Positions 1-64,000 of a DNA stretch of 64,000 nucleotides are shown here, in pieces. Made by a program: the position numbers and the translations under genes. Every line of letters starts with the position of its first letter. Position 1 is the first letter of the stretch. The stretch lies in assembly GCF_054482525.1 (NCBI RefSeq), contig NZ_CM137006.1; one strand, written 5' to 3'. Below the pieces are notes generated by a model, which had not been told where the DNA came from, did not search any database, and saw nothing but the letters and a program-made list of their open reading frames with translations.

Positions 1-513
1 CGTTTTCAGCAGACGAAATTCCGCAGGCGTCAGGTCAAGCATTTTTCCGCGCCAGGAAGCCTGAAAACGACCTTCGTCGATAATCAACGGGCTTTCAGCA
101 TCCTGTTGCTGCAACTCACGCTGGGGTTTGCAACGGCGCAAAATGGTTTTGACGCGCGCTACCACTTCCCGTGGGCTGTACGGTTTGCAGATGTAGTCAT
201 CAGCGCCAATTTCCAGCCCCAGCAGGCGGTCGATCTCTTCGATTTTTGCTGTCACCATCACGATCGGAATGTCAGAAAAACGACGAATTTCCCGGCACAG
301 CGTCAAGCCATCGGTGCCAGGGAGCATCAGATCCAACAGGATCAGATCCGGTGGTGTCTGGCGCACATACGGCAGTACCTGATCGCCGTGGCTGATAAGC
401 GTCGGCGCATAGCTCGCAGCACGCAGATAATCAATGAGTAACTGCCCCAGCTTCGGTTCATCTTCCACGATCAAAATACGCGGTGTGTTTTCGTCGATTG
501 GTAACTCGGTCAT
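1..513 (-). CDS. baeR: Response regulator BaeR, N-terminal 171 codons; the gene continues past the left edge of the window
   Basis: Reverse complement from 513 reads [26 protein letters not shown]..., a receiver-domain N-terminus. The ATG (511-513) overlaps the baeS stop (510-512). Not in the ORF track because it runs off the edge. Confidence 0.85.
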
Positions 514-1913
514 ACTTCTCTCTGTAAATCCCGTTCCAGCGGTAACTCTACTGTAATGCTTACCCCGCCAAAAGGCGAATGGGCAGCAATAATGCGGCCA
601 TTATGTGCTTCAACAATGTTCAGGCAAATCGCCAGCCCCAGCCCGGAACCGCCGCTGGCGCGGTTCCGGGAACCTTCGGTGCGATAAAAACGTTCAAACA
701 ATTTTTGTAGCTGATCGTCACTGACGCCCGGCGCGCTGTCAGCAAAGGTCAGGCGCACCGTTTTGTCGTGCTGCTCGGCAGAGATTTTCAGGCTGCCGCC
801 GCTGTCAGTGTAGCGCAGGCTGTTTTCCAGTAAGTTATTGAATAACTGCATTAAACGGTCGCGATCGCCAAATACAGTAATACTGTCTGGCAGGGAAAAT
901 TGCAGTTTCAGGCCACGGCTGGCGAATCGTTCGCGAAATGCGCCGCCCGCCACTTCCAGCAGTGGGATCAAATCTACCGGTGCTTTTTGATAGGCGAGAG
1001 CGCCTTCATCAGACATCGACAACTGATGCAGATCGTCAACCAGTTTGGTCAGTGTACCGACCTCCGCCTGTAAAGACGCCACCGTCTCCGGCGTGAATTT
1101 ACGCACGCCATCCTGAATGGCTTCCAGTTCACCGCGCAGCACCGCTAATGGCGTACGCAGTTCGTGAGAAATATCGGCCATAAAATCGCGGCGCATTTGC
1201 TGGTTTTTCTCCAGCGTGCTGGCGAGCTGGTTGAAGTCTTGCGCCAGTTTGCCCAGTTCATCTTCACTGGTGGGCGTCACGCGGGTAGTGAAATCGCCCG
1301 CCGCCAGTTTGTGCGTGCCGTCCACCAGCCGTTTTACCGGTGCCAGCAAACCACGCGCCAGCAGAAAGGTAGCGAGTGCCGCGAGTAACGTTGCCAGAGC
1401 GACAATCAGCCAGCTGGTTTGCCGCTGTTGTTTATCGAAATTGATATCAGTATTGCGGGTCAGTCGCTCAACAGGGGAGGCAATCACCGCACCCACTTCC
1501 GCACCGTTGACCAGAATGGGTCGCCGTGTACCGTCAGGTGGAATCGGCGCTCGCGGACCAACCAGCACTTTGTTGTTTTGATCAACCACCCAGAACTGGG
1601 TACGCCAGCCGTGCGGTGGCATACCCGGGCCGGGTTTATCTTCCGAATTATCGTGTTCAAATGAACGCAGGATCTGAAAGACAAAGCGATCATTGTTGCG
1701 CAGGAAGCGCCAGTTACCATGCTGCGCATACTGCTCGCCAAGCGCATCACTTAACAGTTGTAATCGCTGTTCATTACCATGCTTGATGTAATCAATAAAG
1801 CCACGCTCAAAACTGATACGCACCGCCCAGTGCATACTGATCAGCAAGACAATGCAGGTGGCGAAAATCGCCAGAAACAGTTTGCCGGTAATACCGGGTC
1901 GCCAGAACTTCAT
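510..1913 (-). CDS. baeS: Envelope-stress sensor histidine kinase BaeS
   Basis: 467-aa ORF with two hydrophobic segments, a HAMP-like linker, the H-box ([12 protein letters not shown]) and an ATPase domain (GGSGLGLAI). Same length as E. coli BaeS; sits between mdtD and baeR. Confidence 0.92.
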
Positions 1914-3325
1914 TGCGCGCTCCTTTTTCGCCGCGAAATAGCTACATTTTGATGCGTATCGTTCGGCACTCTGGCAAAGATGAACGCCGGAAGGGCGATG
2001 ATAAACGCCATGCTAAGCCAGGTGTACATAAAGACGGTTTGTGTGGTGCCGCTGTCGACGCTGACATGCTGTGAACCAAAAAGTCCCAGCAACAGCCCGG
2101 CGATAGTGACGCCGATACTCATCGACAATTGCATAATCATCGACAGCAGGCTGTTTCCGCTGCTCGCCAGATTGTCCGGGAGATCTTTCAGCGTCAGGGT
2201 GTTCATGGAGGAGAAACGCGTCGAGTTGACCATCCCTTGTAAAAACAGGACGAACGGCAAAACGTAGTACCAGCCCAGCAGAGCAGTGGTCATAAACAAC
2301 AGGGTGACCAGCGACAGACCCAGCGTGGTCGCCACCAGTACCCGACGATAACCAAAGCGATTCACTACCTGTACCACAATTCGCTTCATCCCCATGCTGC
2401 CGAGCACCATCGGGATCATCATCAGTCCGGCATGAAACGGTGAGAAGCCAAGGCCAATTTGCAGGAAAACCGGCGTCATAAAGGGCAACATGCCGCTACC
2501 GATACGTCCGGCAAAGCTCCCCGCCAGGCCCAGCGAAAAGGTACGAGTGCGGAACAGTTTCAGACTGAACAGGGCGCGGTTGTTATTTCTGGCGTGCAGC
2601 AGATAAAGCACCAGTGCCACCACGCCAACTGCGACCAGGCCAGCAATCGCCAGCGGCGATAAACCTGTACCTTTACTGCCGTCCAGCGCCAGGGTTAATA
2701 CCGCCATGCCAACCGCCAGCAATAAAAAGCCGGAGAGATCAAAGCGCCGCGTCTGCATGGTGTAGTTCGGCATTAACATCAGTGTGGCGATCGCACCGAT
2801 AATCCCCACCGGAATGTTGATCAAAAAGATCCAGTGCCAGGAGGCGTACTCCACCAGCAGGCCGCCGAGCGCCGGACCGAGCAGCGGCCCGACCTGACCG
2901 GGTAACGTGACAAAGGTCATCGCCGCCATATATTGCTCGCGCGGTACGATTTTCATCACCGTAAGCCTTCCGACCGGCACCATCATCGCACCGCCAACGC
3001 CCTGTAACGCGCGTGCCAGCAACAGTTCGTTCAGCGTGCCGGAAAGCGCGCAAAACAGTGAACCGAGAGTAAACAGCACGATGGCGGTAAAGAAAATATT
3101 GCGCACGCCGACTTTGTCCGCCAGCCAGCCGCTGGCGGGCAGCATCACCGCCACGGTCAGTACATAAGAGACAATGACCATGTGCATATGCAACGGACTT
3201 TCCCCGAGACTTTGCGCCATTGAGGGAAGCGCGGTGTTAACGATGGTGGTGTCCAGCGACTGCATAAAGAAGCCGAAAGCCACAATCCACAATTGCCAGC
3301 GGGTGCTGTCGGGAAGATCTGTCAT
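1910..3325 (-). CDS. mdtD: MFS transporter MdtD
   Basis: 471-aa polytopic membrane protein; its stop overlaps the baeS start. Position and length match mdtD of the mdtABCD-baeSR operon. Confidence 0.9.
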
Positions 3326-6300
3326 TTACTCGGTTACCGTTTGTTTAGGTTTACGCGAAAAACGCAGCCGCAGACGGTCGAAAAAGAGATACACCACCGG
3401 CGTGGTATACAGCGTCAGAAGCTGGCTCATTACCAGACCGCCGACAATGGTGATCCCCAATGGTTGCCGCAGCTCCGAGCCGTCACCGCCCGACAATACC
3501 AGCGGCAGCGCACCAAACAGCGCCGCCAGGGTAGTCATCATAATCGGGCGAAAACGCAGCAGACAGGCCTGGAAAATAGCTTCCTGCGGCGTCAGGTTAC
3601 CGTGCCGTTGGGCTTCAAGCGCAAAATCGACCATCATGATGGCGTTTTTCTTTACGATGCCGATTAATAGCATGATCCCTATCAGGGCGATTAGGCTGAA
3701 CGGGGCATTGAACAGTTCCAGCGCCAGCAGCGCTCCAACGCCCGCCGAGGGCAGGGTGGAGAGAATCGTCAGCGGATGTACGTAACTCTCGTAAAGGATA
3801 CCCAGCACGATATACACCGTGGCGATGGCGGCGATAATCAGGATCACCTGCGAGTTCATCGTCTCCTGGAACACCTGCGCCGTGCCGGCAAAACTACCGC
3901 GCACCGTCGAAGGCACACCAAGCTGGGTCATTGCGCGATCGATCGCTGCACTGGCGTCCGAGAGCGATTTCCCGGTCGGCAGGTTGAACGAGATGGTCGA
4001 GGCTGCCGATAATCCCTGATGATTCACCGACAGCGGAGCATTCGCCGGTTGCCATTTAGCGAAATACGACAGCGGGATCGCTTTTCCTTCGTTATTGATA
4101 ACGAACATTTTTTCCAGCGCGCTGATGTCCTGGGTATAGCGCGGATCCACTTCCATCACCACTTTATACTGGTTCATCGGCTGGTAAATGGTCGAGATTT
4201 GCCGCTGACCGAAGGCGTTATTTAACAGACTGTTGGCGGCTTGCACGTCGATTCCCAGCCGTGCCATGGTGTCGCGGTCGTAAACCAGATTCATCTCCGC
4301 GCCGTTATCCTGCTGGTCGGAGTTCACGTCCGCCAGTTCCGGCAATGTCGCCAGTTTTTTGCGGATTTTCGGCTCCCATTCGCGCAGTGCCGCCAGGTCG
4401 TCGGATAACAACGTGTACTGGTAGCTGGCGTTCGACTGACGTCCGCCAACGCGAATATCCTGTACCGCCATCAGGAACAGATTCGCCCCCGGTTCTTTCG
4501 CCAGCTTCACGCGCAGACGGTCGATAATTTGCTGCGCCGTTTCGCTGCGTTCGCCGCGTGGCTTCAGCGTGATAAACATCATCCCGCTGTTCACCCGCGA
4601 ACCGCCGGTAAAGCCGGTAACATTATCCACCGCCGGATCGTCACGGATAATTTTCATAAAATCCTGCAACTTACCGCGCATTGCCTGAAACGAAATACTC
4701 TGATCCGCCTGTATCCCACCCATCAGGACGCCGGTATCCTGCTCCGGGAAGAAGGTTTTCGGGATCGAGATATATAGCCAGATATTCAGCGCAATGGTGC
4801 CAAGCAACACCACGCCCACCAGACGGGTATGATTAAGCACCCATTTCAGCGACTTACCATAGCCTTGTTGCAGGGCTACCAACATGCGACCAAAACCACG
4901 TAGTCGCTTTTGCTCGCGCGGCTTGCTGGCTTTTAGCATCCAGCCGCACATCATTGGCGTTAGCGTCAGAGAAACCAGCAACGAAATACCAATGGCGACA
5001 GAAAGCGTCACGGCAAACTCGCGTAACAGTCTGCCCGGCAATCCGCCCATCAACAGCAGCGGCAGAAACACCGCCACCAGTGACAGACTCATCGACAGCA
5101 CCGTAAAACCGACTTCGCGAGTACCTTGCAGTGCGGCCTGTAGTGGTTTTATCCCCGCTTCCAGGTGACGGGCAATGTTTTCCAGCACCACGATGGCGTC
5201 ATCCACCACGAAACCAGTAGCAATAGTGAGCGCCATTAACGACAGGTTATTGAGACTGAATCCGCACAGGTACATCGCCGCAAACGTACCAATCAGCGAA
5301 ACCGGCACCGCAACGGCGGGAATAATAGTGGCGCGACCCGAGCGCAGGAATAAAAACACCACCAGAATCACCAGCGCCACCGAGATAATCAGCGTTTGCT
5401 CGACTTCTTCCAGCGAGGCGCGAATGGTGGGGGAGCGATCCTGGGCAATTTGCAGATCAATCGCCGCCGGAATGGTTTCCTGCAACTCCGGTAATTTTGC
5501 CCGGATGCTGTCAACCGTCTGGATAATATTGGCTTCCGGCAGCTTGCGGATCATCAGCAAAATAGCCGGTTTGGCATTGGTCATCCCGGCGTTACGTACA
5601 TCCTGTACAGAGTCGGTCACCGTCGCCACATCGCCCAGACGAACCGCGCCGCCGTTGTTGTAATGAATAATCAGCGGCTGATATTCAGCGGCGGTTTTTA
5701 GCTCATCGTTGGTCTGGATCTGCCAGCGGTGAGTGCTATCTTCCAGCGCCCCCTGCGGTTTACGCACGTTGGCATTGCTGATGGCGCTGCGCACATCGTC
5801 CAGCGACACGCCCTGATTAAACAGCGCCTGCGGATTCAGCCCGACGCGTACGGCGGGCAGCGAGCTGCCGCCAACATCGACATCACCGACACCGTCGATT
5901 TGCGAAATCGTCGGAGCCAACTGCGTCGAGGCGAAATCGTACAGTTCACCCTGCGAATAAGTATCGGACGTCAGCGTCAGGATCATTATTGGCGCATCCG
6001 ACGGGTTCGCTTTGCGATAGGTCGGACGGCTTGGCATCCCGCTGGGCAGCAAACTTTGCGCGGCGTTGATCGCCGCTTGCACATCGCGCGCTGCGCCGTT
6101 GATATCGCGGTCAAAATCAAACTGCAAAATAATGCGCGTGCTGCCGAGCGAACTGCTGGAGGTCATTTCACTGACCCCGGCAATGCGCCCAAGCGAACGT
6201 TCCAGCGGCGTGGCAACGGAAGACGCCATTGTTTCTGGTGACGCACCGGGCAGCGAGGCGCTGACCATAATCACCGGAAAATCGACCTGCGGCAGCGGGG

Positions 6301-6403
6301 CGACCGGCAGCATACGGAAGCCCAGTATGCCGCACAGGGTAATGGCGACCGACAGTAAAATCGTCGCCACCGGGCGGTAAATGAAGAGGGCAAAAAACTT
6401 CAC
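3326..6403 (-). CDS. mdtC: RND multidrug efflux pump subunit MdtC
   Basis: 1025-aa ORF with RND/AcrB-family topology, directly abutting mdtB (stop at 6404 next to start at 6403). Confidence 0.93.
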
Positions 6404-9400
6404 TTACGCCTCCTCTTCATGACGGGCAAAGCGGCTTTTGGTCCACAATGCCAGGCGGTCGAATAGCAGATAAATCACCGGCGTGGTGAACAGCGTCAGC
6501 ACCTGGCTGACAATCAGACCGCCGACCATGCCGATACCTAACGGACGACGCAGTTCCGCGCCGACCCCGGTACTCAACATCAGCGGCAGCGCGCCAAGCA
6601 GAGCCGCCAGGGTGGTCATCAGGATCGGACGAAAACGCAACAGACAAGCCTGGTAGATTGCATCGCGCGGCGACATGCCTTGCTCGCGCTCAGCAGCCAG
6701 CGCGAAGTCGATCATCATGATGGCGTTCTTCTTCACGATACCGATCAGCAAAATAATGCCGATAATTGCAATCACATCCAGTTCGCTACCGGCAATCATT
6801 AACGCCAGCAGTGCGCCAACACCTGCCGTGGGTAGCGTCGAGAGAATGGTGATCGGGTGAATAAAGCTCTCGTACAGAATGCCGAGCACGATATACATCG
6901 CCACCACCGCCGCGACAATCAGCCAGACAGTGCTGCCCAGCGCCGACTGGAAAGCGAGGGTGCTGCCCTGGAACTGCGTGGTGATATCCACCGGCAGATT
7001 CAGCGTCTTTTCGGTGTCCATAATCGCCTGCACCGCATCGCCCAGCGAATAGTTATCCGGCACGTTAAAGGAGATAGTCGTTACCGGAAACTGATCCAGA
7101 TGGTTGATGGAGAGCGGCGCAAAACGCTGCTCAATTTTGGCAATTGAGCTTAGCGGCACCACGCCGCCGTCGCTGCTGGTCAGGCGAATGGTATCCAGCG
7201 CCGCGAGGCCTGGGGTATTTTCGGTGTTGTGTTCCAGCACCACGCGATACTGGTTAGCCTGAGTATAAATAGTGGAAATCAGCCGCTGACCAAACGCGTT
7301 GTACAGGGCGTTATCGACATCCGCCATGCTGATCCCCAGACGGCTGGCGCTGTCGCGATCAACATTGACATACGCCACCAGCCCTTGGTCCTGCCAGTCG
7401 CTGGAGACATCAGAAAGCTGTGGCAACTGCTGGAGTTTTTCCATCAACTGTGGCACCCAGGTACTGAGCGCATCCAGTGACGTGGCCTGCAAGGTAAACT
7501 GGTACTGGGTGCGGCTGACCTGAGTATCGATGGTCAGGTCCTGCGTTGGTTGCAGGAAGAGATCGACGCCCGGCACTTTATCCACCGCCGTTTGCAGACG
7601 GGCGATGACTTTTTGCACCCGGTCATCTCGTTCATCCAGTGGTTTGAGATTGATCTGTAAACGCGCACTGTTCAGCGACGGGTTAGTGCCATCAACGCCA
7701 ACAAATGAGGTCAAACTTTGCACTGCCGGATCCTGCAAAATCACGTCCGCGACCTGGCGTTGCCGCTGGGCCATATTGGCAAAGGAGCTGGATTGCGGTG
7801 CCTGCAAAGTGCCCTGAATAATGCCGTTGTCCTGCACCGGGAAGAAACCTTTCGGAATGAACACCCACAGCAGCACGCTAAGCAGCAGCGTGCTGAGTGC
7901 CACGCTTAAGGTCAGCCACGGATGATTCAGCACTTTCGCCAGTCCACGACCATAGGCGGCGATTATCCTGTCGAACATTTTCTCCGAGGCTCGGGAGAAG
8001 CGATTCTGTTTACGCAGCGACTCCTGGCTGAGCATCCGCGCGCACATCATCGGCGTCAGAGTCAGCGACACCACGGCTGAGATCAAAATCGCGACTGCCA
8101 GAGTAATAGCAAATTCGCGGAACAGTCGCCCGACGATATCGCCCATAAATAGCAGTGGGATCAACACTGCAATCAGTGAGAAGGTCAGCGAGATAATGGT
8201 AAAGCCGATTTCACCCGCGCCTTTGAGCGCCGCCGCCAACGGTTTTTCGCCTTTTTCGATATAGCGGGAAATGTTTTCGATCACCACGATGGCGTCATCG
8301 ACCACAAATCCGGTGGCGATAGTTAACGCCATCAGCGTCAGGTTATTGATTGAAAAATCGAGAAACACCATGACCGCGAAGGTGCCGATTAACGACAGCG
8401 GCACTGCGACGCCGGGAATGATGGTCGCCGGAATATTACGCAAAAACAGGTAGATAATCATGACTACCAGCGCGATAGCCATCATCAATTCAAACTGAGT
8501 ATCATCGACCGATGCGCGGATGTTGGTGGTGCGGTCAGAAAGCACCGTCACTTTTACCGATTTCGGCAAACTCTCGGTGAGTTGTGGCAGCATCTGCCGG
8601 ATGCTGTCGGCGGTGGAGATAATGTTAGCACCGGGCTGGCGCTGAACATTCATCACAATGGCCTGTTCTTTGTTCGCCCACGCGCCGAGCCAGCTGTTTT
8701 CTGCTCCTTGCTCTACGGTTGCGACATCGCCCAGACGAATCGGCGCGCCGTTCTGGTAGGCGATGATCAGCTGGCGATACTCTTCGGCGGATTGCATCTG
8801 GTCGTTCGCGGAAAGTGTGACCGCACGGGAAGGGCCGTCGAGGCTACCTTTTGCCGAGTTAACGTTAGCGCCGGTAATAGCGGTGCGCGCGGTTTCGCTG
8901 GTCAGGCCGAGGGCGGCAATCGCCTGGGCGTTAAGTTTGACGCGAACAGCCGGACGCTGGCCGCCGGAAAGCGTCACCAGGCCGACGCCGGAAATCTGCG
9001 AGATTTTTTGCGCGACGCGGGTTTCCACCATATCTTCCACCTGGGTCATCGGCATGGCGGTTGAGGTGACGGCGAGCGTCATGATCGGCGGATCTGCCGG
9101 GTTCACTTTGCTATAAACCGGCGGGTTAGGTAGATCGCTCGGCAACAAGTTGGTCGCAGCGTTAATCGCGGCCTGCACTTCCTGCTCGGCGACATCGAGC
9201 GGTAATGTTAGCTGGAACTGCAAAGTGATAACTGACGCACCGCCGGAACTTTGCGACGACATCTGTTTCAGGCCAGACATCTGCCCGAACTGGCGTTCGA
9301 GCGGCGCGGTAACGGCAGAGGTCATGACATCCGGGCTGGCACCTGGGTAGAGGGTGACCACCTGAATGGTTGGATAGTCCACTTCCGGCAGCGCCGAAAC

Positions 9401-9526
9401 GGGCAGGGCGCGATAACCGATAATCCCGGCGAGTAAGATCGCCACCATCAGCAGCGTGGTGGCGACAGGACGCATAATAAACAGGCGCGACGGGCCGCCT
9501 GTGCTGCTCGGGGGTAACACCTGCAT
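6404..9526 (-). CDS. mdtB: RND multidrug efflux pump subunit MdtB
   Basis: 1040-aa RND-family ORF, paralogous to the adjacent mdtC product. Confidence 0.93.
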
Positions 9527-10773
9527 CAGGAGCGTGCTCCTTTTTTCGCGTATTCGCGGCTGGTGGCTTTCTCTTCCGAAGTGGTGGCGCTCTGGGCTTC
9601 CACCACTTCCACTTTCGCCCCTTCGGTCAGGCGATCAATGCCATCCGTCACTACGCGGTCGCCCGCAGAAATACCTGCGCGGATCACCACTTTCTGACTG
9701 TCCTGAATGCCCGGCGTCACCAGATGTTTGCTGACCTTGTTTTCGCTATTCAGCACCCAGACAAAATGGCCTTCGTTGCCCATTTGCAGAGCGGCGGTGG
9801 GGATCACCACGGCGTTTTGTTCGGTGTCGACTAACATACGCGCGTTAACAAACTGATTGGGAAACAGCGCATCATCCTGATTATTAAAGCGTGCTTTCAC
9901 TTTAATCGTACCGGTAGTGGCATCGATTTGGTTATCGAGACTTAACAGCGTGCCTTCACTTAATTTCTTCGAGTTGGTGCGATCCCAGGCTTCAACAACC
10001 AGCGGTTTTCCGGCTTTTTGCGCCTGTACTACGGTAGCGATATCGCTTTCCGGCAGGGTAAAGAGCAAATCGATAGGATGCGTCTGGGTGATCACCACAA
10101 TCCCGGTGGTATCACCACTGGAGATTTGGTTACCAACATCAACCTGCTTGAGGCCAACGCGACCATCGACTGGTGCGGTAATACGGCTCCAGTCGAGCTG
10201 CAGCTGCGCGCTGGCGACGCTTGCTTCATCAGCCTTAATGGTGCCTTCGGTTTCACTGACCAGCGCTTGTTGGGCATCCAGCTCCTGGCGGGAGACAAGA
10301 TTGGTTTTTGCCAGTTGTTGATAACGCGCCAGGTCACGGCGGGCGTTGGCAAGCGTGGCTTTATCTTTTGCCAGTTGGCCCTGGGCTTGTGCTAATGCAA
10401 CTTTGAACTGGCTTGGGTCAATTTCTGCCAGTAAATCGCCTGCTTTGACCTGCTGGCCTTCCTGGAAATGTAACGCCATCAGTTGACCGTCCACGCGGCT
10501 GCGCACCGTAACGGTATTAGCGGCGGTAATGGTGCCAAGCCCGGTGAGATAACGTGGCACAGCTTGTTCTACGGCAGTCGCCGCCTGAACCGGGGCTAAT
10601 GGGCCGGCACGCATACCACGGCGACCACCCGCTGGCGATTGCTGCGCTTGTTTCGTCGCCCCTGGGGCTGCACTCCGGGAGTCATTGCGGCCTTGCCAGA
10701 ACCAGAATGCGGCGATGGCGGCGATAACCACCACGATTACGATTACCCAACGGGATTTATAACTGCCTTTCAT
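9526..10773 (-). CDS. mdtA: Membrane fusion protein MdtA (periplasmic adaptor)
   Basis: The ORF track gives 9526..10920 (464 aa). I place the start at the internal ATG (reverse complement of 10771-10773, [16 protein letters not shown]...), which gives 415 aa and a signal-anchor N-terminus. The upstream extension has no support. Confidence 0.88.
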
Positions 10774-10826
10774 CGTTAAGAGTTTCTCTTCCTGAAACGT
10801 TTCGCGGAATGATACTAGTGTAGCCA

Positions 10827-10844
10827 GCCAATAAGGGAGAAAAA
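10827..10844 (-). promoter_or_regulatory. BaeR-box-like motif in the mdtA promoter region
   Basis: Reverse complement of 10827-10844 is TTTTTCTCCCTTATTGGC, close to the published BaeR consensus TTTTTCTCCATDATTGGC. It lies about 55-70 bp upstream of the mdtA start. Confidence 0.6.
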
Positions 10845-10999
10845 TGGAGGAATTATGAAACACTATCGGGAATCGTCTGAATGGCGGGCACATTTGCGAG
10901 CACGCATCCAGTAATAACACATGAAACTATTTTATCTACGCGTTAGCGATAGACTACGTGCATGGCGAAAGGAGGTAAGCCGATGATTTCAGCGGGACG

Positions 11000-11145
11000 C
11001 TGAAACGGGAAAGCCCCTCCCGAGGAAGGGGCCATAAATAAGGAAAGGGTCATGATGAAGCTACTCATCATCGTGGTGCTCTTAGTCATTAGCTACCCAG
11101 CATACTAAGACTACCAGGGCGGGGGAAACCCCGCTCTACCCTCAC
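11000..11145 (-). ncRNA. sibB: Sib-family antisense sRNA (antitoxin) overlapping ibsB; boundaries approximate
   Basis: A minus-strand promoter-like element lies downstream of the ibs stop (TTGACA as reverse complement of 11174-11179; weak -10 near 11151-11156). A minus-strand hairpin followed by a U-rich tract lies near 11000-11040. The extent is inferred, not mapped. Confidence 0.4.
11052..11108 (+). CDS. ibsB: Ibs-family type I toxin, 18-aa hydrophobic peptide (MMKLLIIVVLLVISYPAY)
   Basis: Hand-translated ORF preceded by the SD-like AGGAAAGGG. The peptide matches the Ibs toxin family. The A/B assignment is from memory of the K-12 peptides and the copy nearest mdtA. Confidence 0.75.
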   Translation: MMKLLIIVVLLVISYPAY

Positions 11146-11329
11146 TCCTGAAAGTATGCCTTCACGATAAGATTGTCAATCTGCAGGCTTTGCAGTCTGC
11201 GATCCTGCCAGCAAATATTCTTTGCGAGACGTTACGCAATAATCACACTGGAAACTATTTTATCCGCAAGTCAGCGATAGACTGCATACAGGGCGAAAGG
11301 AGGTAAGCCGACGATTTCAGCGGGACGCT

Positions 11330-11480
11330 GAAACGGGAAACCCTCTCCCGGAGAAGAGGGCTTTTAATAAGGAAAGGGTTATGATGAAGCACGTCATCAT
11401 ACTGGTGATACTCTTAGTGATTAGCTTCCAGGCTTACTAAGAACACCAGGGGGAGGGGGAAACCTCTCCCTAACCCTCAC
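11330..11480 (-). ncRNA. sibA: Sib-family antisense sRNA (antitoxin) overlapping ibsA; boundaries approximate
   Basis: Same architecture as the first unit: minus-strand -35-like TTGACA (reverse complement of 11509-11514) and the hairpin CCCTCT...AGAGGG at ~11341-11360. Confidence 0.4.
11381..11440 (+). CDS. ibsA: Ibs-family type I toxin, 19-aa hydrophobic peptide (MMKHVIILVILLVISFQAY)
   Basis: Hand-translated ORF in the second repeat unit, with an SD-like GGAAAGGG upstream. Confidence 0.75.
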   Translation: MMKHVIILVILLVISFQAY

Positions 11481-11660
11481 TCCTGAAATTATGTCACTCC
11501 GCCCTTAGTGTCAATCGACGGCTCTCCGTTCTTGCGAGGCGAATAGCAAAATTTTCTGCGCCGCCGGGCCTAATTCTGAAAGTTTCTTCGTTTGCTCTTA
11601 TTTCATTGTTGCAGTCGGTATGATACCGGACCTCGATAATTCTCTAAGAAAGGATTTCTT

Positions 11661-12320
11661 ATGAGCGAACAAATCACGTTTGCCACCAGCGATTTTGCCA
11701 GTAACCCGGAACCACGTTGCCCCTGCATTTTGCTGCTGGATGTTTCTGGCTCGATGAGCGGCAGACCTATTAATGAACTTAATGCCGGATTGGTTACCTT
11801 TCGCGATGAGCTGCTTGCCGACCCGCTGGCCTTAAAAAGAGTGGAACTCGGTATTGTGACGTTCGGCCCGGTGCATGTGGAACAACCATTTACCAGCGCC
11901 GCTAATTTTTTCCCGCCCATCCTGTTTGCCCAGGGCGATACACCAATGGGCGCCGCCATTACCAAAGCCCTGGATATGGTTGAGGAGCGCAAACGTGAGT
12001 ATCGCGCCAATGGTATTTCCTATTATCGTCCGTGGATTTTCCTGATCACTGATGGCGCACCAACCGATGAGTGGCAGGCTGCCGCCAACAAAGTGTTTCA
12101 GGGGGAAGAAGATAAGAAGTTTGCCTTCTTTTCCATCGGTGTTCAGGGGGCGGATATGAAGACTTTGGCACAAATCAGCGTTCGTCAGCCTTTGCCACTG
12201 CAGGGATTACAATTCCGTGAACTGTTTAGCTGGTTATCCAGTTCGCTGCGTTCGGTTTCCCGCTCCACGCCGGGAACTGAAGTTGTGCTGGAAGCGCCAA
12301 AAGGCTGGACGTCAGTGTGA
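11661..12320 (+). CDS. yegL: von Willebrand factor A (VWA) domain protein, TerY-like
   Basis: 219-aa ORF with a MIDAS-type motif ([11 protein letters not shown]) and downstream ...TPMGAAI... / ...LITDGAPTD..., typical of VWA domains. Its stop overlaps the start of the next gene. Confidence 0.85.
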
Positions 12321-13078
12321 GCTGGCGTCTGGTCTATGCATCAACCGTTGGAACGTCGCACATCAGCGCGGACTTGCCTTGCCAGGATGCCTGCCAGATG
12401 CAGGTTGCCTGGTTAAATGACCAGCAGCCATTATTGTCGGTATTTGTCGCTGATGGCGCAGGCAGTGTCTCGCAGGGTGGCGAAGGCGCGATGCTCGCCG
12501 TCAATGAAGCGATGGCTTATATGTCGCAAAAAGTGCAGGGCGGGGAATTGGGGCTTAATGATGTCCTCGCCACGGATATTGTGCTGACCATTCGTCAGCG
12601 ACTTTTTGCCGAGGCAGAGGCCAAAGAATTAGCGGTTCGCGATTTTGCCTGCACATTTCTGGGACTGATTTCATCGCCTGACGGCACCTTGATTATGCAG
12701 ATTGGCGATGGCGGCGTGGTGGTAGATTTGGGTCACGGTCTGCAATTGCCTCTCACGCCGATGGTGGGTGAATATGCCAATATGACGCACTTCATTACCG
12801 ACGAAGATGCCGTTTCCAGACTGGAAACTTACACCAGTACTGAGCGTGCGCATAAAGTTGCAGCATTTACGGATGGTATTCAGAGGCTGGCGTTAAATAT
12901 GTTGAATAATTCTCCGCATGTGCCTTTTTTTACCCCGTTTTTCAATGGACTGGCGTCAGCAACGCAGGAACAACTCGATTTATTACCTGAATTGTTAAAG
13001 CAGTTTTTGTCCGGCCCGGCGGTAAACGAGCGTACCGATGATGATAAAACGTTGGCACTGGCGCTGTGGTTACCATGA
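12317..13078 (+). CDS. yegK: PP2C-family serine/threonine protein phosphatase
   Basis: 253-aa ORF with a GTG start overlapping the yegL stop (GTGA). PP2C metal-binding motifs [15 protein letters not shown] and ...FTDGIQ... are present. Confidence 0.85.
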
Positions 13079-15015
13079 AACCCACTTTATATACTGCTAC
13101 TGGTGAGTGCGTTACGCCAGGCTGTGAACTGGGCAAAGGTGGCGAAGGCGCGGTTTATGATATCGAGGAGTTTGTCGATAGCGTCGCCAAGATTTATCAC
13201 ACGCCGCCACCCGCCTTAAAACAGGACAAACTTGCCTTTATGGCTGCGACAGCTGATGCGCAGTTGCTGAATTATGTCGCCTGGCCGCAGGCAACGCTTC
13301 ACGGTGGACGAGGCGGAAAAGTTATCGGTTTTATGATGCCAAAAGTTTCTGGTAAAGAACCGATTCATATGATCTATAGCCCGGCACATCGTCGCCAGAG
13401 TTACCCTCATTGTGCGTGGGATTTTCTACTCTATGTTGCGCGCAATATTGCGTCATCTTTTGCTACGGTTCACGAGCACGGGCATGTCGTGGGTGACGTA
13501 AACCAGAACAGCTTTATGGTAGGCCGTGACAGCAAAGTGGTATTGATTGATAGCGACTCCTTTCAGATTAACGCCAATGGAACGCTGCATTTATGCGAAG
13601 TCGGCGTGTCGCATTTTACGCCGCCAGAGCTGCAAACATTGCCATCATTTGTCGGCTTTGAACGCACCGCGAATCACGATAATTTTGGCCTTGCGTTGCT
13701 GATTTTTCACGTCTTGTTTGGTGGTCGGCATCCTTATTCCGGTGTACCGCTTATCTCTGATGCGGGTAATGCGCTGGAGACGGATATTGCCCATTTCCGT
13801 TATGCCTACGCGTCAGATAATCAGCGACGTGGTTTAAAACCGCCGCCACGATCGATACCGCTGTCGATGTTACCGGGCGATGTTGAAGCCATGTTTCAGC
13901 AGGCATTCACGGAAAGTGGCGTGGCAACCGGGCGTCCGACGGCAAAAGCGTGGGTATCAGCACTGGATTCTCTACGCCAACAGTTAAAGAAATGTACCGT
14001 TTCGGCAATGCATGTTTATCCTGCTCATTTGACCGACTGCCCGTGGTGTACGCTGGATAATCAAGGCGTTATCTATTTTATTGATCTCGGCGAAGAGGTC
14101 ATTACCACCAGTGGTGATTTTGTGCTGGCGAAAGTCTGGGCGATGGTGATGGCGTCAGTAGCACCGCCAGCATTGCAATTGCCATTACCCGATCATTTCC
14201 AACCGACTGGCCGGCCGCTTCCTTTAGGCCTGTTACGGCGCGAATACATCATTCTGATTGAGATCGCACTGTCAGCTTTATCGCTGTTGCTTTGCGGTCT
14301 TCAGGCAGAACCGCGTTATATTATTTTGGTTCCTGTGCTGGCGGCTATCTGGATTATTGGCAGTCTGACAAGCAAAGCTTATAAAGCAGAAATCCAGCAA
14401 CGCCGTGAGGCATTTAATCGCGCGAAAATGGACTATGACCATTTAGTCAGCCAGATCCAGCAGGTGGGCGGGCTGGAAGGTTTTATCGCCAAACGGACGA
14501 TGCTCGAAAAAATGAAGGACGAAATGCTCGGGTTACCGGAAGAAGAAAAACGTGCTCTGGCAGCACTTCACGACACCGCAAGGGAACGGCAGAAGCAGAA
14601 GTTTCTGGAGGGATTTTTTATTGATGTTGCCTCTATTCCCGGCGTTGGCCCTGCGCGTAAAGCGGCGTTACGGTCCTTTGGTATTGAAACAGCAGCGGAT
14701 GTTACCCGTCGTGGGGTTAAGCAAGTGAAAGGGTTTGGTGATCATCTGACCCAGGCGGTTATCGACTGGAAAGCGAGTTGCGAACGCCGTTTTGTGTTCA
14801 GGCCGAACGAAGCGGTAACGCCTGCAGACAGACAAGCGGTAATGGCAAAAATGACCGCCAAACGACATCGGCTGGAATCGGCGTTGACTGTCGGCGCGAC
14901 AGAGTTGCAGCGATTCCGCCTTCATGCTCCAGCACGGACCATGCCGTTGATGGAACCGTTACGTCAGGCGGCAGAAAAACTGGCTCAGGCGCAGGCTGAT
15001 TTAAGCCGTTGCTGA
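13075..15015 (+). CDS. yegI: Hanks-type Ser/Thr protein kinase-like protein with a predicted membrane segment and C-terminal helix-hairpin-helix-like motifs
   Basis: The ATG at 13075 overlaps the yegK stop (ATGA); the ORF track uses an in-frame GTG at 13066. Kinase-like motifs: glycine loop LGKGGEGAVY, VAK lysine, catalytic loop HVVGDVNQNSF, LIDSDSF. Hydrophobic stretch ...IILIEIALSALSLLLCGL...ILVPVLAAIWIIGSL..., then HhH-like GVGPARKAALRSFG and VKGFGDHL. Confidence 0.85.
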   Translation: MKPTLYTATGECVTPGCELGKGGEGAVYDIEEFVDSVAKIYHTPPPALKQDKLAFMAATADAQLLNYVAWPQATLHGGRGGKVIGFMMPKVSGKEPIHMIYSPAHRRQSYPHCAWDFLLYVARNIASSFATVHEHGHVVGDVNQNSFMVGRDSKVVLIDSDSFQINANGTLHLCEVGVSHFTPPELQTLPSFVGFERTANHDNFGLALLIFHVLFGGRHPYSGVPLISDAGNALETDIAHFRYAYASDNQRRGLKPPPRSIPLSMLPGDVEAMFQQAFTESGVATGRPTAKAWVSALDSLRQQLKKCTVSAMHVYPAHLTDCPWCTLDNQGVIYFIDLGEEVITTSGDFVLAKVWAMVMASVAPPALQLPLPDHFQPTGRPLPLGLLRREYIILIEIALSALSLLLCGLQAEPRYIILVPVLAAIWIIGSLTSKAYKAEIQQRREAFNRAKMDYDHLVSQIQQVGGLEGFIAKRTMLEKMKDEMLGLPEEEKRALAALHDTARERQKQKFLEGFFIDVASIPGVGPARKAALRSFGIETAADVTRRGVKQVKGFGDHLTQAVIDWKASCERRFVFRPNEAVTPADRQAVMAKMTAKRHRLESALTVGATELQRFRLHAPARTMPLMEPLRQAAEKLAQAQADLSRC

Positions 15016-15027
15016 GCCAGTTTTCAA

Positions 15028-16380
15028 TTAACGAAACACCACTTCCGCCCAGCGTGCCAGCCCGGCGGTGACGGAGCCAAAGTCATCGCCACCTGCAATC
15101 GGAATGCCCGGCAACTGTTCTGTCAGCGCTTTTTTAATCAGCGGTGAACGGGCGCTACCGCCAGTTAGGTAGATAACGTCCGGTTTTTCCTGGGCGTTAT
15201 CCAGCGCCAGTTGCACCTGTTCCAGAATCCGCGCCAGTGGCTGGTTGAGGGCGCTTTCCAGCCCTTGCTGGCTAATCAGCGTAGCCAGTTCATCGCTGAT
15301 AAACGGTAGTGAGGCGCGGGTTTCCGCTACGCTTGAAAGGGCGATTTTGCTCTCTTCTGCACTGCGCACCAGGCGATAGCTTAAACGCTGACGCCAGACT
15401 TTCTGTAACAGGGCCACTTTTTCCGGTTCGCGGGCATCGCGTACCAGATCGTTAAGCAGACGACCGTTGGCACTACTGTAGAAATCACTTTGCGCAGGTA
15501 CGTCGTTGATGGCAACCGCATTCCACCACGGCAGAATCGGCAGGGCGATGCCTTTTTCGGTTTCGCCACCCATGCCAAGTAACGGCATCAGGTTTTTAAA
15601 CGCCAGCGCGATATCCAGATCGTTACCACCAATACGGCAACCACTGTGACCCAGCAGGCTGGCTTCACGATCGAGACGCGAACGCCACTGCGGCCCCATC
15701 AGCAGCAATGAACAGTCAGTCGTACCACCGCCGATATCCACCACCAGCACCCGTTTTTCTTCCTGCAAGGTGGCTTCGTAATCCAGCCCAGCCGCGACCG
15801 GCTCGTACTGGAATACCACATCCTTAAACCCGGCACGCTTTGCCGCGCGTTCCAGAATCCCTTGCGCCTGGGTGTTTGCTTCATCGCCGCCCAGCCCCTG
15901 GAAGTTGATCGGGCGACCAATCACCGCCTGAGTAATCGCATCCGGCAGCTGCGCCTGCGCCTGCTGGCGAATGTGCAACATCATTGCGCAGACCAGATCC
16001 TCAAACAGCGCTACCTGCTGCGGTTTTAAGCCGCTGGCACCGAGGAATGATTTTGGTGATTTCACAAACCACACCTCTTCTGGATCATCAATGTACTGTG
16101 CCAGTGAGGAAAGACCGAACTGCACGCTTTTCGCCGTAACATCGATATCTTCTTCGCGGTTATAACGAATCGCCCGACGCAACAGCGCCTGCGTTTCATC
16201 GTCGTCTGCCGGAACATCATGATGGCGGTACAGCCATTCGCTTACCGCTTCACGCGTTGGCGCGCAAAGCATTGAAGGCAGCAGCGTGCTGTCGTTTTCC
16301 ATTTTCAGTAATTGCGGCTTACCGTCGCGCATGACCGCCACTGAACAGTTTGCTGTACCGTAATCAAAACCAATAAACAC
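15028..16380 (-). CDS. yegD: Hsp70/actin-fold ATPase family protein (DnaK-like, lacking the substrate-binding domain)
   Basis: The ORF track gives 471 aa. I place the start at a GTG (reverse complement of 16378-16380) giving 450 aa beginning FIGFDYGTANCSVAV, the Hsp70 phosphate-1 motif; later motifs VVDIGGGTTD and DVIYLTGGSARSPLI are present. Confidence 0.8.
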   Translation of the reverse strand: MFIGFDYGTANCSVAVMRDGKPQLLKMENDSTLLPSMLCAPTREAVSEWLYRHHDVPADDDETQALLRRAIRYNREEDIDVTAKSVQFGLSSLAQYIDDPEEVWFVKSPKSFLGASGLKPQQVALFEDLVCAMMLHIRQQAQAQLPDAITQAVIGRPINFQGLGGDEANTQAQGILERAAKRAGFKDVVFQYEPVAAGLDYEATLQEEKRVLVVDIGGGTTDCSLLLMGPQWRSRLDREASLLGHSGCRIGGNDLDIALAFKNLMPLLGMGGETEKGIALPILPWWNAVAINDVPAQSDFYSSANGRLLNDLVRDAREPEKVALLQKVWRQRLSYRLVRSAEESKIALSSVAETRASLPFISDELATLISQQGLESALNQPLARILEQVQLALDNAQEKPDVIYLTGGSARSPLIKKALTEQLPGIPIAGGDDFGSVTAGLARWAEVVFR

Positions 16381-16513
16381 GAAATAATCCCCATGCCGGT
16401 GAAGAAGGGGCGTGACTTTAGCGAAATGTTGCCGTCGCGACAACCGGAATATGAAAGCAAAGCGTAGCGTCTGAATAACGTTTATGCTGAAAGCGGATTA
16501 ACAAGGAGATGCG

Positions 16514-17371
16514 ATGTATACCCTGAACTGGCAGCCGCCATATGACTGGTCGTGGATGTTGGGATTTCTCGCCGCCCGTGCGGTGAACGGTGTGGAAACG
16601 GTCGCTGACGATTATTATGCCCGTAGTCTGGCGGTGGGCGAATATCGCGGCGTGGTGACTGCTATTCCGGATATAGCCCGCCATACTCTGCACATAAATT
16701 TAAGTGCAGGTTTAGAACCTGTTGCCGCAGAGTGTCTGGCGAAAATGAGCCGCCTGTTTGATCTGCAATGTAACCCGCAGATTGTTAACGGTGCGTTGGG
16801 CAAGTTAGGCGCGGCGCGGCCCGGATTGCGTTTACCCGGCAGTGTTGATGCTTTTGAGCAGGGCGTGCGGGCGATTTTAGGCCAACTGGTGAGCGTGGCG
16901 ATGGCGGCAAAATTGACCGCCAGAGTGGCACAGCTTTATGGCGAACGGCTGGATGATTTTCCGGATTATGTCTGCTTCCCCACGCCTCAGCGGCTGGCTG
17001 CAGCCGACCCGCAGGCATTAAAAGCGTTAGGTATGCCGTTGAAACGGGCAGAGGCACTGATTCATCTGGCAAATGCGGCGCTGGAGGGCACCTTACCAAT
17101 GACAATTCCGGGCGACGTAGAGCAAGCGATGAAAACGCTGCAAACTTTTCCGGGTATCGGGCGCTGGACGGCGAATTATTTCGCCTTACGTGGCTGGCAG
17201 GCGAAAGATGTTTTCCTGCCGGATGATTATCTGATTAAACAGCGATTTCCGGGAATGACACCGGCACAAATCCGCCGTTATGCCGAACGCTGGAAGCCCT
17301 GGCGTTCTTATGCGCTGTTGCATATCTGGTATACGGAAGGCTGGCAACCAGACGGAACGGACGAATTGTAG
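16514..17371 (+). CDS. alkA: DNA-3-methyladenine glycosylase II
   Basis: 285-aa ORF starting MYTLNWQPPYDWSWMLGFLAARAV, with an HhH-GPD glycosylase signature (FPGIGRWTANYFALRG). The 285-aa length agrees with my recollection of AlkA (~282 aa). Confidence 0.9.
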   Translation: MYTLNWQPPYDWSWMLGFLAARAVNGVETVADDYYARSLAVGEYRGVVTAIPDIARHTLHINLSAGLEPVAAECLAKMSRLFDLQCNPQIVNGALGKLGAARPGLRLPGSVDAFEQGVRAILGQLVSVAMAAKLTARVAQLYGERLDDFPDYVCFPTPQRLAAADPQALKALGMPLKRAEALIHLANAALEGTLPMTIPGDVEQAMKTLQTFPGIGRWTANYFALRGWQAKDVFLPDDYLIKQRFPGMTPAQIRRYAERWKPWRSYALLHIWYTEGWQPDGTDEL

Positions 17372-17392
17372 GCCTGATACGCCGCATCAGGC
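17372..17392. repeat. REP-like palindrome between the convergent alkA and dgcE genes; probable bidirectional terminator
   Basis: GCCTGATACGCCGCATCAGGC is an inverted repeat (GCCTGAT / ATCAGGC) immediately after the alkA stop. Confidence 0.6.
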
Positions 17393-17408
17393 GATGGGGA
17401 AGCACGCC

Positions 17409-20400
17409 TTAGTTAATCGCGAAATAACTGCTATTCACCAGCAAATCCAGCGGTTGGGCATCGGCAATCACATCGCCATAAATCAGATCGACGCCGATGC
17501 CAGAAAGCGTATCCATCACCAGGGGTAAAACTACTGGCCCGGCGATGGTCTTCATCCCGAGCCGCTGAGCGTGCCCCTGAATGATCGTAATCAGCATCTC
17601 ATCCATCAAATTTCCCTGCACGTTGGCGCATAACTCACCATCAAGTAGCAGGTAATCTGCCATATTCGCTTTCAGCGAGTTGAAGATTTGCAGATCGCGG
17701 CCCACCTGACTGAATACGATCCGACATCCCGCCAGCCGCAGTTTTTGCACGTTTTCTGCGTGATCTAAAATCGCGTCTGCCGGAATAATCAGATGTAATA
17801 ACCGTGGTGGTAGAGGGCTATTTTCCAGCTGCTCAAGTAGTTCATTCACCAGCGTGGCGCTACTCAAACCGGCAACGGAAAGGGGGAGGGCGATGCTTAA
17901 GCCTTTACTGGCAACCGCTTTTGCGGCCTGCTGGAAAAAATCGTGGAATACCCGTCGGTCAAGAGCATGGCTAAGTGCCGGATCGCTGAAGCTACGACGA
18001 AATGTTTGTTCATCAATAATCTCGCCTTCGCAACTCCAGAGCTTAAGTGAAATCAGCCACAAATTACGTGCTTCCGGGATCCGCGGCGAAGCGACACCGT
18101 GGGCGATCATCATCAACTGATTTTCTTTAATCATCCGCCACTGTTCATCAAGCGATATCGCCGCCCGTTCGCTATGTGTGGCAGCTTGCTGCGGTTCGTA
18201 AATCGTCACCCGGCCCCGTCCACCATTTTTGGAGGCATAACAGGCGATATCAGCCTGCGACATCACTTCAGCTGCCTGATGATTGTTGTCATCAATCAAG
18301 GTAATCCCGGCACTGGCACCTACCCGATGTACTCGTCCTTCCCAGATAAAGTGATAGTCATTCACGGCGCTGATAATGCGTGTAGCGATAAAACGCGCAC
18401 TTTCTACATTACAATCTGGCAGCAGCAGACCAAATTCATCGCCACCGAGTCGCGCCAGCACGTCGCTGGAGCGCAGCATACTCAGCATCAACGACGCCAG
18501 TTCGCGCAGCAAAGCGTCGCCAGCGGCGTGCCCGGCGCTGTCATTCACCGCTTTAAAGCGATCAAGATCGATAAACACCAGTGCATGTCGCTGATGTGTA
18601 CTGTTTACCGTTTGCAGCAGGATGCGTAGTTGCTTCTCAAAACTGGCGCGATTGGCGAGATGCGTCAGTGCATCATGGGAGGCGCTGTAGCTCAGCTGGC
18701 GCAGCATTTTGCGTGATTCGGTGACGTCCTGAATCACCAGAACCGAGCCTATATTGCTGCCGTCCAGAGTACTTAACGGCGTAATACTGTAATGCACGTC
18801 GTAGCTGCCGCCGCTCCGACAGTGCAACACCACATCTTGTTCAATCGCGGAACGTGAGGTGTCGGCACTGTAAATGTTCTCCATTAATGGTCCGTTGTCG
18901 CCAAAAGTAATATGCAACACCGTCAGGAGCGGAACACCTAATGCTTCTTCCTGCGTCCAGCCGCTCATCTTCTCCGCCACCGGATTCATAAAGGTAATTT
19001 TCATCGCCATATCAATACAGACCACGGCTTCACCGATGGAGTCCAGCGTAATGTGCAGGCGCTCTTTTTCCTGAAACAATGCCTCGTTAAGCTGTTTCAC
19101 TTCGGTCATATCCATATTAATGCCGAGCAGGCGTTCGACTTCGCCTTCTTTATTCAGTACCCGGTTAGCGAGGGCGCGGATATGGCGGATGCCATCTTTC
19201 ACGGCAATGCGAAATTCCAGCTTAAAGGGCGAGCGTGATTGCAACGAATCACGAATCACTTTTTCGGCATGCTGGCGATCTTCCGGCAGCACGCACTCGT
19301 ACCACACCTGCCAGTTCGGTTTGATATGTGGAGGAATTTCATACAGCTCGAACATCCGCTTATCCCAGCTAAAAATATTCGGCTTCAACTCCCACTCCCA
19401 GATGCCAATCCCGCCCGCTTCGTTAGCCAGCGTGATGCGCTCCATCAGTTGCTGGTTCACCTGTTCGGTGCGTTTTAGCTCGTTAATGTCTTCAATCTGA
19501 GCGATAAAATAGAGCGGCGTACCATCGGTGTGGCGCACCAGTGAGACGGCAAGCAACGCCCAGACAACATCGCCATTGCGGTTGTAGTAGCGTTTTTCCA
19601 TTGAATAGGTGTTTATTTCACCGCTGATCAGCTTTTCAACCTGTTGCAGATCTTTATTGAGATCCTCCGGCCAGGTCAGTTGCTGAAAGGTGAGTCCGCG
19701 CAGTTCTTCCTGACTGTAACCGAGAAACTGGCAGAGCGCTTTGTTGGATTGCAGCCATTGCCCCTCGGTGCCCACTAATGCCATGCCGATGGCGGAATAT
19801 TCCATCGCGTTACGAAAGCGGGTTTCGCTTTCAGAGATGTGTTTGCGTTCCGCACGAAAGGCATACATCACCATCGTCATGATGTTGGCGGGCAGCAGGA
19901 TCAGCAAAAACGGTAGCCACGGCATATGGCTCATCAGGTATGTACGCGGCGTAGCAAGCAGGGAGGGATCCGCGGCCATCATCAGTGACACCATCATCAC
20001 CGTGGTAAGGAAGATCAAAAAGGCTTCCATTCGTGGCAGGCGCACGGCGCTCCACATCAACAGCACAATAATGAAAGTAAAAGGCCACGGCAGATACAGC
20101 ATCGAAAGCCAGCTTAACGTCAGTGTGATGGCCAACGTGAGCAGCGACTCAAAAAGCAACCGTGGGTTGCGATGGCGCAGCAGATAGTGTGGTTTAAATA
20201 ACAATCCCAGTGGCACCAGTGCCAGTGCGCCGATGGATTCTGACAGTACCCATATCAAAAATGCCCTGAGAGGATCGTCTCCGGGCGTCAGCAGGATAAC
20301 CAGAACACCCCCTAACAGAGGTGGAACAATGGCGCTGCCGAGTGCCAGACGCAGCCAGTCAGCCAGATTTTGCAATGGGTTATACCACGGCAGCAATATA

Positions 20401-20726
20401 CGCAGTAGCACTGCTCCGACCACGGCTTCAACAATATTGATGGTCGTCCAGGTCATGTTCAGCGAGCTGGTGGAAAAAAGCAGGATGGATGCGGCGATAT
20501 TTCCCAGCGAGCAGCTCAGCGCAATCCCCGGCCACATGCGCCCGGCATGGCGATAAAACGCCACCATCATGATGGACGTCGGGAACCACAGTGGGGCGAG
20601 TTGGGTGCCAAATTGCGAAAGCTCAAGCGAGAAAAGGGTAAAGATAAACGAGACTAAACCTAAACTGACCAGGTGAAGCAGCGGGTGGGGCAGGGCAATT
20701 AATACATGCTGTGATTGTTTGCTCAT
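17409..20726 (-). CDS. dgcE: Diguanylate cyclase DgcE: membrane sensor domain, PAS domains, GGDEF and EAL domains
   Basis: 1105-aa ORF with a multi-pass hydrophobic N-terminus, PAS-like repeats, a GGDEF motif (RLGGDEFGLLL) and a C-terminal EAL-like region. Length matches E. coli YegE/DgcE. Confidence 0.9.
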   Translation of the reverse strand: MSKQSQHVLIALPHPLLHLVSLGLVSFIFTLFSLELSQFGTQLAPLWFPTSIMMVAFYRHAGRMWPGIALSCSLGNIAASILLFSTSSLNMTWTTINIVEAVVGAVLLRILLPWYNPLQNLADWLRLALGSAIVPPLLGGVLVILLTPGDDPLRAFLIWVLSESIGALALVPLGLLFKPHYLLRHRNPRLLFESLLTLAITLTLSWLSMLYLPWPFTFIIVLLMWSAVRLPRMEAFLIFLTTVMMVSLMMAADPSLLATPRTYLMSHMPWLPFLLILLPANIMTMVMYAFRAERKHISESETRFRNAMEYSAIGMALVGTEGQWLQSNKALCQFLGYSQEELRGLTFQQLTWPEDLNKDLQQVEKLISGEINTYSMEKRYYNRNGDVVWALLAVSLVRHTDGTPLYFIAQIEDINELKRTEQVNQQLMERITLANEAGGIGIWEWELKPNIFSWDKRMFELYEIPPHIKPNWQVWYECVLPEDRQHAEKVIRDSLQSRSPFKLEFRIAVKDGIRHIRALANRVLNKEGEVERLLGINMDMTEVKQLNEALFQEKERLHITLDSIGEAVVCIDMAMKITFMNPVAEKMSGWTQEEALGVPLLTVLHITFGDNGPLMENIYSADTSRSAIEQDVVLHCRSGGSYDVHYSITPLSTLDGSNIGSVLVIQDVTESRKMLRQLSYSASHDALTHLANRASFEKQLRILLQTVNSTHQRHALVFIDLDRFKAVNDSAGHAAGDALLRELASLMLSMLRSSDVLARLGGDEFGLLLPDCNVESARFIATRIISAVNDYHFIWEGRVHRVGASAGITLIDDNNHQAAEVMSQADIACYASKNGGRGRVTIYEPQQAATHSERAAISLDEQWRMIKENQLMMIAHGVASPRIPEARNLWLISLKLWSCEGEIIDEQTFRRSFSDPALSHALDRRVFHDFFQQAAKAVASKGLSIALPLSVAGLSSATLVNELLEQLENSPLPPRLLHLIIPADAILDHAENVQKLRLAGCRIVFSQVGRDLQIFNSLKANMADYLLLDGELCANVQGNLMDEMLITIIQGHAQRLGMKTIAGPVVLPLVMDTLSGIGVDLIYGDVIADAQPLDLLVNSSYFAIN

Positions 20727-21043
20727 TACCGCTTTATCCGCAAGACCAGGTCGCCAGTATTCGTTTCTGTGTTTATGCTAGTACAAAAGTTTTACATTTT
20801 ATATGCGAATTGCTCATAAAGTGACGTAAAGGCGGATAATTTGCGCAACTGCGTATAACATTTTTTACCTTGCATTAAAACTGAACAACGTAATTTGCCA
20901 CCGGGAATTATTCGTCAACAATTACTCTGAGCGCGCGGCAACGCTATTCGACTGGTATCAGGCGGATGAAATCCCTATAATTGCCGCGTTTGGCGCTTCG
21001 TCGCCCCCTTCCTAACATCCAGGTTAATCAGGTCGCTAAATAT

Positions 21044-21685
21044 ATGACTGATCAGTCTCATCAGTGCGTCATTATCGGTATCGCTGGCGCATCGGCTTCC
21101 GGCAAGAGTCTTATTGCCAGTACCCTTTATCGTGAATTACGTGAGCAAGTCGGTGATGAACACATCGGCGTAATTCCCGAAGACTGCTATTACAAAGATC
21201 AAAGCCATCTGTCGATGGAAGAACGCGTTAAGACCAACTACGACCATCCCAGCGCGATGGATCACAGCCTGCTGCTTGAGCATTTACAAGCATTGAAACG
21301 CGGCTCGGCCATTGACCTGCCGGTTTACAGCTATGTTGAACATACGCGTATGAAAGAAACGGTGACGGTTGAGCCGAAGAAAGTCATCATTCTCGAAGGC
21401 ATTTTGCTGCTGACGGATGCGCGTTTGCGTGATGAACTTAACTTCTCAATTTTCGTTGATACCCCGCTGGATATCTGCCTGATGCGCCGCATCAAGCGTG
21501 ACGTTAACGAGCGTGGGCGTTCAATGGATTCAGTGATGGCGCAATATCAAAAAACCGTGCGTCCGATGTTCCTGCAATTCATTGAGCCTTCTAAACAATA
21601 TGCGGACATTATCGTGCCGCGCGGCGGGAAAAACCGCATCGCCATCGATATATTGAAAGCGAAAATAAGTCAGTTCTTTGAATAA
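21044..21685 (+). CDS. udk: Uridine/cytidine kinase
   Basis: I place the start at the ATG at 21044 ([22 protein letters not shown], Walker A), giving 213 aa. The ORF-track extension from 20981 has no support. Confidence 0.9.
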
Positions 21686-21776
21686 GCTTGATAAATTGTG
21701 TACCGTTCAGTGATAACCTGGTATGCCCTTGACGTAATTGGCGTTAAGGGAGTGATGCGCGAAAGGAGAAAATGCC

Positions 21777-22358
21777 ATGCGTCTGTGTGACCGAGATATT
21801 GAAGCCTGGCTTGATGAAGGCCGTTTGTCGATCAACCCACGTCCGCCAGTGGAGCGTATTAACGGCGCGACGGTGGATGTGCGCCTGGGCAATAAATTTC
21901 GTACCTTCCGTGGTCACACGGCAGCGTTTATCGATCTGAGCGGTCCCAAAGATGAAGTGAGCGCCGCGCTTGACCGCGTGATGAGCGATGAGATCGTTCT
22001 CGATGAAAGCGAGGCGTTCTATCTTCACCCAGGAGAGCTGGCGCTGGCGGTGACGCTGGAGTCGGTGACGCTGCCAGCCGATCTGGTGGGCTGGCTGGAC
22101 GGGCGTTCCTCATTGGCGCGTCTGGGGCTGATGGTGCACGTCACCGCGCACCGCATCGATCCGGGCTGGTCTGGCTGCATTGTGCTGGAGTTCTACAACT
22201 CCGGTAAGCTGCCGCTGGCGCTGCGTCCGGGCATGTTAATTGGTGCGCTGAGCTTTGAGCCGCTTTCCGGCCCGGCGGCGCGACCATACAACCGCCGCGA
22301 AGATGCGAAATATCGCAACCAGCAGGGCGCGGTAGCCAGCCGAATCGATAAAGACTAA
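21777..22358 (+). CDS. dcd: dCTP deaminase
   Basis: 193-aa ORF starting [19 protein letters not shown], immediately downstream of udk as in E. coli. Confidence 0.92.
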
Positions 22359-22379
22359 TTCAGGCCCATTGAGGATACC

Positions 22380-24233
22380 ATGAGACGATTTCTGACGACG
22401 CTGATGATACTCCTGGTCGTGCTGGTGGCCGGGTTATCTGCGTTAGTGTTGCTGGTGAATCCGAATGATTTCCGCGACTATATGGTCAAGCAAGTTGCTG
22501 CACGTAGCGGTTATCAATTGCAGCTCGACGGGCCACTGCGTTGGCACGTCTGGCCGCAGCTTAGTATCCTCTCCGGGCGAATGTCTCTCACCGCCCAGGG
22601 CGCGAGCCAGCCACTGGTTCGCGCCGACAACATGCGTCTGGACGTGGCGCTTTTACCACTGCTGAGTCATCAACTGAGCGTTAAGCAGGTAATGCTAAAA
22701 GGGGCAGTGATCCAACTGACGCCGCAGACGGAAGCGGTACGCAGTGAAGATGCCCCGGTTGCACCACGCGACAATACCTTGCCGGATCTGTCAGACGATC
22801 GCGGATGGTCGTTTGATATATCCAGTCTTAAGGTGGCGGACAGCGTGCTGGTGTTCCAGCATGAAGATGACGAGCAGGTGACAATCCGCAATATTCGCCT
22901 GCAAATGGAACAAGATCCCCAACATCGTGGTTCATTTGAGTTCTCCGGGCGGGTTAATCGCGATCAGCGCGACCTCACATTATCCCTTAACGGTACGGTA
23001 GATGCTTCTGATTATCCGCATGATTTAACGGCGGCTATTGAACAAATTAACTGGCAGTTGCAGGGTGCAGATTTACCAAAACAAGGTATTCAGGGGCAGG
23101 GGAGTTTCCAGGCCCAGTGGCAGGAGTCACATAAACGCCTTTCATTTAACCAAATCAGTTTGACTGCCAATGACAGTACGCTGAGCGGGCAAGCACAGGT
23201 CACGCTGACAGAGAAACCGGAATGGCAGCTGAGGCTGCAATTCCCGCAACTGAATCTTGACAACCTCATCCCGCTTAAAGAAACAGCGAACGGTGAAAAC
23301 GGTGCCGCGCAGCAGGGGCAGAGCCAATCAACGTTGCCGCGCCCGGTCATTTCTTCGCGTATTGATGAACCGGCCTATCAGGGACTGCAAGGCTTTACGG
23401 CTGATATTTTGTTGCAGGCCAGTAACGTGCGCTGGCGCGGAATGAATTTTACAGATGTTGCCACGCAAATGACCAACAAGTCGGGTCTGCTGGAAATTAC
23501 TCAACTGCAGGGCAAACTTAACGGTGGACAGGTTTCGCTGCCGGGCACGCTGGACGCGACATCAATAAATCCGCGGATAAGCTTCCAGCCACGGCTGGAA
23601 AACGTTGAGATTGGCACCATTCTGAAGGCGTTTAACTATCCGATTTCGTTGACCGGAAAGATGTCACTGGCTGGTGATTTCTCCGGTGCTGACATAGATG
23701 CCGATGCATTCCGCCACAACTGGCAAGGACAGGCACATGTCGAAATGACTGACACGCGCATGGAAGGGATGAACTTCCAGCAGATGATTCAGCAAGCGGT
23801 AGAGCGTAATGGTGGTGATGTGAAGGCCGCTGAAAACTTCGATAACGTGACGCGTCTTGACCGCTTTACCACCGATTTGACGTTGAAGGATGGCGTCGTG
23901 ACGTTAAACGACATGCAAGGTCAATCGTCAGTGCTGGCGCTGACAGGGGAAGGCATGTTGAATTTGGCAGATCAAACCTGCGACACCCAGTTTGACATTC
24001 GTGTGATTGGCGGTTGGAACGGGGAAAGCAAACTGATTGATTTCCTCAAAGAAACGCCAGTACCGCTGCGGGTTTATGGCAACTGGCAGCAACTTAATTA
24101 CAGCCTGCAAGTTGACCAGCTGCTACGCAAACATCTACAGGACGAAGCGAAACGTCGCCTGAATGACTGGGCCGAGCGGAATAAAGATTCCCGCAATGGC
24201 AAAGATGTGAAGAAGTTGCTGGAGAAGATGTAG
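22380..24233 (+). CDS. asmA: AsmA (outer-membrane biogenesis, AsmA-like family)
   Basis: 617-aa ORF with an N-terminal signal-anchor (MRRFLTTLMILLVVLVAGLSALVLL); position and length match asmA. Confidence 0.88.
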   Translation: MRRFLTTLMILLVVLVAGLSALVLLVNPNDFRDYMVKQVAARSGYQLQLDGPLRWHVWPQLSILSGRMSLTAQGASQPLVRADNMRLDVALLPLLSHQLSVKQVMLKGAVIQLTPQTEAVRSEDAPVAPRDNTLPDLSDDRGWSFDISSLKVADSVLVFQHEDDEQVTIRNIRLQMEQDPQHRGSFEFSGRVNRDQRDLTLSLNGTVDASDYPHDLTAAIEQINWQLQGADLPKQGIQGQGSFQAQWQESHKRLSFNQISLTANDSTLSGQAQVTLTEKPEWQLRLQFPQLNLDNLIPLKETANGENGAAQQGQSQSTLPRPVISSRIDEPAYQGLQGFTADILLQASNVRWRGMNFTDVATQMTNKSGLLEITQLQGKLNGGQVSLPGTLDATSINPRISFQPRLENVEIGTILKAFNYPISLTGKMSLAGDFSGADIDADAFRHNWQGQAHVEMTDTRMEGMNFQQMIQQAVERNGGDVKAAENFDNVTRLDRFTTDLTLKDGVVTLNDMQGQSSVLALTGEGMLNLADQTCDTQFDIRVIGGWNGESKLIDFLKETPVPLRVYGNWQQLNYSLQVDQLLRKHLQDEAKRRLNDWAERNKDSRNGKDVKKLLEKM

Positions 24234-24257
24234 GTTACCAGGTGACCTGTCCTGTAG

Positions 24258-24290
24258 GCCTGATAAGACGCGTGAAGCGTCGCATCAGGC
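24258..24290. repeat. REP (repetitive extragenic palindrome) between the convergent asmA and yegH genes
   Basis: GCCTGATAAGACGCGTGAAGCGTCGCATCAGGC is a classic REP-type inverted repeat. Confidence 0.7.
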
Positions 24291-24525
24291 GTTCGTGGCG
24301 GCACCATTATATTCTGAATATGTAAGTTCGAAGGCTGTTCCGTTCACTTGATGTTCCTCGTTACTATGGAACGCTCAAGCCGGTGAACGTGCCAGGGTGG
24401 CTCAATCTCCACCACCCTGGCAACCCGGACCCACACCCCCGCTGTGATGTCCATGTACCACAGACAACGCTTCATTGCTGAAGTTATAAGGCGTTACGCA
24501 GCATTGGGTAAAATGGCCGATACCA

Positions 24526-26109
24526 TCACACCTCGTATTCCATCTCGCCATCCTTATGCAGCGGAATAATCTGCACCTTCTGCACGCGATGGCTTTCCAC
24601 CTGCAACGTTTTAAGCAAATAATCCCCCACCTGAACTTCTTCGCCAGGTTTTGGAATACGCTGCAAATATTCCATCAGCAGCCCGGCAATGGTGTGATAT
24701 TCACGTTTCTCGTCCAGCGGCAGCGGCACATATTGCACCAGATCTTCCAGTGGCATATGACCATTCGCCGTCCAGGAACCGTCCGCATTCTTCTGAATAT
24801 CATGGCGGGCGTCGATCTCTTCCACTTCGTTCGGTAAGTTACCGGCAATGGTTTCTGTGACGTCACTTAATGTCACAATCCCTTCCACTGAACCAAACTC
24901 ATCCACCACAAAAGCAAAGTGCGTGCGGGCATTACGGAACTGCTCCAGGGCTGGTAACAACGGCAAGGTTTCCGGGAACACCAGCGGCTGGCGAATCAAC
25001 ACCCGCAGGTTGAGCGGTTCGCCGCGCAGTGACTGTTGTAGCAGGTCGATAACGTGAACAACACCGAGCAAATCTTCCGCGTCGTCACCGTCGGTAACCA
25101 CCAGCCGCGTATGCTGATTTCGCTCCAGCAACTGGCGGATTTCCTCTTCCGGCGCGTTGAGATCGATATGCTCAATATCGTGGCGCGACGTCATAATGCT
25201 GCTGACGGTACGCTGGTTAAGATTAAGGACCCGCTCAATCATCCGCCGCTCCTGCGGATTAAAGATCTGCTGGTTACCATGATCCACCAGCATGGACGCG
25301 GTTTCGGCATCCAGTTCCGCATCTTCTTTTTGCCCGCTAAGCAGGCGCATTACCGCTTCGGTAGTCCGCTGGCGCAGTGTCTGGTTAGCGGAAAGAAAAC
25401 GTCGTCGGTTAAAGATAGCCAACTGATTGAGCGCCTCGATCATCACCGAGAAGCCAATGGCGGCGTACAGGTAGCCTTTCGGAATGACGAAGCCGAAACC
25501 TTCTGCCACCAGGCTAAAGCCAATCATCAACAGGAAGCTTAAGCAGAGAATAACGATGGTCGGGTGACTGTTAACAAATTGCGTTAACGGCTTGCTGGCC
25601 ATCAGCATCAGGCTGATAGCGATAACCACGGCGGCCATCATGACCAGTAAATGGTCGACCATCCCGACGGCGGTAATCACTGAGTCGAGTGAGAAGATGG
25701 CGTCCAGTACCACAATTTGTGTCACCACCCCCCAGAACTTCGCACCTTTGCGTTGTGTGGGGTTATTGCTGTCTTTCCCCTCCAGCCGTTCGTTCAGCTC
25801 CATCGTGGCTTTGAACAGCAGGAAGAAACCACCAAACAGCATGATTAAGTCGCGGGCGCTAAAGGTAAACGAGCGGAAGCTGAACAGCGGTTGAGTCAGG
25901 GTGACCAGCCAGGAGATTGACGCCAGCAGTAACAGGCGCATTAACATCGCCAGCAGCAGCCCGGTAACCCGTGCGCGGTCGCGCTGCTTCGGTGGTAGTT
26001 TTTCGGCGAGGATGGCAATAAAGACCAGGTTATCAATGCCGAGGACCAGTTCGATCACAATCAGCGTGATTAACCCGGCCCAGATAGACGGATCGGCAAT
26101 CCATTCCAT
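24526..26109 (-). CDS. yegH: TerC-like membrane domain plus CBS pair and CorC/HlyC C-terminal domain transporter-associated protein
   Basis: The ORF track gives 549 aa. I place the start at the ATG (reverse complement of 26107-26109, [16 protein letters not shown]...), giving 527 aa. Confidence 0.8.
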
Positions 26110-26550
26110 AGTAAGTACAAAACCTATTCGTTGTATGACAAATGTCACAATTCGATCATGGATAAATCGGGGCAAAAATGCAATGTTGCAGCACTATTTA
26201 TCTCATATTATTTGAGGTTTATAACCTCACATTATCCCTGAATTAAAAGTGGTAATAATAAAACATTATTTAAGAAATATCGCATGTGGAGACACTATAT
26301 TAAATATTGTCAACCTAAAGAAACTCCTAAAAACCATATTGAATGACACTTAATATAATTCTTAAAAATAGCCAATTGCCGAATTGTTACCTTGCCTGCT
26401 ATTCCGTTAGCTGTAACACTTCCTCCTGCATTATTGGAGAGCCAATATTCAATTACCATAATGTCACCTTATATTCGGAAGTTAATTTCCGCAATAACCC
26501 TTTCTCATCAACGACTGTATGTTGAGAGGGTTTTAAAAATTAAGCTAAAT

Positions 26551-26589
26551 CAGTGTATTGGTAGCTAAAAAGCCAGGGGCGGTAGCGTG
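26551..26589 (+). promoter_or_regulatory. JUMPstart element with ops site (GGCGGTAGCGTG) in the wza leader; RfaH-dependent antitermination signal
   Basis: CAGTGTATTGGTAGCTAAAAAGCCAGGGGCGGTAGCGTG contains the two GGTAGC half-sites and the ops core at 26578-26589, about 180 bp upstream of the wza start. Confidence 0.85.
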
Positions 26590-26767
26590 TCTGGATGCCT
26601 GAAAGACCAGTCTGAATTATTCTGTCAATAGCCTGCGGATGAAATCAATTTTTTTAGGACTGATGCCAGTTAAATTTTTATTCAATTAACTGCAAGGTAA
26701 ATGTGCATGGCGACATTGCTATTAACAGTGCACAGGATAATTACTCTGCCAAAGTGATAAATAAACA

Positions 26768-27907
26768 ATGATGAAATCCAAAATGAAATTGATGCCATTA
26801 TTGGTGTCAGTAACCTTGATAAGCGGTTGCACAGTACTTCCGGGCAGCAATATGTCGACGATGGGGAAAGACGTCATCAAACAGCAGGACGCTGATTTCG
26901 ATCTCGACAAAATGGTGAATGTTTATCCGTTGACCCCGCGCCTGATTGATCAATTACGACCACGCCCGAATGTAGCGCGCCCCAATATGACGCTGGAAAG
27001 TGAGATCGCGAATTATCAGTATCGCGTCGGGCCGGGGGACGTTCTTAATGTCACCGTCTGGGATCACCCGGAACTCACCACGCCAGCCGGTCAGTACCGC
27101 AGCTCCAGCGACACCGGCAACTGGGTACAGCCTGACGGCACTATGTTTTACCCGTATATCGGCAAGGTTCACGTGGTGGGGAAAACGCTCGCTGAAATCC
27201 GCAGTGATATTACCGGGCGCTTAGCGACGTACATCGCTGACCCGCAGGTGGACGTTAATATCGCCGCCTTCCGCTCGCAAAAAGCCTATATCTCCGGTCA
27301 GGTGAATAAATCCGGTCAACAGGCCATCACCAACGTGCCACTGACCATTCTTGATGCCATCAACGCCGCAGGTGGCCTGACCGACACCGCTGACTGGCGC
27401 AACGTAGTGCTAACACACAATGGTCGTGAAGAGCGCATTTCTTTGCAGGCGCTGATGCAAAACGGCGACCTCAATCAGAACCGACTGCTTTACCCCGGCG
27501 ATATTCTCTACGTGCCGCGTAATGATGATCTGAAAGTGTTTGTGATGGGTGAAGTGAAGAAACAGAGCACCCTGAAAATGGACTTTAGCGGCATGACCCT
27601 GACTGAAGCCCTTGGTAATGCTGAAGGCATCGACATGACCACCTCCAACGCCAGCGGCATCTTTGTCATTCGTCCGCTGAAAGGCGAGGGTGGGCGTAAC
27701 GGCAAGATTGCCAATATCTACCAGCTGGATATGTCCGATGCCACGTCGCTGGTGATGGCGACAGAATTCCGCCTGCAACCTTATGACGTGGTGTATGTCA
27801 CCACCGCACCGGTTTCCCGCTGGAACCGTCTGATCAATCAGTTGCTGCCAACTATTAGCGGTGTCCGTTACATGACGGATACAGCCAGCGACATTCATAA
27901 CTGGTAA
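26768..27907 (+). CDS. wza: Outer-membrane polysaccharide export lipoprotein Wza
   Basis: 379-aa ORF with a lipoprotein signal ([21 protein letters not shown]); first gene of the colanic acid cluster. Confidence 0.93.
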
Positions 27908-27912
27908 TCGTC

Positions 27913-28356
27913 ATGTTTAACAACATTTTAGTTGTCTGTGTCGGCAATATTTGCCGTTCCCCGACGGCGGAACGCTTACTGCAACGTTATCACCCGGAGC
28001 TGAAAGTGGAGTCCGCTGGACTCGGCGCGCTGGTCGGTAAGGGCGCTGATCCTACCGCTATCAGCGTCGCCGCAGAACATCAACTGTCTCTGGAAGGTCA
28101 CTGTGCCCGTCAAATCAGCCGCAGCCTGTGTCGCAACTACGACCTGATTTTGACCATGGAAAAGCGCCATATCGAACGCTTATGCGAGATGGCACCTGAG
28201 ATGCGCGGCAAAGTGATGCTGTTTGGTCACTGGGATAACGAATGTGAAATCCCCGATCCGTATCGCAAAAGCCGGGAAACGTTTGCAGCGGTGTACACAT
28301 TACTTGAACGGTCTGCCCGCCAGTGGGCGCAGGCATTGAACGCAGAGCAGGTATAA
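27913..28356 (+). CDS. wzb: Low-molecular-weight protein-tyrosine phosphatase Wzb
   Basis: 147-aa ORF with the active-site loop CVGNICRSP. Confidence 0.93.
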   Translation: MFNNILVVCVGNICRSPTAERLLQRYHPELKVESAGLGALVGKGADPTAISVAAEHQLSLEGHCARQISRSLCRNYDLILTMEKRHIERLCEMAPEMRGKVMLFGHWDNECEIPDPYRKSRETFAAVYTLLERSARQWAQALNAEQV

Positions 28357-28358
28357 GA

Positions 28359-30521
28359 ATGACAGAAAAAGTAAAACAACATGCCGCTCCGGTAACGGGC
28401 AGTGATGAAATCGATATTGGTCGCCTGGTCGGCACCGTCATTGAAGCGCGCTGGTGGGTGATTGGCATCACCGCCGTATTTGCCCTCTGTGCCGTGGTTT
28501 ACACCTTCTTCGCCACGCCGATATATAGCGCCGACGCACTGGTACAAATCGAACAAAGCAGCGGCAATTCGCTGGTGCAGGATATCGGATCGGCATTAGC
28601 CAACAAACCGCCAGCATCGGACGCTGAGATCCAGTTGATTCGTTCGCGTCTGGTGCTTGGTAAAACGGTGGACGATCTCGACCTCGATATTGCGGTGAGC
28701 AAAAACACGTTCCCGATTTTCGGTGCGGGCTGGGATCGTTTGATGGGACGCCAGAACGAGACGGTGAAAGTGACCACCTTTAACCGCCCGAAAGAGATGG
28801 CGGATCAAGTGTTTACGCTTAATGTGCTTGATGACAAAAACTACACCTTGAGCAGTGATGGCGGCTTTAGCGCCCGTGGGCAAGCGGGCCAGATGCTGAA
28901 AAAAGAAGGCGTCACGCTGATGGTTGAAGCCATTCACGCCAGCCCGGGCACTGAGTTTACCGTCACCAAATACTCCACGCTGGGGATGATCAACCAACTG
29001 CAAAACAGCCTGACGGTAACGGAGAACGGCAAAGACGCAGGCGTACTGAGCCTGACTTATACCGGTGAAGATCGCGAACAGATCCGCGACATTCTTAACA
29101 GTATCGCCCGTAACTATCAGGAGCAAAATATTGAGCGCAAATCGGCGGAAGCGTCGAAAAGCCTCGCCTTCCTCGCGCAACAGTTACCGGAAGTACGTAG
29201 CCGCCTTGATGTTGCCGAAAACAAACTGAATGCCTTCCGTCAGGATAAAGATTCTGTTGATCTGCCGCTGGAAGCAAAAGCGGTGCTCGATTCGATGGTG
29301 AACATCGACGCACAGTTGAACGAACTGACCTTTAAAGAGGCAGAAATCTCCAAGCTGTACACCAAAGTTCACCCGGCGTACCGCACGCTGCTGGAGAAAC
29401 GGCAGGCGCTGGAAGACGAAAAAGCCAAACTTAACGGTCGCGTAACGGCGATGCCGAAAACCCAGCAGGAGATTGTGCGCCTGACCCGCGATGTCGAGTC
29501 TGGTCAGCAGGTCTATATGCAACTGCTGAATAAAGAGCAGGAGCTGAAAATCACCGAAGCCAGCACCGTCGGCGATGTGCGCATTGTTGACCCGGCAATC
29601 ACTCAGCCTGGTGTGCTGAAACCGAAGAAAGGGCTGATTATCCTCGGCGCGATTATCCTCGGCCTGATGCTCTCTATCGTGGGTGTGCTGCTGCGCTCGT
29701 TGTTCAATCGCGGCATCGAAAGCCCACAGGTGCTGGAAGAACACGGTATTAGCGTCTATGCCAGCATCCCGCTGTCGGAATGGCAGAAAGCGCGCGATAG
29801 CGTCAAAACCATCAAAGGGGTTAAACGCTATAAACAGAGCCAGCTACTGGCGGTGGGGAATCCAACCGATCTGGCGATTGAAGCCATCCGCAGTCTGCGT
29901 ACCAGTCTGCACTTCGCGATGATGCAGGCGCAGAACAATGTGTTGATGATGACCGGGGTTAGCCCGTCAATCGGTAAAACCTTTGTCTGCGCTAACCTGG
30001 CGGCGGTGATCAGTCAGACCAATAAACGGGTGTTGTTGATCGACTGCGATATGCGCAAAGGCTACACCCACGAGCTGTTGGGCACCAATAACGTCAATGG
30101 CCTGTCGGAAATTTTGATTGGTCAGGGCGATATTACTACCGCTGCTAAACCGACCTCTATTGCCAAATTTGACCTGATCCCGCGCGGTCAGGTACCGCCA
30201 AATCCTTCTGAACTGTTGATGAGCGAACGCTTTGCCGAACTGGTGAACTGGGCGAGTAAAAACTATGACCTGGTGTTGATTGATACGCCGCCGATTCTGG
30301 CAGTGACCGATGCGGCAATTGTTGGTCGTCATGTCGGAACCACGTTAATGGTGGCGCGTTATGCGGTCAACACATTGAAAGAAGTGGAAACCAGTCTGAG
30401 CCGCTTTGAGCAAAATGGTATTCCGGTGAAAGGGGTGATTCTCAACTCCATCTTCCGCCGCGCCAGCGCGTATCAGGATTATGGCTATTACGAATACGAA
30501 TATAAGTCGGATGCGAAATAA
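28359..30521 (+). CDS. wzc: Tyrosine autokinase / polysaccharide co-polymerase Wzc
   Basis: I place the start at the ATG at 28359 (MTEKVKQHAAPV...), giving 720 aa. Features: two membrane segments, Walker A (GVSPSIGKT) and a C-terminal tyrosine-rich tail (YQDYGYYEYEY). Confidence 0.92.
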   Translation: MTEKVKQHAAPVTGSDEIDIGRLVGTVIEARWWVIGITAVFALCAVVYTFFATPIYSADALVQIEQSSGNSLVQDIGSALANKPPASDAEIQLIRSRLVLGKTVDDLDLDIAVSKNTFPIFGAGWDRLMGRQNETVKVTTFNRPKEMADQVFTLNVLDDKNYTLSSDGGFSARGQAGQMLKKEGVTLMVEAIHASPGTEFTVTKYSTLGMINQLQNSLTVTENGKDAGVLSLTYTGEDREQIRDILNSIARNYQEQNIERKSAEASKSLAFLAQQLPEVRSRLDVAENKLNAFRQDKDSVDLPLEAKAVLDSMVNIDAQLNELTFKEAEISKLYTKVHPAYRTLLEKRQALEDEKAKLNGRVTAMPKTQQEIVRLTRDVESGQQVYMQLLNKEQELKITEASTVGDVRIVDPAITQPGVLKPKKGLIILGAIILGLMLSIVGVLLRSLFNRGIESPQVLEEHGISVYASIPLSEWQKARDSVKTIKGVKRYKQSQLLAVGNPTDLAIEAIRSLRTSLHFAMMQAQNNVLMMTGVSPSIGKTFVCANLAAVISQTNKRVLLIDCDMRKGYTHELLGTNNVNGLSEILIGQGDITTAAKPTSIAKFDLIPRGQVPPNPSELLMSERFAELVNWASKNYDLVLIDTPPILAVTDAAIVGRHVGTTLMVARYAVNTLKEVETSLSRFEQNGIPVKGVILNSIFRRASAYQDYGYYEYEYKSDAK

Positions 30522-30549
30522 CGACGCCTGCATTCGCACCGCCCCGTAG

Positions 30550-30579
30550 GCCGGATAAGGCGCTCACGCCGCATCCGGC
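30550..30579. repeat. REP-like palindrome between wzc and wcaA
   Basis: GCCGGATAAGGCGCTCACGCCGCATCCGGC is an inverted repeat of the REP family. Confidence 0.65.
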
Positions 30580-30613
30580 AAGCAAACCAGCTCATAAGTC
30601 GGGAGAACAACCT

Positions 30614-31453
30614 ATGAAAGACAATCCGCTGATCTCAATCTATATGCCGACCTGGAACCGCCAACAACTGGCGATTCGGGCGATAAAATCGGTCCTGCGC
30701 CAGGACTACAGTAACTGGGAGATGATCATCGTGGATGATTGCTCCACCTCCTGGGAACAGCTGCAACAGTATGTCAGCGCCCTCAACGATCCGCGTATCA
30801 CCTACATTCACAACGACATTAACAGCGGGGCGTGCGCGGTACGTAACCAGGCGATTATGCTGGCGCAAGGGGAATACATCACCGGGATCGATGATGATGA
30901 TGAATGGACACCCAACCGCCTGAGCGTCTTCCTCGCCCATAAACAGCAACTGGTCACTCATGCCTTTTTGTACGCTAACGACTACGTTTGCCAGGGCGAA
31001 GTCTATTCCCAACCGGCAAGTTTGCCGCTGTATCCAAAATCGCCATATTCACGCCGACTGTTCTACAAACGCAATATCATTGGCAATCAGGTCTTTACCT
31101 GGGCGTGGCGTTTCAAAGAGTGTTTGTTCGATACCGAACTGAAAGCGGCACAGGATTACGACATCTTTCTGCGAATGGTGGTGGAGTATGGCGAACCGTG
31201 GAAAGTGGAAGAGGCGACGCAGATCCTGCATATCAATCACGGCGAAATGCAGATCACCTCGTCACCGAAAAAATTCTCCGGATACTTCCACTTTTACCGC
31301 AAGCACAAAGACAAATTCGACCGTGCCAGTAAAAAATATCAGCTGTTTACCCTCTACCAGATCCGCAATAAACGTATGACCTGGCGCACTTTGCTGACGC
31401 TGCTGTCGGTGCGTAACGGCAAACGTCTGGCTGATGGTATTCGGGGGCGCTAA
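30614..31453 (+). CDS. wcaA: Colanic acid biosynthesis glycosyltransferase WcaA (GT2)
   Basis: 279-aa ORF; position and length match wcaA. Confidence 0.88.
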   Translation: MKDNPLISIYMPTWNRQQLAIRAIKSVLRQDYSNWEMIIVDDCSTSWEQLQQYVSALNDPRITYIHNDINSGACAVRNQAIMLAQGEYITGIDDDDEWTPNRLSVFLAHKQQLVTHAFLYANDYVCQGEVYSQPASLPLYPKSPYSRRLFYKRNIIGNQVFTWAWRFKECLFDTELKAAQDYDIFLRMVVEYGEPWKVEEATQILHINHGEMQITSSPKKFSGYFHFYRKHKDKFDRASKKYQLFTLYQIRNKRMTWRTLLTLLSVRNGKRLADGIRGR

Positions 31454-31455
31454 AG

Positions 31456-31944
31456 ATGCTGGAAGATCTGCGCGCCAACAGCTGGAGTTTACGCCCGTGC
31501 TGCATGGTTCTTGCCTATCGCGTCGCTCATTTTTGTTCGGTGTGGCGCAAAAAGAACGTCCTCAACAATCTGTGGGCGGCCCCGCTGCTGGTGCTGTATC
31601 GCATTATCACCGAATGCTTTTTCGGTTATGAAATCCAGGCCGCCGCGACCATTGGCCGACGCTTTACTATCCATCACGGTTACGCCGTGGTGATCAATAA
31701 AAACGTGGTCGTGGGGGATGATTTCACCATTCGCCACGGCGTCACTATCGGCAATCGTGGTGCCGATAACATGGCATGCCCACACATTGGCAACGGCGTC
31801 GAACTCGGTGCCAACGTCATTATTCTTGGTGATATCACGCTTGGTAACAACGTCACCGTGGGCGCGGGCAGCGTGGTGCTCGACTCTGTCCCGGACAACG
31901 CGCTGGTGGTGGGAGAAAAAGCGCGAGTGAAGGTAATTAAATGA
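31456..31944 (+). CDS. wcaB: Colanic acid biosynthesis acetyltransferase WcaB (hexapeptide-repeat)
   Basis: 162-aa ORF with left-handed beta-helix hexapeptide repeats. Confidence 0.88.
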   Translation: MLEDLRANSWSLRPCCMVLAYRVAHFCSVWRKKNVLNNLWAAPLLVLYRIITECFFGYEIQAAATIGRRFTIHHGYAVVINKNVVVGDDFTIRHGVTIGNRGADNMACPHIGNGVELGANVIILGDITLGNNVTVGAGSVVLDSVPDNALVVGEKARVKVIK

Positions 31945-33158
31945 ATATTCTGCAATTTAATGTGCGACTGGCGGAAGGCGGGGCAGCAGGTGTGGCGTTA
32001 GATCTCCACCAGCGCGCGCTGCAACAGGGGCTGGCGTCACATTTTGTCTACGGCTACGGCAAAGGCGGCAAAGAGAGCGTCAGCCATCAAAACTATCCGC
32101 AGGTCATCAAACATACGCCGCGGATGACCGCGATGGCGAACATTGCGTTGTTTCGTCTGTTTAATCGCGATCTGTTTGGCAATTTCAATGAGTTATATCG
32201 CACTATTACCCGCACACCGGGTCCGGTGGTCCTGCATTTTCATGTGCTGCACAGCTACTGGTTGAATCTAAAGAACGTAGTGCGTTTTTGTGAAAAGGTA
32301 AAAAAACATAAACCGGATATCACACTGGTCTGGACGCTGCACGACCACTGGAGCGTTACCGGACGCTGCGCCTTTACCGACGGTTGCGAAGGCTGGAAAA
32401 CGGGCTGCCAGAAATGCCCGACCTTAAATAATTATCCGCCGGTGAAGATTGATCGCGCACACCAACTGGTGGCGGGTAAACGCCAGTTATTCCGCGAGAT
32501 GCTGGCACTGGGCTGTCAGTTTATTTCCCCCAGCCAGCATGTGGCTGATGCTTTCAATAGTCTGTACGGTCCAGGGCGTTGCCGGATTATCAATAATGGC
32601 ATTGATATGGCAACCGAAGCGATTCTGGCGGACTTGCCTCCGGTGCGCGAAACCCAGGGCAAGCCGAAAATCGCGGTGGTGGCGCATGATCTGCGTTACG
32701 ACGGCAAAACTAATCAGCAACTGGTGCGTGAGATGATGGCGCTGGGCGACAAAATCGAACTGCATACCTTTGGTAAGTTCTCGCCGTTCACCGCTGGCAA
32801 CGTGGTTAATCACGGCTTTGAAACTGACAAGCGCAAGTTGATGAGCGCGCTCAATCAGATGGATGCGCTGGTATTCAGTTCTCGCGTCGATAACTACCCA
32901 CTGATTTTGTGTGAGGCGTTATCAATTGGCGTGCCGGTGATTGCCACCCATAGCGATGCGGCGAGGGAAGTGCTGCAAAAATCCGGCGGTAAAACCGTCA
33001 GCGAAGAAGACGTGCTGCAACTGGTGCAGTTAAGCAAACCGGAAATCGCGCAGGCGATATTTGGTACCACGCTGGCTGAGTTCAGCCAACGCAGCCGCGC
33101 CGCCTACAGTGGACAACAGATGCTGGAGGAGTATGTCAACTTCTATCAGAATCTGTAG
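31941..33158 (+). CDS. wcaC: Colanic acid biosynthesis glycosyltransferase WcaC (GT4)
   Basis: 405-aa ORF; position and length match wcaC. Confidence 0.88.
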   Translation: MNILQFNVRLAEGGAAGVALDLHQRALQQGLASHFVYGYGKGGKESVSHQNYPQVIKHTPRMTAMANIALFRLFNRDLFGNFNELYRTITRTPGPVVLHFHVLHSYWLNLKNVVRFCEKVKKHKPDITLVWTLHDHWSVTGRCAFTDGCEGWKTGCQKCPTLNNYPPVKIDRAHQLVAGKRQLFREMLALGCQFISPSQHVADAFNSLYGPGRCRIINNGIDMATEAILADLPPVRETQGKPKIAVVAHDLRYDGKTNQQLVREMMALGDKIELHTFGKFSPFTAGNVVNHGFETDKRKLMSALNQMDALVFSSRVDNYPLILCEALSIGVPVIATHSDAAREVLQKSGGKTVSEEDVLQLVQLSKPEIAQAIFGTTLAEFSQRSRAAYSGQQMLEEYVNFYQNL

Positions 33159-34350
33159 CTACCTGCTGCTGCCGCTGATCTACCTGCTGGTTAACGTCAA
33201 AATCGCCCAGCTTGGCGAAAGTTTCCCCATCACCATCGTCACTTTTTTACCTGTCTTGTTACTGCTGTTTTTAGAACGCATCAGCGTTAAAAAATTGATG
33301 ATTGCCTTAGGGATTGGCGCGGGACTCACGGCGTTTAACTACCTGTTTGGTCAGTCGTTGGATGCCAGTAAATACGTCACTTCAACCATGCTGTTTGTCT
33401 ATATTGTGATCATTATTGGCATGGTGTGGAGTATTCGCTTTAAAACGATTTCGCCCCACAACCACCGCAAGATATTACGCTTTTTTTATCTGGTGGTCGG
33501 GTTGGTGGTGGCGCTGGCGGCGGTGGAGATGGCGCAAATTATCCTCACCGGCGGCAGCAGTATTATGGAATCGATTTCGAAATATCTGATTTACAGCAAC
33601 AGCTATGTGCTGAATTTCATCAAATTCGGCGGCAAGCGCACGACAGCACTTTATTTCGAACCGGCATTTTTCGCTCTGGCATTAATCTCAATTTGGCTCA
33701 GCATCAAACAGTTTGGTATCAAAACCCCTAAAACCGATGCTATGATTCTCGCAGGGATAATATTATCCGGATCGTTTTCAGGGGTTATGACCTTTATCCT
33801 GTTTTATTTGCTGGAGTGGGCATTTCAATATCTGAATAAAGAGGCGATTAAGAAAAAGTTACCGTTAGCATTGATTTCTCTGGCTGTATTCCTGGTTGGT
33901 GTGGTAATCGCGTTTCCTTATATTTCCACCCGTCTGGGCGATTTAGGTACGGAAGGATCGTCATCATATTATCGTATTGTCGGTCCGCTGGTGATGGTCG
34001 GTTATTCTTTGACCCATATTGACGGTGTAGTCAGATTTGGCTCACTTTATGAATATGTCGCATCATTCGGAATATTTAACGGTGCGGATGTCGGAAAAAC
34101 CATAGACAATGGTTTGTATCTGCTGATTATTTATTTTTCCTGGTTCGCAGTGTTTTTATCGCTGTGGTACATGGGGAAAGTGATAAAAATGATGATCAAC
34201 GCTTTTGGTGATAACCGCAATTTTCGCGTGCAATTATATCTTTTTACTCCGGTATCGCTGTTTTTTACCGGTTCGATATTTAGCCCGGAATATGCATTTT
34301 TAATCGTCTGTCCGTTTATTTTGCGAAAAGCGTTAAATATTACGAGGTAA
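33133..34350 (+). CDS. wcaD: Colanic acid polymerase WcaD
   Basis: I place the start at the ATG at 33133 ([19 protein letters not shown]...), giving 405 aa and overlapping the wcaC end; polytopic membrane protein. Confidence 0.85.
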
Positions 34351-34354
34351 GAAC

Positions 34355-35101
34355 ATGTTGCTTAGCATAATCACTGTCGCGTTTCGTAACCTCGCAGGGA
34401 TAGTCAAAACACATGCCTCGCTGGCGCATCTGGCGCAGGCGGACGATATCAGCTTCGAATGGATTGTTGTCGATGGCGGTTCCAATGACGGCACCCGTGA
34501 GTACCTGGAAAATCTCAATGGTATCTATAACCTACGCTTTGTCAGCGAACCAGATAACGGTATCTACGACGCCATGAACAAGGGCATTGCGATGGCACAA
34601 GGCAAGTTCGCGTTGTTTCTCAACTCAGGTGATATTTTTCATCAGGATGCCGCAAATTTTGTCCGTAAGTTAAAAGTACAAAAAGATAACGTGATGATCA
34701 CTGGCGATGCGCTGCTGGATTTTGGCGACGGGCATAAAATTAAACGTAGCGCCAAACCGGGCTGGTATATTTATCACAGCCTGCCCGCCAGTCATCAGGC
34801 GATATTTTTCCCGGTATCCGGCTTGAAAAAATGGCGTTATGACCTGGAATATAAAGTTTCTTCTGATTACGCGCTGGCGGCTAAAATGTATAAAGCTGGT
34901 TATGCATTTAGAAAACTCAATGGCCTGGTGTCTGAATTTTCTATGGGTGGAGTATCTACCACCAATAATATGGAATTGTGTGCTGACGCCAAAAAAGTCC
35001 AACGACAAATATTACATGTGCCTGGCTTCTGGACTGAATTATCCTGGCATTTACGCCAACGTACTACCTCAAAGACGAAAGCCTTATATAACAAAAGCTG
35101 A
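34355..35101 (+). CDS. wcaE: Colanic acid biosynthesis glycosyltransferase WcaE (GT2)
   Basis: 248-aa ORF with [10 protein letters not shown] and [11 protein letters not shown] motifs. Confidence 0.88.
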
Positions 35102-35116
35102 ATATAAGGGAAAACG

Positions 35117-35665
35117 ATGCAGAATTTAAGTGGTTTCTCGGTACCGAAAGGGTTCCGGGGCGGCAACGCTATTAAAGTGCAATTGTGGTGGGCAGTACAG
35201 GCAACATTATTTGCCTGGTCGCCACAAGTATTGTATCGCTGGCGGGCATTTTTATTACTTTTATTCGGGGCAAAAATAGGAAAAAACGTAGTTATTCGTC
35301 CGTCAGTAAAAATTACCTATCCGTGGAAATTAACTTTAGGTGATTACGCGTGGGTCGGCGATGAGGTCAATTTATATACCCTCGGTGAAATAACCATTGG
35401 CGCACATTCGGTGATATCGCAAAAAAGTTATTTATGCACCGGGAGCCACGACCATGCAAGTCAACATTTCACCATTAACGCCACGCCTATTGTGATTGGC
35501 GAGAAATGCTGGCTGGCGACAGATGTTTTTGTTGCCCCTGGCGTCACGATCGGCGACGGCACCGTCGTGGGTGCACGAAGCAGTGTTTTTAAATCGCTTC
35601 CGGCAAATGTGGTTTGCCGGGGGAATCCCGCAGTGGTGATACGCGAACGCGTTGAAACTGAATAA
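35117..35665 (+). CDS. wcaF: Colanic acid biosynthesis acetyltransferase WcaF (hexapeptide-repeat)
   Basis: 182-aa ORF with hexapeptide repeats. Confidence 0.88.
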   Translation: MQNLSGFSVPKGFRGGNAIKVQLWWAVQATLFAWSPQVLYRWRAFLLLLFGAKIGKNVVIRPSVKITYPWKLTLGDYAWVGDEVNLYTLGEITIGAHSVISQKSYLCTGSHDHASQHFTINATPIVIGEKCWLATDVFVAPGVTIGDGTVVGARSSVFKSLPANVVCRGNPAVVIRERVETE

Positions 35666-35690
35666 ATTCAAAAATACAGAGGAATAAGAC

Positions 35691-36812
35691 ATGTCAAAAG
35701 TCGCTCTCATCACCGGTGTAACCGGACAAGACGGTTCTTACCTGGCAGAGTTTCTGCTGGAAAAAGGTTACGAGGTGCATGGTATTAAGCGTCGTGCATC
35801 GTCATTCAACACCGAGCGCGTGGATCACATTTATCAGGATCCGCACACCTGCAACCCGAAATTCCATCTGCATTATGGCGACCTGAGTGATACCTCCAAC
35901 CTGACGCGCATTTTGCGTGAAGTACAGCCGGATGAAGTGTACAACCTGGGTGCAATGAGCCACGTTGCAGTTTCTTTTGAGTCACCGGAATATACCGCAG
36001 ACGTTGATGCGATGGGTACGCTGCGCCTGCTGGAGGCGATCCGCTTCCTCGGTCTGGAAAAGAAAACCCGTTTCTATCAGGCTTCCACCTCTGAACTGTA
36101 CGGTCTGGTGCAGGAAATTCCGCAGAAAGAAACCACGCCGTTCTATCCACGCTCTCCGTATGCGGTCGCCAAACTGTATGCCTACTGGATCACCGTTAAC
36201 TACCGCGAATCCTACGGCATGTATGCCTGTAACGGTATTCTCTTCAACCATGAATCCCCGCGCCGCGGCGAAACCTTCGTTACCCGCAAAATCACCCGCG
36301 CAATCGCCAACATCGCTCAGGGGCTGGAGTCGTGCCTGTACCTCGGCAATATGGATTCCCTGCGCGACTGGGGCCATGCCAAAGACTACGTAAAAATGCA
36401 GTGGATGATGCTGCAACAGGAACAGCCGGAAGATTTCGTTATCGCGACCGGCGTTCAGTACTCCGTGCGTCAGTTCGTGGAAATGGCGGCAGCACAGCTG
36501 GGTATCAAACTGCGCTTTGAAGGCACGGGCGTTGAAGAGAAGGGCATTGTGGTTTCCGTCACCGGGCATGACGCGCCAGGCGTTAAACCGGGCGATGTGA
36601 TTATCGCCGTTGATCCGCGCTACTTCCGTCCGGCTGAAGTTGAAACGCTGCTCGGTGACCCGACCAAAGCGCACGAAAAACTGGGCTGGAAACCGGAAAT
36701 CACCCTCAGAGAGATGGTGTCTGAAATGGTGGCTAATGACCTCGAAGCGGCGAAAAAACACTCTCTGCTGAAATCTCACGGCTACGACGTGGCGATCGCG
36801 CTGGAGTCATAA
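35691..36812 (+). CDS. gmd: GDP-mannose 4,6-dehydratase
   Basis: 373-aa ORF with a Rossmann N-terminus ([17 protein letters not shown]) and the short-chain dehydrogenase catalytic region. Confidence 0.95.
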
Positions 36813-36814
36813 GC

Positions 36815-37780
36815 ATGAGTAAACAACGCATTTTTATTGCTGGCCATCGCGGGATGGTCGGTTCCGCCATCAGGCGGCAGCTCGAACAGCGCGGTGATGT
36901 AGAGCTGGTATTACGCACCCGCGATGAACTGAACCTGCTGGACAGCCGCGCCGTGCATGATTTCTTTGCCAGCGAACGTATTGACCAGGTCTATCTGGCG
37001 GCGGCGAAAGTGGGCGGCATTGTTGCCAACAACACCTATCCGGCGGATTTCATCTACCAGAACATGATGATTGAGAGCAACATCATTCACGCCGCGCATC
37101 AGAACGACGTGAACAAACTGCTGTTTCTCGGATCGTCCTGTATCTACCCGAAACTGGCAAAACAGCCGATGGCAGAAAGCGAGTTATTGCAGGGTACGCT
37201 GGAGCCGACCAACGAGCCTTACGCCATTGCCAAAATCGCCGGGATCAAACTGTGCGAATCTTACAACCGCCAGTACGGACGCGATTACCGCTCAGTCATG
37301 CCGACCAACCTGTATGGCCCGCATGACAACTTCCACCCGAGTAATTCGCATGTGATCCCTGCATTGCTGCGTCGCTTCCACGAGGCGACGGCACAGAATG
37401 CACCGGACGTGGTGGTATGGGGCAGCGGTACACCGATGCGTGAATTCCTGCACGTCGATGATATGGCGGCGGCGAGCATTCATGTCATGGAGCTGGCGCA
37501 TGAAGTCTGGCTGGAGAACACCCAGCCGATGCTGTCGCACATTAACGTCGGCACGGACGTTGACTGCACTATCCGCGAGCTGGCTCAAACCATCGCCAAA
37601 GTGGTGGGTTACAAAGGTCGGGTGGTTTTTGATGCCAGCAAACCGGATGGTACGCCGCGCAAACTGCTGGATGTGACGCGCCTGCATCAGCTTGGCTGGT
37701 ATCACGAAATCTCACTGGAAGCGGGGCTTGCCAGCACTTACCAGTGGTTCCTTCAGAATCAAGACCGCTTTCGGGGGTAA
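36815..37780 (+). CDS. fcl: GDP-L-fucose synthase (GDP-4-keto-6-deoxymannose 3,5-epimerase/4-reductase)
   Basis: 321-aa ORF starting [19 protein letters not shown]... Confidence 0.95.
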
Positions 37781-37782
37781 TG

Positions 37783-38262
37783 ATGTTTTTACGTCAGGAA
37801 GACTTTGCCACGGTAGTGCGCTCCACACCGCTTGTCTCTCTCGACTTTATTGTCGAGAACAGTCGCGGCGAGTTTCTGCTTGGCAAAAGAACCAACCGCC
37901 CGGCGCAGGGTTACTGGTTTGTGCCGGGAGGGCGCGTGCAGAAAGACGAAACGCTGGAAGCCGCATTTGAGCGGCTGACGATGGCGGAACTGGGGCTGCG
38001 TCTGCCGATAACAGCAGGCCAGTTTTACGGTGTCTGGCAGCACTTTTATGACGATAACTTCTCCGGCACGGATTTCACCACTCACTATGTGGTGCTCGGT
38101 TTTCGCTTCAGAGTCGCGGAAGAAGAGCTGTTACTGCCGGATGAGCAGCATGACGATTACCGCTGGCTGACGCCGGACGCGTTGCTCGCCAGTGACAATG
38201 TTCACGCTAACAGCCGCGCCTATTTTCTCGCTGAGAAGCGTGCCGGAGTACCCGGATTATGA
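37783..38262 (+). CDS. gmm: GDP-mannose mannosyl hydrolase (Nudix)
   Basis: I place the start at the ATG at 37783 (MFLRQEDF...), giving 159 aa; Nudix-like fold. Confidence 0.85.
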
Positions 38263-39482
38263 AAATACTGGTCTACGGCATTAACTACTCGCCGGAGTTA
38301 ACCGGCATCGGCAAATACACCGGAGAGATGGTGGAATGGCTTGCGGCACAAGGTCATGAGGTGCGGGTCATTACCGCACCGCCTTACTACCCGCAGTGGC
38401 AGGTGGGCGAGAACTATTCCGCCTGGCGGTACAAACGAGAAGAGGGGGCCGCTACGGTGTGGCGCTGCCCGCTGTACGTGCCAAAACAGCCGAGCACCCT
38501 GAAACGCCTGTTGCATCTCGGCAGTTTTGCCGTCAGCAGTTTTTTCCCGTTGATGGCGCAACGTCGCTGGAAGCCGGATCGCATTATCGGCGTAGTGCCA
38601 ACGCTGTTTTGCACGCCGGGAATGCGCCTGCTGGCGAAACTCTCTGGCGCGCGTACCGTGCTGCATATTCAGGATTACGAAGTGGATGCCATGCTGGGGC
38701 TGGGCCTTGCCGGAAAAGGCAAAGGCGGCAAAGTGGCACAGCTGGCAACGGCGTTCGAACGTAGCGGACTGCATAACGTCGATAACGTCTCCACGATTTC
38801 GCGTTCGATGATGAATAAAGCCATCGAAAAAGGCGTGGCGGCAGAAAACGTCATTTTCTTCCCCAACTGGTCAGAAATTGCCCGTTTTCAGCATGTCGCA
38901 GACGCCGATGTTGATGCCCTTCGTAACCAGCTTGGCCTGCCGGATAACAAAAAAATCATTCTTTACTCCGGCAATATTGGTGAAAAGCAGGGGCTGGAAA
39001 ACGTTATTGAAGCAGCCGAACGTCTGCGCGATGAACCGCTGATTTTTGCCATTGTTGGGCAGGGCGGCGGCAAAGCGCGGCTTGAAAAAATGGCGCAGCA
39101 GCGTGGACTGCACAACATGCAATTTTTTCCGCTGCAATCGTATGACGCTTTACCCGCACTGCTGAAGATGGGCGATTGCCATCTGGTGGTGCAAAAACGC
39201 GGCGCGGCAGATGCCGTATTGCCGTCGAAACTGACCAATATTCTGGCGGTAGGCGGTAACGCGGTGATTACCGCAGAGGCCCACACAGAACTGGGGCAGC
39301 TTTGCGAAACCTTTCCGGGCATTGCGGTTTGCGTAGAACCGGAATCGGTCGAGGCGCTGGTGGCGGGGATCCGTCAGGCGCTCCTGCTGCCCAAACACAA
39401 CACGGTGGCACGTGAATATGCCGAACGCACGCTCGATAAAGAGAACGTGTTACGTCAATTTATAAATGATATTCGGGGATAA
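38259..39482 (+). CDS. wcaI: Colanic acid biosynthesis glycosyltransferase WcaI (GT4)
   Basis: 407-aa ORF; position and length match wcaI. Confidence 0.88.
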
Positions 39483-39484
39483 TT

Positions 39485-40921
39485 ATGGCGCAGTCGAAAC
39501 TCTATCCAGTTGTGATGGCAGGTGGCTCCGGTAGCCGCTTATGGCCGCTTTCCCGCGTACTTTACCCCAAGCAGTTTTTATGCCTGAAAGGCGATCTCAC
39601 CATGCTGCAAACCACCATCTGCCGCCTGAACGGCGTGGAGTGCGAAAGCCCGGTGGTGATTTGCAATGAGCAGCACCGCTTTATTGTCGCGGAACAGCTG
39701 CGTCAACTGAACAAACTCACCGAGAACATTATTCTCGAACCGGCAGGGCGTAACACGGCACCTGCCATTGCGCTGGCGGCGCTGGCGGCAAAACGTCATA
39801 GCCCGGAGAGCGACCCGTTAATGCTGGTCTTGGCGGCGGATCATGTGATTGCCGATGAAGATGCGTTCCGCGCCGCCGTGCGTAACGCCATGCCATATGC
39901 CGAAGCGGGCAAGCTGGTGACCTTCGGCATTGTGCCGGATCTCCCTGAAACCGGTTATGGCTATATTCGTCGCGGTGAAGTGTCTGCTGGTGAGCAGGAT
40001 ACGGTGGCCTTTGAAGTGGCGCAGTTTGTCGAAAAACCGAATCTGGAAACCGCTCAGGCCTATGTGGCAAGCGGCGAATATTACTGGAACAGCGGTATGT
40101 TCCTGTTCCGCGCCGGACGCTATCTAGAAGAACTGAAAAAGTATCGTCCGGATATTCTCGATGCCTGTGAAAAAGCGATGAGCGCCGTCGATCCGGATCT
40201 CGATTTTATTCGCGTGGATGAAGAAGCGTTTCTGGCCTGCCCGGAAGAGTCGGTGGATTACGCGGTCATGGAACGTACGGCAGATGCCGTTGTGGTGCCG
40301 ATGGATGCGGGCTGGAGCGATGTCGGCTCCTGGTCCTCTTTATGGGAGATCAGCGCCCACACCGCCGAGGGCAACGTTTGCCACGGCGATGTGATTAATC
40401 ACAAAACTGAAAACAGCTATGTGTACGCCGAATCTGGTCTGGTCACCACCGTCGGGGTGAAAGATCTGGTGGTGGTGCAGACCAAAGATGCGGTGCTGAT
40501 TGCAGACCGTAACGCGGTACAGGATGTGAAAAAAGTGGTCGAGCAGATCAAAGCCGACGGTCGCCATGAGCATCGGGTGCATCGCGAAGTGTATCGTCCG
40601 TGGGGCAAATATGACTCTATCGACGCGGGCGACCGCTACCAGGTGAAACGCATCACCGTGAAACCGGGCGAGGGCTTGTCGGTACAGATGCACCATCACC
40701 GCGCGGAACACTGGGTGGTTGTCGCGGGAACGGCAAAAGTCACTATCGACGGTGATATCAAACTGCTTGGTGAAAACGAGTCCATTTATATTCCGCTGGG
40801 GGCGACGCACTGCCTGGAAAACCCGGGGAAAATTCCGCTCGATTTAATTGAAGTGCGCTCCGGGTCTTACCTCGAAGAGGATGATGTGGTGCGCTTCGCG
40901 GATCGCTACGGGCGGGTGTAG
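39485..40921 (+). CDS. cpsB: Mannose-1-phosphate guanylyltransferase (colanic acid copy)
   Basis: 478-aa ORF with the nucleotidyltransferase N-terminus ([16 protein letters not shown]) and a C-terminal cupin domain. Confidence 0.93.
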
Positions 40922-41022
40922 CAGTTGAATAATCAACCGGATTAATTCTCCGGTAAATAACGACAAAAACAAAATTGGCCGTTTCGGTCAGGGCCAACTA
41001 TTGCCTGAAAAAGGGTAACGAC

Positions 41023-42393
41023 ATGAAAAAATTAACCTGCTTTAAAGTCTACGATATTCGCGGGAAATTAGGCGAAGAACTGAATGAAGATATTGCCTGG
41101 CGTATTGGTCGCGCCTATGGCGAATTTCTTAAACCGAAAACCATTGTTTTAGGCGGTGATGTCCGCCTCACCAGCGAAACCTTAAAACTGGCGCTGGCAA
41201 AAGGTTTACAGGATGCGGGCGTCGATGTGCTGGATATTGGCATGTCCGGCACCGAAGAGATCTATTTCGCCACGTTCCATCTCAGCGTGGATGGCGGCAT
41301 TGAAGTTACCGCCAGCCATAACCCGATGGATTACAACGGCATGAAGCTGGTGCGCGAAGGGGCTCGCCCGATCAGCGGCGATACCGGACTGCGCGACGTC
41401 CAGCGTCTGGCAGAAGCCAATGACTTCCCTCCTGTCGATGAAACCAAACGCGGTCGCTATCAGCAAATCAATCTGCGTGACGCTTACGTTGATCACCTGT
41501 TCGGTTATATCAACGTCAAAAACCTCACGCCGCTCAAGCTGGTGATCAACTCCGGGAACGGCGCGGCGGGGCCGGTGGTGGACGCCATTGAAGCCCGCTT
41601 TAAAGCCCTCGGCGCACCCGTGGAATTGATCAAAGTGCACAACACGCCGGACGGGAATTTCCCCAACGGTATTCCTAACCCGCTGCTGCCGGAATGTCGC
41701 GACGACACCCGCAATGCGGTCATCAAACACGGCGCGGATATGGGCATTGCCTTTGATGGCGATTTTGACCGCTGTTTCCTGTTTGACGAAAAAGGGCAGT
41801 TTATCGAGGGCTACTACATTGTTGGCCTGCTGGCAGAAGCGTTCCTCGAAAAAAATCCCGGCGCGAAGATCATCCACGATCCACGTCTCTCCTGGAACAC
41901 CGTTGATGTGGTGACTGCCGCAGGCGGCACCCCGGTAATGTCGAAAACCGGACACGCCTTTATTAAAGAACGTATGCGCAAGGAAGACGCCATCTACGGT
42001 GGCGAAATGAGCGCCCACCATTACTTCCGTGATTTCGCTTACTGCGACAGCGGCATGATCCCGTGGCTGCTGGTCGCCGAACTGGTGTGCCTGAAAGGGA
42101 AAACGCTGGGCGAACTGGTGCGCGACCGGATGGCAGCGTTTCCGGCAAGCGGTGAGATCAACAGCAAACTGGCGCACCCCGTTGAGGCGATTAATCGCGT
42201 CGAACAGCATTTTAGCCGTGAGGCGCTGGCGGTGGATCGCACCGATGGCATCAGCATGACCTTTGCCGACTGGCGCTTTAACCTGCGCTCCTCCAACACC
42301 GAACCGGTGGTGCGGTTGAATGTGGAATCGCGCGGCGATGTACCGCTGATGGAAGCGCGAACGCGAACTCTGCTGACGTTGCTGAACGAGTAA
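41023..42393 (+). CDS. cpsG: Phosphomannomutase (colanic acid copy)
   Basis: I place the start at the ATG at 41023 ([14 protein letters not shown]...), giving 456 aa. Phosphoserine loop TASHNP and metal-binding FDGDFDR are present. Confidence 0.93.
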
Positions 42394-42404
42394 TGTCGGA
42401 TCTT

Positions 42405-42428
42405 CCCTTACCCCACTGCGGGTAAGGG
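42405..42428 (+). other. Stem-loop (9-bp stem) in the cpsG-wcaJ intergenic region; no U-tract, so probably a processing or stability element rather than a terminator
   Basis: CCCTTACCC cactgc GGGTAAGGG is a perfect inverted repeat. Confidence 0.4.
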
Positions 42429-42447
42429 GCTAATAACAGGAACAACG

Positions 42448-43842
42448 ATGACAAATCTAAAAAAGCGCGAGCGAGCGAAAACCAATGCATCGTTAATCTC
42501 TATGGTGCAACGCTTTTCAGATATCACCATCATGTTTGCCGGACTATGGCTGGTTTGCGAAGTCAGCGGACTGTCATTCCTCTACATGCACCTGTTGGTG
42601 GCGCTGATTACGCTGGTGGTGTTCCAGATGCTGGGCGGCATCACCGATTTTTATCGCTCATGGCGCGGTGTTCGGGCAGCGACAGAATTTGCTCTGTTGC
42701 TACAAAACTGGACCTTAAGCGTGATTTTCAGCGCCGGATTGGTGGCGTTCAACAATGATTTCGACACGCAACTGAAAATCTGGCTGGCGTGGTATGGGCT
42801 GACCAGCATCGGACTGGTGGTTTGCCGTTCGTGTATTCGCATTGGGGCGGGCTGGCTGCGTAATCATGGCTATAACAAGCGCATGGTCGCGGTGGCGGGG
42901 GATTTAGCCGCCGGACAAATGCTGATGGAGAGCTTCCGTAATCAGCCGTGGTTAGGGTTTGAAGTGGTGGGTGTCTATCACGATCCGAAACCGGGCGGCG
43001 TTTCTAACGACTGGGCGGGTAACCTGCAACAGCTGGTCGAGGATGCGAAAGCGGGCAAGATTCACAACGTCTATATCGCGATGCAAATGTGCGACGGCGC
43101 GCGAGTGAAAAAGCTGGTCCATCAATTGGCGGACACCACCTGTTCGGTGCTGCTGATCCCCGATGTCTTTACCTTCAACATTCTCCATTCACGTCTTGAA
43201 GAGATGAACGGCGTTCCGGTGGTGCCGCTTTACGACACGCCGCTTTCCGGGGTTAACCGCCTGCTCAAACGTGCGGAAGACATTGTGCTGGCGACGCTTA
43301 TCCTGCTGCTGATCTCCCCGGTGCTGTGTTGCATTGCGCTGGCGGTAAAACTCAGTTCACCTGGGCCGGTTATTTTCCGCCAGACTCGCTACGGCATGGA
43401 CGGCAAGCCGATCAAAGTGTGGAAGTTCCGTTCCATGAAAGTGATGGAGAACGACAAAGTGGTGACCCAGGCGACGCAGAACGATCCGCGCGTCACCAAA
43501 GTGGGGAACTTTCTGCGCCGCACCTCGCTGGACGAATTGCCGCAGTTTATCAATGTGCTGACTGGCGGGATGTCGATTGTCGGGCCACGTCCGCACGCAG
43601 TGGCGCATAACGAACAATATCGCCAGCTCATTGAAGGCTACATGCTGCGCCATAAAGTGAAACCGGGCATTACCGGCTGGGCGCAGATTAATGGCTGGCG
43701 CGGCGAAACTGACACGCTGGAGAAAATGGAAAAACGCGTCGAGTTCGACCTTGAGTACATCCGCGAATGGAGCGTCTGGTTCGATATCAAAATCGTTTTC
43801 CTGACGGTATTCAAAGGCTTCGTTAACAAAGCGGCATATTGA
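42448..43842 (+). CDS. wcaJ: Undecaprenyl-phosphate glucose phosphotransferase WcaJ (initiating transferase)
   Basis: 464-aa ORF with N-terminal membrane segments and the C-terminal sugar-transferase domain (PRPHAVAHNEQY...KPGITGWAQI). Confidence 0.92.
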   Translation: MTNLKKRERAKTNASLISMVQRFSDITIMFAGLWLVCEVSGLSFLYMHLLVALITLVVFQMLGGITDFYRSWRGVRAATEFALLLQNWTLSVIFSAGLVAFNNDFDTQLKIWLAWYGLTSIGLVVCRSCIRIGAGWLRNHGYNKRMVAVAGDLAAGQMLMESFRNQPWLGFEVVGVYHDPKPGGVSNDWAGNLQQLVEDAKAGKIHNVYIAMQMCDGARVKKLVHQLADTTCSVLLIPDVFTFNILHSRLEEMNGVPVVPLYDTPLSGVNRLLKRAEDIVLATLILLLISPVLCCIALAVKLSSPGPVIFRQTRYGMDGKPIKVWKFRSMKVMENDKVVTQATQNDPRVTKVGNFLRRTSLDELPQFINVLTGGMSIVGPRPHAVAHNEQYRQLIEGYMLRHKVKPGITGWAQINGWRGETDTLEKMEKRVEFDLEYIREWSVWFDIKIVFLTVFKGFVNKAAY

Positions 43843-43843
43843 T

Positions 43844-45322
43844 ATGAGCTTACGTGAAAAAACCATCAGCGGCGCGAAGTGGTCGGCGATTGCCACGGTG
43901 ATCATCATCGGCCTCGGGCTGGTGCAGATGACCGTGCTGGCGCGGATTATCGACAACCACCAGTTCGGTTTGCTTACCGTGTCGCTGGTGATCATCGCGC
44001 TGGCAGATACGCTTTCTGACTTCGGTATCGCTAACTCGATTATTCAGCGAAAAGAAATCAGCCACCTTGAACTCACCACGCTGTACTGGCTGAACGTCGG
44101 GCTGGGGATCGTGGTGTGCGTGGCGGTGTTTTTGTTGAGTGATCTCATCGGCGACGTGCTGAATAACCCGGACCTGGCACCGTTGATTAAAACATTGTCG
44201 CTGGCGTTTGTGGTGATCCCCCACGGGCAACAGTTCCGCGCGTTGATGCAGAAGGAACTGGAGTTCAACAAAATCGGCATGATCGAAACCAGCGCGGTGC
44301 TGGCGGGCTTCACTTTTACGGTGGTTAGCGCCCATTTCTGGCCGCTGGCGATGACTGCGATCCTCGGTTATCTGGTCAATAGTGCGGTAAGAACGCTGCT
44401 GTTTGGCTACTTTGGCCGCAAAATTTATCGCCCCGGTCTGCACTTCTCGCTGGCGTCGGTAGCACCGAACTTACGTTTTGGTGCCTGGCTGACGGCGGAC
44501 AGCATTATCAACTATCTCAATACCAACCTTTCAACGCTGGTGCTGGCGCGTATTCTCGGCGCGGGCGTGGCAGGGGGATACAACCTGGCGTACAACGTGG
44601 CCGTTGTGCCGCCGATGAAACTGAACCCAATCATCACCCGCGTGTTGTTTCCGGCATTTGCCAAAATTCAGGACGACACCGAAAAGCTGCGCGTCAACTT
44701 CTACAAGCTGCTGTCGGTGGTGGGGATTATCAACTTTCCGGCGCTGCTGGGGCTGATGGTGGTGTCGAATAACTTTGTACCGCTGGTCTTTGGTGAGAAG
44801 TGGAACAGCATTATTCCGGTGCTGCAATTGCTGTGTGTGGTGGGGCTGCTGCGCTCAGTGGGGAACCCGATTGGTTCGCTGCTGATGGCGAAAGCGCGGG
44901 TCGATATCAGCTTTAAATTCAACGTATTCAAAACCTTTCTGTTTATTCCGGCGATTGTTATTGGTGGGCAGATGGCGGGCGCGATCGGCGTCACGCTCGG
45001 CTTCCTGCTGGTGCAGATTATCAACACCATTCTGAGTTACTTCGTGATGATTAAACCGGTGCTCGGTTCCAGTTATCGCCAGTACATCCTGAGTTTATGG
45101 CTGCCGTTTTATCTCTCGCTGCCGACGCTGGTGGTCAGTTATGCGCTGGGCATTGTGCTGAAAGGGCAACTGGTGCTGGGGATGCTGCTGGCGGTGCAAA
45201 TAGCCGCAGGCGTGCTGGCGTTTGTGGTGATGATTGTGCTGTCGCGCCATCCGCTTGTGGTGGAAGTGAAGCGTCAGTTTTGTCGCAGCGAAAAAATGAA
45301 AATGCTTTTACGGGCGGGGTGA
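43844..45322 (+). CDS. wzxC: Colanic acid repeat-unit flippase WzxC
   Basis: 492-aa polytopic membrane ORF; position and length match wzxC. Confidence 0.9.
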   Translation: MSLREKTISGAKWSAIATVIIIGLGLVQMTVLARIIDNHQFGLLTVSLVIIALADTLSDFGIANSIIQRKEISHLELTTLYWLNVGLGIVVCVAVFLLSDLIGDVLNNPDLAPLIKTLSLAFVVIPHGQQFRALMQKELEFNKIGMIETSAVLAGFTFTVVSAHFWPLAMTAILGYLVNSAVRTLLFGYFGRKIYRPGLHFSLASVAPNLRFGAWLTADSIINYLNTNLSTLVLARILGAGVAGGYNLAYNVAVVPPMKLNPIITRVLFPAFAKIQDDTEKLRVNFYKLLSVVGIINFPALLGLMVVSNNFVPLVFGEKWNSIIPVLQLLCVVGLLRSVGNPIGSLLMAKARVDISFKFNVFKTFLFIPAIVIGGQMAGAIGVTLGFLLVQIINTILSYFVMIKPVLGSSYRQYILSLWLPFYLSLPTLVVSYALGIVLKGQLVLGMLLAVQIAAGVLAFVVMIVLSRHPLVVEVKRQFCRSEKMKMLLRAG

Positions 45323-45393
45323 GTTGTTGTTTTAGGCACTGGCAATAAAAACAACAACATAACCTCACCTGGCATCAAATTTATGAGGAAAAA

Positions 45394-46674
45394 ATGAAAT
45401 TACTTATTCTGGGCAACCACACTTGCGGCAATCGTGGCGACAGCGCCATCCTGCGAGGCTTACTTGATGCCATCAACATCCTCAATCCACATGCCGAAGT
45501 GGACGTGATGAGCCGCTATCCGGTCAGTTCTTCCTGGCTACTCAACCGCCCGGTAATGGGCGATCCGCTGTTCCTGCAAATGAAACAACATAACAGCGCG
45601 GCGGGCGTTGTCGGGCGCGTTAAAAAAGTCCTCCGTCGCCGCTACCAGCATCAGGTATTGCTCTCACGCGTCACCGACACTGGCAAGCTGCGTAATATCG
45701 CCATCGCCCAGGGATTCACCGACTTCGTGCGCCTGCTGTCAGGTTACGACGCCATTATTCAGGTCGGCGGATCGTTTTTTGTCGATCTCTACGGCGTGCC
45801 GCAGTTTGAACATGCGCTTTGCACGTTTATGGCGAAAAAGCCGCTGTTTATGATTGGTCACAGCGTCGGCCCCTTCCAGGATGAGCAATTTAACCAACTG
45901 GCGAACTACGTTTTCGGTCACTGTGACGCGCTGATCCTGCGCGAGTCGGTTAGCCTCGATCTAATGAAACGCAGCAATATCACCACTGCAAAAGTGGAAC
46001 ATGGCGTCGATACCGCGTGGCTGGTCGATCACCACACAGAAGATTTCACCGCCAGCTATGCCGTCCAACACTGGCTGGACGTTGCCGCACAACAGAAAAC
46101 GGTGGCAATTACCCTGCGCGAACTGGCACCGTTCGACAAACGTCTCGGCACCACTCAACAAGCGTATGAAAAAGCCTTTGCCGGGTTGGTCAATCGCATT
46201 CTCGACGAAGGGTATCAGGTGATTGCGCTCTCCACCTGTACGGGCATCGACAGCTATAACAAAGACGACCGCATGGTGGCGCTCAACCTGCGCCAGCACA
46301 TCAGCGATCCTGCCCGTTATCACGTAGTGATGGATGAACTCAACGATCTGGAAATGGGCAAAATTCTCGGTGCCTGTGAACTCACCGTCGGTACGCGCCT
46401 GCACTCGGCTATTATCTCGATGAACTTTGCCACTCCGGCAATTGCCATCAACTATGAACATAAATCCGCCGGGATTATGCAGCAGCTGGGGCTGCAAGAG
46501 ATGGCGATTGATATCCGTCATTTATTAGACGGCAGCCTGCAAGCGATGGTTGCGGATACCTTAGGCCAGCTTCCGGCGCTGAATGCGCGACTTAGTGAAG
46601 CCGTCAGTCGTGAGCGTCAGACAGGAATGCAGATGGTGCAGTCAGTGCTTGAGCGCATCGGGGAGGCGAAATGA
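45394..46674 (+). CDS. wcaK: Colanic acid biosynthesis pyruvyl transferase WcaK
   Basis: 426-aa ORF; position and length match wcaK. Confidence 0.88.
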   Translation: MKLLILGNHTCGNRGDSAILRGLLDAINILNPHAEVDVMSRYPVSSSWLLNRPVMGDPLFLQMKQHNSAAGVVGRVKKVLRRRYQHQVLLSRVTDTGKLRNIAIAQGFTDFVRLLSGYDAIIQVGGSFFVDLYGVPQFEHALCTFMAKKPLFMIGHSVGPFQDEQFNQLANYVFGHCDALILRESVSLDLMKRSNITTAKVEHGVDTAWLVDHHTEDFTASYAVQHWLDVAAQQKTVAITLRELAPFDKRLGTTQQAYEKAFAGLVNRILDEGYQVIALSTCTGIDSYNKDDRMVALNLRQHISDPARYHVVMDELNDLEMGKILGACELTVGTRLHSAIISMNFATPAIAINYEHKSAGIMQQLGLQEMAIDIRHLLDGSLQAMVADTLGQLPALNARLSEAVSRERQTGMQMVQSVLERIGEAK

Positions 46675-47891
46675 AGGTCGGCTTCTTTTTACTGAAATTC
46701 CCGCTGTCGTCAGAAACCTTCGTCCTCAACCAAATCACTGCGTTTATTGATATGGGCTTTGAGGTGGAGATTGTCGCGCTGCAAAAAGGCGACACCCAGA
46801 ACACCCACGCGGCATGGACGAAATACAACCTTGCCGCCAGAACCCGCTGGTTACAGGACGAACCTACGGGCAAAGTGGCGAAGCTGCGCCACCGCGCCAG
46901 CCAGACCTTACGCGGCATTCATCGTAAAAATACCTGGCAGGCGCTCAACCTCAAACGCTATGGTGCCGAGTCGCGGAACCTGATTTTGTCTGCCATTTGC
47001 GGCCAGGTCGCAACACCGTTTCGCGCCGATGTGTTCATCGCTCATTTTGGCCCGGCGGGGGTAACCGCAGCAAAACTACGGGAACTGGGTGTCATTCGCG
47101 GCAAAATCGCTACTATCTTCCACGGCATTGATATCTCCAGTCGGGAAGTGCTCAACCACTACACCCCCGAATATCAGCAACTGTTTCGCCGTGGCGATTT
47201 GATGCTACCGATAAGCGAGCTGTGGGCCGGAAGGCTGCAAAAAATGGGCTGCCCGAGGGAAAAAATCGCCGTATCGCGCATGGGCGTGGACATGACGCGC
47301 TTTAGCCCGCGTCCGGTGAAAGCGCCCGCAACGCCGCTGGAAATCATTTCCGTCGCACGCTTAACCGAGAAAAAAGGCCTGCATGTGGCGATTGAAGCCT
47401 GCCGTCAGTTGAAAGAGCAGGGCGTGGCATTTCGCTATCGCATCCTCGGCATTGGCCCGTGGGAACGACGCCTGCGCACCCTCATCGAACAATATCAACT
47501 GGAAGATGTGGTGGAGATGCCGGGCTTTAAACCGAGCCATGAAGTGAAAGCGATGCTCGATGACGCGGATGTCTTCCTGTTGCCATCGGTAACGGGTGCG
47601 GACGGTGATATGGAAGGTATTCCGGTGGCACTAATGGAAGCGATGGCGGTCGGCATTCCAGTAGTTTCCACTCTGCATAGCGGAATACCGGAACTGGTAG
47701 AGGCCGATAAATCCGGCTGGCTGGTGCCTGAGAACGATGCTCGCGCACTGGCGCAACGACTGGCGGCGTTTAGCCAACTGGACACCGACGAACTGGCTCC
47801 GGTCGTCAAACGCGCACGCGAAAAAGTCGAACACGATTTTAACCAGCAGGTGATCAATCGAGAACTCGCCAGCTTGCTGCAGGCTTTATAG
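46671..47891 (+). CDS. wcaL: Colanic acid biosynthesis glycosyltransferase WcaL (GT4)
   Basis: 406-aa ORF with the GT4 EX7E-type motif region ([29 protein letters not shown]). Confidence 0.88.
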
Positions 47892-47901
47892 AGGAGAACG
47901 C

Positions 47902-49296
47902 ATGCCATTTAAAAAACTCTCCCGACGCACCTTCCTGACGGCAAGCTCGGCGCTTGCCTTCCTCCATACCCCTTTCGCTCGCGCACTTCCCGACCAACAG
48001 AGCGTTAACATTAACGACTACAACCCTCACGACTGGATCGCCTCATTTAAACAAGCCTTCAGCGAAGGGCAAACAGTCGTCGTGCCTGCCGGATTGGTTT
48101 GCGACAATATCAACACCGGCATCTTCATTCCTCCTGGCAAAACGTTACACATCCTTGGAAGCCTGCGCGGCAACGGCAGAGGGCGATTTGTTTTACAGGA
48201 CGGCAGCCAGGTGACAGGGGAGGAGGGCGGCAGTATGCATAACATCACCCTGGATGTGCGTGGTTCTGACTGCACCATCAAAGGGTTGGCGATGAGCGGC
48301 TTTGGCCCGGTAACGCAGATTTATATCGGCGGCAAAAACAAACGGGTCATGCGCAACCTGACCATCGATAACTTGACCGTTAGCCACGCTAATTACGCCA
48401 TTTTACGCCAGGGATTTCATAACCAGATTATCGGTGCCAACATCACCAACTGTAAGTTCAGCGACTTACAGGGCGACGCCATTGAATGGAACGTGGCAAT
48501 TAACGACAGTGATATTTTGATTTCCGACCACATCATCGAGCGCATCAACTGTACTAACGGAAAAATCAACTGGGGCATTGGCATAGGCCTTGCGGGAAGT
48601 ACCTACAATAACAATTACCCGGAAGACCAGACAGTGAAAAATTTTGTTGTGGCGAATATCACGGGATCGGATTGTCGGCAGTTGATACATGTTGAAAATG
48701 GTAAACATTTTGTTATTCGTAATATCAAAGCCCGCAATATCACACCGGATTTCAGTAAGAAAGCAGGTATTGATAACGCCACAGTTGCTATTTATGGTTG
48801 TGACAACTTTGTGATTGATAATATTGAAATGATTAATAGTGCCGGGATGTTAATCGGCTATGGGGTAATTAAAGGCAAATATCTCTCGATACCGCAGAAT
48901 TTCCGGGTGAATAATATTCAACTGGATAATACTCATCTTGCTTATAAATTGCGCGGCATTCAAATCTCCGCCGGGAATGCTGTCTCCTTTGTGGCGCTGA
49001 CTAACATTGAGATGAAGCGTGCGTCGCTGGAGTTACACAACAAACCGCAACATCTTTTTATGCGTAATATCAATGTGATGCAGGAATCCTCAGTTGGACC
49101 CGCATTGAGCATGAACTTCGACATGCGCAAAGACGTACGAGGTGTCTTTATGGCGAAAAAAGAAACACTGCTATCTCTTGCAAATGTTCATGCGGTGAAT
49201 GAAAGAGGGCAAAGCTCTGTCGATATCGACAGGATTAATCACCATATTGTTAATGTGGAAAAGATTAACTTTAGATTGCCGGAACGGAGGGAGTAG
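47902..49296 (+). CDS. wcaM: Colanic acid biosynthesis protein WcaM
   Basis: 464-aa ORF with a Tat/Sec-like N-terminus ([21 protein letters not shown]); last gene of the colanic acid cluster. Confidence 0.88.
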
Positions 49297-49453
49297 ATTT
49301 GCGACCATTCATAAACTTACTGGATATAATGTTCTAAAAGATTATAATCCTCACACTAACTGTTAAAGCTGGGGCTGGGCAGCATTGACTACTCAGGGAA
49401 GGTACTCATCTTTATCTTGTGTTTCTTACGTAACAACCAGACTAAAGTGATTT

Positions 49454-50449
49454 ATGAACGATAACGTTTTGCTCATAGGAGCTTCCGGATTCGTAGGAAC
49501 CCGACTACTTGAAACGGCAATTGCTGACTTTAATATCAAGAACCTGGACAAACAGCAGAGCCACTTTTATCCAGAAATCACACAGATTGGCGATGTTCGT
49601 GATCAACAGACACTCGACCAGGCGTTAGCCGGTTTTGACACTGTTGTACTACTGGCAGCGGAACACCGCGATGATGTCAGTCCTACTTCTCTCTATTATG
49701 ATGTCAACGTTCAGGGTACCCGCAATGTACTGGCGGCCATGGAAAAAAATGGCGTTAAAAATATCATCTTTACCAGTTCCGTTGCTGTTTATGGTTTGAA
49801 CAAACACAACCCTGACGAAAACCATCCACACGACCCTTTCAACCACTACGGCAAAAGTAAGTGGCAGGCAGAGGAGGTGCTGCGTGAATGGTATAACAAA
49901 GCACCAACAGAACGTTCATTAACCATCATCCGTCCTACCGTTATCTTCGGTGAACGCAACCGCGGTAACGTCTATAACTTGCTGAAACAGATCGCTGGCG
50001 GCAAGTTTATGATGGTGGGCGCAGGGACTAACTATAAGTCCATGGCTTATGTTGGAAACATTGTTGAGTTTATTAAGTACAAACTGAAGAATGTTGCCGC
50101 AGGTTATGAGGTTTATAACTACGTTGATAAGCCAGACCTGAACATGAACCAGTTGGTTGCTGAAGTTGAACAAAGCCTGAACAAAAAGATCCCTTCTATG
50201 CACTTGCCTTACCCACTAGGAATGCTGGGTGGATATTGCTTTGATATCCTGAGCAAAATTACGGGCAAAAAATACGCTGTCAGCTCTGTGCGCGTGAAAA
50301 AATTCTGCGCAACTACACAGTTTGACGCAACGAAAGTGCATTCTTCAGGTTTTGTGGCACCGTATACGCTGTCGCAAGGTCTGGATCGAACTCTGCAGTA
50401 TGAATTCGTCCATGCCAAAAAAGACGACATAACGTTTGTTTCTGAGTAA
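49454..50449 (+). CDS. gne: NAD-dependent epimerase of the Gne/Gnu type (UDP-GalNAc or GlcNAc-PP-undecaprenol 4-epimerase family)
   Basis: 331-aa ORF with a Rossmann N-terminus (LLIGASGFVGTRLLE), located between wcaM and galF. Assignment rests on the fold and this characteristic position. Confidence 0.7.
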   Translation: MNDNVLLIGASGFVGTRLLETAIADFNIKNLDKQQSHFYPEITQIGDVRDQQTLDQALAGFDTVVLLAAEHRDDVSPTSLYYDVNVQGTRNVLAAMEKNGVKNIIFTSSVAVYGLNKHNPDENHPHDPFNHYGKSKWQAEEVLREWYNKAPTERSLTIIRPTVIFGERNRGNVYNLLKQIAGGKFMMVGAGTNYKSMAYVGNIVEFIKYKLKNVAAGYEVYNYVDKPDLNMNQLVAEVEQSLNKKIPSMHLPYPLGMLGGYCFDILSKITGKKYAVSSVRVKKFCATTQFDATKVHSSGFVAPYTLSQGLDRTLQYEFVHAKKDDITFVSE

Positions 50450-50691
50450 TGCAGACGAGTCAGAGAAAAAAGGACCAGGTTAGACTACGATTATTCGGAA
50501 AGAGGTACTGATTAAATTATCAGTATGTGGATTTCCGAGTAATCCGAGTAACCCAGATGCTGATGGTGTGTAGTGTTATCGTAAGGTTTAATCAAAGTTA
50601 TGCGGAGCTAAGCTTTGGTATATAGCCATAACGTTTGGCTAACCTATGGCAATAATTTACGCACTATCAGCCACTTAGAGGTAGGAAAAGA

Positions 50692-51585
50692 ATGACGAAT
50701 TTAAAAGCAGTTATACCGGTAGCAGGTCTTGGGATGCATATGTTGCCTGCCACTAAGGCGATACCCAAAGAGATGCTACCGATCGTCGACAAGCCAATGA
50801 TTCAGTACATTGTTGACGAGATTGTGGCTGCAGGGATCAAAGAAATCCTCCTGGTAACTCATGCGTCCAAGAACGCGGTCGAAAACCACTTCGACACCTC
50901 TTATGAATTAGAATCTCTCCTTGAACAGCGCGTGAAGCGTCAGCTGCTGGCGGAAGTGCAGTCGATCTGTCCACCGGGAGTGACCATTATGAACGTGCGT
51001 CAGGGCGAACCTTTAGGTTTAGGCCACTCCATTTTGTGTGCGCGACCCGCCATTGGCGACAACCCATTTGTCGTGGTACTGCCAGACGTAGTGATCGACG
51101 ACGCCAGCGCCGACCCGCTGCGCTACAACCTTGCTGCCATGATTGCGCGCTTCAATGAAACGGGCCGTAGCCAGGTGCTGGCAAAACGTATGCCGGGTGA
51201 CCTTTCTGAATACTCCGTTATTCAGACCAAAGAGCCGCTGGATCGTGAAGGCAAAGTCAGCCGCATTGTTGAATTTATCGAAAAACCGGATCAGCCGCAG
51301 ACGCTGGACTCAGACATCATGGCCGTTGGTCGCTATGTGCTTTCTGCGGATATTTGGCCGGAACTTGAACGCACTCAACCTGGTGCATGGGGGCGTATTC
51401 AGCTGACTGATGCCATTGCTGAACTGGCGAAAAAACAGTCCGTTGATGCAATGCTGATGACCGGTGACAGTTACGATTGTGGCAAGAAAATGGGCTATAT
51501 GCAGGCGTTTGTGAAGTATGGACTGCGCAACCTGAAAGAAGGGGCGAAGTTCCGTAAAGGTATTGAAAAGCTGTTAAGCGAATAA
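50692..51585 (+). CDS. galF: UTP-glucose-1-phosphate uridylyltransferase paralogue GalF
   Basis: 297-aa ORF starting [41 protein letters not shown]; marks the 5' flank of O-antigen clusters. Confidence 0.93.
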
Positions 51586-51838
51586 TGAAAATCTGACCGG
51601 ATGTAACGGTTGATAAGAAAATTATAACGGCGGTGAGGATTCGTGGGGCTAATTGTACTCATTGCCTCATTCTTTCTTTATACCGTTCTAAATATGAGTA
51701 ACAATAACTTTTCAATAGGCATTTATTGTGGGAGGCTGAGATTTTCTCCATCTCTGAAGCGATTTGGTAAAACGTTCAGAGTTAAGCTTTTCGAACTAAC
51801 CATAACGGTTAATGCTAGTTACAACTAGGACATGCATG

Positions 51839-51877
51839 CAGTACGCTGGTAGCTGTTGAGCCAGGGGCGGTAGCGTG
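51839..51877 (+). promoter_or_regulatory. JUMPstart element with ops site (GGCGGTAGCGTG) in the O-antigen cluster leader
   Basis: CAGTACGCTGGTAGCTGTTGAGCCAGGGGCGGTAGCGTG has the same architecture as the wza-leader element; ops core at 51866-51877, about 80 bp upstream of wzx. Confidence 0.85.
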
Positions 51878-51957
51878 AATTAAATGTTTATCCCATATTA
51901 CTTAACAAATTGTAAACTATCGTGCAAAATAAGACTTGTTAAGTACGTAGGCTCGTT

Positions 51958-53193
51958 ATGTTAAAAAACATCATCTATTTATTAAGCGTTCAAGGTGGCA
52001 ATTATATATTTCCATTGGTCACACTGCCTTATCTTGTCAGGATCCTTGAACCTACAGGATACGGGATATATGGGTATAGTTTTGCTGTGGTCCAATATTT
52101 TATATTATTTATTGATTACGGATTTAACTACTCAGCGCCCAAAATCATATCAATATCAAGGGAAAATACTGATTCCATAAGTAAAGTTTTTTGGAATGTA
52201 ACGTTTATCAAAATAATTGCAGCATCTCTTGGTTTGTTAATTATTTATTTAATTTCGGAATTGAATATCATTGATTACCAAATTAAATTTATCATTCTTG
52301 CATACATATCTGTCGTAGGAAATTTAATATATCCAGTATGGTTTTTTCAAGGGCTGGAAAAAATGTTAGGAATAGCGATAAGTATGTTTTCCGCACGCTT
52401 ACTTACACTATGTTTAACATTTTTATTGGTTAAAAGTGAAAAGGATCTTGGTATAGCGATAACAATACAATCATCAATAACAGTTATTGCAGGTATAATA
52501 TCTACATATTTTTTATTTTCTCTTAAAAAAATAATATGGGTACCACCATCCTTATCCAAAATGAAAGAGTTAATTTATGATGGATGGCATTACTTCATTT
52601 CCTCTGCAGCAATAAGCCTTTATACTACTAGTTCAACAATAATATTAGGTGCATTATCAGGAACAACTGCAGTGGGATATTTTATCGCTGCAGATAAAAT
52701 TAGGCTTGCACTACAAGGCGTTATTGGTCCTATAACCCAAGCTGTTTTTCCTAGAGTAACTTATATAATGAAGGATAATCATGACGATGGACTATTATTA
52801 GCCAGGAAAGTGTTTCGATGGCAATTTTCACTGATGTTCGTACTTTCCATATTTCTTTACTTTTTTGCAGACGATATAATTTTAATCATGTATGGAAAAA
52901 CGTATCATGAATCTTTAGAAATACTCAAGGTTTTAGCTTTTACTCCAGCAATAGTTACGGTAAGTAATTATATTGCAATTTTAGTAATGATCCCTATTGG
53001 TATGAAAAAAGAATTTACAAAAATTATTACTACCAGTGGATTAATAGGCCTACTGATAATTACTTATTTGACTAATGAATACTCAGGAGTTGGTACAGCA
53101 ATAGGAGTTATTTCAACTGAGTTTATAATAATGGCGAGATTTTACTTTTTGATTAAGAAAACAAATAAATTAAATAATTTAAATTTATTGTAG
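51958..53193 (+). CDS. wzx: O-antigen flippase Wzx
   Basis: 411-aa AT-rich polytopic membrane ORF with a PST-family N-terminus (...IFPLVTLPYLVRILEPTGYGIYG...). Confidence 0.8.
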   Translation: MLKNIIYLLSVQGGNYIFPLVTLPYLVRILEPTGYGIYGYSFAVVQYFILFIDYGFNYSAPKIISISRENTDSISKVFWNVTFIKIIAASLGLLIIYLISELNIIDYQIKFIILAYISVVGNLIYPVWFFQGLEKMLGIAISMFSARLLTLCLTFLLVKSEKDLGIAITIQSSITVIAGIISTYFLFSLKKIIWVPPSLSKMKELIYDGWHYFISSAAISLYTTSSTIILGALSGTTAVGYFIAADKIRLALQGVIGPITQAVFPRVTYIMKDNHDDGLLLARKVFRWQFSLMFVLSIFLYFFADDIILIMYGKTYHESLEILKVLAFTPAIVTVSNYIAILVMIPIGMKKEFTKIITTSGLIGLLIITYLTNEYSGVGTAIGVISTEFIIMARFYFLIKKTNKLNNLNLL

Positions 53194-53201
53194 GGCTAAC
53201 A

Positions 53202-53927
53202 ATGAATAAACCAACTTTAACAATAGTTACCGTTGTGTACAATGGCGAAATGTATATCGAAGATACTATAAAAAGTGTCTTATCACAAAACTGCAATGAT
53301 GACATTGAATATATTATAATTGATGGTGCATCAACGGATAATACTCTAAATATTGTTAATTCTTACAAAAATGAAATTTCATATATCATTTCTGAAAATG
53401 ATAATGGTATATATGATGCAATGAATAAAGGTGTGTTAAAAGCATCTGGAAATTATATAGGATTTATAAACGCTGATGATTTTTATAATAAAGATGTATT
53501 ATGTCAAGTAATAAAAGTAATGAAAGAAAATAAATATGATGTTATTTATGGAAATATGTCTTTGGTAGAGGCTGATAGCTTGGATGTTATTCAGGTCCGG
53601 AGGCCTAAAGACTGGAAACTACATATAGATATGAATTTAAGCCATCCGGCCACATTTATTAGAAAAGATATCCACAGAGAAAATTTATTTAATACTAGCT
53701 ATAAAATTGCTTCTGATTATGATCTTTTGCTAAAATTGAAGAAACAAGGTTATATCTTTCATTATATTGATAAAAATATCTCTTCGATGAGAAATGCCGG
53801 CCTTAGCGCTAAAAATGTAAAATTAGCATTGGAGGAAGCGAGACAAATCCGAAAGAAAAGAAACGGGAAATTATATGCGGCGTTAGCAGATATTTACCTA
53901 TTTATGAGAAAAGTTATAAAAAGATGA
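53202..53927 (+). CDS. O-antigen glycosyltransferase, GT2 family (WcaE-like)
   Basis: 241-aa ORF with IIIDGASTDNT and [11 protein letters not shown] motifs shared with WcaE. Confidence 0.75.
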   Translation: MNKPTLTIVTVVYNGEMYIEDTIKSVLSQNCNDDIEYIIIDGASTDNTLNIVNSYKNEISYIISENDNGIYDAMNKGVLKASGNYIGFINADDFYNKDVLCQVIKVMKENKYDVIYGNMSLVEADSLDVIQVRRPKDWKLHIDMNLSHPATFIRKDIHRENLFNTSYKIASDYDLLLKLKKQGYIFHYIDKNISSMRNAGLSAKNVKLALEEARQIRKKRNGKLYAALADIYLFMRKVIKR

Positions 53928-55159
53928 TTAATAGAAACATAAAAATTAGTGCTTCATTTATTTCAATAATTTATTTGCCTTTTGCTTTATTATTAGCAAT
54001 GATTGAAATGATTAATGGGGCCAGATGGAGTGTTTATGTATGTTCATTTATGCTAGGGGTACTAGCATTTTTGTTAATACCTTATGAAAATTGGGATTTG
54101 ACTAGGCATTATGAAACATATTTATATGTTAGTCAAACATCACTAAACAAAGTTTTTGAAAATAGTGACAATAGATATATTACAATAAATACTGTTATTT
54201 ATTTATTTAAATCTTTAGGAATAAAAAAAGAATTTTTACCTTTTTTTTCAACATTTTTATCATATATTTTTTATTTTAATATATATGTTAATCACATTAA
54301 AAAATACAATCCGGAATTATCTCATAGATGTATATATTTATATATTCTAATAAGCGTAATCCCATTTTTTGCTATAGCTAGTTCATTGCGGCAATATCTT
54401 GCATTTAGTATTATGCTTTATATGATCATACAGTATTTCACCAGTGAAAATAATAGGTATAAGTCACAAAAAATTATATTCTCTGCAATTATTTCATGTT
54501 GTATTCATCCCAGCGCAATACTATTGCTAGGTGTTTTTTTTGTTAGCAAATTAATAAGACTTAACAAAACAATATTGTATTTAATAATATTAGTTCTAAT
54601 CCTTAACCATGATGGATTAATATCTTCTTTGCTATTTCAATTGATTAGGCCATTATTGGAAAGCTTAGGTTTTTACTTTCCCGAATATATGGACTCTGTA
54701 ACCATAGGCATAAGCAATAGCTTGCTGAGCACTAATGAATATATCTTGAATAAGATCATATTACCGTCAGTGTTTTTTATTTTTACTTTTATCTATTTAA
54801 TTTTATTTAATAAAAAAATGACGAGGCAAGAGTCACAAATCAAAAATTTTTGCAGTTTACTTCTTTTGCTGATATGCCTTTTATCGTTATCGCCTGATTT
54901 ATTTTATCGATTTTCCATTTTCTGGGTGTTATTATATAGTTATATATTTTTCTCCTACGATATTAATAAAATTAGCAAACTATGTAAGCATCTGATCTTC
55001 TTAATACTCATTACCGCATGTTCAATCATAAATTTGGCACAGGCAAATATGGGTAAAGATATTATTTATGTGTCTTGGTGCGATATATTGTATAAGCCCT
55101 CATTATTCCTATTCAATAAAGAAGTTAAATCAGCAGAATATATAAGAGTGAGTCAATAA
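53924..55159 (+). CDS. wzy: O-antigen polymerase Wzy
   Basis: 411-aa very hydrophobic, AT-rich ORF with many predicted membrane segments and no recognisable catalytic motif, as is typical of Wzy. Confidence 0.7.
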   Translation: MINRNIKISASFISIIYLPFALLLAMIEMINGARWSVYVCSFMLGVLAFLLIPYENWDLTRHYETYLYVSQTSLNKVFENSDNRYITINTVIYLFKSLGIKKEFLPFFSTFLSYIFYFNIYVNHIKKYNPELSHRCIYLYILISVIPFFAIASSLRQYLAFSIMLYMIIQYFTSENNRYKSQKIIFSAIISCCIHPSAILLLGVFFVSKLIRLNKTILYLIILVLILNHDGLISSLLFQLIRPLLESLGFYFPEYMDSVTIGISNSLLSTNEYILNKIILPSVFFIFTFIYLILFNKKMTRQESQIKNFCSLLLLLICLLSLSPDLFYRFSIFWVLLYSYIFFSYDINKISKLCKHLIFLILITACSIINLAQANMGKDIIYVSWCDILYKPSLFLFNKEVKSAEYIRVSQ

Positions 55160-55160
55160 A

Positions 55161-56228
55161 ATGTCCATTGGAGTCTTTAAGCTGTATGAAAATAAAATAG
55201 GTGGCACTGAGAAAGCAGTTGAAAATCTAATTGATATATTAACTAAAAACAGCCTACAAGTGAGATGTTTTTCAGCAATAAACGCACAAGAGATACAAGT
55301 TAGAGAAGATAATCGGAAAACCTACTTATTCCAAGACAATACTGCATATGAAGAAAGCAAATTAAGGTTTTACATTAAATATTTGTTTTTTTTGAGTGCC
55401 AAAAGTAAAGACCTTGAATTAATAATTTCCACGGATATAGCTACATCATCATTATTGTTATTGATTGGTTTTTTTCGGTGTAATAAGAATAAAATTATTT
55501 GCTGGGAACATTATCCATTTGACAAGAATAGTATTTTTTGGAGAAAAGTATTTAAATTTCTTTTGTCTCTTAATAAAAAAGCTGTAGTAGTTTGTAATTC
55601 TCACAAGGAAAAAGATAAGTTTACTTTTTGTAAAAGGGTTGTAATTATACCAAATTCAATCAAAACGCAAAAATATAAGCGCATACATCAAGGAAAAGAA
55701 ACTCTTGATTTGATTTATATTGGTCGGATTGTTAAAGATAAAGGAGTTGAAAGGTTAATTAATGCAGTAATAAATCACCCGTCTACAAAAAAGTATGTTT
55801 TACACATTGTAGGAGGTGGTCAAGAGCTGGAGTATCTCAAATCTAAATATAAGAATAACAACCAAATACACTTTCATGGACCGAGTTTAAACACAGATGT
55901 TTTTTTGGCAAAAAGTGATGTTTTTGTATCCGGTTCATACTTTGAATGTTTTCCTGTTACAATACTTGAAGCTATGTCCTACGGATTACCTGTAATTTCA
56001 ATGGATATATCTGGAGGGACAAGTAGCGTGATTTCTTCATCGGGTGGCGGATTTGTGTGTCAATCTCAAATTGAATTTCAGGAAAAACTAACTTACTTTG
56101 AAGATAATGTTAAACGAACCGAACACGGAAATGCAGGATTCCTATTCGTGAATAGACATTATACAGAAGAAATAGTTAGTGCTCAGTGGATGAGTTTGAT
56201 CAATCGAGCCAATAGTCAAGAAAATTAA
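55161..56228 (+). CDS. O-antigen glycosyltransferase, GT4 family
   Basis: 355-aa ORF with a GT-B C-terminal motif region (...SGSYFECFPVTILEAMSYGLPVIS...). Confidence 0.75.
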   Translation: MSIGVFKLYENKIGGTEKAVENLIDILTKNSLQVRCFSAINAQEIQVREDNRKTYLFQDNTAYEESKLRFYIKYLFFLSAKSKDLELIISTDIATSSLLLLIGFFRCNKNKIICWEHYPFDKNSIFWRKVFKFLLSLNKKAVVVCNSHKEKDKFTFCKRVVIIPNSIKTQKYKRIHQGKETLDLIYIGRIVKDKGVERLINAVINHPSTKKYVLHIVGGGQELEYLKSKYKNNNQIHFHGPSLNTDVFLAKSDVFVSGSYFECFPVTILEAMSYGLPVISMDISGGTSSVISSSGGGFVCQSQIEFQEKLTYFEDNVKRTEHGNAGFLFVNRHYTEEIVSAQWMSLINRANSQEN

Positions 56229-56248
56229 GGTATTGGAGCTATTAAAGT

Positions 56249-57265
56249 ATGAGCATACTTGTGACTGGTGGGGCTGGCTATATTGGCTCACATGCTATAT
56301 TAACTTTATTGCAAAATGGATATGATGTTATATCGCTAGATAATTATTGCAATTCCTCTCCAAAATCTCTAGAACGAGTAGAGGAAATTTGCTTATCTAA
56401 GATAAAAAAATTACGTGGTGATATTAGAGATAGACATATATTAAAAAATATCTTTTCAAAATATAATGTTTCTACTGTAATGCATTTTGCGGGTTTAAAA
56501 TCTGTTAACGAGTCCATTAAAAAACCATTAGAATATTACGACACAAATCTTTTGGGGACTCTAATATTACTTGATGAAATGCAGAAAGCGAATATTTCTA
56601 ATCTAATTTTTAGTTCGTCTGCTACTGTCTATGGCAATCCTCATTATGTTCCAATATCTGAAAAACACCCTGTCGGTGAGGTGATCAATCCGTACGGTCG
56701 TTCAAAGTTTATGGTGGAACATATATTGCGTGATTTTTGTAACGCGAATAGCGACGCAAATATCACAATACTAAGATATTTTAATCCTGTAGGTGCTCAT
56801 AAGACTGGATTAATTGGAGAAGATCCTTTAGGAACTCCTAATAACCTGTTTCCCTATGTTGCGCAAGTCGCAATTGGAAAATTACCCTATCTAAATGTTT
56901 TTGGTAATAAATATATGACAAAAGATGGAACAGGTGTAAGAGATTATATCCATGTAGTCGATTTAGTTGAGGGGCATCTTGCCGCTTTAAAAAATCTCAA
57001 TAGAAACCGGGGGCTTAAAGTTTTTAATTTAGGCACTGGTCAAGGTTATAGTGTGTTAGATATCATCGACGCTTTTAAACTGGAAACAGGACGCGATATA
57101 CCTTTCCGTATCGTTTCTGAGCGAAATGGAGATGTGGCTGAATGTTGGTCCGATCCTTCCTTAGCAAACGAGCAGCTAAGTTGGGTTGCTAAAAGGACTC
57201 TTAATAATATGGTGGAAGATGCATGGAGATGGCAAACAATGAATCCAAATGGATATAAAGAGTAA
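56249..57265 (+). CDS. GalE-family UDP-hexose 4-epimerase (UDP-Glc/Gal or UDP-GlcNAc/GalNAc)
   Basis: 338-aa ORF starting MSILVTGGAGYIGSH..., with catalytic YGRSK. Substrate specificity cannot be told from sequence alone. Confidence 0.8.
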   Translation: MSILVTGGAGYIGSHAILTLLQNGYDVISLDNYCNSSPKSLERVEEICLSKIKKLRGDIRDRHILKNIFSKYNVSTVMHFAGLKSVNESIKKPLEYYDTNLLGTLILLDEMQKANISNLIFSSSATVYGNPHYVPISEKHPVGEVINPYGRSKFMVEHILRDFCNANSDANITILRYFNPVGAHKTGLIGEDPLGTPNNLFPYVAQVAIGKLPYLNVFGNKYMTKDGTGVRDYIHVVDLVEGHLAALKNLNRNRGLKVFNLGTGQGYSVLDIIDAFKLETGRDIPFRIVSERNGDVAECWSDPSLANEQLSWVAKRTLNNMVEDAWRWQTMNPNGYKE

Positions 57266-57333
57266 ATTGAAACAATTATAATCATCCATTTCATTGCTTA
57301 CTGTATTGTTATCTATATATATGAAAACAAAAA

Positions 57334-58341
57334 ATGAAAATATTATATGATGGGATTGTGAAAAGTTTACAATCATATGGTGGTATCACTGTATACTTTG
57401 AAGAAATCATTAAGAGATTAAAAAATGACGAATACAAATTCATTCAATTTAATGATAAAAATGAAAATCACAATGATGATCTCCATCGGCCATGCCGGTT
57501 TTTAGAACGATATAGATGTTTTGAAGCATTAAAAAGTGATTCAGATTACAGTATATTTCATTCTACATATTATCGGGTTCCGAAAGATGGGGAATATGCG
57601 GTTGTGACCACGGTCCACGATTTCACATATGAATTGTATATGAAAGGACTTCGGCGCAATGTTCATAGCTTACAAAAAAGATGGGCTGTGAAACATAGCG
57701 ATGCAATCATTTGTGTCTCTAATAATACAGCCAAGGATTTAATTAATTTCTTTAAGGTTGATGAAAAAAAGATACATGTTATTCATAATGGTGTATCGGA
57801 AGATTATAGACACTTAAATCTAGAAAAAGAAAATTTTGTGCTTTTTGTCGGTGCTCGTTCAGGATATAAAAATTTTGAGCTTGCAGTTAAAGCCGTTTCT
57901 AAACTTTTTGATACTAATCTTAAAATAGTCGGCGGAGGTGGTTTAAATAAAGCAGAAATGAAGTTACTATCTGAATATCTTCCAGAAAGATTCCAGTACT
58001 TAGGGAAGGTATCAAATGAAAAACTAAATATATTATATAATTCGGCTTATTGCTTAATCTATCCTTCAGAATATGAAGGGTTTGGAATTCCCTTGCTTGA
58101 GGCTATGCGAACTGGCTGTCCTGTGATAGCCGTAAATAGATCATCAATACCCGAGGTTGTGGGGGATAGTGCGATTTTAGTCGAAGAAGTATCAATTGAA
58201 AGTTTATTCTCAGCTTTATTAAGTGTAGAAGCTAACGCTAATGAATTAAAAAATAAAGGATTAGCGCAATCTAATAAATTTTCATGGGGGAAGTGTTTCT
58301 CCGAAACATATAATCTATATAAATCACTATCTAAGTTTTGA
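57334..58341 (+). CDS. O-antigen glycosyltransferase, GT4 family
   Basis: 335-aa ORF with the motif region ...[25 protein letters not shown]... Confidence 0.75.
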
Positions 58342-58351
58342 GAGGTTATTT

Positions 58352-59473
58352 ATGTGTAAGAAAGCTTTAATTACAGGAATTACCGGGCAAGATGGTTCCT
58401 ACTTGGCAGAATTTCTGCTTAAAAAAGGCTATGAGGTTCATGGAATAAAACGTCGATCTTCCTTGTTTAATACTGACCGTATTGATCATATATATCAAGA
58501 CCCACACCATCGTAATTTAAAATTACAACTTCATTATGGTGATTTAACAGATACTTCTAATTTGACTCGGATATTATCTGAAGTTCAACCTGATGAAGTT
58601 TATAATCTTGGCGCAATGAGTCACGTAGCTGTTTCCTTCGAATCCCCAGAATATACAGCTGATGTTGATGCTATAGGTACTTTACGATTATTGGAAGCTA
58701 TTCGTTTTTTGGGATTAGAAAAAAAAACCCGATTTTATCAGGCGTCAACCTCTGAATTGTATGGATTAGTTCAGGAAGTTCCACAAAAAGAGACAACGCC
58801 GTTCTATCCTCGTTCACCTTATGCCGTAGCTAAACTGTATGCATATTGGATCACTGTAAACTATCGTGAGTCTTATGGAATGTATGCATGTAACGGTATT
58901 TTGTTCAATCATGAATCCCCACGTCGTGGGGAAACGTTTGTAACACGTAAAATCACACGTGCTATAGCTAATATATCGCAGGGAATAGAAAAATGCTTAT
59001 ATCTTGGCAACATGGATTCTTTACGCGATTGGGGGCATGCGAAAGATTATGTTCGTATGCAATGGATGATGCTTCAACAAGACCAGCCAGAAGACTTTGT
59101 TATTGCCACCGGCAAACAAATATCTGTACGTGAATTTGTCCGTATGTCTGCTAAAGAAGTTGGACTTGAACTTGAGTTTTCCGGTACTGGTGTTGATGAG
59201 ATTGCATTTGTTGTAAATAAAACATCAGATTGCGCCGTTGGTGTTAATATTGGTGATGTTATTGTTCGCGTTGACCCTCGTTATTTTCGACCAGCAGAAG
59301 TTGAAACTCTTCTTGGTGATCCAACAAAAGCAAAAAATGTCTTGGGTTGGGAGCCAGAGATTACAGTTGAAGAAATGTGTGCAGAAATGGTGGCTAGTGA
59401 TTTAGAAAAAGCTAAACAGCATGCACTTCTTAAAAGCCATGGTTTTGACGTGGCAGTCTCTTTGGAGCGTTAA
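58352..59473 (+). CDS. gmd: GDP-mannose 4,6-dehydratase (O-antigen copy)
   Basis: 373-aa ORF with high protein similarity by eye to the colanic-acid Gmd (35691..36812), but with AT-rich codon usage. Confidence 0.93.
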
Positions 59474-59476
59474 AGT

Positions 59477-60442
59477 ATGACCAAGAAGCGAATTTTTGTG
59501 GCTGGACATCGTGGGATGGTTGGTTCTGCTATTTGTCGTCAATTATTAGCACGTAATGATGTTGAGTTAATTGTCAAAACTCACAAAGAACTCGATTTGA
59601 CAGTTCAAAAGGATGTTGAATGTTTTTTTGAGCAAGAGAGAATAGATCAGGTTTACCTTGCAGCAGCAAAAGTAGGAGGAATTCATGCTAATAACACTTT
59701 TCCAGCTGAATTTATTTATCAGAACCTTCTTATTGAAAGCAATATTATTCACTCATCTTACAAAGCGGGCATAAAGAAACTATTATTCTTAGGGTCAAGT
59801 TGTATCTATCCAAAGTTTGCAGAACAGCCAATGAAAGAATCTGCACTTTTGACGGGAACTCTTGAGCCTACTAATGAGCCTTATGCTATTTCCAAAATAG
59901 CAGGTATAAAGCTATGTGAATCTTATAATCGCCAATATGGATGTGATTATCGCAGTGTAATGCCTACTAACTTATATGGTATGAATGATAATTTTCATCC
60001 CAATAACTCACATGTAATTCCAGCGCTTATGCGGCGTTTTCATGAAGCAAAGGAACTTGGTTTAAATGAAGTGGTTGTCTGGGGAACGGGAACTCCAAAA
60101 CGCGAGTTTTTATATGTTGATGATATGGCCGCTGCATCAGTATATGTGATGGAGCTTGATGATGAAATTTATAAAAAAAATACTCAACCAATGTTATCTC
60201 ATATTAACGTAGGTACTGGTGTTGATTGTTCCATACGTGAAATGGCAGAAACAATGGCTTTAGTTGTTGGCTATGATGGAAAAATTGTTTTTGATATAAC
60301 AAAACCAGATGGTTCGCCTCGTAAACTTATGGATGTTACACGCCTTGAGAATTTGGGTTGGAAATATCGTTATAATTTAAAACAAGGACTAGAATTAACA
60401 TATAAATGGTTTATAAATAATCTTGACTCATTTAGGAGTTAA
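59477..60442 (+). CDS. fcl: GDP-L-fucose synthase (O-antigen copy)
   Basis: 321-aa ORF starting [19 protein letters not shown]..., paralogous to the colanic-acid Fcl. Confidence 0.93.
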
Positions 60443-60444
60443 TA

Positions 60445-60900
60445 TTGAACAAGAGATTAGAAACAGAGTTATTTAAATCAATAGTTGAACATACTCCACT
60501 AATCTCGATAGACCTTATTATAAGAAACGAAGATGGTAAGGCGCTGCTTGGTCAGCGCCTTAATCGTCCAGCACAAAATTATTGGTTTGTGCCGGGGGGA
60601 CGGATTCTTAAAGATGAGTCTTTCGAGAACGCATTCAAAAGAGTTACTTTAGAAGAATTGGGTGTTCAAATTAGCATTAATGAAGCAAAATTTCTTGGGA
60701 TTTATGAACATTTCTACAGCGACAATTTTTCTGGGACTTGTTTTTCAACTCATTATGTCGTACACGGATATGAGATTAGTTTGATGCCACATCAAATTAA
60801 CTATCCAACACTACAACATAGTACTTACAATTGGTTCGATATAGCCGAATTGTTAGCTAATTCCTCAGTTCATCAGTACACAAAAAATTATTTTAAGTGA
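60445..60900 (+). CDS. gmm: GDP-mannose mannosyl hydrolase (Nudix; O-antigen copy)
   Basis: 151-aa ORF with an apparent TTG start at 60445, seven nt after an AGGAG; similar to the colanic-acid Gmm core (...NYWFVPGGR...). Confidence 0.75.
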   Translation: MNKRLETELFKSIVEHTPLISIDLIIRNEDGKALLGQRLNRPAQNYWFVPGGRILKDESFENAFKRVTLEELGVQISINEAKFLGIYEHFYSDNFSGTCFSTHYVVHGYEISLMPHQINYPTLQHSTYNWFDIAELLANSSVHQYTKNYFK

Positions 60901-60911
60901 AGGTTATTTAT

Positions 60912-62297
60912 ATGCTACTTCCTGTTGTAATGGCCGGTGGTTCTGGAACTAGATTGTGGCCACTTTCTCGAACACTATATCCGAAGCAATTCCTATCGTT
61001 AACTAGTCGTTTGACTATGCTACAAGAGACCTTAAGAAGGCTTGAAGGGGTTGAACATCGTCCTGCTCTGGTTATTTGTAATGAAGTTCATCGTTTTATC
61101 GTTGCAGAACAGATGCGTAATGTAAATTTAGCGAATAGTGGCATTTTACTAGAGCCGATAGGTCGTAATACAGCCCCCGCAGTTGCGCTTGCTGCTCTTA
61201 AAGCGATTTCATCAGGTGAGGATCCAATACTGCTTGTACTAGCAGCCGATCATGAAATACAAGACCAAAAGCGCTTTATATCGTCAATATTGGCTGCAAA
61301 AGAATTTGCAGAGGAAGGTAAGCTGGTAACTTTTGGTATTGTGCCAACCAAACCCGAAACTGGATATGGCTACATAAAAACCGGAGAAAATTTAAATGAA
61401 TATGGTTTTAAAGTTTCTGCTTTTGTTGAAAAGCCTGAGCTAGATGTGGCCAAAAAATATCTTGAAGATGGAGATTATCTTTGGAATAGTGGAATATTCA
61501 TGTTTAGGGCTTCTGTGTTTATTGATGAGTTGAATAAATTTAGACCAGACATACTAAAAATATGCCAACAAGCATTGAAGTCCTCTACACAAGATCTTGA
61601 TTTTATCCGTATAGATAATGACTCATTTAGTTGTTGCCCTGAAGAATCCATTGATTACGCTGTTATGGAGAAAACAACAGAGGCTGTGGTAGTTCCATTA
61701 AATGCCCACTGGAGCGATGTTGGTTCTTGGTCTGCATTATGGGAAATTAGCAGAAAAGATAAAAGTGGAAATGCAATTAGAGGAGATGTATTAATTCATG
61801 ATTCTTCTGACAGTTATCTTTACTCACAACATAGATTAATTGGTGTAGTAGGAGTTAAAGATTTAGTAGTTGTTGAAACTAAAGATGCTATTCTCGTTGC
61901 GCATAAAGATAAAGTTCAACAGGTAAAAAATATTGTAGAAAAACTTAAAGTTAATAACCGTACGGAATATCTGCAGCATCGTGAAATATTTAGGCCATGG
62001 GGCAGTCATGACTCTATAGCGGAAGGATCTCGATTTGAGGTTAAACATGTCGTTATTCATCCTGGACATAAAACTGCTAAACAGATTCATTACCATCGTA
62101 CTGAGCATTGGATTGTTGTTTCTGGAACAGCAAAAGTCCATTATGAAGATGAAATATTTCTTGTTTCTGAAAATGAATCAACTTATATACCAATAGGTGT
62201 ACCTCATTTTATTGAGAATCCAGGAAAGATCCCTTTGGAGATTATTGAGGTACGTTCAGGTGTCTACTTGGATGAAGATGATGTTGTTAGAATCTAA
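60912..62297 (+). CDS. manC: Mannose-1-phosphate guanylyltransferase (O-antigen copy)
   Basis: I place the start at the ATG at 60912 ([20 protein letters not shown]...); the ORF track uses an in-frame GTG at 60897. Paralogue of cpsB. Confidence 0.88.
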   Translation: MLLPVVMAGGSGTRLWPLSRTLYPKQFLSLTSRLTMLQETLRRLEGVEHRPALVICNEVHRFIVAEQMRNVNLANSGILLEPIGRNTAPAVALAALKAISSGEDPILLVLAADHEIQDQKRFISSILAAKEFAEEGKLVTFGIVPTKPETGYGYIKTGENLNEYGFKVSAFVEKPELDVAKKYLEDGDYLWNSGIFMFRASVFIDELNKFRPDILKICQQALKSSTQDLDFIRIDNDSFSCCPEESIDYAVMEKTTEAVVVPLNAHWSDVGSWSALWEISRKDKSGNAIRGDVLIHDSSDSYLYSQHRLIGVVGVKDLVVVETKDAILVAHKDKVQQVKNIVEKLKVNNRTEYLQHREIFRPWGSHDSIAEGSRFEVKHVVIHPGHKTAKQIHYHRTEHWIVVSGTAKVHYEDEIFLVSENESTYIPIGVPHFIENPGKIPLEIIEVRSGVYLDEDDVVRI

Positions 62298-62380
62298 AAT
62301 GATGCTGGATACTAATGCAACATTATTATTCGTAATGCTGTACTGACGTTATTTAATTATGATTATTATTGGATGTTAAA

Positions 62381-63127
62381 ATGAAAGTCAGTATTATTAC
62401 AGTGACTTATAATAGTGAAAAGACTTTAAGGGATACTTTAGAGTCAATAGAGTTGCAAACCTATAAAGATATAGAGTATATAATTATTGATGGTGGTTCT
62501 ACAGATAATACGTTAAAACTAATTAACGAAGTATCAACAAGAGTAACCAAATGTCTATCAGAAAGCGATAACGGTATCTATGATGCTTTAAATAAAGGTA
62601 TAAATTTATCTACGGGAGATATTATTGGATTCGTTCATTCTGATGACCTTTTAGCAAGACCTGATATTATTGAAACTATTGTAAGCCGTTTCCATGAGAC
62701 AAAAGCGGATGTTGTATACGGTGATTTGGTTTTTTTCGAAAAAAACCAAACTGATATAATCAAACGATACTGGCGTAGTGGTCCTTTTAAACGTTCTAAG
62801 CTATCATTAGGCTGGGCACCACCGCATCCATCTTTCTATATGAGGAGGGAATTATATAAAGACGATGGATATTTTGATTTATCCTATAGGATTGCTGCAG
62901 ACTATGATCAGATGGTCAGGATTTTGAAACGTGATGATATTAAAGTTATTTATGTTCCTCAAGTATTTGTAAAGATGAGATTGGGTGGGGAAAGTACCAG
63001 AATTGATAACGCGATATCAAGTACAAAGGAAATTGTAGAAGTTATGAAAAACCATAATGTAAATTGGAAAATTGCTATCATTATCAGAAAAATCTCAAAA
63101 CTAATGCAATTGTTTGCGCATAAATAA
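62381..63127 (+). CDS. O-antigen glycosyltransferase, GT2 family (WcaE-like)
   Basis: I place the start at the ATG at 62381 (MKVSIITVTYNSEKTL...), with IIIDGGSTDNT and DNGIYDALNKG motifs; the ORF track starts at a TTG at 62369. Confidence 0.75.
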   Translation: MKVSIITVTYNSEKTLRDTLESIELQTYKDIEYIIIDGGSTDNTLKLINEVSTRVTKCLSESDNGIYDALNKGINLSTGDIIGFVHSDDLLARPDIIETIVSRFHETKADVVYGDLVFFEKNQTDIIKRYWRSGPFKRSKLSLGWAPPHPSFYMRRELYKDDGYFDLSYRIAADYDQMVRILKRDDIKVIYVPQVFVKMRLGGESTRIDNAISSTKEIVEVMKNHNVNWKIAIIIRKISKLMQLFAHK

Positions 63128-63151
63128 TTTTATTATTGGTAAGGTTTTTAT

Positions 63152-64000
63152 ATGAAAAAATTAACCTGCTTTAAAGCCTATGATATTCGCGGGAAATTAG
63201 GCGAAGAACTGAATGAAGATATTGCGTGGCGCATTGGTCGCGCCTATGGCGAATTTCTCAAACCGAAAACCATTGTGTTAGGCGGTGACGTCCGCCTCAC
63301 CAGCGAAACCTTAAAACTGGCGCTGGCGAGAGGTTTACAGGATGCGGGCGTCGATGTGCTGGATATCGGCATGTCCGGCACCGAAGAGATCTATTTCGCC
63401 ACGTTCCATCTCGGCGTGGATGGCGGCATTGAAGTTACCGCCAGCCATAATCCGATGGATTATAACGGCATGAAGCTGGTTCGCGAGGGGGCTCGCCCGA
63501 TCAGCGGAGATACCGGACTGCGCGACGTCCAGCGTCTGGCTGAAGCCAACGACTTTCCTCCCGTCGATGAAACCAAACGCGGTCGCTATCAGCAAATCAA
63601 CCTGCGTGACGCTTACGTTGATCACCTGTTCGGTTATATCAATGTCAAAAACCTCACGCCGCTCAAGCTGGTGATCAACTCCGGGAACGGCGCAGCGGGT
63701 CCGGTGGTGGACGCTATCGAAGCCCGCTTTAAAGCCCTCGGCGCACCTGTGGAATTGATCAAAGTGCACAACACGCCGGACGGCAATTTCCCCAACGGTA
63801 TTCCTAACCCGCTGCTGCCGGAATGTCGCGACGACACCCGCAATGCGGTCATTAAACACGGCGCGGATATGGGCATTGCCTTTGATGGCGATTTTGACCG
63901 CTGTTTCCTGTTTGACGAAAAAGGGCAGTTTATCGAGGGCTACTACATTGTCGGCCTGCTGGCAGAAGCGTTCCTCGAAAAAAATCCCGGCGCGAAGATC
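63152..64000 (+). CDS. manB: Phosphomannomutase (O-antigen copy), 5' 283 codons; the gene continues past the right edge of the window
   Basis: Starts [14 protein letters not shown]... Nucleotide sequence is nearly identical to cpsG from the ATG onward and is GC-rich, unlike the AT-rich genes just upstream. Confidence 0.9.

Follow-up and report, generated by a model that had tools for sequence, protein, structure and literature searches.

The gene block at positions 51958-63127 of the window, the stretch of 64,000 nucleotides that was analysed, is with a probability of about 0.93 the O-antigen biosynthesis cluster of Escherichia coli O11 (genotype Og11), carried by a strain almost identical, across the 64 kb, to the porcine ExPEC strain PCN033. 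The O11 cluster has already been described, and the observation is thus correct but ordinary. What the sequence yields is a genotype, which is not necessarily the antigen.

The assignment comes from comparisons with 5,426 complete E. coli genomes. The whole block of 11,170 bp is covered at 100%, with at least 99% identity, in 65 of them, and in all 30 genomes among the matches listed, RefSeq names wzx and wzy “O11 family O-antigen flippase” and “O11 family O-antigen polymerase”. When the segment formed by wzx, the first GT2 gene and wzy is searched in a sensitive blastn mode, the result is bimodal: those 65 genomes again reach at least 99%, with identities of 99.6-100%, and the nine full-length genomes among the matches listed all have O11-named genes; outside this set, no genome of the 5,426 has a match to more than 8% of this segment. 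The stray short matches fall in GT2 motifs, or in the wzx genes of O132 or O173, at about 70% identity. The exact Wzx protein occurs on at least 1000 contigs, where its recorded name is “O11 family O-antigen flippase”.

A sequence-only reading of the same DNA had judged the serogroup not assignable from sequence alone, proposed the fucose-containing groups O86, O127 or O128, left room for an undescribed O type, and held that identity of wzx and wzy above 97% to a typed serogroup would refute novelty. The identity to O11-named genes is 99.6-100%, and the serogroup can be assigned. The generic gene content, a GDP-fucose pathway and a gnu gene upstream of galF, is common to the three groups and is all that speaks for them. 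Against this stands the whole-length match to “O11 family” genomes, nothing else exceeding 8% of the query. Moreover, O86, O127 and O128 use alpha-1,2-fucosyltransferases of family GT11, and no gene of that family is found in the cluster, either in the RefSeq annotation of the PCN033 locus or with NCBIfam. We thus give next to no credence to these four candidates, which are refuted by the genome-wide match to O11-named loci only.

The nearest genome, PCN033, differs at two bases of the block, and at eight across the whole 64 kb. From position 42958 to the end of the window, which stops inside manB, the two sequences are collinear and gap-free, with three mismatches in 21,043 bp; the counterpart of the block is NZ_CP006632.1, 2210250-2221419. 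The wzx genes have no base difference, and the wzy genes have one, which changes one residue (Y124H). PCN033 is a pig pathogen that was serotyped O11, and whose cluster was matched by its authors to the O11 reference G1207, GenBank HQ388393 (PMC4578781); the tie to the type-strain cluster HQ388393 runs through PCN033 and the RefSeq naming. Between galF and manB-gnd, the O11 cluster of G1207 (Li et al. 2011) and PCN033 has the eleven genes of the block, in unchanged order.

These eleven genes are intact and all lie on the + strand: wzx, GT2, wzy, GT4, a galE-like epimerase, GT4, gmd, fcl, gmm, manC and GT2. The flippase gene wzx (51958..53193) encodes a protein of 411 amino acids whose residues 2-268 match Pfam PF01943 (E = 4.7e-57). 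It is followed by the gene of a WcaE-like GT2 glycosyltransferase of 241 amino acids (53202..53927), placed by RefSeq in glycosyltransferase family 2, whose top NCBIfam match is WcaE (E = 1.1e-28, under the curated cut-off) and which is 31% identical to the WcaE of the colanic-acid cluster in the same window. The polymerase gene wzy (53924..55159), also of 411 codons, is an “O11 family O-antigen polymerase” for RefSeq and belongs to Pfam PF14897 (EpsG family), a match obtained on a 99%-identical cluster representative and on a Salmonella homologue. The next three genes encode a GT4-type (Glycos_transf_1) glycosyltransferase of 355 amino acids (55161..56228; PF00534, 5.6e-26, and PF13439, 1.2e-4), a GalE-family UDP-hexose 4-epimerase (56249..57265; NCBIfam TIGR01179 galE, 427.5 bits for a cut-off of 262.3), and a second GT4 glycosyltransferase, of 335 amino acids (57334..58341; PF00534, 9.4e-29, and PF13439, 3e-15; RefSeq glycosyltransferase family 4).

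The genes of the nucleotide-sugar pathway come next: gmd, GDP-mannose 4,6-dehydratase (58352..59473), and fcl, GDP-L-fucose synthase (59477..60442), both by RefSeq annotation; gmm, GDP-mannose mannosyl hydrolase, with a TTG start (60445..60900; RefSeq, and NCBIfam NF011963 with 194.8 bits for a cut-off of 146); and manC, mannose-1-phosphate guanylyltransferase / mannose-6-phosphate isomerase (60912..62297; TIGR01479, 740.5 bits for a cut-off of 373). The block closes with a second WcaE-like GT2 gene (62381..63127; PF00535, E = 4.7e-29), whose product shares 36% identity with the first GT2 and 29% with WcaE. The starts of the last two genes follow the RefSeq coding sequences of PCN033: 60912 instead of the GTG at 60897 in the list of open reading frames for manC, and 62381 instead of the TTG at 62369 for the last GT2. 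For the four glycosyltransferases, every NCBIfam match is under the curated cut-offs.

Pfam, NCBIfam and the RefSeq annotation of PCN033 thus bear out most of what had been read from the letters: the eleven open reading frames with their families, including two GT2 and two GT4 transferases, the GalE-family epimerase and the GDP-L-fucose genes, and a cluster of the Wzx/Wzy type at the galF end of the locus. The open reading frames of at least 140 amino acids in 51958-64000 are all accounted for, and none encodes an ABC transporter (wzm/wzt).

The earlier reading had also counted manB within the AT-rich span, and here it has to be corrected. This phosphomannomutase gene (+ strand; cpsG for RefSeq, 1371 bp in PCN033) starts at 63152, past the end of the block, and has a normal G+C content, 0.53. 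The window holds its 5' 849 bases (63152..64000) and ends inside it. With these first 282 residues of ManB, the GDP-L-fucose pathway is all present and in matching families: manB, manC, gmd, fcl and gmm.

On the other side of the block, three features of the + strand precede wzx. The first is gnu (49454..50449), in the SDR epimerase family according to NCBIfam and base-identical to its counterpart in PCN033, WP_000999477.1, named N-acetyl-alpha-D-glucosaminyl-diphospho-ditrans,octacis-undecaprenol 4-epimerase; the epimerase suspected just upstream of galF, of gne or gnu type, is thus a Gnu-type GlcNAc-PP-undecaprenol 4-epimerase. [quoted passage not shown] The second is galF (50692..51585; G+C 0.51), the conserved left flank of O-antigen loci, identified from the collinear locus of PCN033 as annotated by RefSeq. 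The third is a JUMPstart element with ops (51839..51877; Rfam RF01707, 57.0 bits for a gathering score of 35, E = 1.9e-10), in which the ops octamer GGCGGTAG is matched exactly at 51866-51873, 85 bp upstream of the start of wzx. Judged by its sequence, this element of the cluster leader is the predicted signal for RfaH-dependent antitermination. Beyond the window, the near-identical locus of PCN033 has ugd and, downstream of it, wzzB.

The block is AT-rich compared with its flanks from wzx to the second GT2 gene, as had been noticed by eye: its G+C content is 0.330, versus 0.533 over positions 1-48400 and 0.532 over 63128-64000. Composition is far from uniform in windows of 500 bp: the 22 windows of the cluster have a mean of 0.331 (range 0.24-0.41), and the 96 windows upstream a mean of 0.533 (sd 0.04; Mann-Whitney p = 4e-13). 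At third codon positions, G+C is 0.23-0.30 across all eleven genes, and 0.56 in galF. The right edge is sharp: 200-bp windows at 63000-63100 have 0.27-0.40, and the one at 63200 has 0.54. The left edge is graded, G+C declining from about 51400 to 52100.

The window has another complete GDP-L-fucose pathway (gmd, fcl, gmm, cpsB, cpsG), in the colanic acid (wca/cps) cluster at about 26768-49296, which likewise has a GT2 transferase, WcaE, as well as a flippase of the Wzx type and a JUMPstart of its own. Unlike the O11 block, this cluster has a normal G+C content of 0.54-0.56, and it makes not an O antigen but a capsule-like exopolysaccharide, started on glucose by WcaJ. The paralogues have diverged, with identities to the O11 genes of 83% (amino acids) for gmd, 71% for fcl, 49% for gmm and 58% for manC. 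manB is the exception: against the colanic-acid cpsG (41023-42393), it is 96.5% identical in nucleotides and 98.9% in amino acids.

According to the published structure, O11 has a pentasaccharide unit in which four linkages are alpha and one is beta. Its sugars are beta-D-GalNAc, alpha-L-Fuc, alpha-D-Man, a 2-acetamido sugar in alpha linkage and a fifth sugar, also alpha-linked, whose donor is cited to Lonn 1985 (PMC4906483). What the fourth and fifth sugars are, and where all the linkages lie, is taken from that synthesis paper and this one citation. Lonn 1985 is reportedly the paper usually cited for the perbenzylated ethyl thio-L-fucoside, and the fifth sugar is probably a second L-Fuc. The sequence-only reading was right about L-fucose and, with its “probably”, about GalNAc, which both occur in the O11 polymer. 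It had expected about four sugars, but four glycosyltransferases and an initiating WecA step predict five; it had also expected probably Gal, which is not among the O11 residues identified, and its list lacked mannose, a constituent as alpha-D-Man.

A route for the assembly of this unit can be proposed, in which transcription and the nucleotide-sugar steps follow from homology and annotation, the glycosyltransferase assignments are inferred, and the steps from flipping onward are those of the general Wzx/Wzy pathway, for which the proteins have been identified only. Transcription originates in the spacer between galF and wzx, where JUMPstart/ops lets RfaH keep RNA polymerase going along the 12 kb of the AT-rich operon. 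GDP-D-mannose and GDP-L-fucose are supplied by ManB, ManC, Gmd and Fcl, Gmm being a GDP-mannose hydrolase. WecA, encoded elsewhere, would form GlcNAc-PP-undecaprenol, and Gnu would epimerise it to GalNAc-PP-undecaprenol, which would therefore make GalNAc the first sugar.

The remaining four sugars would be added by the four glycosyltransferases, every linkage being alpha. The two inverting WcaE-like GT2 enzymes may add two alpha-L-fucoses, with GDP-beta-L-fucose as donor, and the two retaining GT4 enzymes (55161..56228 and 57334..58341) would then add alpha-D-mannose and alpha-D-HexNAc; these individual assignments are inferred from family mechanism only. In colanic acid synthesis, wcaE and wcaI act in the second and third steps, which add fucose (2025, PMC12075129). 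The pentasaccharide-PP-undecaprenol would be flipped across the inner membrane by Wzx, and Wzy would polymerise it via the sole beta linkage, that of GalNAc; WzzB would set the chain length and WaaL would join the polymer to lipid A-core, both being encoded outside the window.

The second, internal HexNAc probably draws on the GalE homologue of the cluster. In a gap-free alignment of 338 columns with the GalE of K-12, this epimerase has Cys299 opposite Tyr299, a position whose residue is the substrate gatekeeper. Its best solved relative is the human GALE, where the Cys of the motif DVAACY aligns with that of the query: a small residue replacing Tyr299 of E. coli GalE (Cys307 in human GALE) is the sequence mark of a Gne-type enzyme. 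The epimerase is thus probably of Gne type, interconverting both UDP-Glc with UDP-Gal and UDP-GlcNAc with UDP-GalNAc, and would also feed UDP-GalNAc to the unit.

Outside E. coli, the O-antigen cluster of Salmonella enterica O16 is reported to be the counterpart of O11 in structure and genetics (Li et al. 2011, PMID 21205000). The nearest non-E. coli homologue of Wzy that was found is a partial protein of S. enterica with 56-57% identity, and the likeness to O16 is drawn through this protein, assuming that it has an O16 origin. Since Wzy is only about 56% identical, the Salmonella cluster would be an orthologue that has diverged, rather than the same allele.

The only two non-synonymous differences from PCN033 in the block are Wzy Y124H and Y107C in the first GT4 (55161..56228): the cluster in PCN033 has Tyr at both positions, and the one described here has His124 and Cys107. 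In wzy, codon 124 is CAC in the window versus TAC in PCN033. Among about 15 billion proteins, the exact His124 form of Wzy occurs on one contig, Tyr124 being the common form, but position 124 is not conserved, with Tyr, Phe and Ile all present among homologues. The GT4 form with Cys107 occurs on 22 contigs, and is thus a circulating allele.

The cluster could be intact and the strain still be rough or semi-rough, either because one of the two substitutions impairs Wzy or the GT4, or because of lesions in wecA, waaL or wzzB, outside the window. The rarity of the His124 form is in line with such a defect. Nevertheless, all eleven reading frames have their full length and are collinear with those of PCN033, Wzy homologues vary at position 124, and Cys107 circulates, all of which makes a rough strain quite improbable.

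A further difficulty is the provisional O group OX19, whose cluster is reported to be identical to that of O11 with no serological cross-reaction (DebRoy et al. 2016, PMC4732683), so that the sequence of the window fits OX19 and O11 alike. A strain with the O11/OX19 genotype might express the OX19 antigen through modification genes outside the cluster, or through subtle substitutions, and the strain does have two non-synonymous changes with respect to PCN033. On the other hand, the genome eight bases away was serotyped O11, position 124 of Wzy varies among homologues, and in the collection of DebRoy et al. O11 outnumbers OX19 about twentyfold (527 versus 28 cultures; PMC4732683). We consider expression of OX19 improbable, and retain O11.

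There is, finally, a very small chance that Wzy Y124H, GT4 Y107C or both alter polymerisation or a linkage, so that a cluster of O11 genotype would make a modified, serologically distinct polymer. If this were true, such a polymer could bear on how OX19 and O11 share a cluster without cross-reacting.

On sequence, the AT-rich block at positions 51958-63127 of the window (11,170 bp) is the O-antigen cluster of E. coli O11, and is already known. With megablast, 65 of the 5,426 complete E. coli genomes searched contain the whole block at 99% identity or more, and among the matches listed, wzx and wzy carry the names O11 family O-antigen flippase and polymerase in 30 genomes out of 30. The segment wzx-GT2-wzy alone, used as a serogroup-specific query in a sensitive blastn search, recovers the same 65 genomes at 99% identity or more; no other E. 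coli genome of the 5,426 has more than 8% of it covered, and intermediate relatives are absent from this set. The sequence-only reading had proposed O86, O127 or O128, or possibly an undescribed O type: the first three are excluded, since the match is restricted to the 65 genomes, and the last is refuted by the identity of the block with the O11 cluster. Nor are wzx and wzy novel, as both match O11-typed genes at 99% identity or more.

The top match is PCN033, a porcine ExPEC strain typed O11 by serology, whose cluster was matched to that of the O11 reference strain G1207, GenBank HQ388393 (PMC4578781). Over the entire 64-kb window the two sequences are collinear and differ at eight positions. 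At least 1000 contigs carry exactly the Wzx protein encoded here, recorded under the name O11 flippase. NCBIfam has no family for O11 Wzx or Wzy, so that the "O11 family" names of RefSeq must stem from another type of rule; the identity is therefore based here on exact-sequence look-up and on the serotyped strain. Beyond E. coli, the closest Wzy homologue is 56-57% identical, a partial protein of S. enterica. This fits the published relationship between O11 and Salmonella enterica O16, whose structures and clusters were reportedly presented together by Li et al. in 2011.

On every sequence criterion tested, the block belongs to the O11 genotype, Og11. The provisional group OX19 reportedly shares the O11 cluster, yet does not cross-react (DebRoy et al., PMC4732683). 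Consequently, the sequence yields Og11; that the expressed antigen is O11 is highly probable, though not certain. Strain ES8, also of the O11 genotype, has an IS1B-family insertion inside the wzx-GT2-wzy region (NZ_CM184330.1, 1953566-1957544), which may make it rough.

Only two of the mismatches with PCN033 fall within the cluster, and both are non-synonymous. The first, at 54293, replaces Tyr by His at codon 124 of wzy, and the exact His124 sequence is recorded on one contig only; the idea that it strikes a conserved residue was rejected, homologues having Tyr, Phe or Ile at this position. The second, at 55480, replaces Tyr by Cys at codon 107 of a GT4 gene, a form recorded on 22 contigs. 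Outside the cluster, position 46483 gives Gln in the window and Lys in PCN033 at codon 364 of wcaK, the colanic-acid pyruvyl transferase gene, again a non-synonymous difference.

The AT-richness claimed for the block is borne out: its G+C content is 0.330, against 0.533 in 1-48400 and 0.532 in 63128-64000. All 22 of its 500-bp windows lie between 0.24 and 0.41, while the 96 upstream have a mean of 0.533 and a standard deviation of 0.04 (Mann-Whitney p = 4e-13); third-position G+C is 0.23-0.30 for all cluster genes and 0.56 for galF. In 200-bp windows, the right edge is sharp, with 0.27-0.40 at 63000-63100 and 0.54 by 63200, and the left edge is gradual, with a fall from about 51400 to 52100. 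Ahead of the drop at wzx, the interval 48500-51600, which holds the 3' end of wcaM, gnu (itself at 0.45) and part of galF, is intermediate, at 0.41-0.47.

Eleven closely packed open reading frames, all on the + strand, occupy the block. They are wzx (51958-53193; Pfam PF01943, E = 4.7e-57), a WcaE-like GT2 gene (53202-53927; top NCBIfam match WcaE, 1.1e-28), wzy (53924-55159; PF14897, on a 99%-identical representative), a GT4-type transferase gene (55161-56228; PF00534 and PF13439), a GalE-family epimerase gene (56249-57265; above the TIGR01179 cut-off), a further GT4 gene (57334-58341), gmd (58352-59473) and fcl (59477-60442), both from RefSeq annotation, gmm (60445-60900) and manC (60912-62297), both above their family cut-offs, and a second GT2 gene (62381-63127; PF00535). 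Upstream lie gnu (49454-50449) and galF (50692-51585). The earlier annotation is largely correct, but manB starts at 63152, beyond the span and the AT-rich block to which it had been assigned, and is truncated by the window end.

The spacer between galF and wzx contains a JUMPstart element at 51839-51877 (Rfam RF01707, 57 bits for a gathering score of 35), with an ops octamer at 51866-51873. A second JUMPstart, at 26551-26589 (57.3 bits), heads the colanic-acid operon, about 180 bp 5' of wza, and has its ops octamer at 26578-26585. The window has four ops octamers, versus 1.35 expected; those at 15155 (- strand) and 39245 overlap no JUMPstart match and were taken as chance matches. Two tandem Sib antitoxin RNAs, about 82% identical to each other, are found on the - strand at 11037-11179 and 11366-11514 (Rfam RF00113, 142 and 150 bits); they pair with the type I toxin genes, ibsA and ibs-family, annotated in PCN033.

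The window holds two complete sets of GDP-L-fucose pathway genes, at 35691-42393, in the colanic-acid cluster, and at 58352-64000. The G+C content of the first set is 0.54-0.56, that of the O11 set 0.35-0.39, and the paralogues share 83% (gmd), 71% (fcl), 49% (gmm) and 58% (manC/cpsB) of their amino acids. The O-antigen manB (63152-64000) has a normal G+C content of 0.53, and the colanic-acid cpsG that lies 22 kb 5' of it (41023-42393) matches it at 96.5% of nucleotides and 98.9% of amino acids; the switch in composition is confined to about 100 bp across the GT2/manB junction (63127/63152). It looks as if the O-cluster manB was replaced, or gene-converted, by the cps copy. An algC RNA motif lies directly 5' of cpsG (40969-41018; Rfam RF02929, 78 bits), and Rfam has no match to it ahead of the O-cluster manB, which follows the last GT2 gene after a gap of 24 bp: the shared sequence thus begins at or near the coding region.

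The O11 unit is a pentasaccharide in which four linkages are alpha and one is beta: from the reducing end, beta-D-GalNAc, alpha-L-Fuc, alpha-D-Man, an alpha-linked 2-acetamido sugar and a fifth alpha-linked sugar, whose donor is attributed to Lonn 1985 (PMC4906483). Neither the E. coli O-antigen review nor the Salmonella pangenome paper gives the linkage positions or the names of the fourth and fifth sugars, and we infer the two sugars from this synthesis paper and one of its citations. Lonn 1985 is reportedly the standard source for ethyl 2,3,4-tri-O-benzyl-1-thio-L-fucopyranoside, which makes a second L-fucose the probable fifth sugar. The earlier prediction had put the unit at about four sugars, among them fucose and probably GalNAc and Gal. 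Fucose and GalNAc stand; the count is five, mannose was missed, and Gal is unsupported (PMC4906483). The four transferases and the WecA step do predict five sugars, and such a count gives the correct size of the O unit.

The in-cluster "GalE" aligns without gaps over 338 residues with K-12 GalE, at 51% identity, and has Cys299 opposite its Tyr299. The best relative with a solved structure is human GALE, in which the corresponding residue is also Cys. We take it from established structural work that residue 299 decides the fit of N-acetylated substrates; position 299 thus suggests Gne rather than a redundant GalE, and the enzyme would probably supply UDP-GalNAc for the internal HexNAc.

By homology, RfaH-dependent read-through starts at the JUMPstart/ops element, and ManB, ManC, Gmd and Fcl provide GDP-Man and GDP-L-Fuc. 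Homology likewise has Gnu convert GlcNAc-PP-Und to GalNAc-PP-Und, gnu 5' of galF being a mark of GalNAc as first sugar (PMC7685785). On the same basis, Wzx is predicted to flip the unit and Wzy to polymerise it; since all four transferase linkages are alpha, Wzy would then make the sole beta linkage, that of GalNAc.

By CAZy mechanism, GT2 transferases are inverting and GT4 transferases retaining. To make alpha linkages, an inverting enzyme needs a beta-linked donor, in this case GDP-beta-L-fucose. The two WcaE-like GT2 enzymes would therefore probably both act as alpha-L-fucosyltransferases, leaving alpha-Man and alpha-HexNAc to be added by the GT4 pair. This assignment is supported by wcaE, described as taking part in one of the two steps that add fucose when colanic acid is made (PMC12075129), together with the 31% and 29% identity of the two GT2 proteins to WcaE. 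Comparing inverting and retaining families with anomeric linkages explains the presence of two GT2 and two GT4 genes.

The Og11 assignment types the strain, and has little importance past correct annotation. [quoted passage not shown]

Follow-up and report, generated by a model that had tools for sequence, protein, structure and literature searches.

A WcaE-related glycosyltransferase subfamily in the Escherichia coli O11 O-antigen cluster and its candidate role in fucose transfer

The O11 O-antigen cluster of Escherichia coli makes GDP-L-fucose, so some enzyme must transfer the fucose. Two genes of the cluster, here called GT2a and GT2b, are at present labelled just 'glycosyltransferase family 2 protein'. 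The gain from assigning them is mainly one of annotation. The O11 cluster and the family of GT2 fucosyltransferases are already known: WbdO of E. coli O157 has been assayed, and structures of WrtF have been solved. Serogroup O11 is prevalent among porcine ExPEC, and the right assignment of its transferases could aid the glycoengineering of O11 conjugate antigens.

The O11 locus and its glycosyltransferase genes

We analysed a window of 64 kb. Over positions 51900-63200 it matches E. coli PCN033, a porcine ExPEC strain serotyped O11, at 100% identity, and other genomes in which wzx and wzy are annotated as 'O11 family' at 99.9% or more. The whole O11 cluster was found in 65 complete genomes. 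The window thus represents a chromosome segment of E. coli O11, in which the colanic acid cluster (wcaE included) lies upstream and is followed by gnu-galF and then by the O11 O-antigen cluster. The O11 cluster has already been published (accession HQ388393; Li et al. 2011, as cited in PMC4578781). The gene order in Table 1 was taken from the RefSeq annotation of one matching genome, together with Pfam and NCBIfam.

Table 1. Features of the colanic acid and O11 O-antigen region, in window coordinates
Feature	Coordinates	Strand	Evidence
wcaE, colanic acid GT2 glycosyltransferase	34355..35101	+	TIGR04009 511.8 bits, PF00535
gnu, Und-PP-GlcNAc 4-epimerase giving Und-PP-GalNAc, first sugar	49454..50449	+	RefSeq annotation, SDR Pfam match
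galF	50692-51585		
ops element GGCGGTAG, JUMPstart region upstream of wzx	51866..51873	+	
wzx, O11 flippase	51958..53193	+	PF01943 4.7e-57; PGAP 'O11 family O-antigen flippase'
GT2a, WrtF/WbdO-family GT2 (GT-A, inverting)	53202..53927	+	PF00535 8.3e-29
wzy, O11 polymerase	53924..55159	+	EpsG PF14897; PGAP name
GT4a, retaining GT-B glycosyltransferase	55161..56228	+	PF00534 3e-26
galE, UDP-glucose 4-epimerase	56249..57265	+	PRK10675 449 bits, cut-off 394
GT4b, retaining GT-B glycosyltransferase	57334..58341	+	PF00534 3.4e-29
gmd-fcl-gmm-manC, GDP-L-fucose supply module	58352..62297	+	Pfam, RefSeq annotation
gmd and fcl, in the same cluster as GT2a and GT2b	58352-60442		
GT2b, WfeY/WbyL/WbyQ-type GT2 between manC and manB	62381..63127	+	PF00535 1e-29
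manB (cpsG-like), cut by the window end	63152..64000	+	RefSeq annotation, Pfam

The gnu gene is located between wcaM and galF. GT2a, the first glycosyltransferase gene of the O11 cluster, shares 4 bp with wzy, and manB, with 54% GC, forms the boundary of the low-GC cluster. The function of the ops element is presumed from what is established for such elements.

The shared motif pair and the nucleotide-binding site

The original prediction was that WcaE, GT2a and GT2b share a distinctive motif pair, and that one GT2 subfamily is consequently used in both polysaccharide pathways. A six-frame scan of the 64 kb bore out the first part: the patterns I[IV][IV]DG.S[TN]D.T and DNGIYDA[ML]NKG each matched exactly these three proteins, with a spacing of 18-19 residues between the two motifs. 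The first motif reads IIIDGASTDNT in GT2a, and GT2b carries IIIDGGSTDNT and DNGIYDALNKG. The translations are of 241 aa (GT2a) and 248 aa (GT2b and WcaE), and their coordinates agree with the RefSeq gene calls. Homology between the proteins extends over their full length, with 36% identity between GT2a and GT2b (E 4e-44), 31% between GT2a and WcaE (E 4e-29) and 29% between GT2b and WcaE (E 5e-16), and the three are mutual best matches within the window. Family assignment was done with Pfam and NCBIfam profiles, and all three proteins passed the PF00535 (GT2) cut-off of 23.3 bits (GT2a, 101.1; GT2b, 104.1; WcaE, 52.8). By these alignments, WcaE, GT2a and GT2b are paralogues in a WcaE/WbdO/WrtF-type subfamily of CAZy family 2, and the use of one subfamily in both pathways is confirmed. 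We also considered GT2a and GT2b as orthologues of WcaE and rejected this, since their TIGR04009 scores were 100.1 and 65.5 bits against a cut-off of 369.2. The paralogues have the motif pair and the fold in common with WcaE, but differ from it in the class of their active-site signature.

WrtF (PDB 9OMH-9OMN) was the best solved relative of GT2a (E 6.5e-22), GT2b (E 1e-24) and WcaE (E 3e-22), and for all three proteins its E-value was 7-16 orders of magnitude below that of the next-ranking GT2 in the PDB. When an AF2 model of GT2a (pLDDT 96.9) was compared with the PDB by Foldseek, which labels the 9OMH-9OMN chains 'WrtF fucosyltransferase', the top 15 matches were all WrtF (TM 0.75-0.81, rmsd ~2 Å), and all top matches were GT2 enzymes of the GT-A type. 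WrtF of Rhizobium tropici CIAT 899 is a GT2 alpha-1,4-L-fucosyltransferase with GDP-L-fucose as its donor (PMC12595478). In this enzyme, Asp66 hydrogen-bonds guanine N1/N2, Gly68-Ile69 pack against the guanine base, Tyr70 stacks the fucose, the backbone carbonyl of Val39 binds the guanine amine and Asp167 is the catalytic base; WrtF is metal independent, and its 191-200 loop is disordered and without basic residues (PMC12595478).

The WrtF residues Asp66-x-Gly68-Ile69-Tyr70 align with D-N-G-I-Y of the second motif, and the first motif (hhhDGxS.D.T) corresponds to the end of strand beta2, where Val39 sits. In WrtF numbering, D66, G68, I69, Y70, H142 and D167 were invariant in all E. coli members aligned, and the equivalents of Asp66, Gly68-Ile69 and His142 were invariant across alignments of 13-68 sequences that included WcaE, GT2a and GT2b. 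At the DxD position the first Asp is replaced in each protein, with NADD in GT2a, HSDD in GT2b, NSGD in WcaE and GADD in the metal-independent WrtF. Going by this residue correspondence, the motif pair is the donor-nucleotide (GDP) binding site of a known GT-A/GT2 subfamily. The Asp of the second motif would hold guanine N1/N2, with Gly-Ile packing on the base and Tyr stacking the sugar. WrtF resembles the three proteins in its GT-A fold, in 26-31% sequence identity and in the retention of Asp-x-Gly-Ile-Tyr, His142 and Asp167. It differs from GT2a and GT2b in having GADD, His-Asn and Phe191, where GT2a has NADD, GT2b has HSDD and both have His-Pro and Met-Arg, and its pathway, an ABC-type OPS with a 6dTal/Glc acceptor, is unlike the cluster of GT2a and GT2b.

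The two motifs could in principle be the generic nucleotide-binding motifs of GT2 enzymes, silent on subfamily or donor. Their positions do fit the generic pattern hhhDDGStD ... NxGxxxAxNxG, and both WcaA (a GT2 encoded in the same window) and WbdN of O157 show N-x-G...N there. However, neither WcaA nor WbdN has the exact motif pair, and their identity to WcaE, GT2a and GT2b is only 15-25%, so that the pair is the mark of a subfamily and not of GT2 enzymes in general. The mutual best matches of the three proteins and their guanine-contact residue, which is Asp and not the generic Asn, also argue against a generic origin. On the strength of the WrtF match margin, the six-frame motif scan and the low identity to WcaA and WbdN, we rejected the generic reading, which we regard as barely credible, and retained the interpretation of the motif pair as a GDP site.

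The subfamily had been described as small, and this part of the original prediction did not survive. Of 8,000 candidates scored, 7,538 were relatives of GT2a at E<=1e-10, so that at least 7,538 are present in the database, and GT2b has at least 5,935 database relatives at E<=1e-40. The peptide GIYDA[ML]NK was found in at least 600 genome stretches (one genome per species) from many phyla, which among the matches listed include Bacteroidota, Campylobacterota, Cyanobacteria, Firmicutes, Planctomycetota and CPR.

All 12 E. coli O clusters examined that have a family member (O11 and O157 counted) contain gmd and 11 contain fcl, the twelfth having gmd without fcl. Across phyla, gmd lay within 10 kb of 19 of 80 diverse family loci and fcl within 10 kb of 18, against 4-5 for the rml genes, which were the only genes with which gmd/fcl proximity was contrasted. 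In approximately 75% of the family loci in other phyla, neither gmd nor fcl was found within 10 kb. Given this proportion, and the genomic context of the GT2a homologue P0009 described below, the subfamily may not be restricted to fucose.

The active sites of the subfamily fall into classes. Among 82 sampled family proteins, 63 combined xxDD with His-Pro, mostly followed by Met191-Arg; 14 combined xxGD with His-Gln and had Phe, Tyr, Val or Ile at position 191; and five were mixed. GT2a (NADD / His-Pro / Met-Arg) and GT2b (HSDD / His-Pro / Met-Arg) belong to the dominant class, as do WfeY and the Yersinia protein in the wbyL position, and the DD/His-Pro/Met-Arg part of the GT2a signature is common to WfeY and GT2b. 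The members that have been assayed or crystallised, WcaE (NSGD / His-Gln / Phe), WbdO and WrtF, all fall outside this class. At positions 143/191, GT2a and GT2b have Pro/Met, WcaE and WbdO have Gln and Phe/Tyr, and WrtF has Asn/Phe. Asn143 and Phe/Tyr191 are given as conserved in GT2 fucosyltransferases, and both positions are held to be important in WrtF (PMC12595478); two proteins assigned as fucosyltransferases, WfeY and its Yersinia counterpart at the wbyL position, also have Pro143/Met191. The signature class failed as a predictor of the donor, with gmd and fcl together located near 14 of the 63 xxDD proteins and 3 of the 14 xxGD proteins. As both classes are equally associated with gmd and fcl, we rejected the active-site signature as a means to separate fucose users from other enzymes.

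Fucose transfer and the assignment of GT2b

The absence of a GT11-type fucosyltransferase, which had been noted from the sequence alone, was upheld by profile and motif searches and extends to GT10. The Pfam profiles PF00852 and PF01531 (GT10/GT11) gave no match among the proteins of either the O-antigen or the colanic acid cluster, and neither the GT11 motif HxRRGDY nor the GT10 (FEN) motif was found in the six frames of the 64-kb window. GT2 enzymes invert and GT4 enzymes retain the anomeric configuration (CAZy), and the formation of alpha-L-Fuc from GDP-beta-L-Fuc needs inversion. Because WrtF is the best solved relative, WbdO is a member of the subfamily and GT2 enzymes invert, the view that at least one of the O-antigen GT2 proteins transfers fucose is well supported.

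The comparison with characterised fucosyltransferases that had been called for points the same way. Besides WrtF, it involves WbdO of E. coli O157, a biochemically proven alpha-1,4-fucosyltransferase onto Glc (Melamed & Brockhausen 2023, as cited in PMC12595478). WbdO, WcaE, B. fragilis Bf4306 and M. avium GtfD are all named as further GT2 fucosyltransferases (PMC12595478). We took WbdO from the Sakai genome, where its RefSeq name is 'wcaE', and it aligned as a member of the subfamily, with 26-31% identity to GT2a and GT2b over the full length. WbdO is like these proteins in its motif pair, its length of 248 aa and its location in a Wzx/Wzy O-antigen cluster with gmd-fcl-gmm-manC-manB. Unlike GT2a and GT2b, it has a signature of the NAGD / His-Gln / Tyr class, as WcaE does, and it uses Glc-beta-1,3-GalNAc-PP-Und, rather than the first sugar, as acceptor.

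An alternative is that fucose is moved by one of the retaining enzymes, GT4a or GT4b, as is thought for WcaI, and that neither O-antigen GT2 handles fucose. WcaI is a GT4 and a candidate colanic acid fucosyltransferase, and it is established that colanic acid has beta-L-Fuc. A retaining GT4 acting on GDP-beta-L-Fuc would, however, yield beta-L-Fuc, a residue seldom found in O antigens. The glycosyltransferase situated inside the GDP-Fuc module is GT2b, which is kept with the module in ten E. coli clusters and in Yersinia, and the best sequence and structural relatives of both GT2a and GT2b are fucosyltransferases. We consider transfer by a GT4 enzyme to be very improbable, and favour an inverting GT2.

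The original prediction also held that none of the O-antigen transferases could be assigned from sequence. This was too cautious for GT2b, which homology, gene position and co-occurrence with gnu make assignable. A 248-aa GT2 is encoded between manC and manB in ten of the E. coli O clusters examined, namely O11, O43, O41 (two forms), O168, O36, O159 and three whose O type is unassigned. GT2b shares 95% identity with its O43 counterpart and 69% with those of A38 and 779, against 51-53% with WfeY (O41, O168, O36). The manC-manB proteins form two clades with ~51% identity between them: a GT2b-type clade (O11, O43, A38, strain 779) with 69-95% identity inside, and a WfeY-type clade (O41, O168, O36, Ecol_517) with 90-94%. 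The gnu gene was present in 5/5 GT2b-type clusters versus 0/5 WfeY-type clusters, a count from ten related clusters that are phylogenetically non-independent. The O41-family cluster occurs in two forms with the same upstream genes, one of which swaps WfeY for a GT2b-type gene and gains gnu.

The wfeY gene is common to O36, O41, O156, O159 and O168, the sole shared disaccharide of which is alpha-L-Fuc-(1->3)-D-GlcNAc (PMC10606467). In Yersinia pseudotuberculosis, the WbyL protein of gmd-fcl-manC-wbyL-manB is assigned to alpha-L-Fuc-(1->3)-GlcNAc, and where gnu is present wbyQ stands in place of wbyL and is assigned to alpha-L-Fuc-(1->3)-GalNAc (PMC5399914). The WfeY, WbyL and WbyQ assignments were made by correlation of structures with genes (PMC10606467, PMC5399914). 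GT2b resembles WfeY and the Yersinia WbyL/WbyQ proteins in its manC-manB position, its length and its HSDD / His-Pro / Met-Arg signature, the likeness to WbyQ being one of gene context (gnu). Unlike WfeY, GT2b is in a clade of its own with gnu, and WfeY is nearer (68% identity) than GT2b (53%) to the Yersinia protein P0210, which occupies gmd-fcl-manC-GT-manB.

The homology to WfeY and the Yersinia protein, the gene position and the gnu co-occurrence together suggest that GT2b is probably an alpha-1,3-L-fucosyltransferase acting on Und-PP-GalNAc. The last glycosyltransferase gene of a cluster often acts first (PMC7685785), and as the last such gene of its cluster GT2b fits this common reverse-order rule, consistent with a role in the first step. 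The GT2b and WfeY clades may encode acceptor specificity for GalNAc versus GlcNAc, respectively, swapped together with gnu. In related clusters, a GT2b-type gene between manC and manB accompanied by gnu would predict Fuc-GalNAc, and a WfeY-type gene without gnu would predict Fuc-GlcNAc.

The donor of GT2a and the assembly of the O11 unit

One of the O-antigen GT2 proteins had been predicted to transfer fucose; for GT2b this is well supported, and for GT2a it is only plausible. GT2a keeps all of the invariant residues, including the guanine-binding Asp66 equivalent. It is 68% identical to a homologue in S. enterica Hvittingfoss (O16), 43-44% identical to a GT2 located after wzx in O43, ~44% identical to a Citrobacter protein and 45% identical to a Vibrio owensii protein, and all of these relatives are in gmd-containing clusters. 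Identity to the proteins in the WfeY/WbyL position is 31-34%, and GT2a is not located between manC and manB. P0009, the closest homologue from outside the enterobacteria (55%), has rmlB and CMP-sugar genes in its cluster and no gmd within 10 kb.

These features suggest that GT2a is probably a second GDP-sugar transferase. The likeliest reading of its donor is a second alpha-L-Fuc, although our confidence that GT2a is a fucosyltransferase is evenly balanced. Those one-fucose clusters that could be checked (O157 and SD2019180) carry one family GT2. As background to which we gave no weight, O159 and S. dysenteriae type 4 may combine two fucoses with two GT2s of the family. We lean somewhat against, but take seriously, the reading that only GT2b transfers fucose and that GT2a is an inverting enzyme for beta-D-Gal or beta-D-Glc (from a UDP-sugar) or for beta-D-Man (from GDP-Man). 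The rmlB-associated context of P0009 and the many family loci without nearby gmd/fcl are in keeping with such a donor, the O11 cluster has its own galE, which implies a high demand for UDP-Gal, and GT2a is without Asn143 and Phe191. Against it stand the retained Asp66 equivalent, the DD/His-Pro/Met-Arg signature as in WfeY and GT2b, the gmd-containing clusters of the E. coli, Citrobacter and Vibrio relatives, and the single family GT2 of the one-fucose clusters. We retain a second alpha-L-Fuc as the working assignment for GT2a.

The subfamily consists of inverting GT-A enzymes, and each member characterised so far is a GDP-beta-L-fucose:acceptor alpha-L-fucosyltransferase. We infer the donor sugars, linkages and order of action in O11 as follows. 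WecA would produce Und-PP-GlcNAc, which Gnu would epimerise to Und-PP-GalNAc. GT2b would then attach the first alpha-L-Fuc to this acceptor, with 1->3 as the likeliest linkage, after which alpha-linked D-sugars would be added by the two GT4 enzymes, with UDP-Gal provided by galE. GT2a, encoded by the first glycosyltransferase gene, would act late and with inversion, most likely adding the second alpha-L-Fuc. As a joint explanation of the locus, a fucose-type GT2 subfamily with motifs at the GDP site, together with this assembly order, has our good confidence.

Finally, the Arg conserved after position 191 in the dominant active-site class maps to the WrtF loop described above, which is disordered and has no basic residue. 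The authors of the WrtF study proposed 'NXDD' enzymes for trapping a productive GDP-Fuc conformation (PMC12595478). It is conceivable, though in our view rather unlikely, that the Arg of the dominant class closes over the GDP diphosphate and gives this class a distinct, charge-assisted stabilisation of the leaving group, with GT2a (NADD) as an example of an 'NXDD' enzyme.

Coupled active-site classes across the GT2 family

Active-site columns were tallied in 82 ORFs of the WcaE/WbdO/WrtF-type GT2 subfamily from loci L007-L086; GT2a and GT2b, the two O-antigen paralogues of the window, carry the signature of the larger class. Two of the columns showed near-perfect coupling across phyla. Most family ORFs (63/82) combined xxDD with His-Pro (plus Met-Arg), 14 of the 82 combined xxGD with His-Gln (plus Phe, Tyr, Val or Ile), and only 5/82 displayed a mixed state. 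The dominant xxDD and His-Pro class contains none of the experimentally studied family members.

Asn143 (WrtF numbering) has been given as conserved in WbdO and WcaE (PMC12595478). However, our HMMER and MAFFT alignments place Gln at this column in both proteins. It should be noted that WbdO (ECs_2843), the O-antigen fucosyltransferase of O157 Sakai, bears the gene name 'wcaE' in the RefSeq record (NC_002695.2), and that the true wcaE (ECs_2860) bears the same name, a duplicate label that represents an annotation trap.

Family relatives in possibly non-fucose settings

The O cluster of E. coli E5, which encodes a family relative with the motifs DRGIYDAWNKA and GSDD, contains gmd, gmm, manC and manB, lacks fcl, and additionally encodes an SDR and a DegT aminotransferase. 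This cluster looks to be of the colitose or perosamine type, and the relative may use a different GDP-6-deoxyhexose as donor.

P0009, which is the nearest homologue of GT2a outside the enterobacteria (55% identity), is located in a Wzx/Wzy capsule-like cluster on metagenome scaffolds L099/L100. Other genes of this cluster include rmlB, one for a second GT2 (254 aa), one for a CMP-sugar synthetase and one of the HMGL-like/MptE-like type. No gmd was found within 10 kb. The presence of rmlB and the CMP-sugar synthetase, together with the lack of a nearby gmd, hints that the family is not confined to fucose.

Module exchange and boundaries of the O-antigen cluster

Comparison of the O41 locus (L006, NZ_CP019245.1) with L096 (NZ_CM130024.1) and L004/L092 (NZ_CP028738.1) revealed two versions of the O41-family cluster, which have wzx, wzy and the upstream GT proteins in common. 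One version carries a WfeY-type GT2 between manC and manB, with a 1425-bp manB and no gnu, whilst the other combines gnu and a cpsG-like manB with a GT2b-type GT2. Exchange of this module is expected to replace GlcNAc by GalNAc as the first sugar.

In the window, manB (cpsG-like by annotation) has a GC content of 54%, against 26-39% in the remainder of the O cluster, and a compositional and recombination boundary lies directly 3' of GT2b. The antisense ORF inside manB is most likely spurious. The ops element GGCGGTAG occurs four times in the window (1.35 expected), and the two extra copies are probably chance matches.

Coordinates of the features discussed
Feature	Position	Strand	Remarks
ops element GGCGGTAG	window 51866-51873	+	upstream of wzx
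ops element GGCGGTAG	window 26578-26585		upstream of colanic acid operon
Extra GGCGGTAG copy	window 15155	minus	
Extra GGCGGTAG copy	window 39245		
WcaE	window 34355-35101		
GT2a	window 53202-53927		
GT2b	window 62381-63127		
manB	window 63152-64000		
Remainder of O cluster	window 51958-63127		
ORF, 174 aa	window 63335-63859	minus	antisense within manB; no RefSeq annotation
WbdO	L002:24733-25479		O157 Sakai
Family relative, 297 aa	L097:11862-12755		E. coli E5, NZ_CP104521.1

Follow-up and report, generated by a model that had tools for sequence, protein, structure and literature searches.

A chimeric phosphomannomutase gene in the Escherichia coli O11 O-antigen cluster and the 22-kb-spaced direct repeat that it forms with colanic-acid cpsG

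The stretch of DNA analysed here, 64,000 nucleotides of contig NZ_CM137006.1 (assembly GCF_054482525.1) and referred to below as the window, carries two phosphomannomutase genes in the same orientation. One is cpsG, which lies among the colanic-acid genes, and the other is manB, at the end of the O-antigen cluster, which runs past the window end (Table 1). Over its last 6.7 kb (57300-64000) the window matches E. coli PCN033 (NZ_CP006632.1) at 100% identity, and on the strength of this match the remainder of manB was taken from PCN033. The wzx and wzy of that strain are annotated as members of the O11 family. In PCN033 manB is 1371 nt long and is followed by gnd, ugd and wzzB. Names for the genes between cpsG and manB come from the window ORFs, from the PCN033 annotation (the epimerase gene, galF and the O11 cassette) and from the colanic-acid equivalents in related records. 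The spacer between cpsB and cpsG (40922-41022) measures 101 nt in PCN033 and in FDAARGOS_1249 as against 192 nt in most of the other strains fetched (14279-14470 in one comparator record), and these lengths are consistent with the REP-element indels that Iguchi 2011 reported for this spacer (PMC3158064).

Table 1. Positions of the two phosphomannomutase genes, the repeat copies and the surrounding features, in window coordinates.
Feature	Coordinates	Strand	Evidence
Colanic-acid gmd, fcl, gmm, wcaI, cpsB (GC-rich control paralogues)	35691..40921	+	
cpsG, colanic-acid phosphomannomutase, 456 aa, between cpsB and wcaJ	41023..42393	+	ORF; NF011943; motifs TASHNP, DGDFDR, GEMSAHH
Copy A of the 1,333-bp direct repeat	41023..42355	+	Self-BLAST of the PCN033 region, 96.6%
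Interval between the repeat copies: wcaJ, wzxC, wcaK, wcaL, wcaM, GlcNAc-PP-Und 4-epimerase gene, galF, whole O11 cassette	42356..63151	+	
Low-GC O11 cassette: wzx, GT2, wzy, GT, galE, GT4, gmd, fcl, gmm, manC, GT2	51958..63127	+	GC 26-39%
O-antigen gmd, fcl, gmm, manC (AT-rich, 52-69% identical to the colanic-acid copies)	58352..62297	+	
AT-rich spacer from GT2 stop to manB ATG; 5' limit of homology with the cps locus	63128..63151	+	24% upstream identity
O11 O-antigen manB, first 849 of 1371 nt; start of copy B	63152..64000	+	Alignment; full CDS annotated in PCN033 region record 13853-15223
manB beyond the window end: repeat would stop at 64484, stop codon at 64522		+	PCN033 record

At the protein level the two genes are very similar. 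Both products match the NCBIfam CpsG model NF011943 over residues 1-456 of 456, at 1052.7 bits for manB and 1052.9 bits for cpsG (cutoff 801). The motifs TASHNP, DGDFDR and GEMSAHH, which we take to be the catalytic phosphoserine loop, the metal-binding loop and the sugar-binding loop of the alpha-D-phosphohexomutase superfamily, occur at identical positions in both proteins (96, 245 and 327). Comparison of the genes gave a dN of 0.005 and a dS of 0.14 (dN/dS ~0.035), and both copies appear to encode intact putative phosphomannomutases held under purifying selection. The annotation of O11 strain 48 gives frameshifted pseudogenes for cpsG and gmd of the colanic-acid locus, with the O-antigen copies intact (record 26397-27766 and 32068-33188), and to judge from it the O-antigen manB may be the sole working phosphomannomutase of the strain. 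In RefSeq (PGAP) the O-antigen manB is named 'cpsG: colanic acid biosynthesis phosphomannomutase CpsG' in every serogroup that we examined, leaving two genes of the same name ~22 kb apart; this double naming arises because the body of manB is of the cps type.

The initial annotation had proposed near-identity of the two genes from the start codon onward (63152 versus 41023), and this was borne out when they were aligned position by position. Between cpsG 41023-41871 and manB 63152-64000 there are 30 mismatches in 849 nt and no gaps, an identity of 96.5%, and the estimate of about 7 mismatches in the first ~150 nt proved to be exact. Almost all of these differences (27 of 30) fall at third codon positions, and the encoded proteins differ at 3 of 283 residues in this part. 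The spurious antisense ORFs previously pointed out at 41505-41747 and 63634-63876 do yield 80-aa peptides with two differences (F31L and M54I), and they are displaced from each other by 22,129 nt, exactly as are the two ATGs. Upstream of the start codons the resemblance ends, as had also been noted: the 150 nt 5' of the cpsG ATG and the 150 nt 5' of the manB ATG are 24% identical, which is the level of random, unrelated sequence.

Base composition changes at the same boundary. Replacement by cps-type DNA would be expected to leave a compositional break, and manB, at 54% GC and 62.5% GC3, does stand in a cluster whose eleven upstream O-antigen genes have 26-39% GC and 23-30% GC3, including the adjoining GT2 at 32% GC; the AT-rich character earlier ascribed to these neighbours is thus correct. 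The pathway neighbours of manB provide a control, since gmd, fcl, gmm and manC also have colanic-acid paralogues in the window, and their nucleotide identities to them are 69%, 65%, 52% and 60%, respectively. Had manB and cpsG been no closer than these pairs, ordinary paralogous divergence would have sufficed. The interior of manB far exceeds 52-69%, so ordinary paralogy fails as an account, and the combination that a cps-type replacement would produce, >95% identity beside diverged pathway neighbours, is what we found (96.5-96.6%). The similarity of manB to cpsG is far beyond chance or ordinary paralogy.

The 3' end of the similarity lies beyond the window and was read in PCN033. Self-BLAST of the PCN033 region delimits a direct repeat of 1,333 bp at 96.6% identity, running from the ATG to gene nucleotide 1333 and ending 38 nt before the stop codon. 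The repeat of at least ~850 bp and ~22 kb spacing initially described therefore has its full length at 1,333 bp and its offset at 22,129, and the 3' boundary of the tract, left for later alignment, is an abrupt collapse of homology at nt 1333 of 1371. Over the full gene manB and cpsG differ at 62 positions, of which 17 are crowded into the last 38 nt. Past nt 1333 manB continues as an AT-rich tail, and the sequence downstream of the gene is unrelated to the cps locus. The tail nevertheless encodes a homologous C-terminus, EEKTKLILALLNK, which aligns to 13 residues of CpsG; the manB product ends in ...EEKTKLILELLNK. We conclude that the last 38 nt of manB and the manB-gnd spacer are of a different, AT-rich origin, and that manB is a mosaic in which a GC-rich cps-type body lies between an unrelated AT-rich 5' spacer and an AT-rich 3' tail. 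At the 5' end no remnant is visible in O11. Its manB matches cpsG at each of the first 25 nt, so that the 5' junction may fall within the gene or ahead of it, and the 3' tail is the one feature suggesting that O11 possessed a manB before the cps-type body arrived.

No low-GC manB of the CpsG family with an O11-type tail was found among the other E. coli clusters inspected, which included SCEC020001, the O17 group and O55. SCEC020001 has the gene order of the O11 3' end, gmd-fcl-gmm-manC-GT2-manB-gnd, with a low-GC (38%) phosphomannomutase of another family (record 7171-8595). A low-GC gene of another family, with ~24% amino-acid identity to CpsG, occupies the manB position in the O17/O44/O73/O77/O106 group as well (record 6403-7824). 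Both were considered as the original manB and rejected, being of a different family with 24% amino-acid identity to CpsG, and for that reason they say nothing about where the tail came from. The O55 manB was rejected likewise: it belongs to the CpsG family, but it is 78% identical, has 51% GC and ends in a different tail. Judging from these clusters, E. coli O-antigen loci appear to use two types of phosphomannomutase that are unrelated at the DNA level, and a repeat with cpsG would be possible with the CpsG type only.

Comparison with the manB of other serogroups, suggested at the outset, was carried out on 11 cpsG/manB pairs, that of PCN033 and those of ten more genomes, from O11 (five strains), O6 (two), O125ac, O43, O7 and O157, and our detailed population analysis is confined to these 11 genomes. 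A cps-type body is present in all of them and across all six serogroups. Every O-antigen manB has 54-55% GC, and in every serogroup the repeat is 1323-1339 nt long and ends at gene nucleotide ~1332-1333. The AT-rich 3' tail is common to O11, O125ac, O43, O7 and O6, with another tail in O157, and the manB genes of O7, O6 and O157 have serogroup-specific first codons. The tail reads as the remnant of a non-cps gene end, as do the first codons in O7, O6 and O157. Because these three serogroups have first codons of their own and the tail is shared by five of the six, the arrangement indicates that cps-type DNA replaced the interior of pre-existing homologous genes, with junctions at the extreme ends.

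Over the core of the gene (nt 31-1332) there is not one fixed difference between manB and cpsG, and 75 of the 174 polymorphic sites are polymorphic at both loci; fixed differences start at nt 1334, with nine in the 38-nt tail. Occasional ectopic exchange with cpsG would have kept the loci free of fixed differences, and some of the shared polymorphism could stem from separate acquisitions of distinct cpsG alleles. The nearest-neighbour statistic Snn was 0.84 (P=0.004), or 0.75 (P=0.027) without near-duplicates, and this significance implies that the manB and cpsG pools are partly differentiated and that exchange is not free. When the full manB was searched against 5,426 complete E. coli genomes, 4,677 matched, with ~1,035 extra matching places, from which we estimate that about one complete genome in five has a second cps-type copy. 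Some complete genomes show up to 6 places matching cps-type manB; fragmented hits are one possible reason, and additional clusters for the mannose pathway or amplification of the interval are others.

The extent of cps-type DNA may differ in other serogroups. It does not reach into the O6 manC, which is annotated 'cpsB' and has ~72% identity to cpsB. A chimeric query was assembled from cpsB, the first 1333 nt of cpsG, the manB tail and gnd. In O75 strains its match to the O-antigen locus already starts at query nt 422, within cpsB, and this suggests that manC as well as manB is of the cps type in O75, with a direct repeat extended by ~2.4 kb. Certain O75 records show a single matching place and may be deletion derivatives.

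Within serogroup O11 itself, manB parts company with the genes beside it. Across the O11 cassette, wzx through the final glycosyltransferase, five O11 genomes agree at 99.3-100%. Of the four compared with PCN033, three fall to 96.3-96.9% at manB, with 95-96% in the manB-gnd spacer and 95.5-96.0% in gnd; the fourth, 2016C, has a manB 99.85% identical to that of PCN033. Hence manB behaves as part of the recombining manB-gnd flank and not as part of the serogroup-specific cassette. This pattern agrees with that in O157, for which Iguchi 2011 (PMC3158064) reported greater divergence in manB than in the other eleven genes (dN/dS 0.045) and put forward gene conversion with cpsG. Parts of the O11 3' module also occur in other serogroups. 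O125ac (record 31749-37919), compared with window 58352-64000, has fcl, gmm, manC and GT2 at 99.6-99.8% and gmd at 96.3%, with unrelated wzx, wzy and other glycosyltransferases, and in O43 (record 27718-33885) the identity to O11 is 82% in gmd, 86% in fcl and 91% in gmm and climbs to 96.4-96.8% in manC and GT2. Both look like products of modular assembly, with a divergence gradient of the kind that Reeves described for Salmonella. In O11 strain ES7 (record 26590-28602 and 34355-35740) an IS1 splits wzy, manC has an internal stop and a second IS1 lies between ugd and wzzB, so that this strain is probably rough by a route other than manB/cpsG deletion.

The two repeat copies lie on the + strand and share a perfectly identical block of up to 132 bp, and at 1333 bp and 96.6% identity they have the orientation, length and similarity required for homologous recombination. 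Unequal crossing-over between them is predicted to remove 22,129 bp comprising wcaJ-wcaM, galF and the whole O-antigen cluster. Products of such an event were sought as records in which the chimeric query matches as a single place; six showed the deletion pattern, and three were examined in detail. In FDAARGOS_1249, O157:H7 7.1_Anguil and isolate 127, cpsB is followed by one phosphomannomutase gene, and all three lack wcaJ-wcaM, galF and those O-antigen genes that precede manB. The hybrid gene is directly followed by gnd in FDAARGOS_1249 and isolate 127, with the ISAs1 remnant and perB of O157 in between in 7.1_Anguil. Each hybrid was compared with both parental-type genes of a related strain. 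That of 7.1_Anguil has a single clean crossover at nt 1113-1123 and no private changes, and that of isolate 127, in an O6 background, crosses over at nt 13-72. The FDAARGOS_1249 hybrid is of the manB type at 59 of 60 informative sites, measured against a comparator that is not its exact parent, and its crossover presumably lies near the 5' end.

The suggestion that the repeat is a substrate for deletion is therefore supported by natural cpsB-hybrid-gnd recombinants in RefSeq, which are seen in strains other than PCN033; the window retains the interval along with two intact copies. It is supported also by the same deletion in two published cases. The O14 type strain lost its O-antigen cluster through recombination between two manB genes, according to Jensen and Reeves 2004 as cited in Liu et al. 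2019 (PMC7685785). In the LTEE, founded on REL606 in which manB and cpsG are 96% identical, manB/cpsG recombination accounted for seven rearrangements, and 10 of 12 populations lost the region, with a mapped deletion of 23,293 bp in population Ara-1 (Raeside 2014, PMC4173774). These LTEE deletions demonstrate that 96% identity suffices for recombination.

The high identity beginning at the ATG and the mere 22 kb between copies in direct orientation could be taken to mean recent gene conversion within the PCN033 lineage, the resident cpsG having overwritten manB or the reverse with little divergence since, and Iguchi 2011 did invoke gene conversion to explain manB variation among O157 strains (PMC3158064). 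Our data make this very improbable. A dS of 0.14 is hard to reconcile with a recent event, and the resident cpsG is not the nearest one: among 60 sampled matches listed, the best foreign cpsG has 97.7% identity over nt 1-1333 against 96.6% for the resident gene. In the 5,426 complete genomes, matches to manB of at least 99% are limited to 56 records, and every other best match, cpsG alleles included, falls below 99%. Counted over nt 31-1332 in the 11 genomes, mean mismatches were 44.1 between cpsG alleles, 42.6 between manB alleles, 43.9 between cpsG and manB of the same genome and 46.2 between cpsG and manB of different genomes, and the PCN033 manB has 43 mismatches to its resident cpsG against 36-50 to the cpsG of other strains. 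The closer kinship of copies sharing a genome that recent conversion would create does not appear in either comparison. Furthermore, O11 manB alleles are closest to other manB alleles, and a GENECONV-like permutation test on runs of concordant polymorphic sites detected no significant conversion tract between the resident copies of PCN033 (P=0.55), nor did any of the 11 genomes fall below 0.05. Divergence between PCN033 and other strains is 1-5% in the colanic-acid genes and 3.1-3.8% in cpsG; taken with the core mismatch counts, this means that the manB-cpsG distance is simply the normal allelic distance between lineages in this region. The exchange is not a recent one between the two copies now resident in this genome; it is old and species-wide. 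Of the gene conversion or recombination first proposed, then, the mosaic replacement stands on composition, abrupt ends and the 52-69% identity of the other paralogues, but an event of recent date between the resident copies does not.

Drawing on the mosaic structure and junctions observed, on the pattern across the population and on deletion products from other strains, we favour, at a probability of roughly 0.85, a chimeric origin of O11 manB: a cpsG-type body from codon 1 to nt 1333, acquired by an old species-wide replacement and subject to later exchange, which forms a 22.1-kb-spaced repeat capable of deleting the O-antigen genes. Under this reading cps-type DNA would have replaced the interior of an existing O-antigen manB in an old event not specific to this genome, the direction presumably being from the cps locus into the O-antigen locus. 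From then on manB would have recombined along with its gnd flank, with occasional ectopic exchange with cpsG, and recombination between the repeat copies, probably RecA-dependent, would cause loss of wcaJ-wcaM, galF and the O-antigen cluster and leave one hybrid phosphomannomutase gene next to gnd. A complete cpsG copy could alternatively have been placed at the cluster end by duplication or insertion, with no pre-existing manB to convert, and the identity of the first 25 nt to cpsG in O11, O125ac and O43, with homology beginning at the ATG, would suit such an origin. We nonetheless consider it unlikely, as homology ends 38 nt before the stop although the tail codes for a homologous C-terminus, and as serogroup-specific first codons persist in O7, O6 and O157, along with a distinct tail in O157; retained gene ends fit interior replacement of an existing homologous gene better than insertion. 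Strong selection on the protein (dN/dS ~0.035) might also be thought to have kept two ordinary paralogues alike, through purifying selection and convergence of codon usage without any recombination, but protein selection cannot keep synonymous sites this close or maintain a GC3 of 62.5% in a cluster of 23-30%. Codon-usage convergence was rejected on the abrupt junctions and on the paralogue control, in which gmd, fcl, gmm and manC, under similar constraint, reach just 52-69%, and we give ordinary paralogy almost no credence. Less credible still, to the point of being negligible, is a false second copy created by assembly or collapse, given that 62 differences separate the two full-length copies, that the same arrangement recurs in 97 complete genomes and that it is annotated independently in many serogroups.

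Chimeric replacement of manB as favoured here may be set beside several known systems. Santoyo and Romero, in a 2005 review listed among the references of PMC3715488, are said to treat gene conversion as a cause of concerted evolution in bacterial paralogues such as tuf and rrn. manB and cpsG resemble such families in their lack of fixed differences, their shared polymorphisms and their sharply bounded tract; unlike them, the copies within one genome are not homogenised (3.4% apart), so any homogenisation is that of a species pool and not within a genome. In Salmonella enterica, a different species from the E. coli O11 host, Jensen and Reeves (2001, Microbiology 147:599) reportedly described chimeric or cps-related manB genes in O-antigen clusters. 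In Gal-initiated Salmonella groups manBC has 36-41% GC and is not of the cps type (Reeves et al. 2013, PMC3715488). For E. coli O157, replacement of manB by the colanic-acid gene was described by Samuel, Hogbin, Wang and Reeves 2004 (J Bacteriol 186:6536), as cited in Iguchi et al. 2011 (PMC3158064). The O11 case is like that of O157 in having an O-antigen manB >95% identical to cpsG, GC-rich inside an AT-rich cluster, and in showing more variation in manB among strains of one serogroup than in the rest of the cluster. The O157 repeat is 1339 nt long at 96.0% identity. Unlike the O11 gene, O157 manB starts with codons of its own (MKS...), ends in a 3' tail of its own and is succeeded by an ISAs1 remnant and perB instead of gnd, whereas O11 shares both its tail and its manB-gnd spacer with O125ac, O43, O7 and O6. 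With O14 and the LTEE strains O11 has in common direct repeats ~96% identical and ~22-23 kb apart (23,293 bp in Ara-1 against the 22,129 bp predicted here); those are observed deletion products, unlike the window, in which both copies and the interval are intact.

Replacement (Samuel 2004), deletion (Jensen and Reeves 2004; Raeside 2014) and the idea of conversion (Iguchi 2011) are thus already published, and O11 adds no new principle. A literature search that was not aimed at O11 returned no publication on the O11 case specifically. The additions made here are small ones: a 3' repeat end common, within a few bases, to six serogroups; the absence of fixed differences between manB and cpsG; the sharp drop of identity in O11 at the GT2/manB boundary; and deletion recombinants in three RefSeq genomes.

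The repeat provides one route by which E. coli can become rough and colanic-acid-negative in a single step, and such a loss matters for serotyping, for sensitivity to phage and serum and for laboratory evolution. The manB/cpsG repeat can be collapsed or mis-joined in short-read assemblies, and manB is an unreliable serogroup marker because its variation is like that of flanking DNA. Tentatively, and at somewhat less than even odds, we would go further and regard cpsG and the O-antigen manB as a single species-wide allele pool, in which ongoing ectopic exchange is frequent enough to leave no fixed difference across 1.3 kb, up to a hard stop at nt 1333, in six serogroups or more, and in which the 5' edge of manB is a preferred right-hand crossover in cassette transfer. 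If this were true, cps-type manB would serve as a portable homology arm with a part in serogroup switching as well as in loss of the O antigen.
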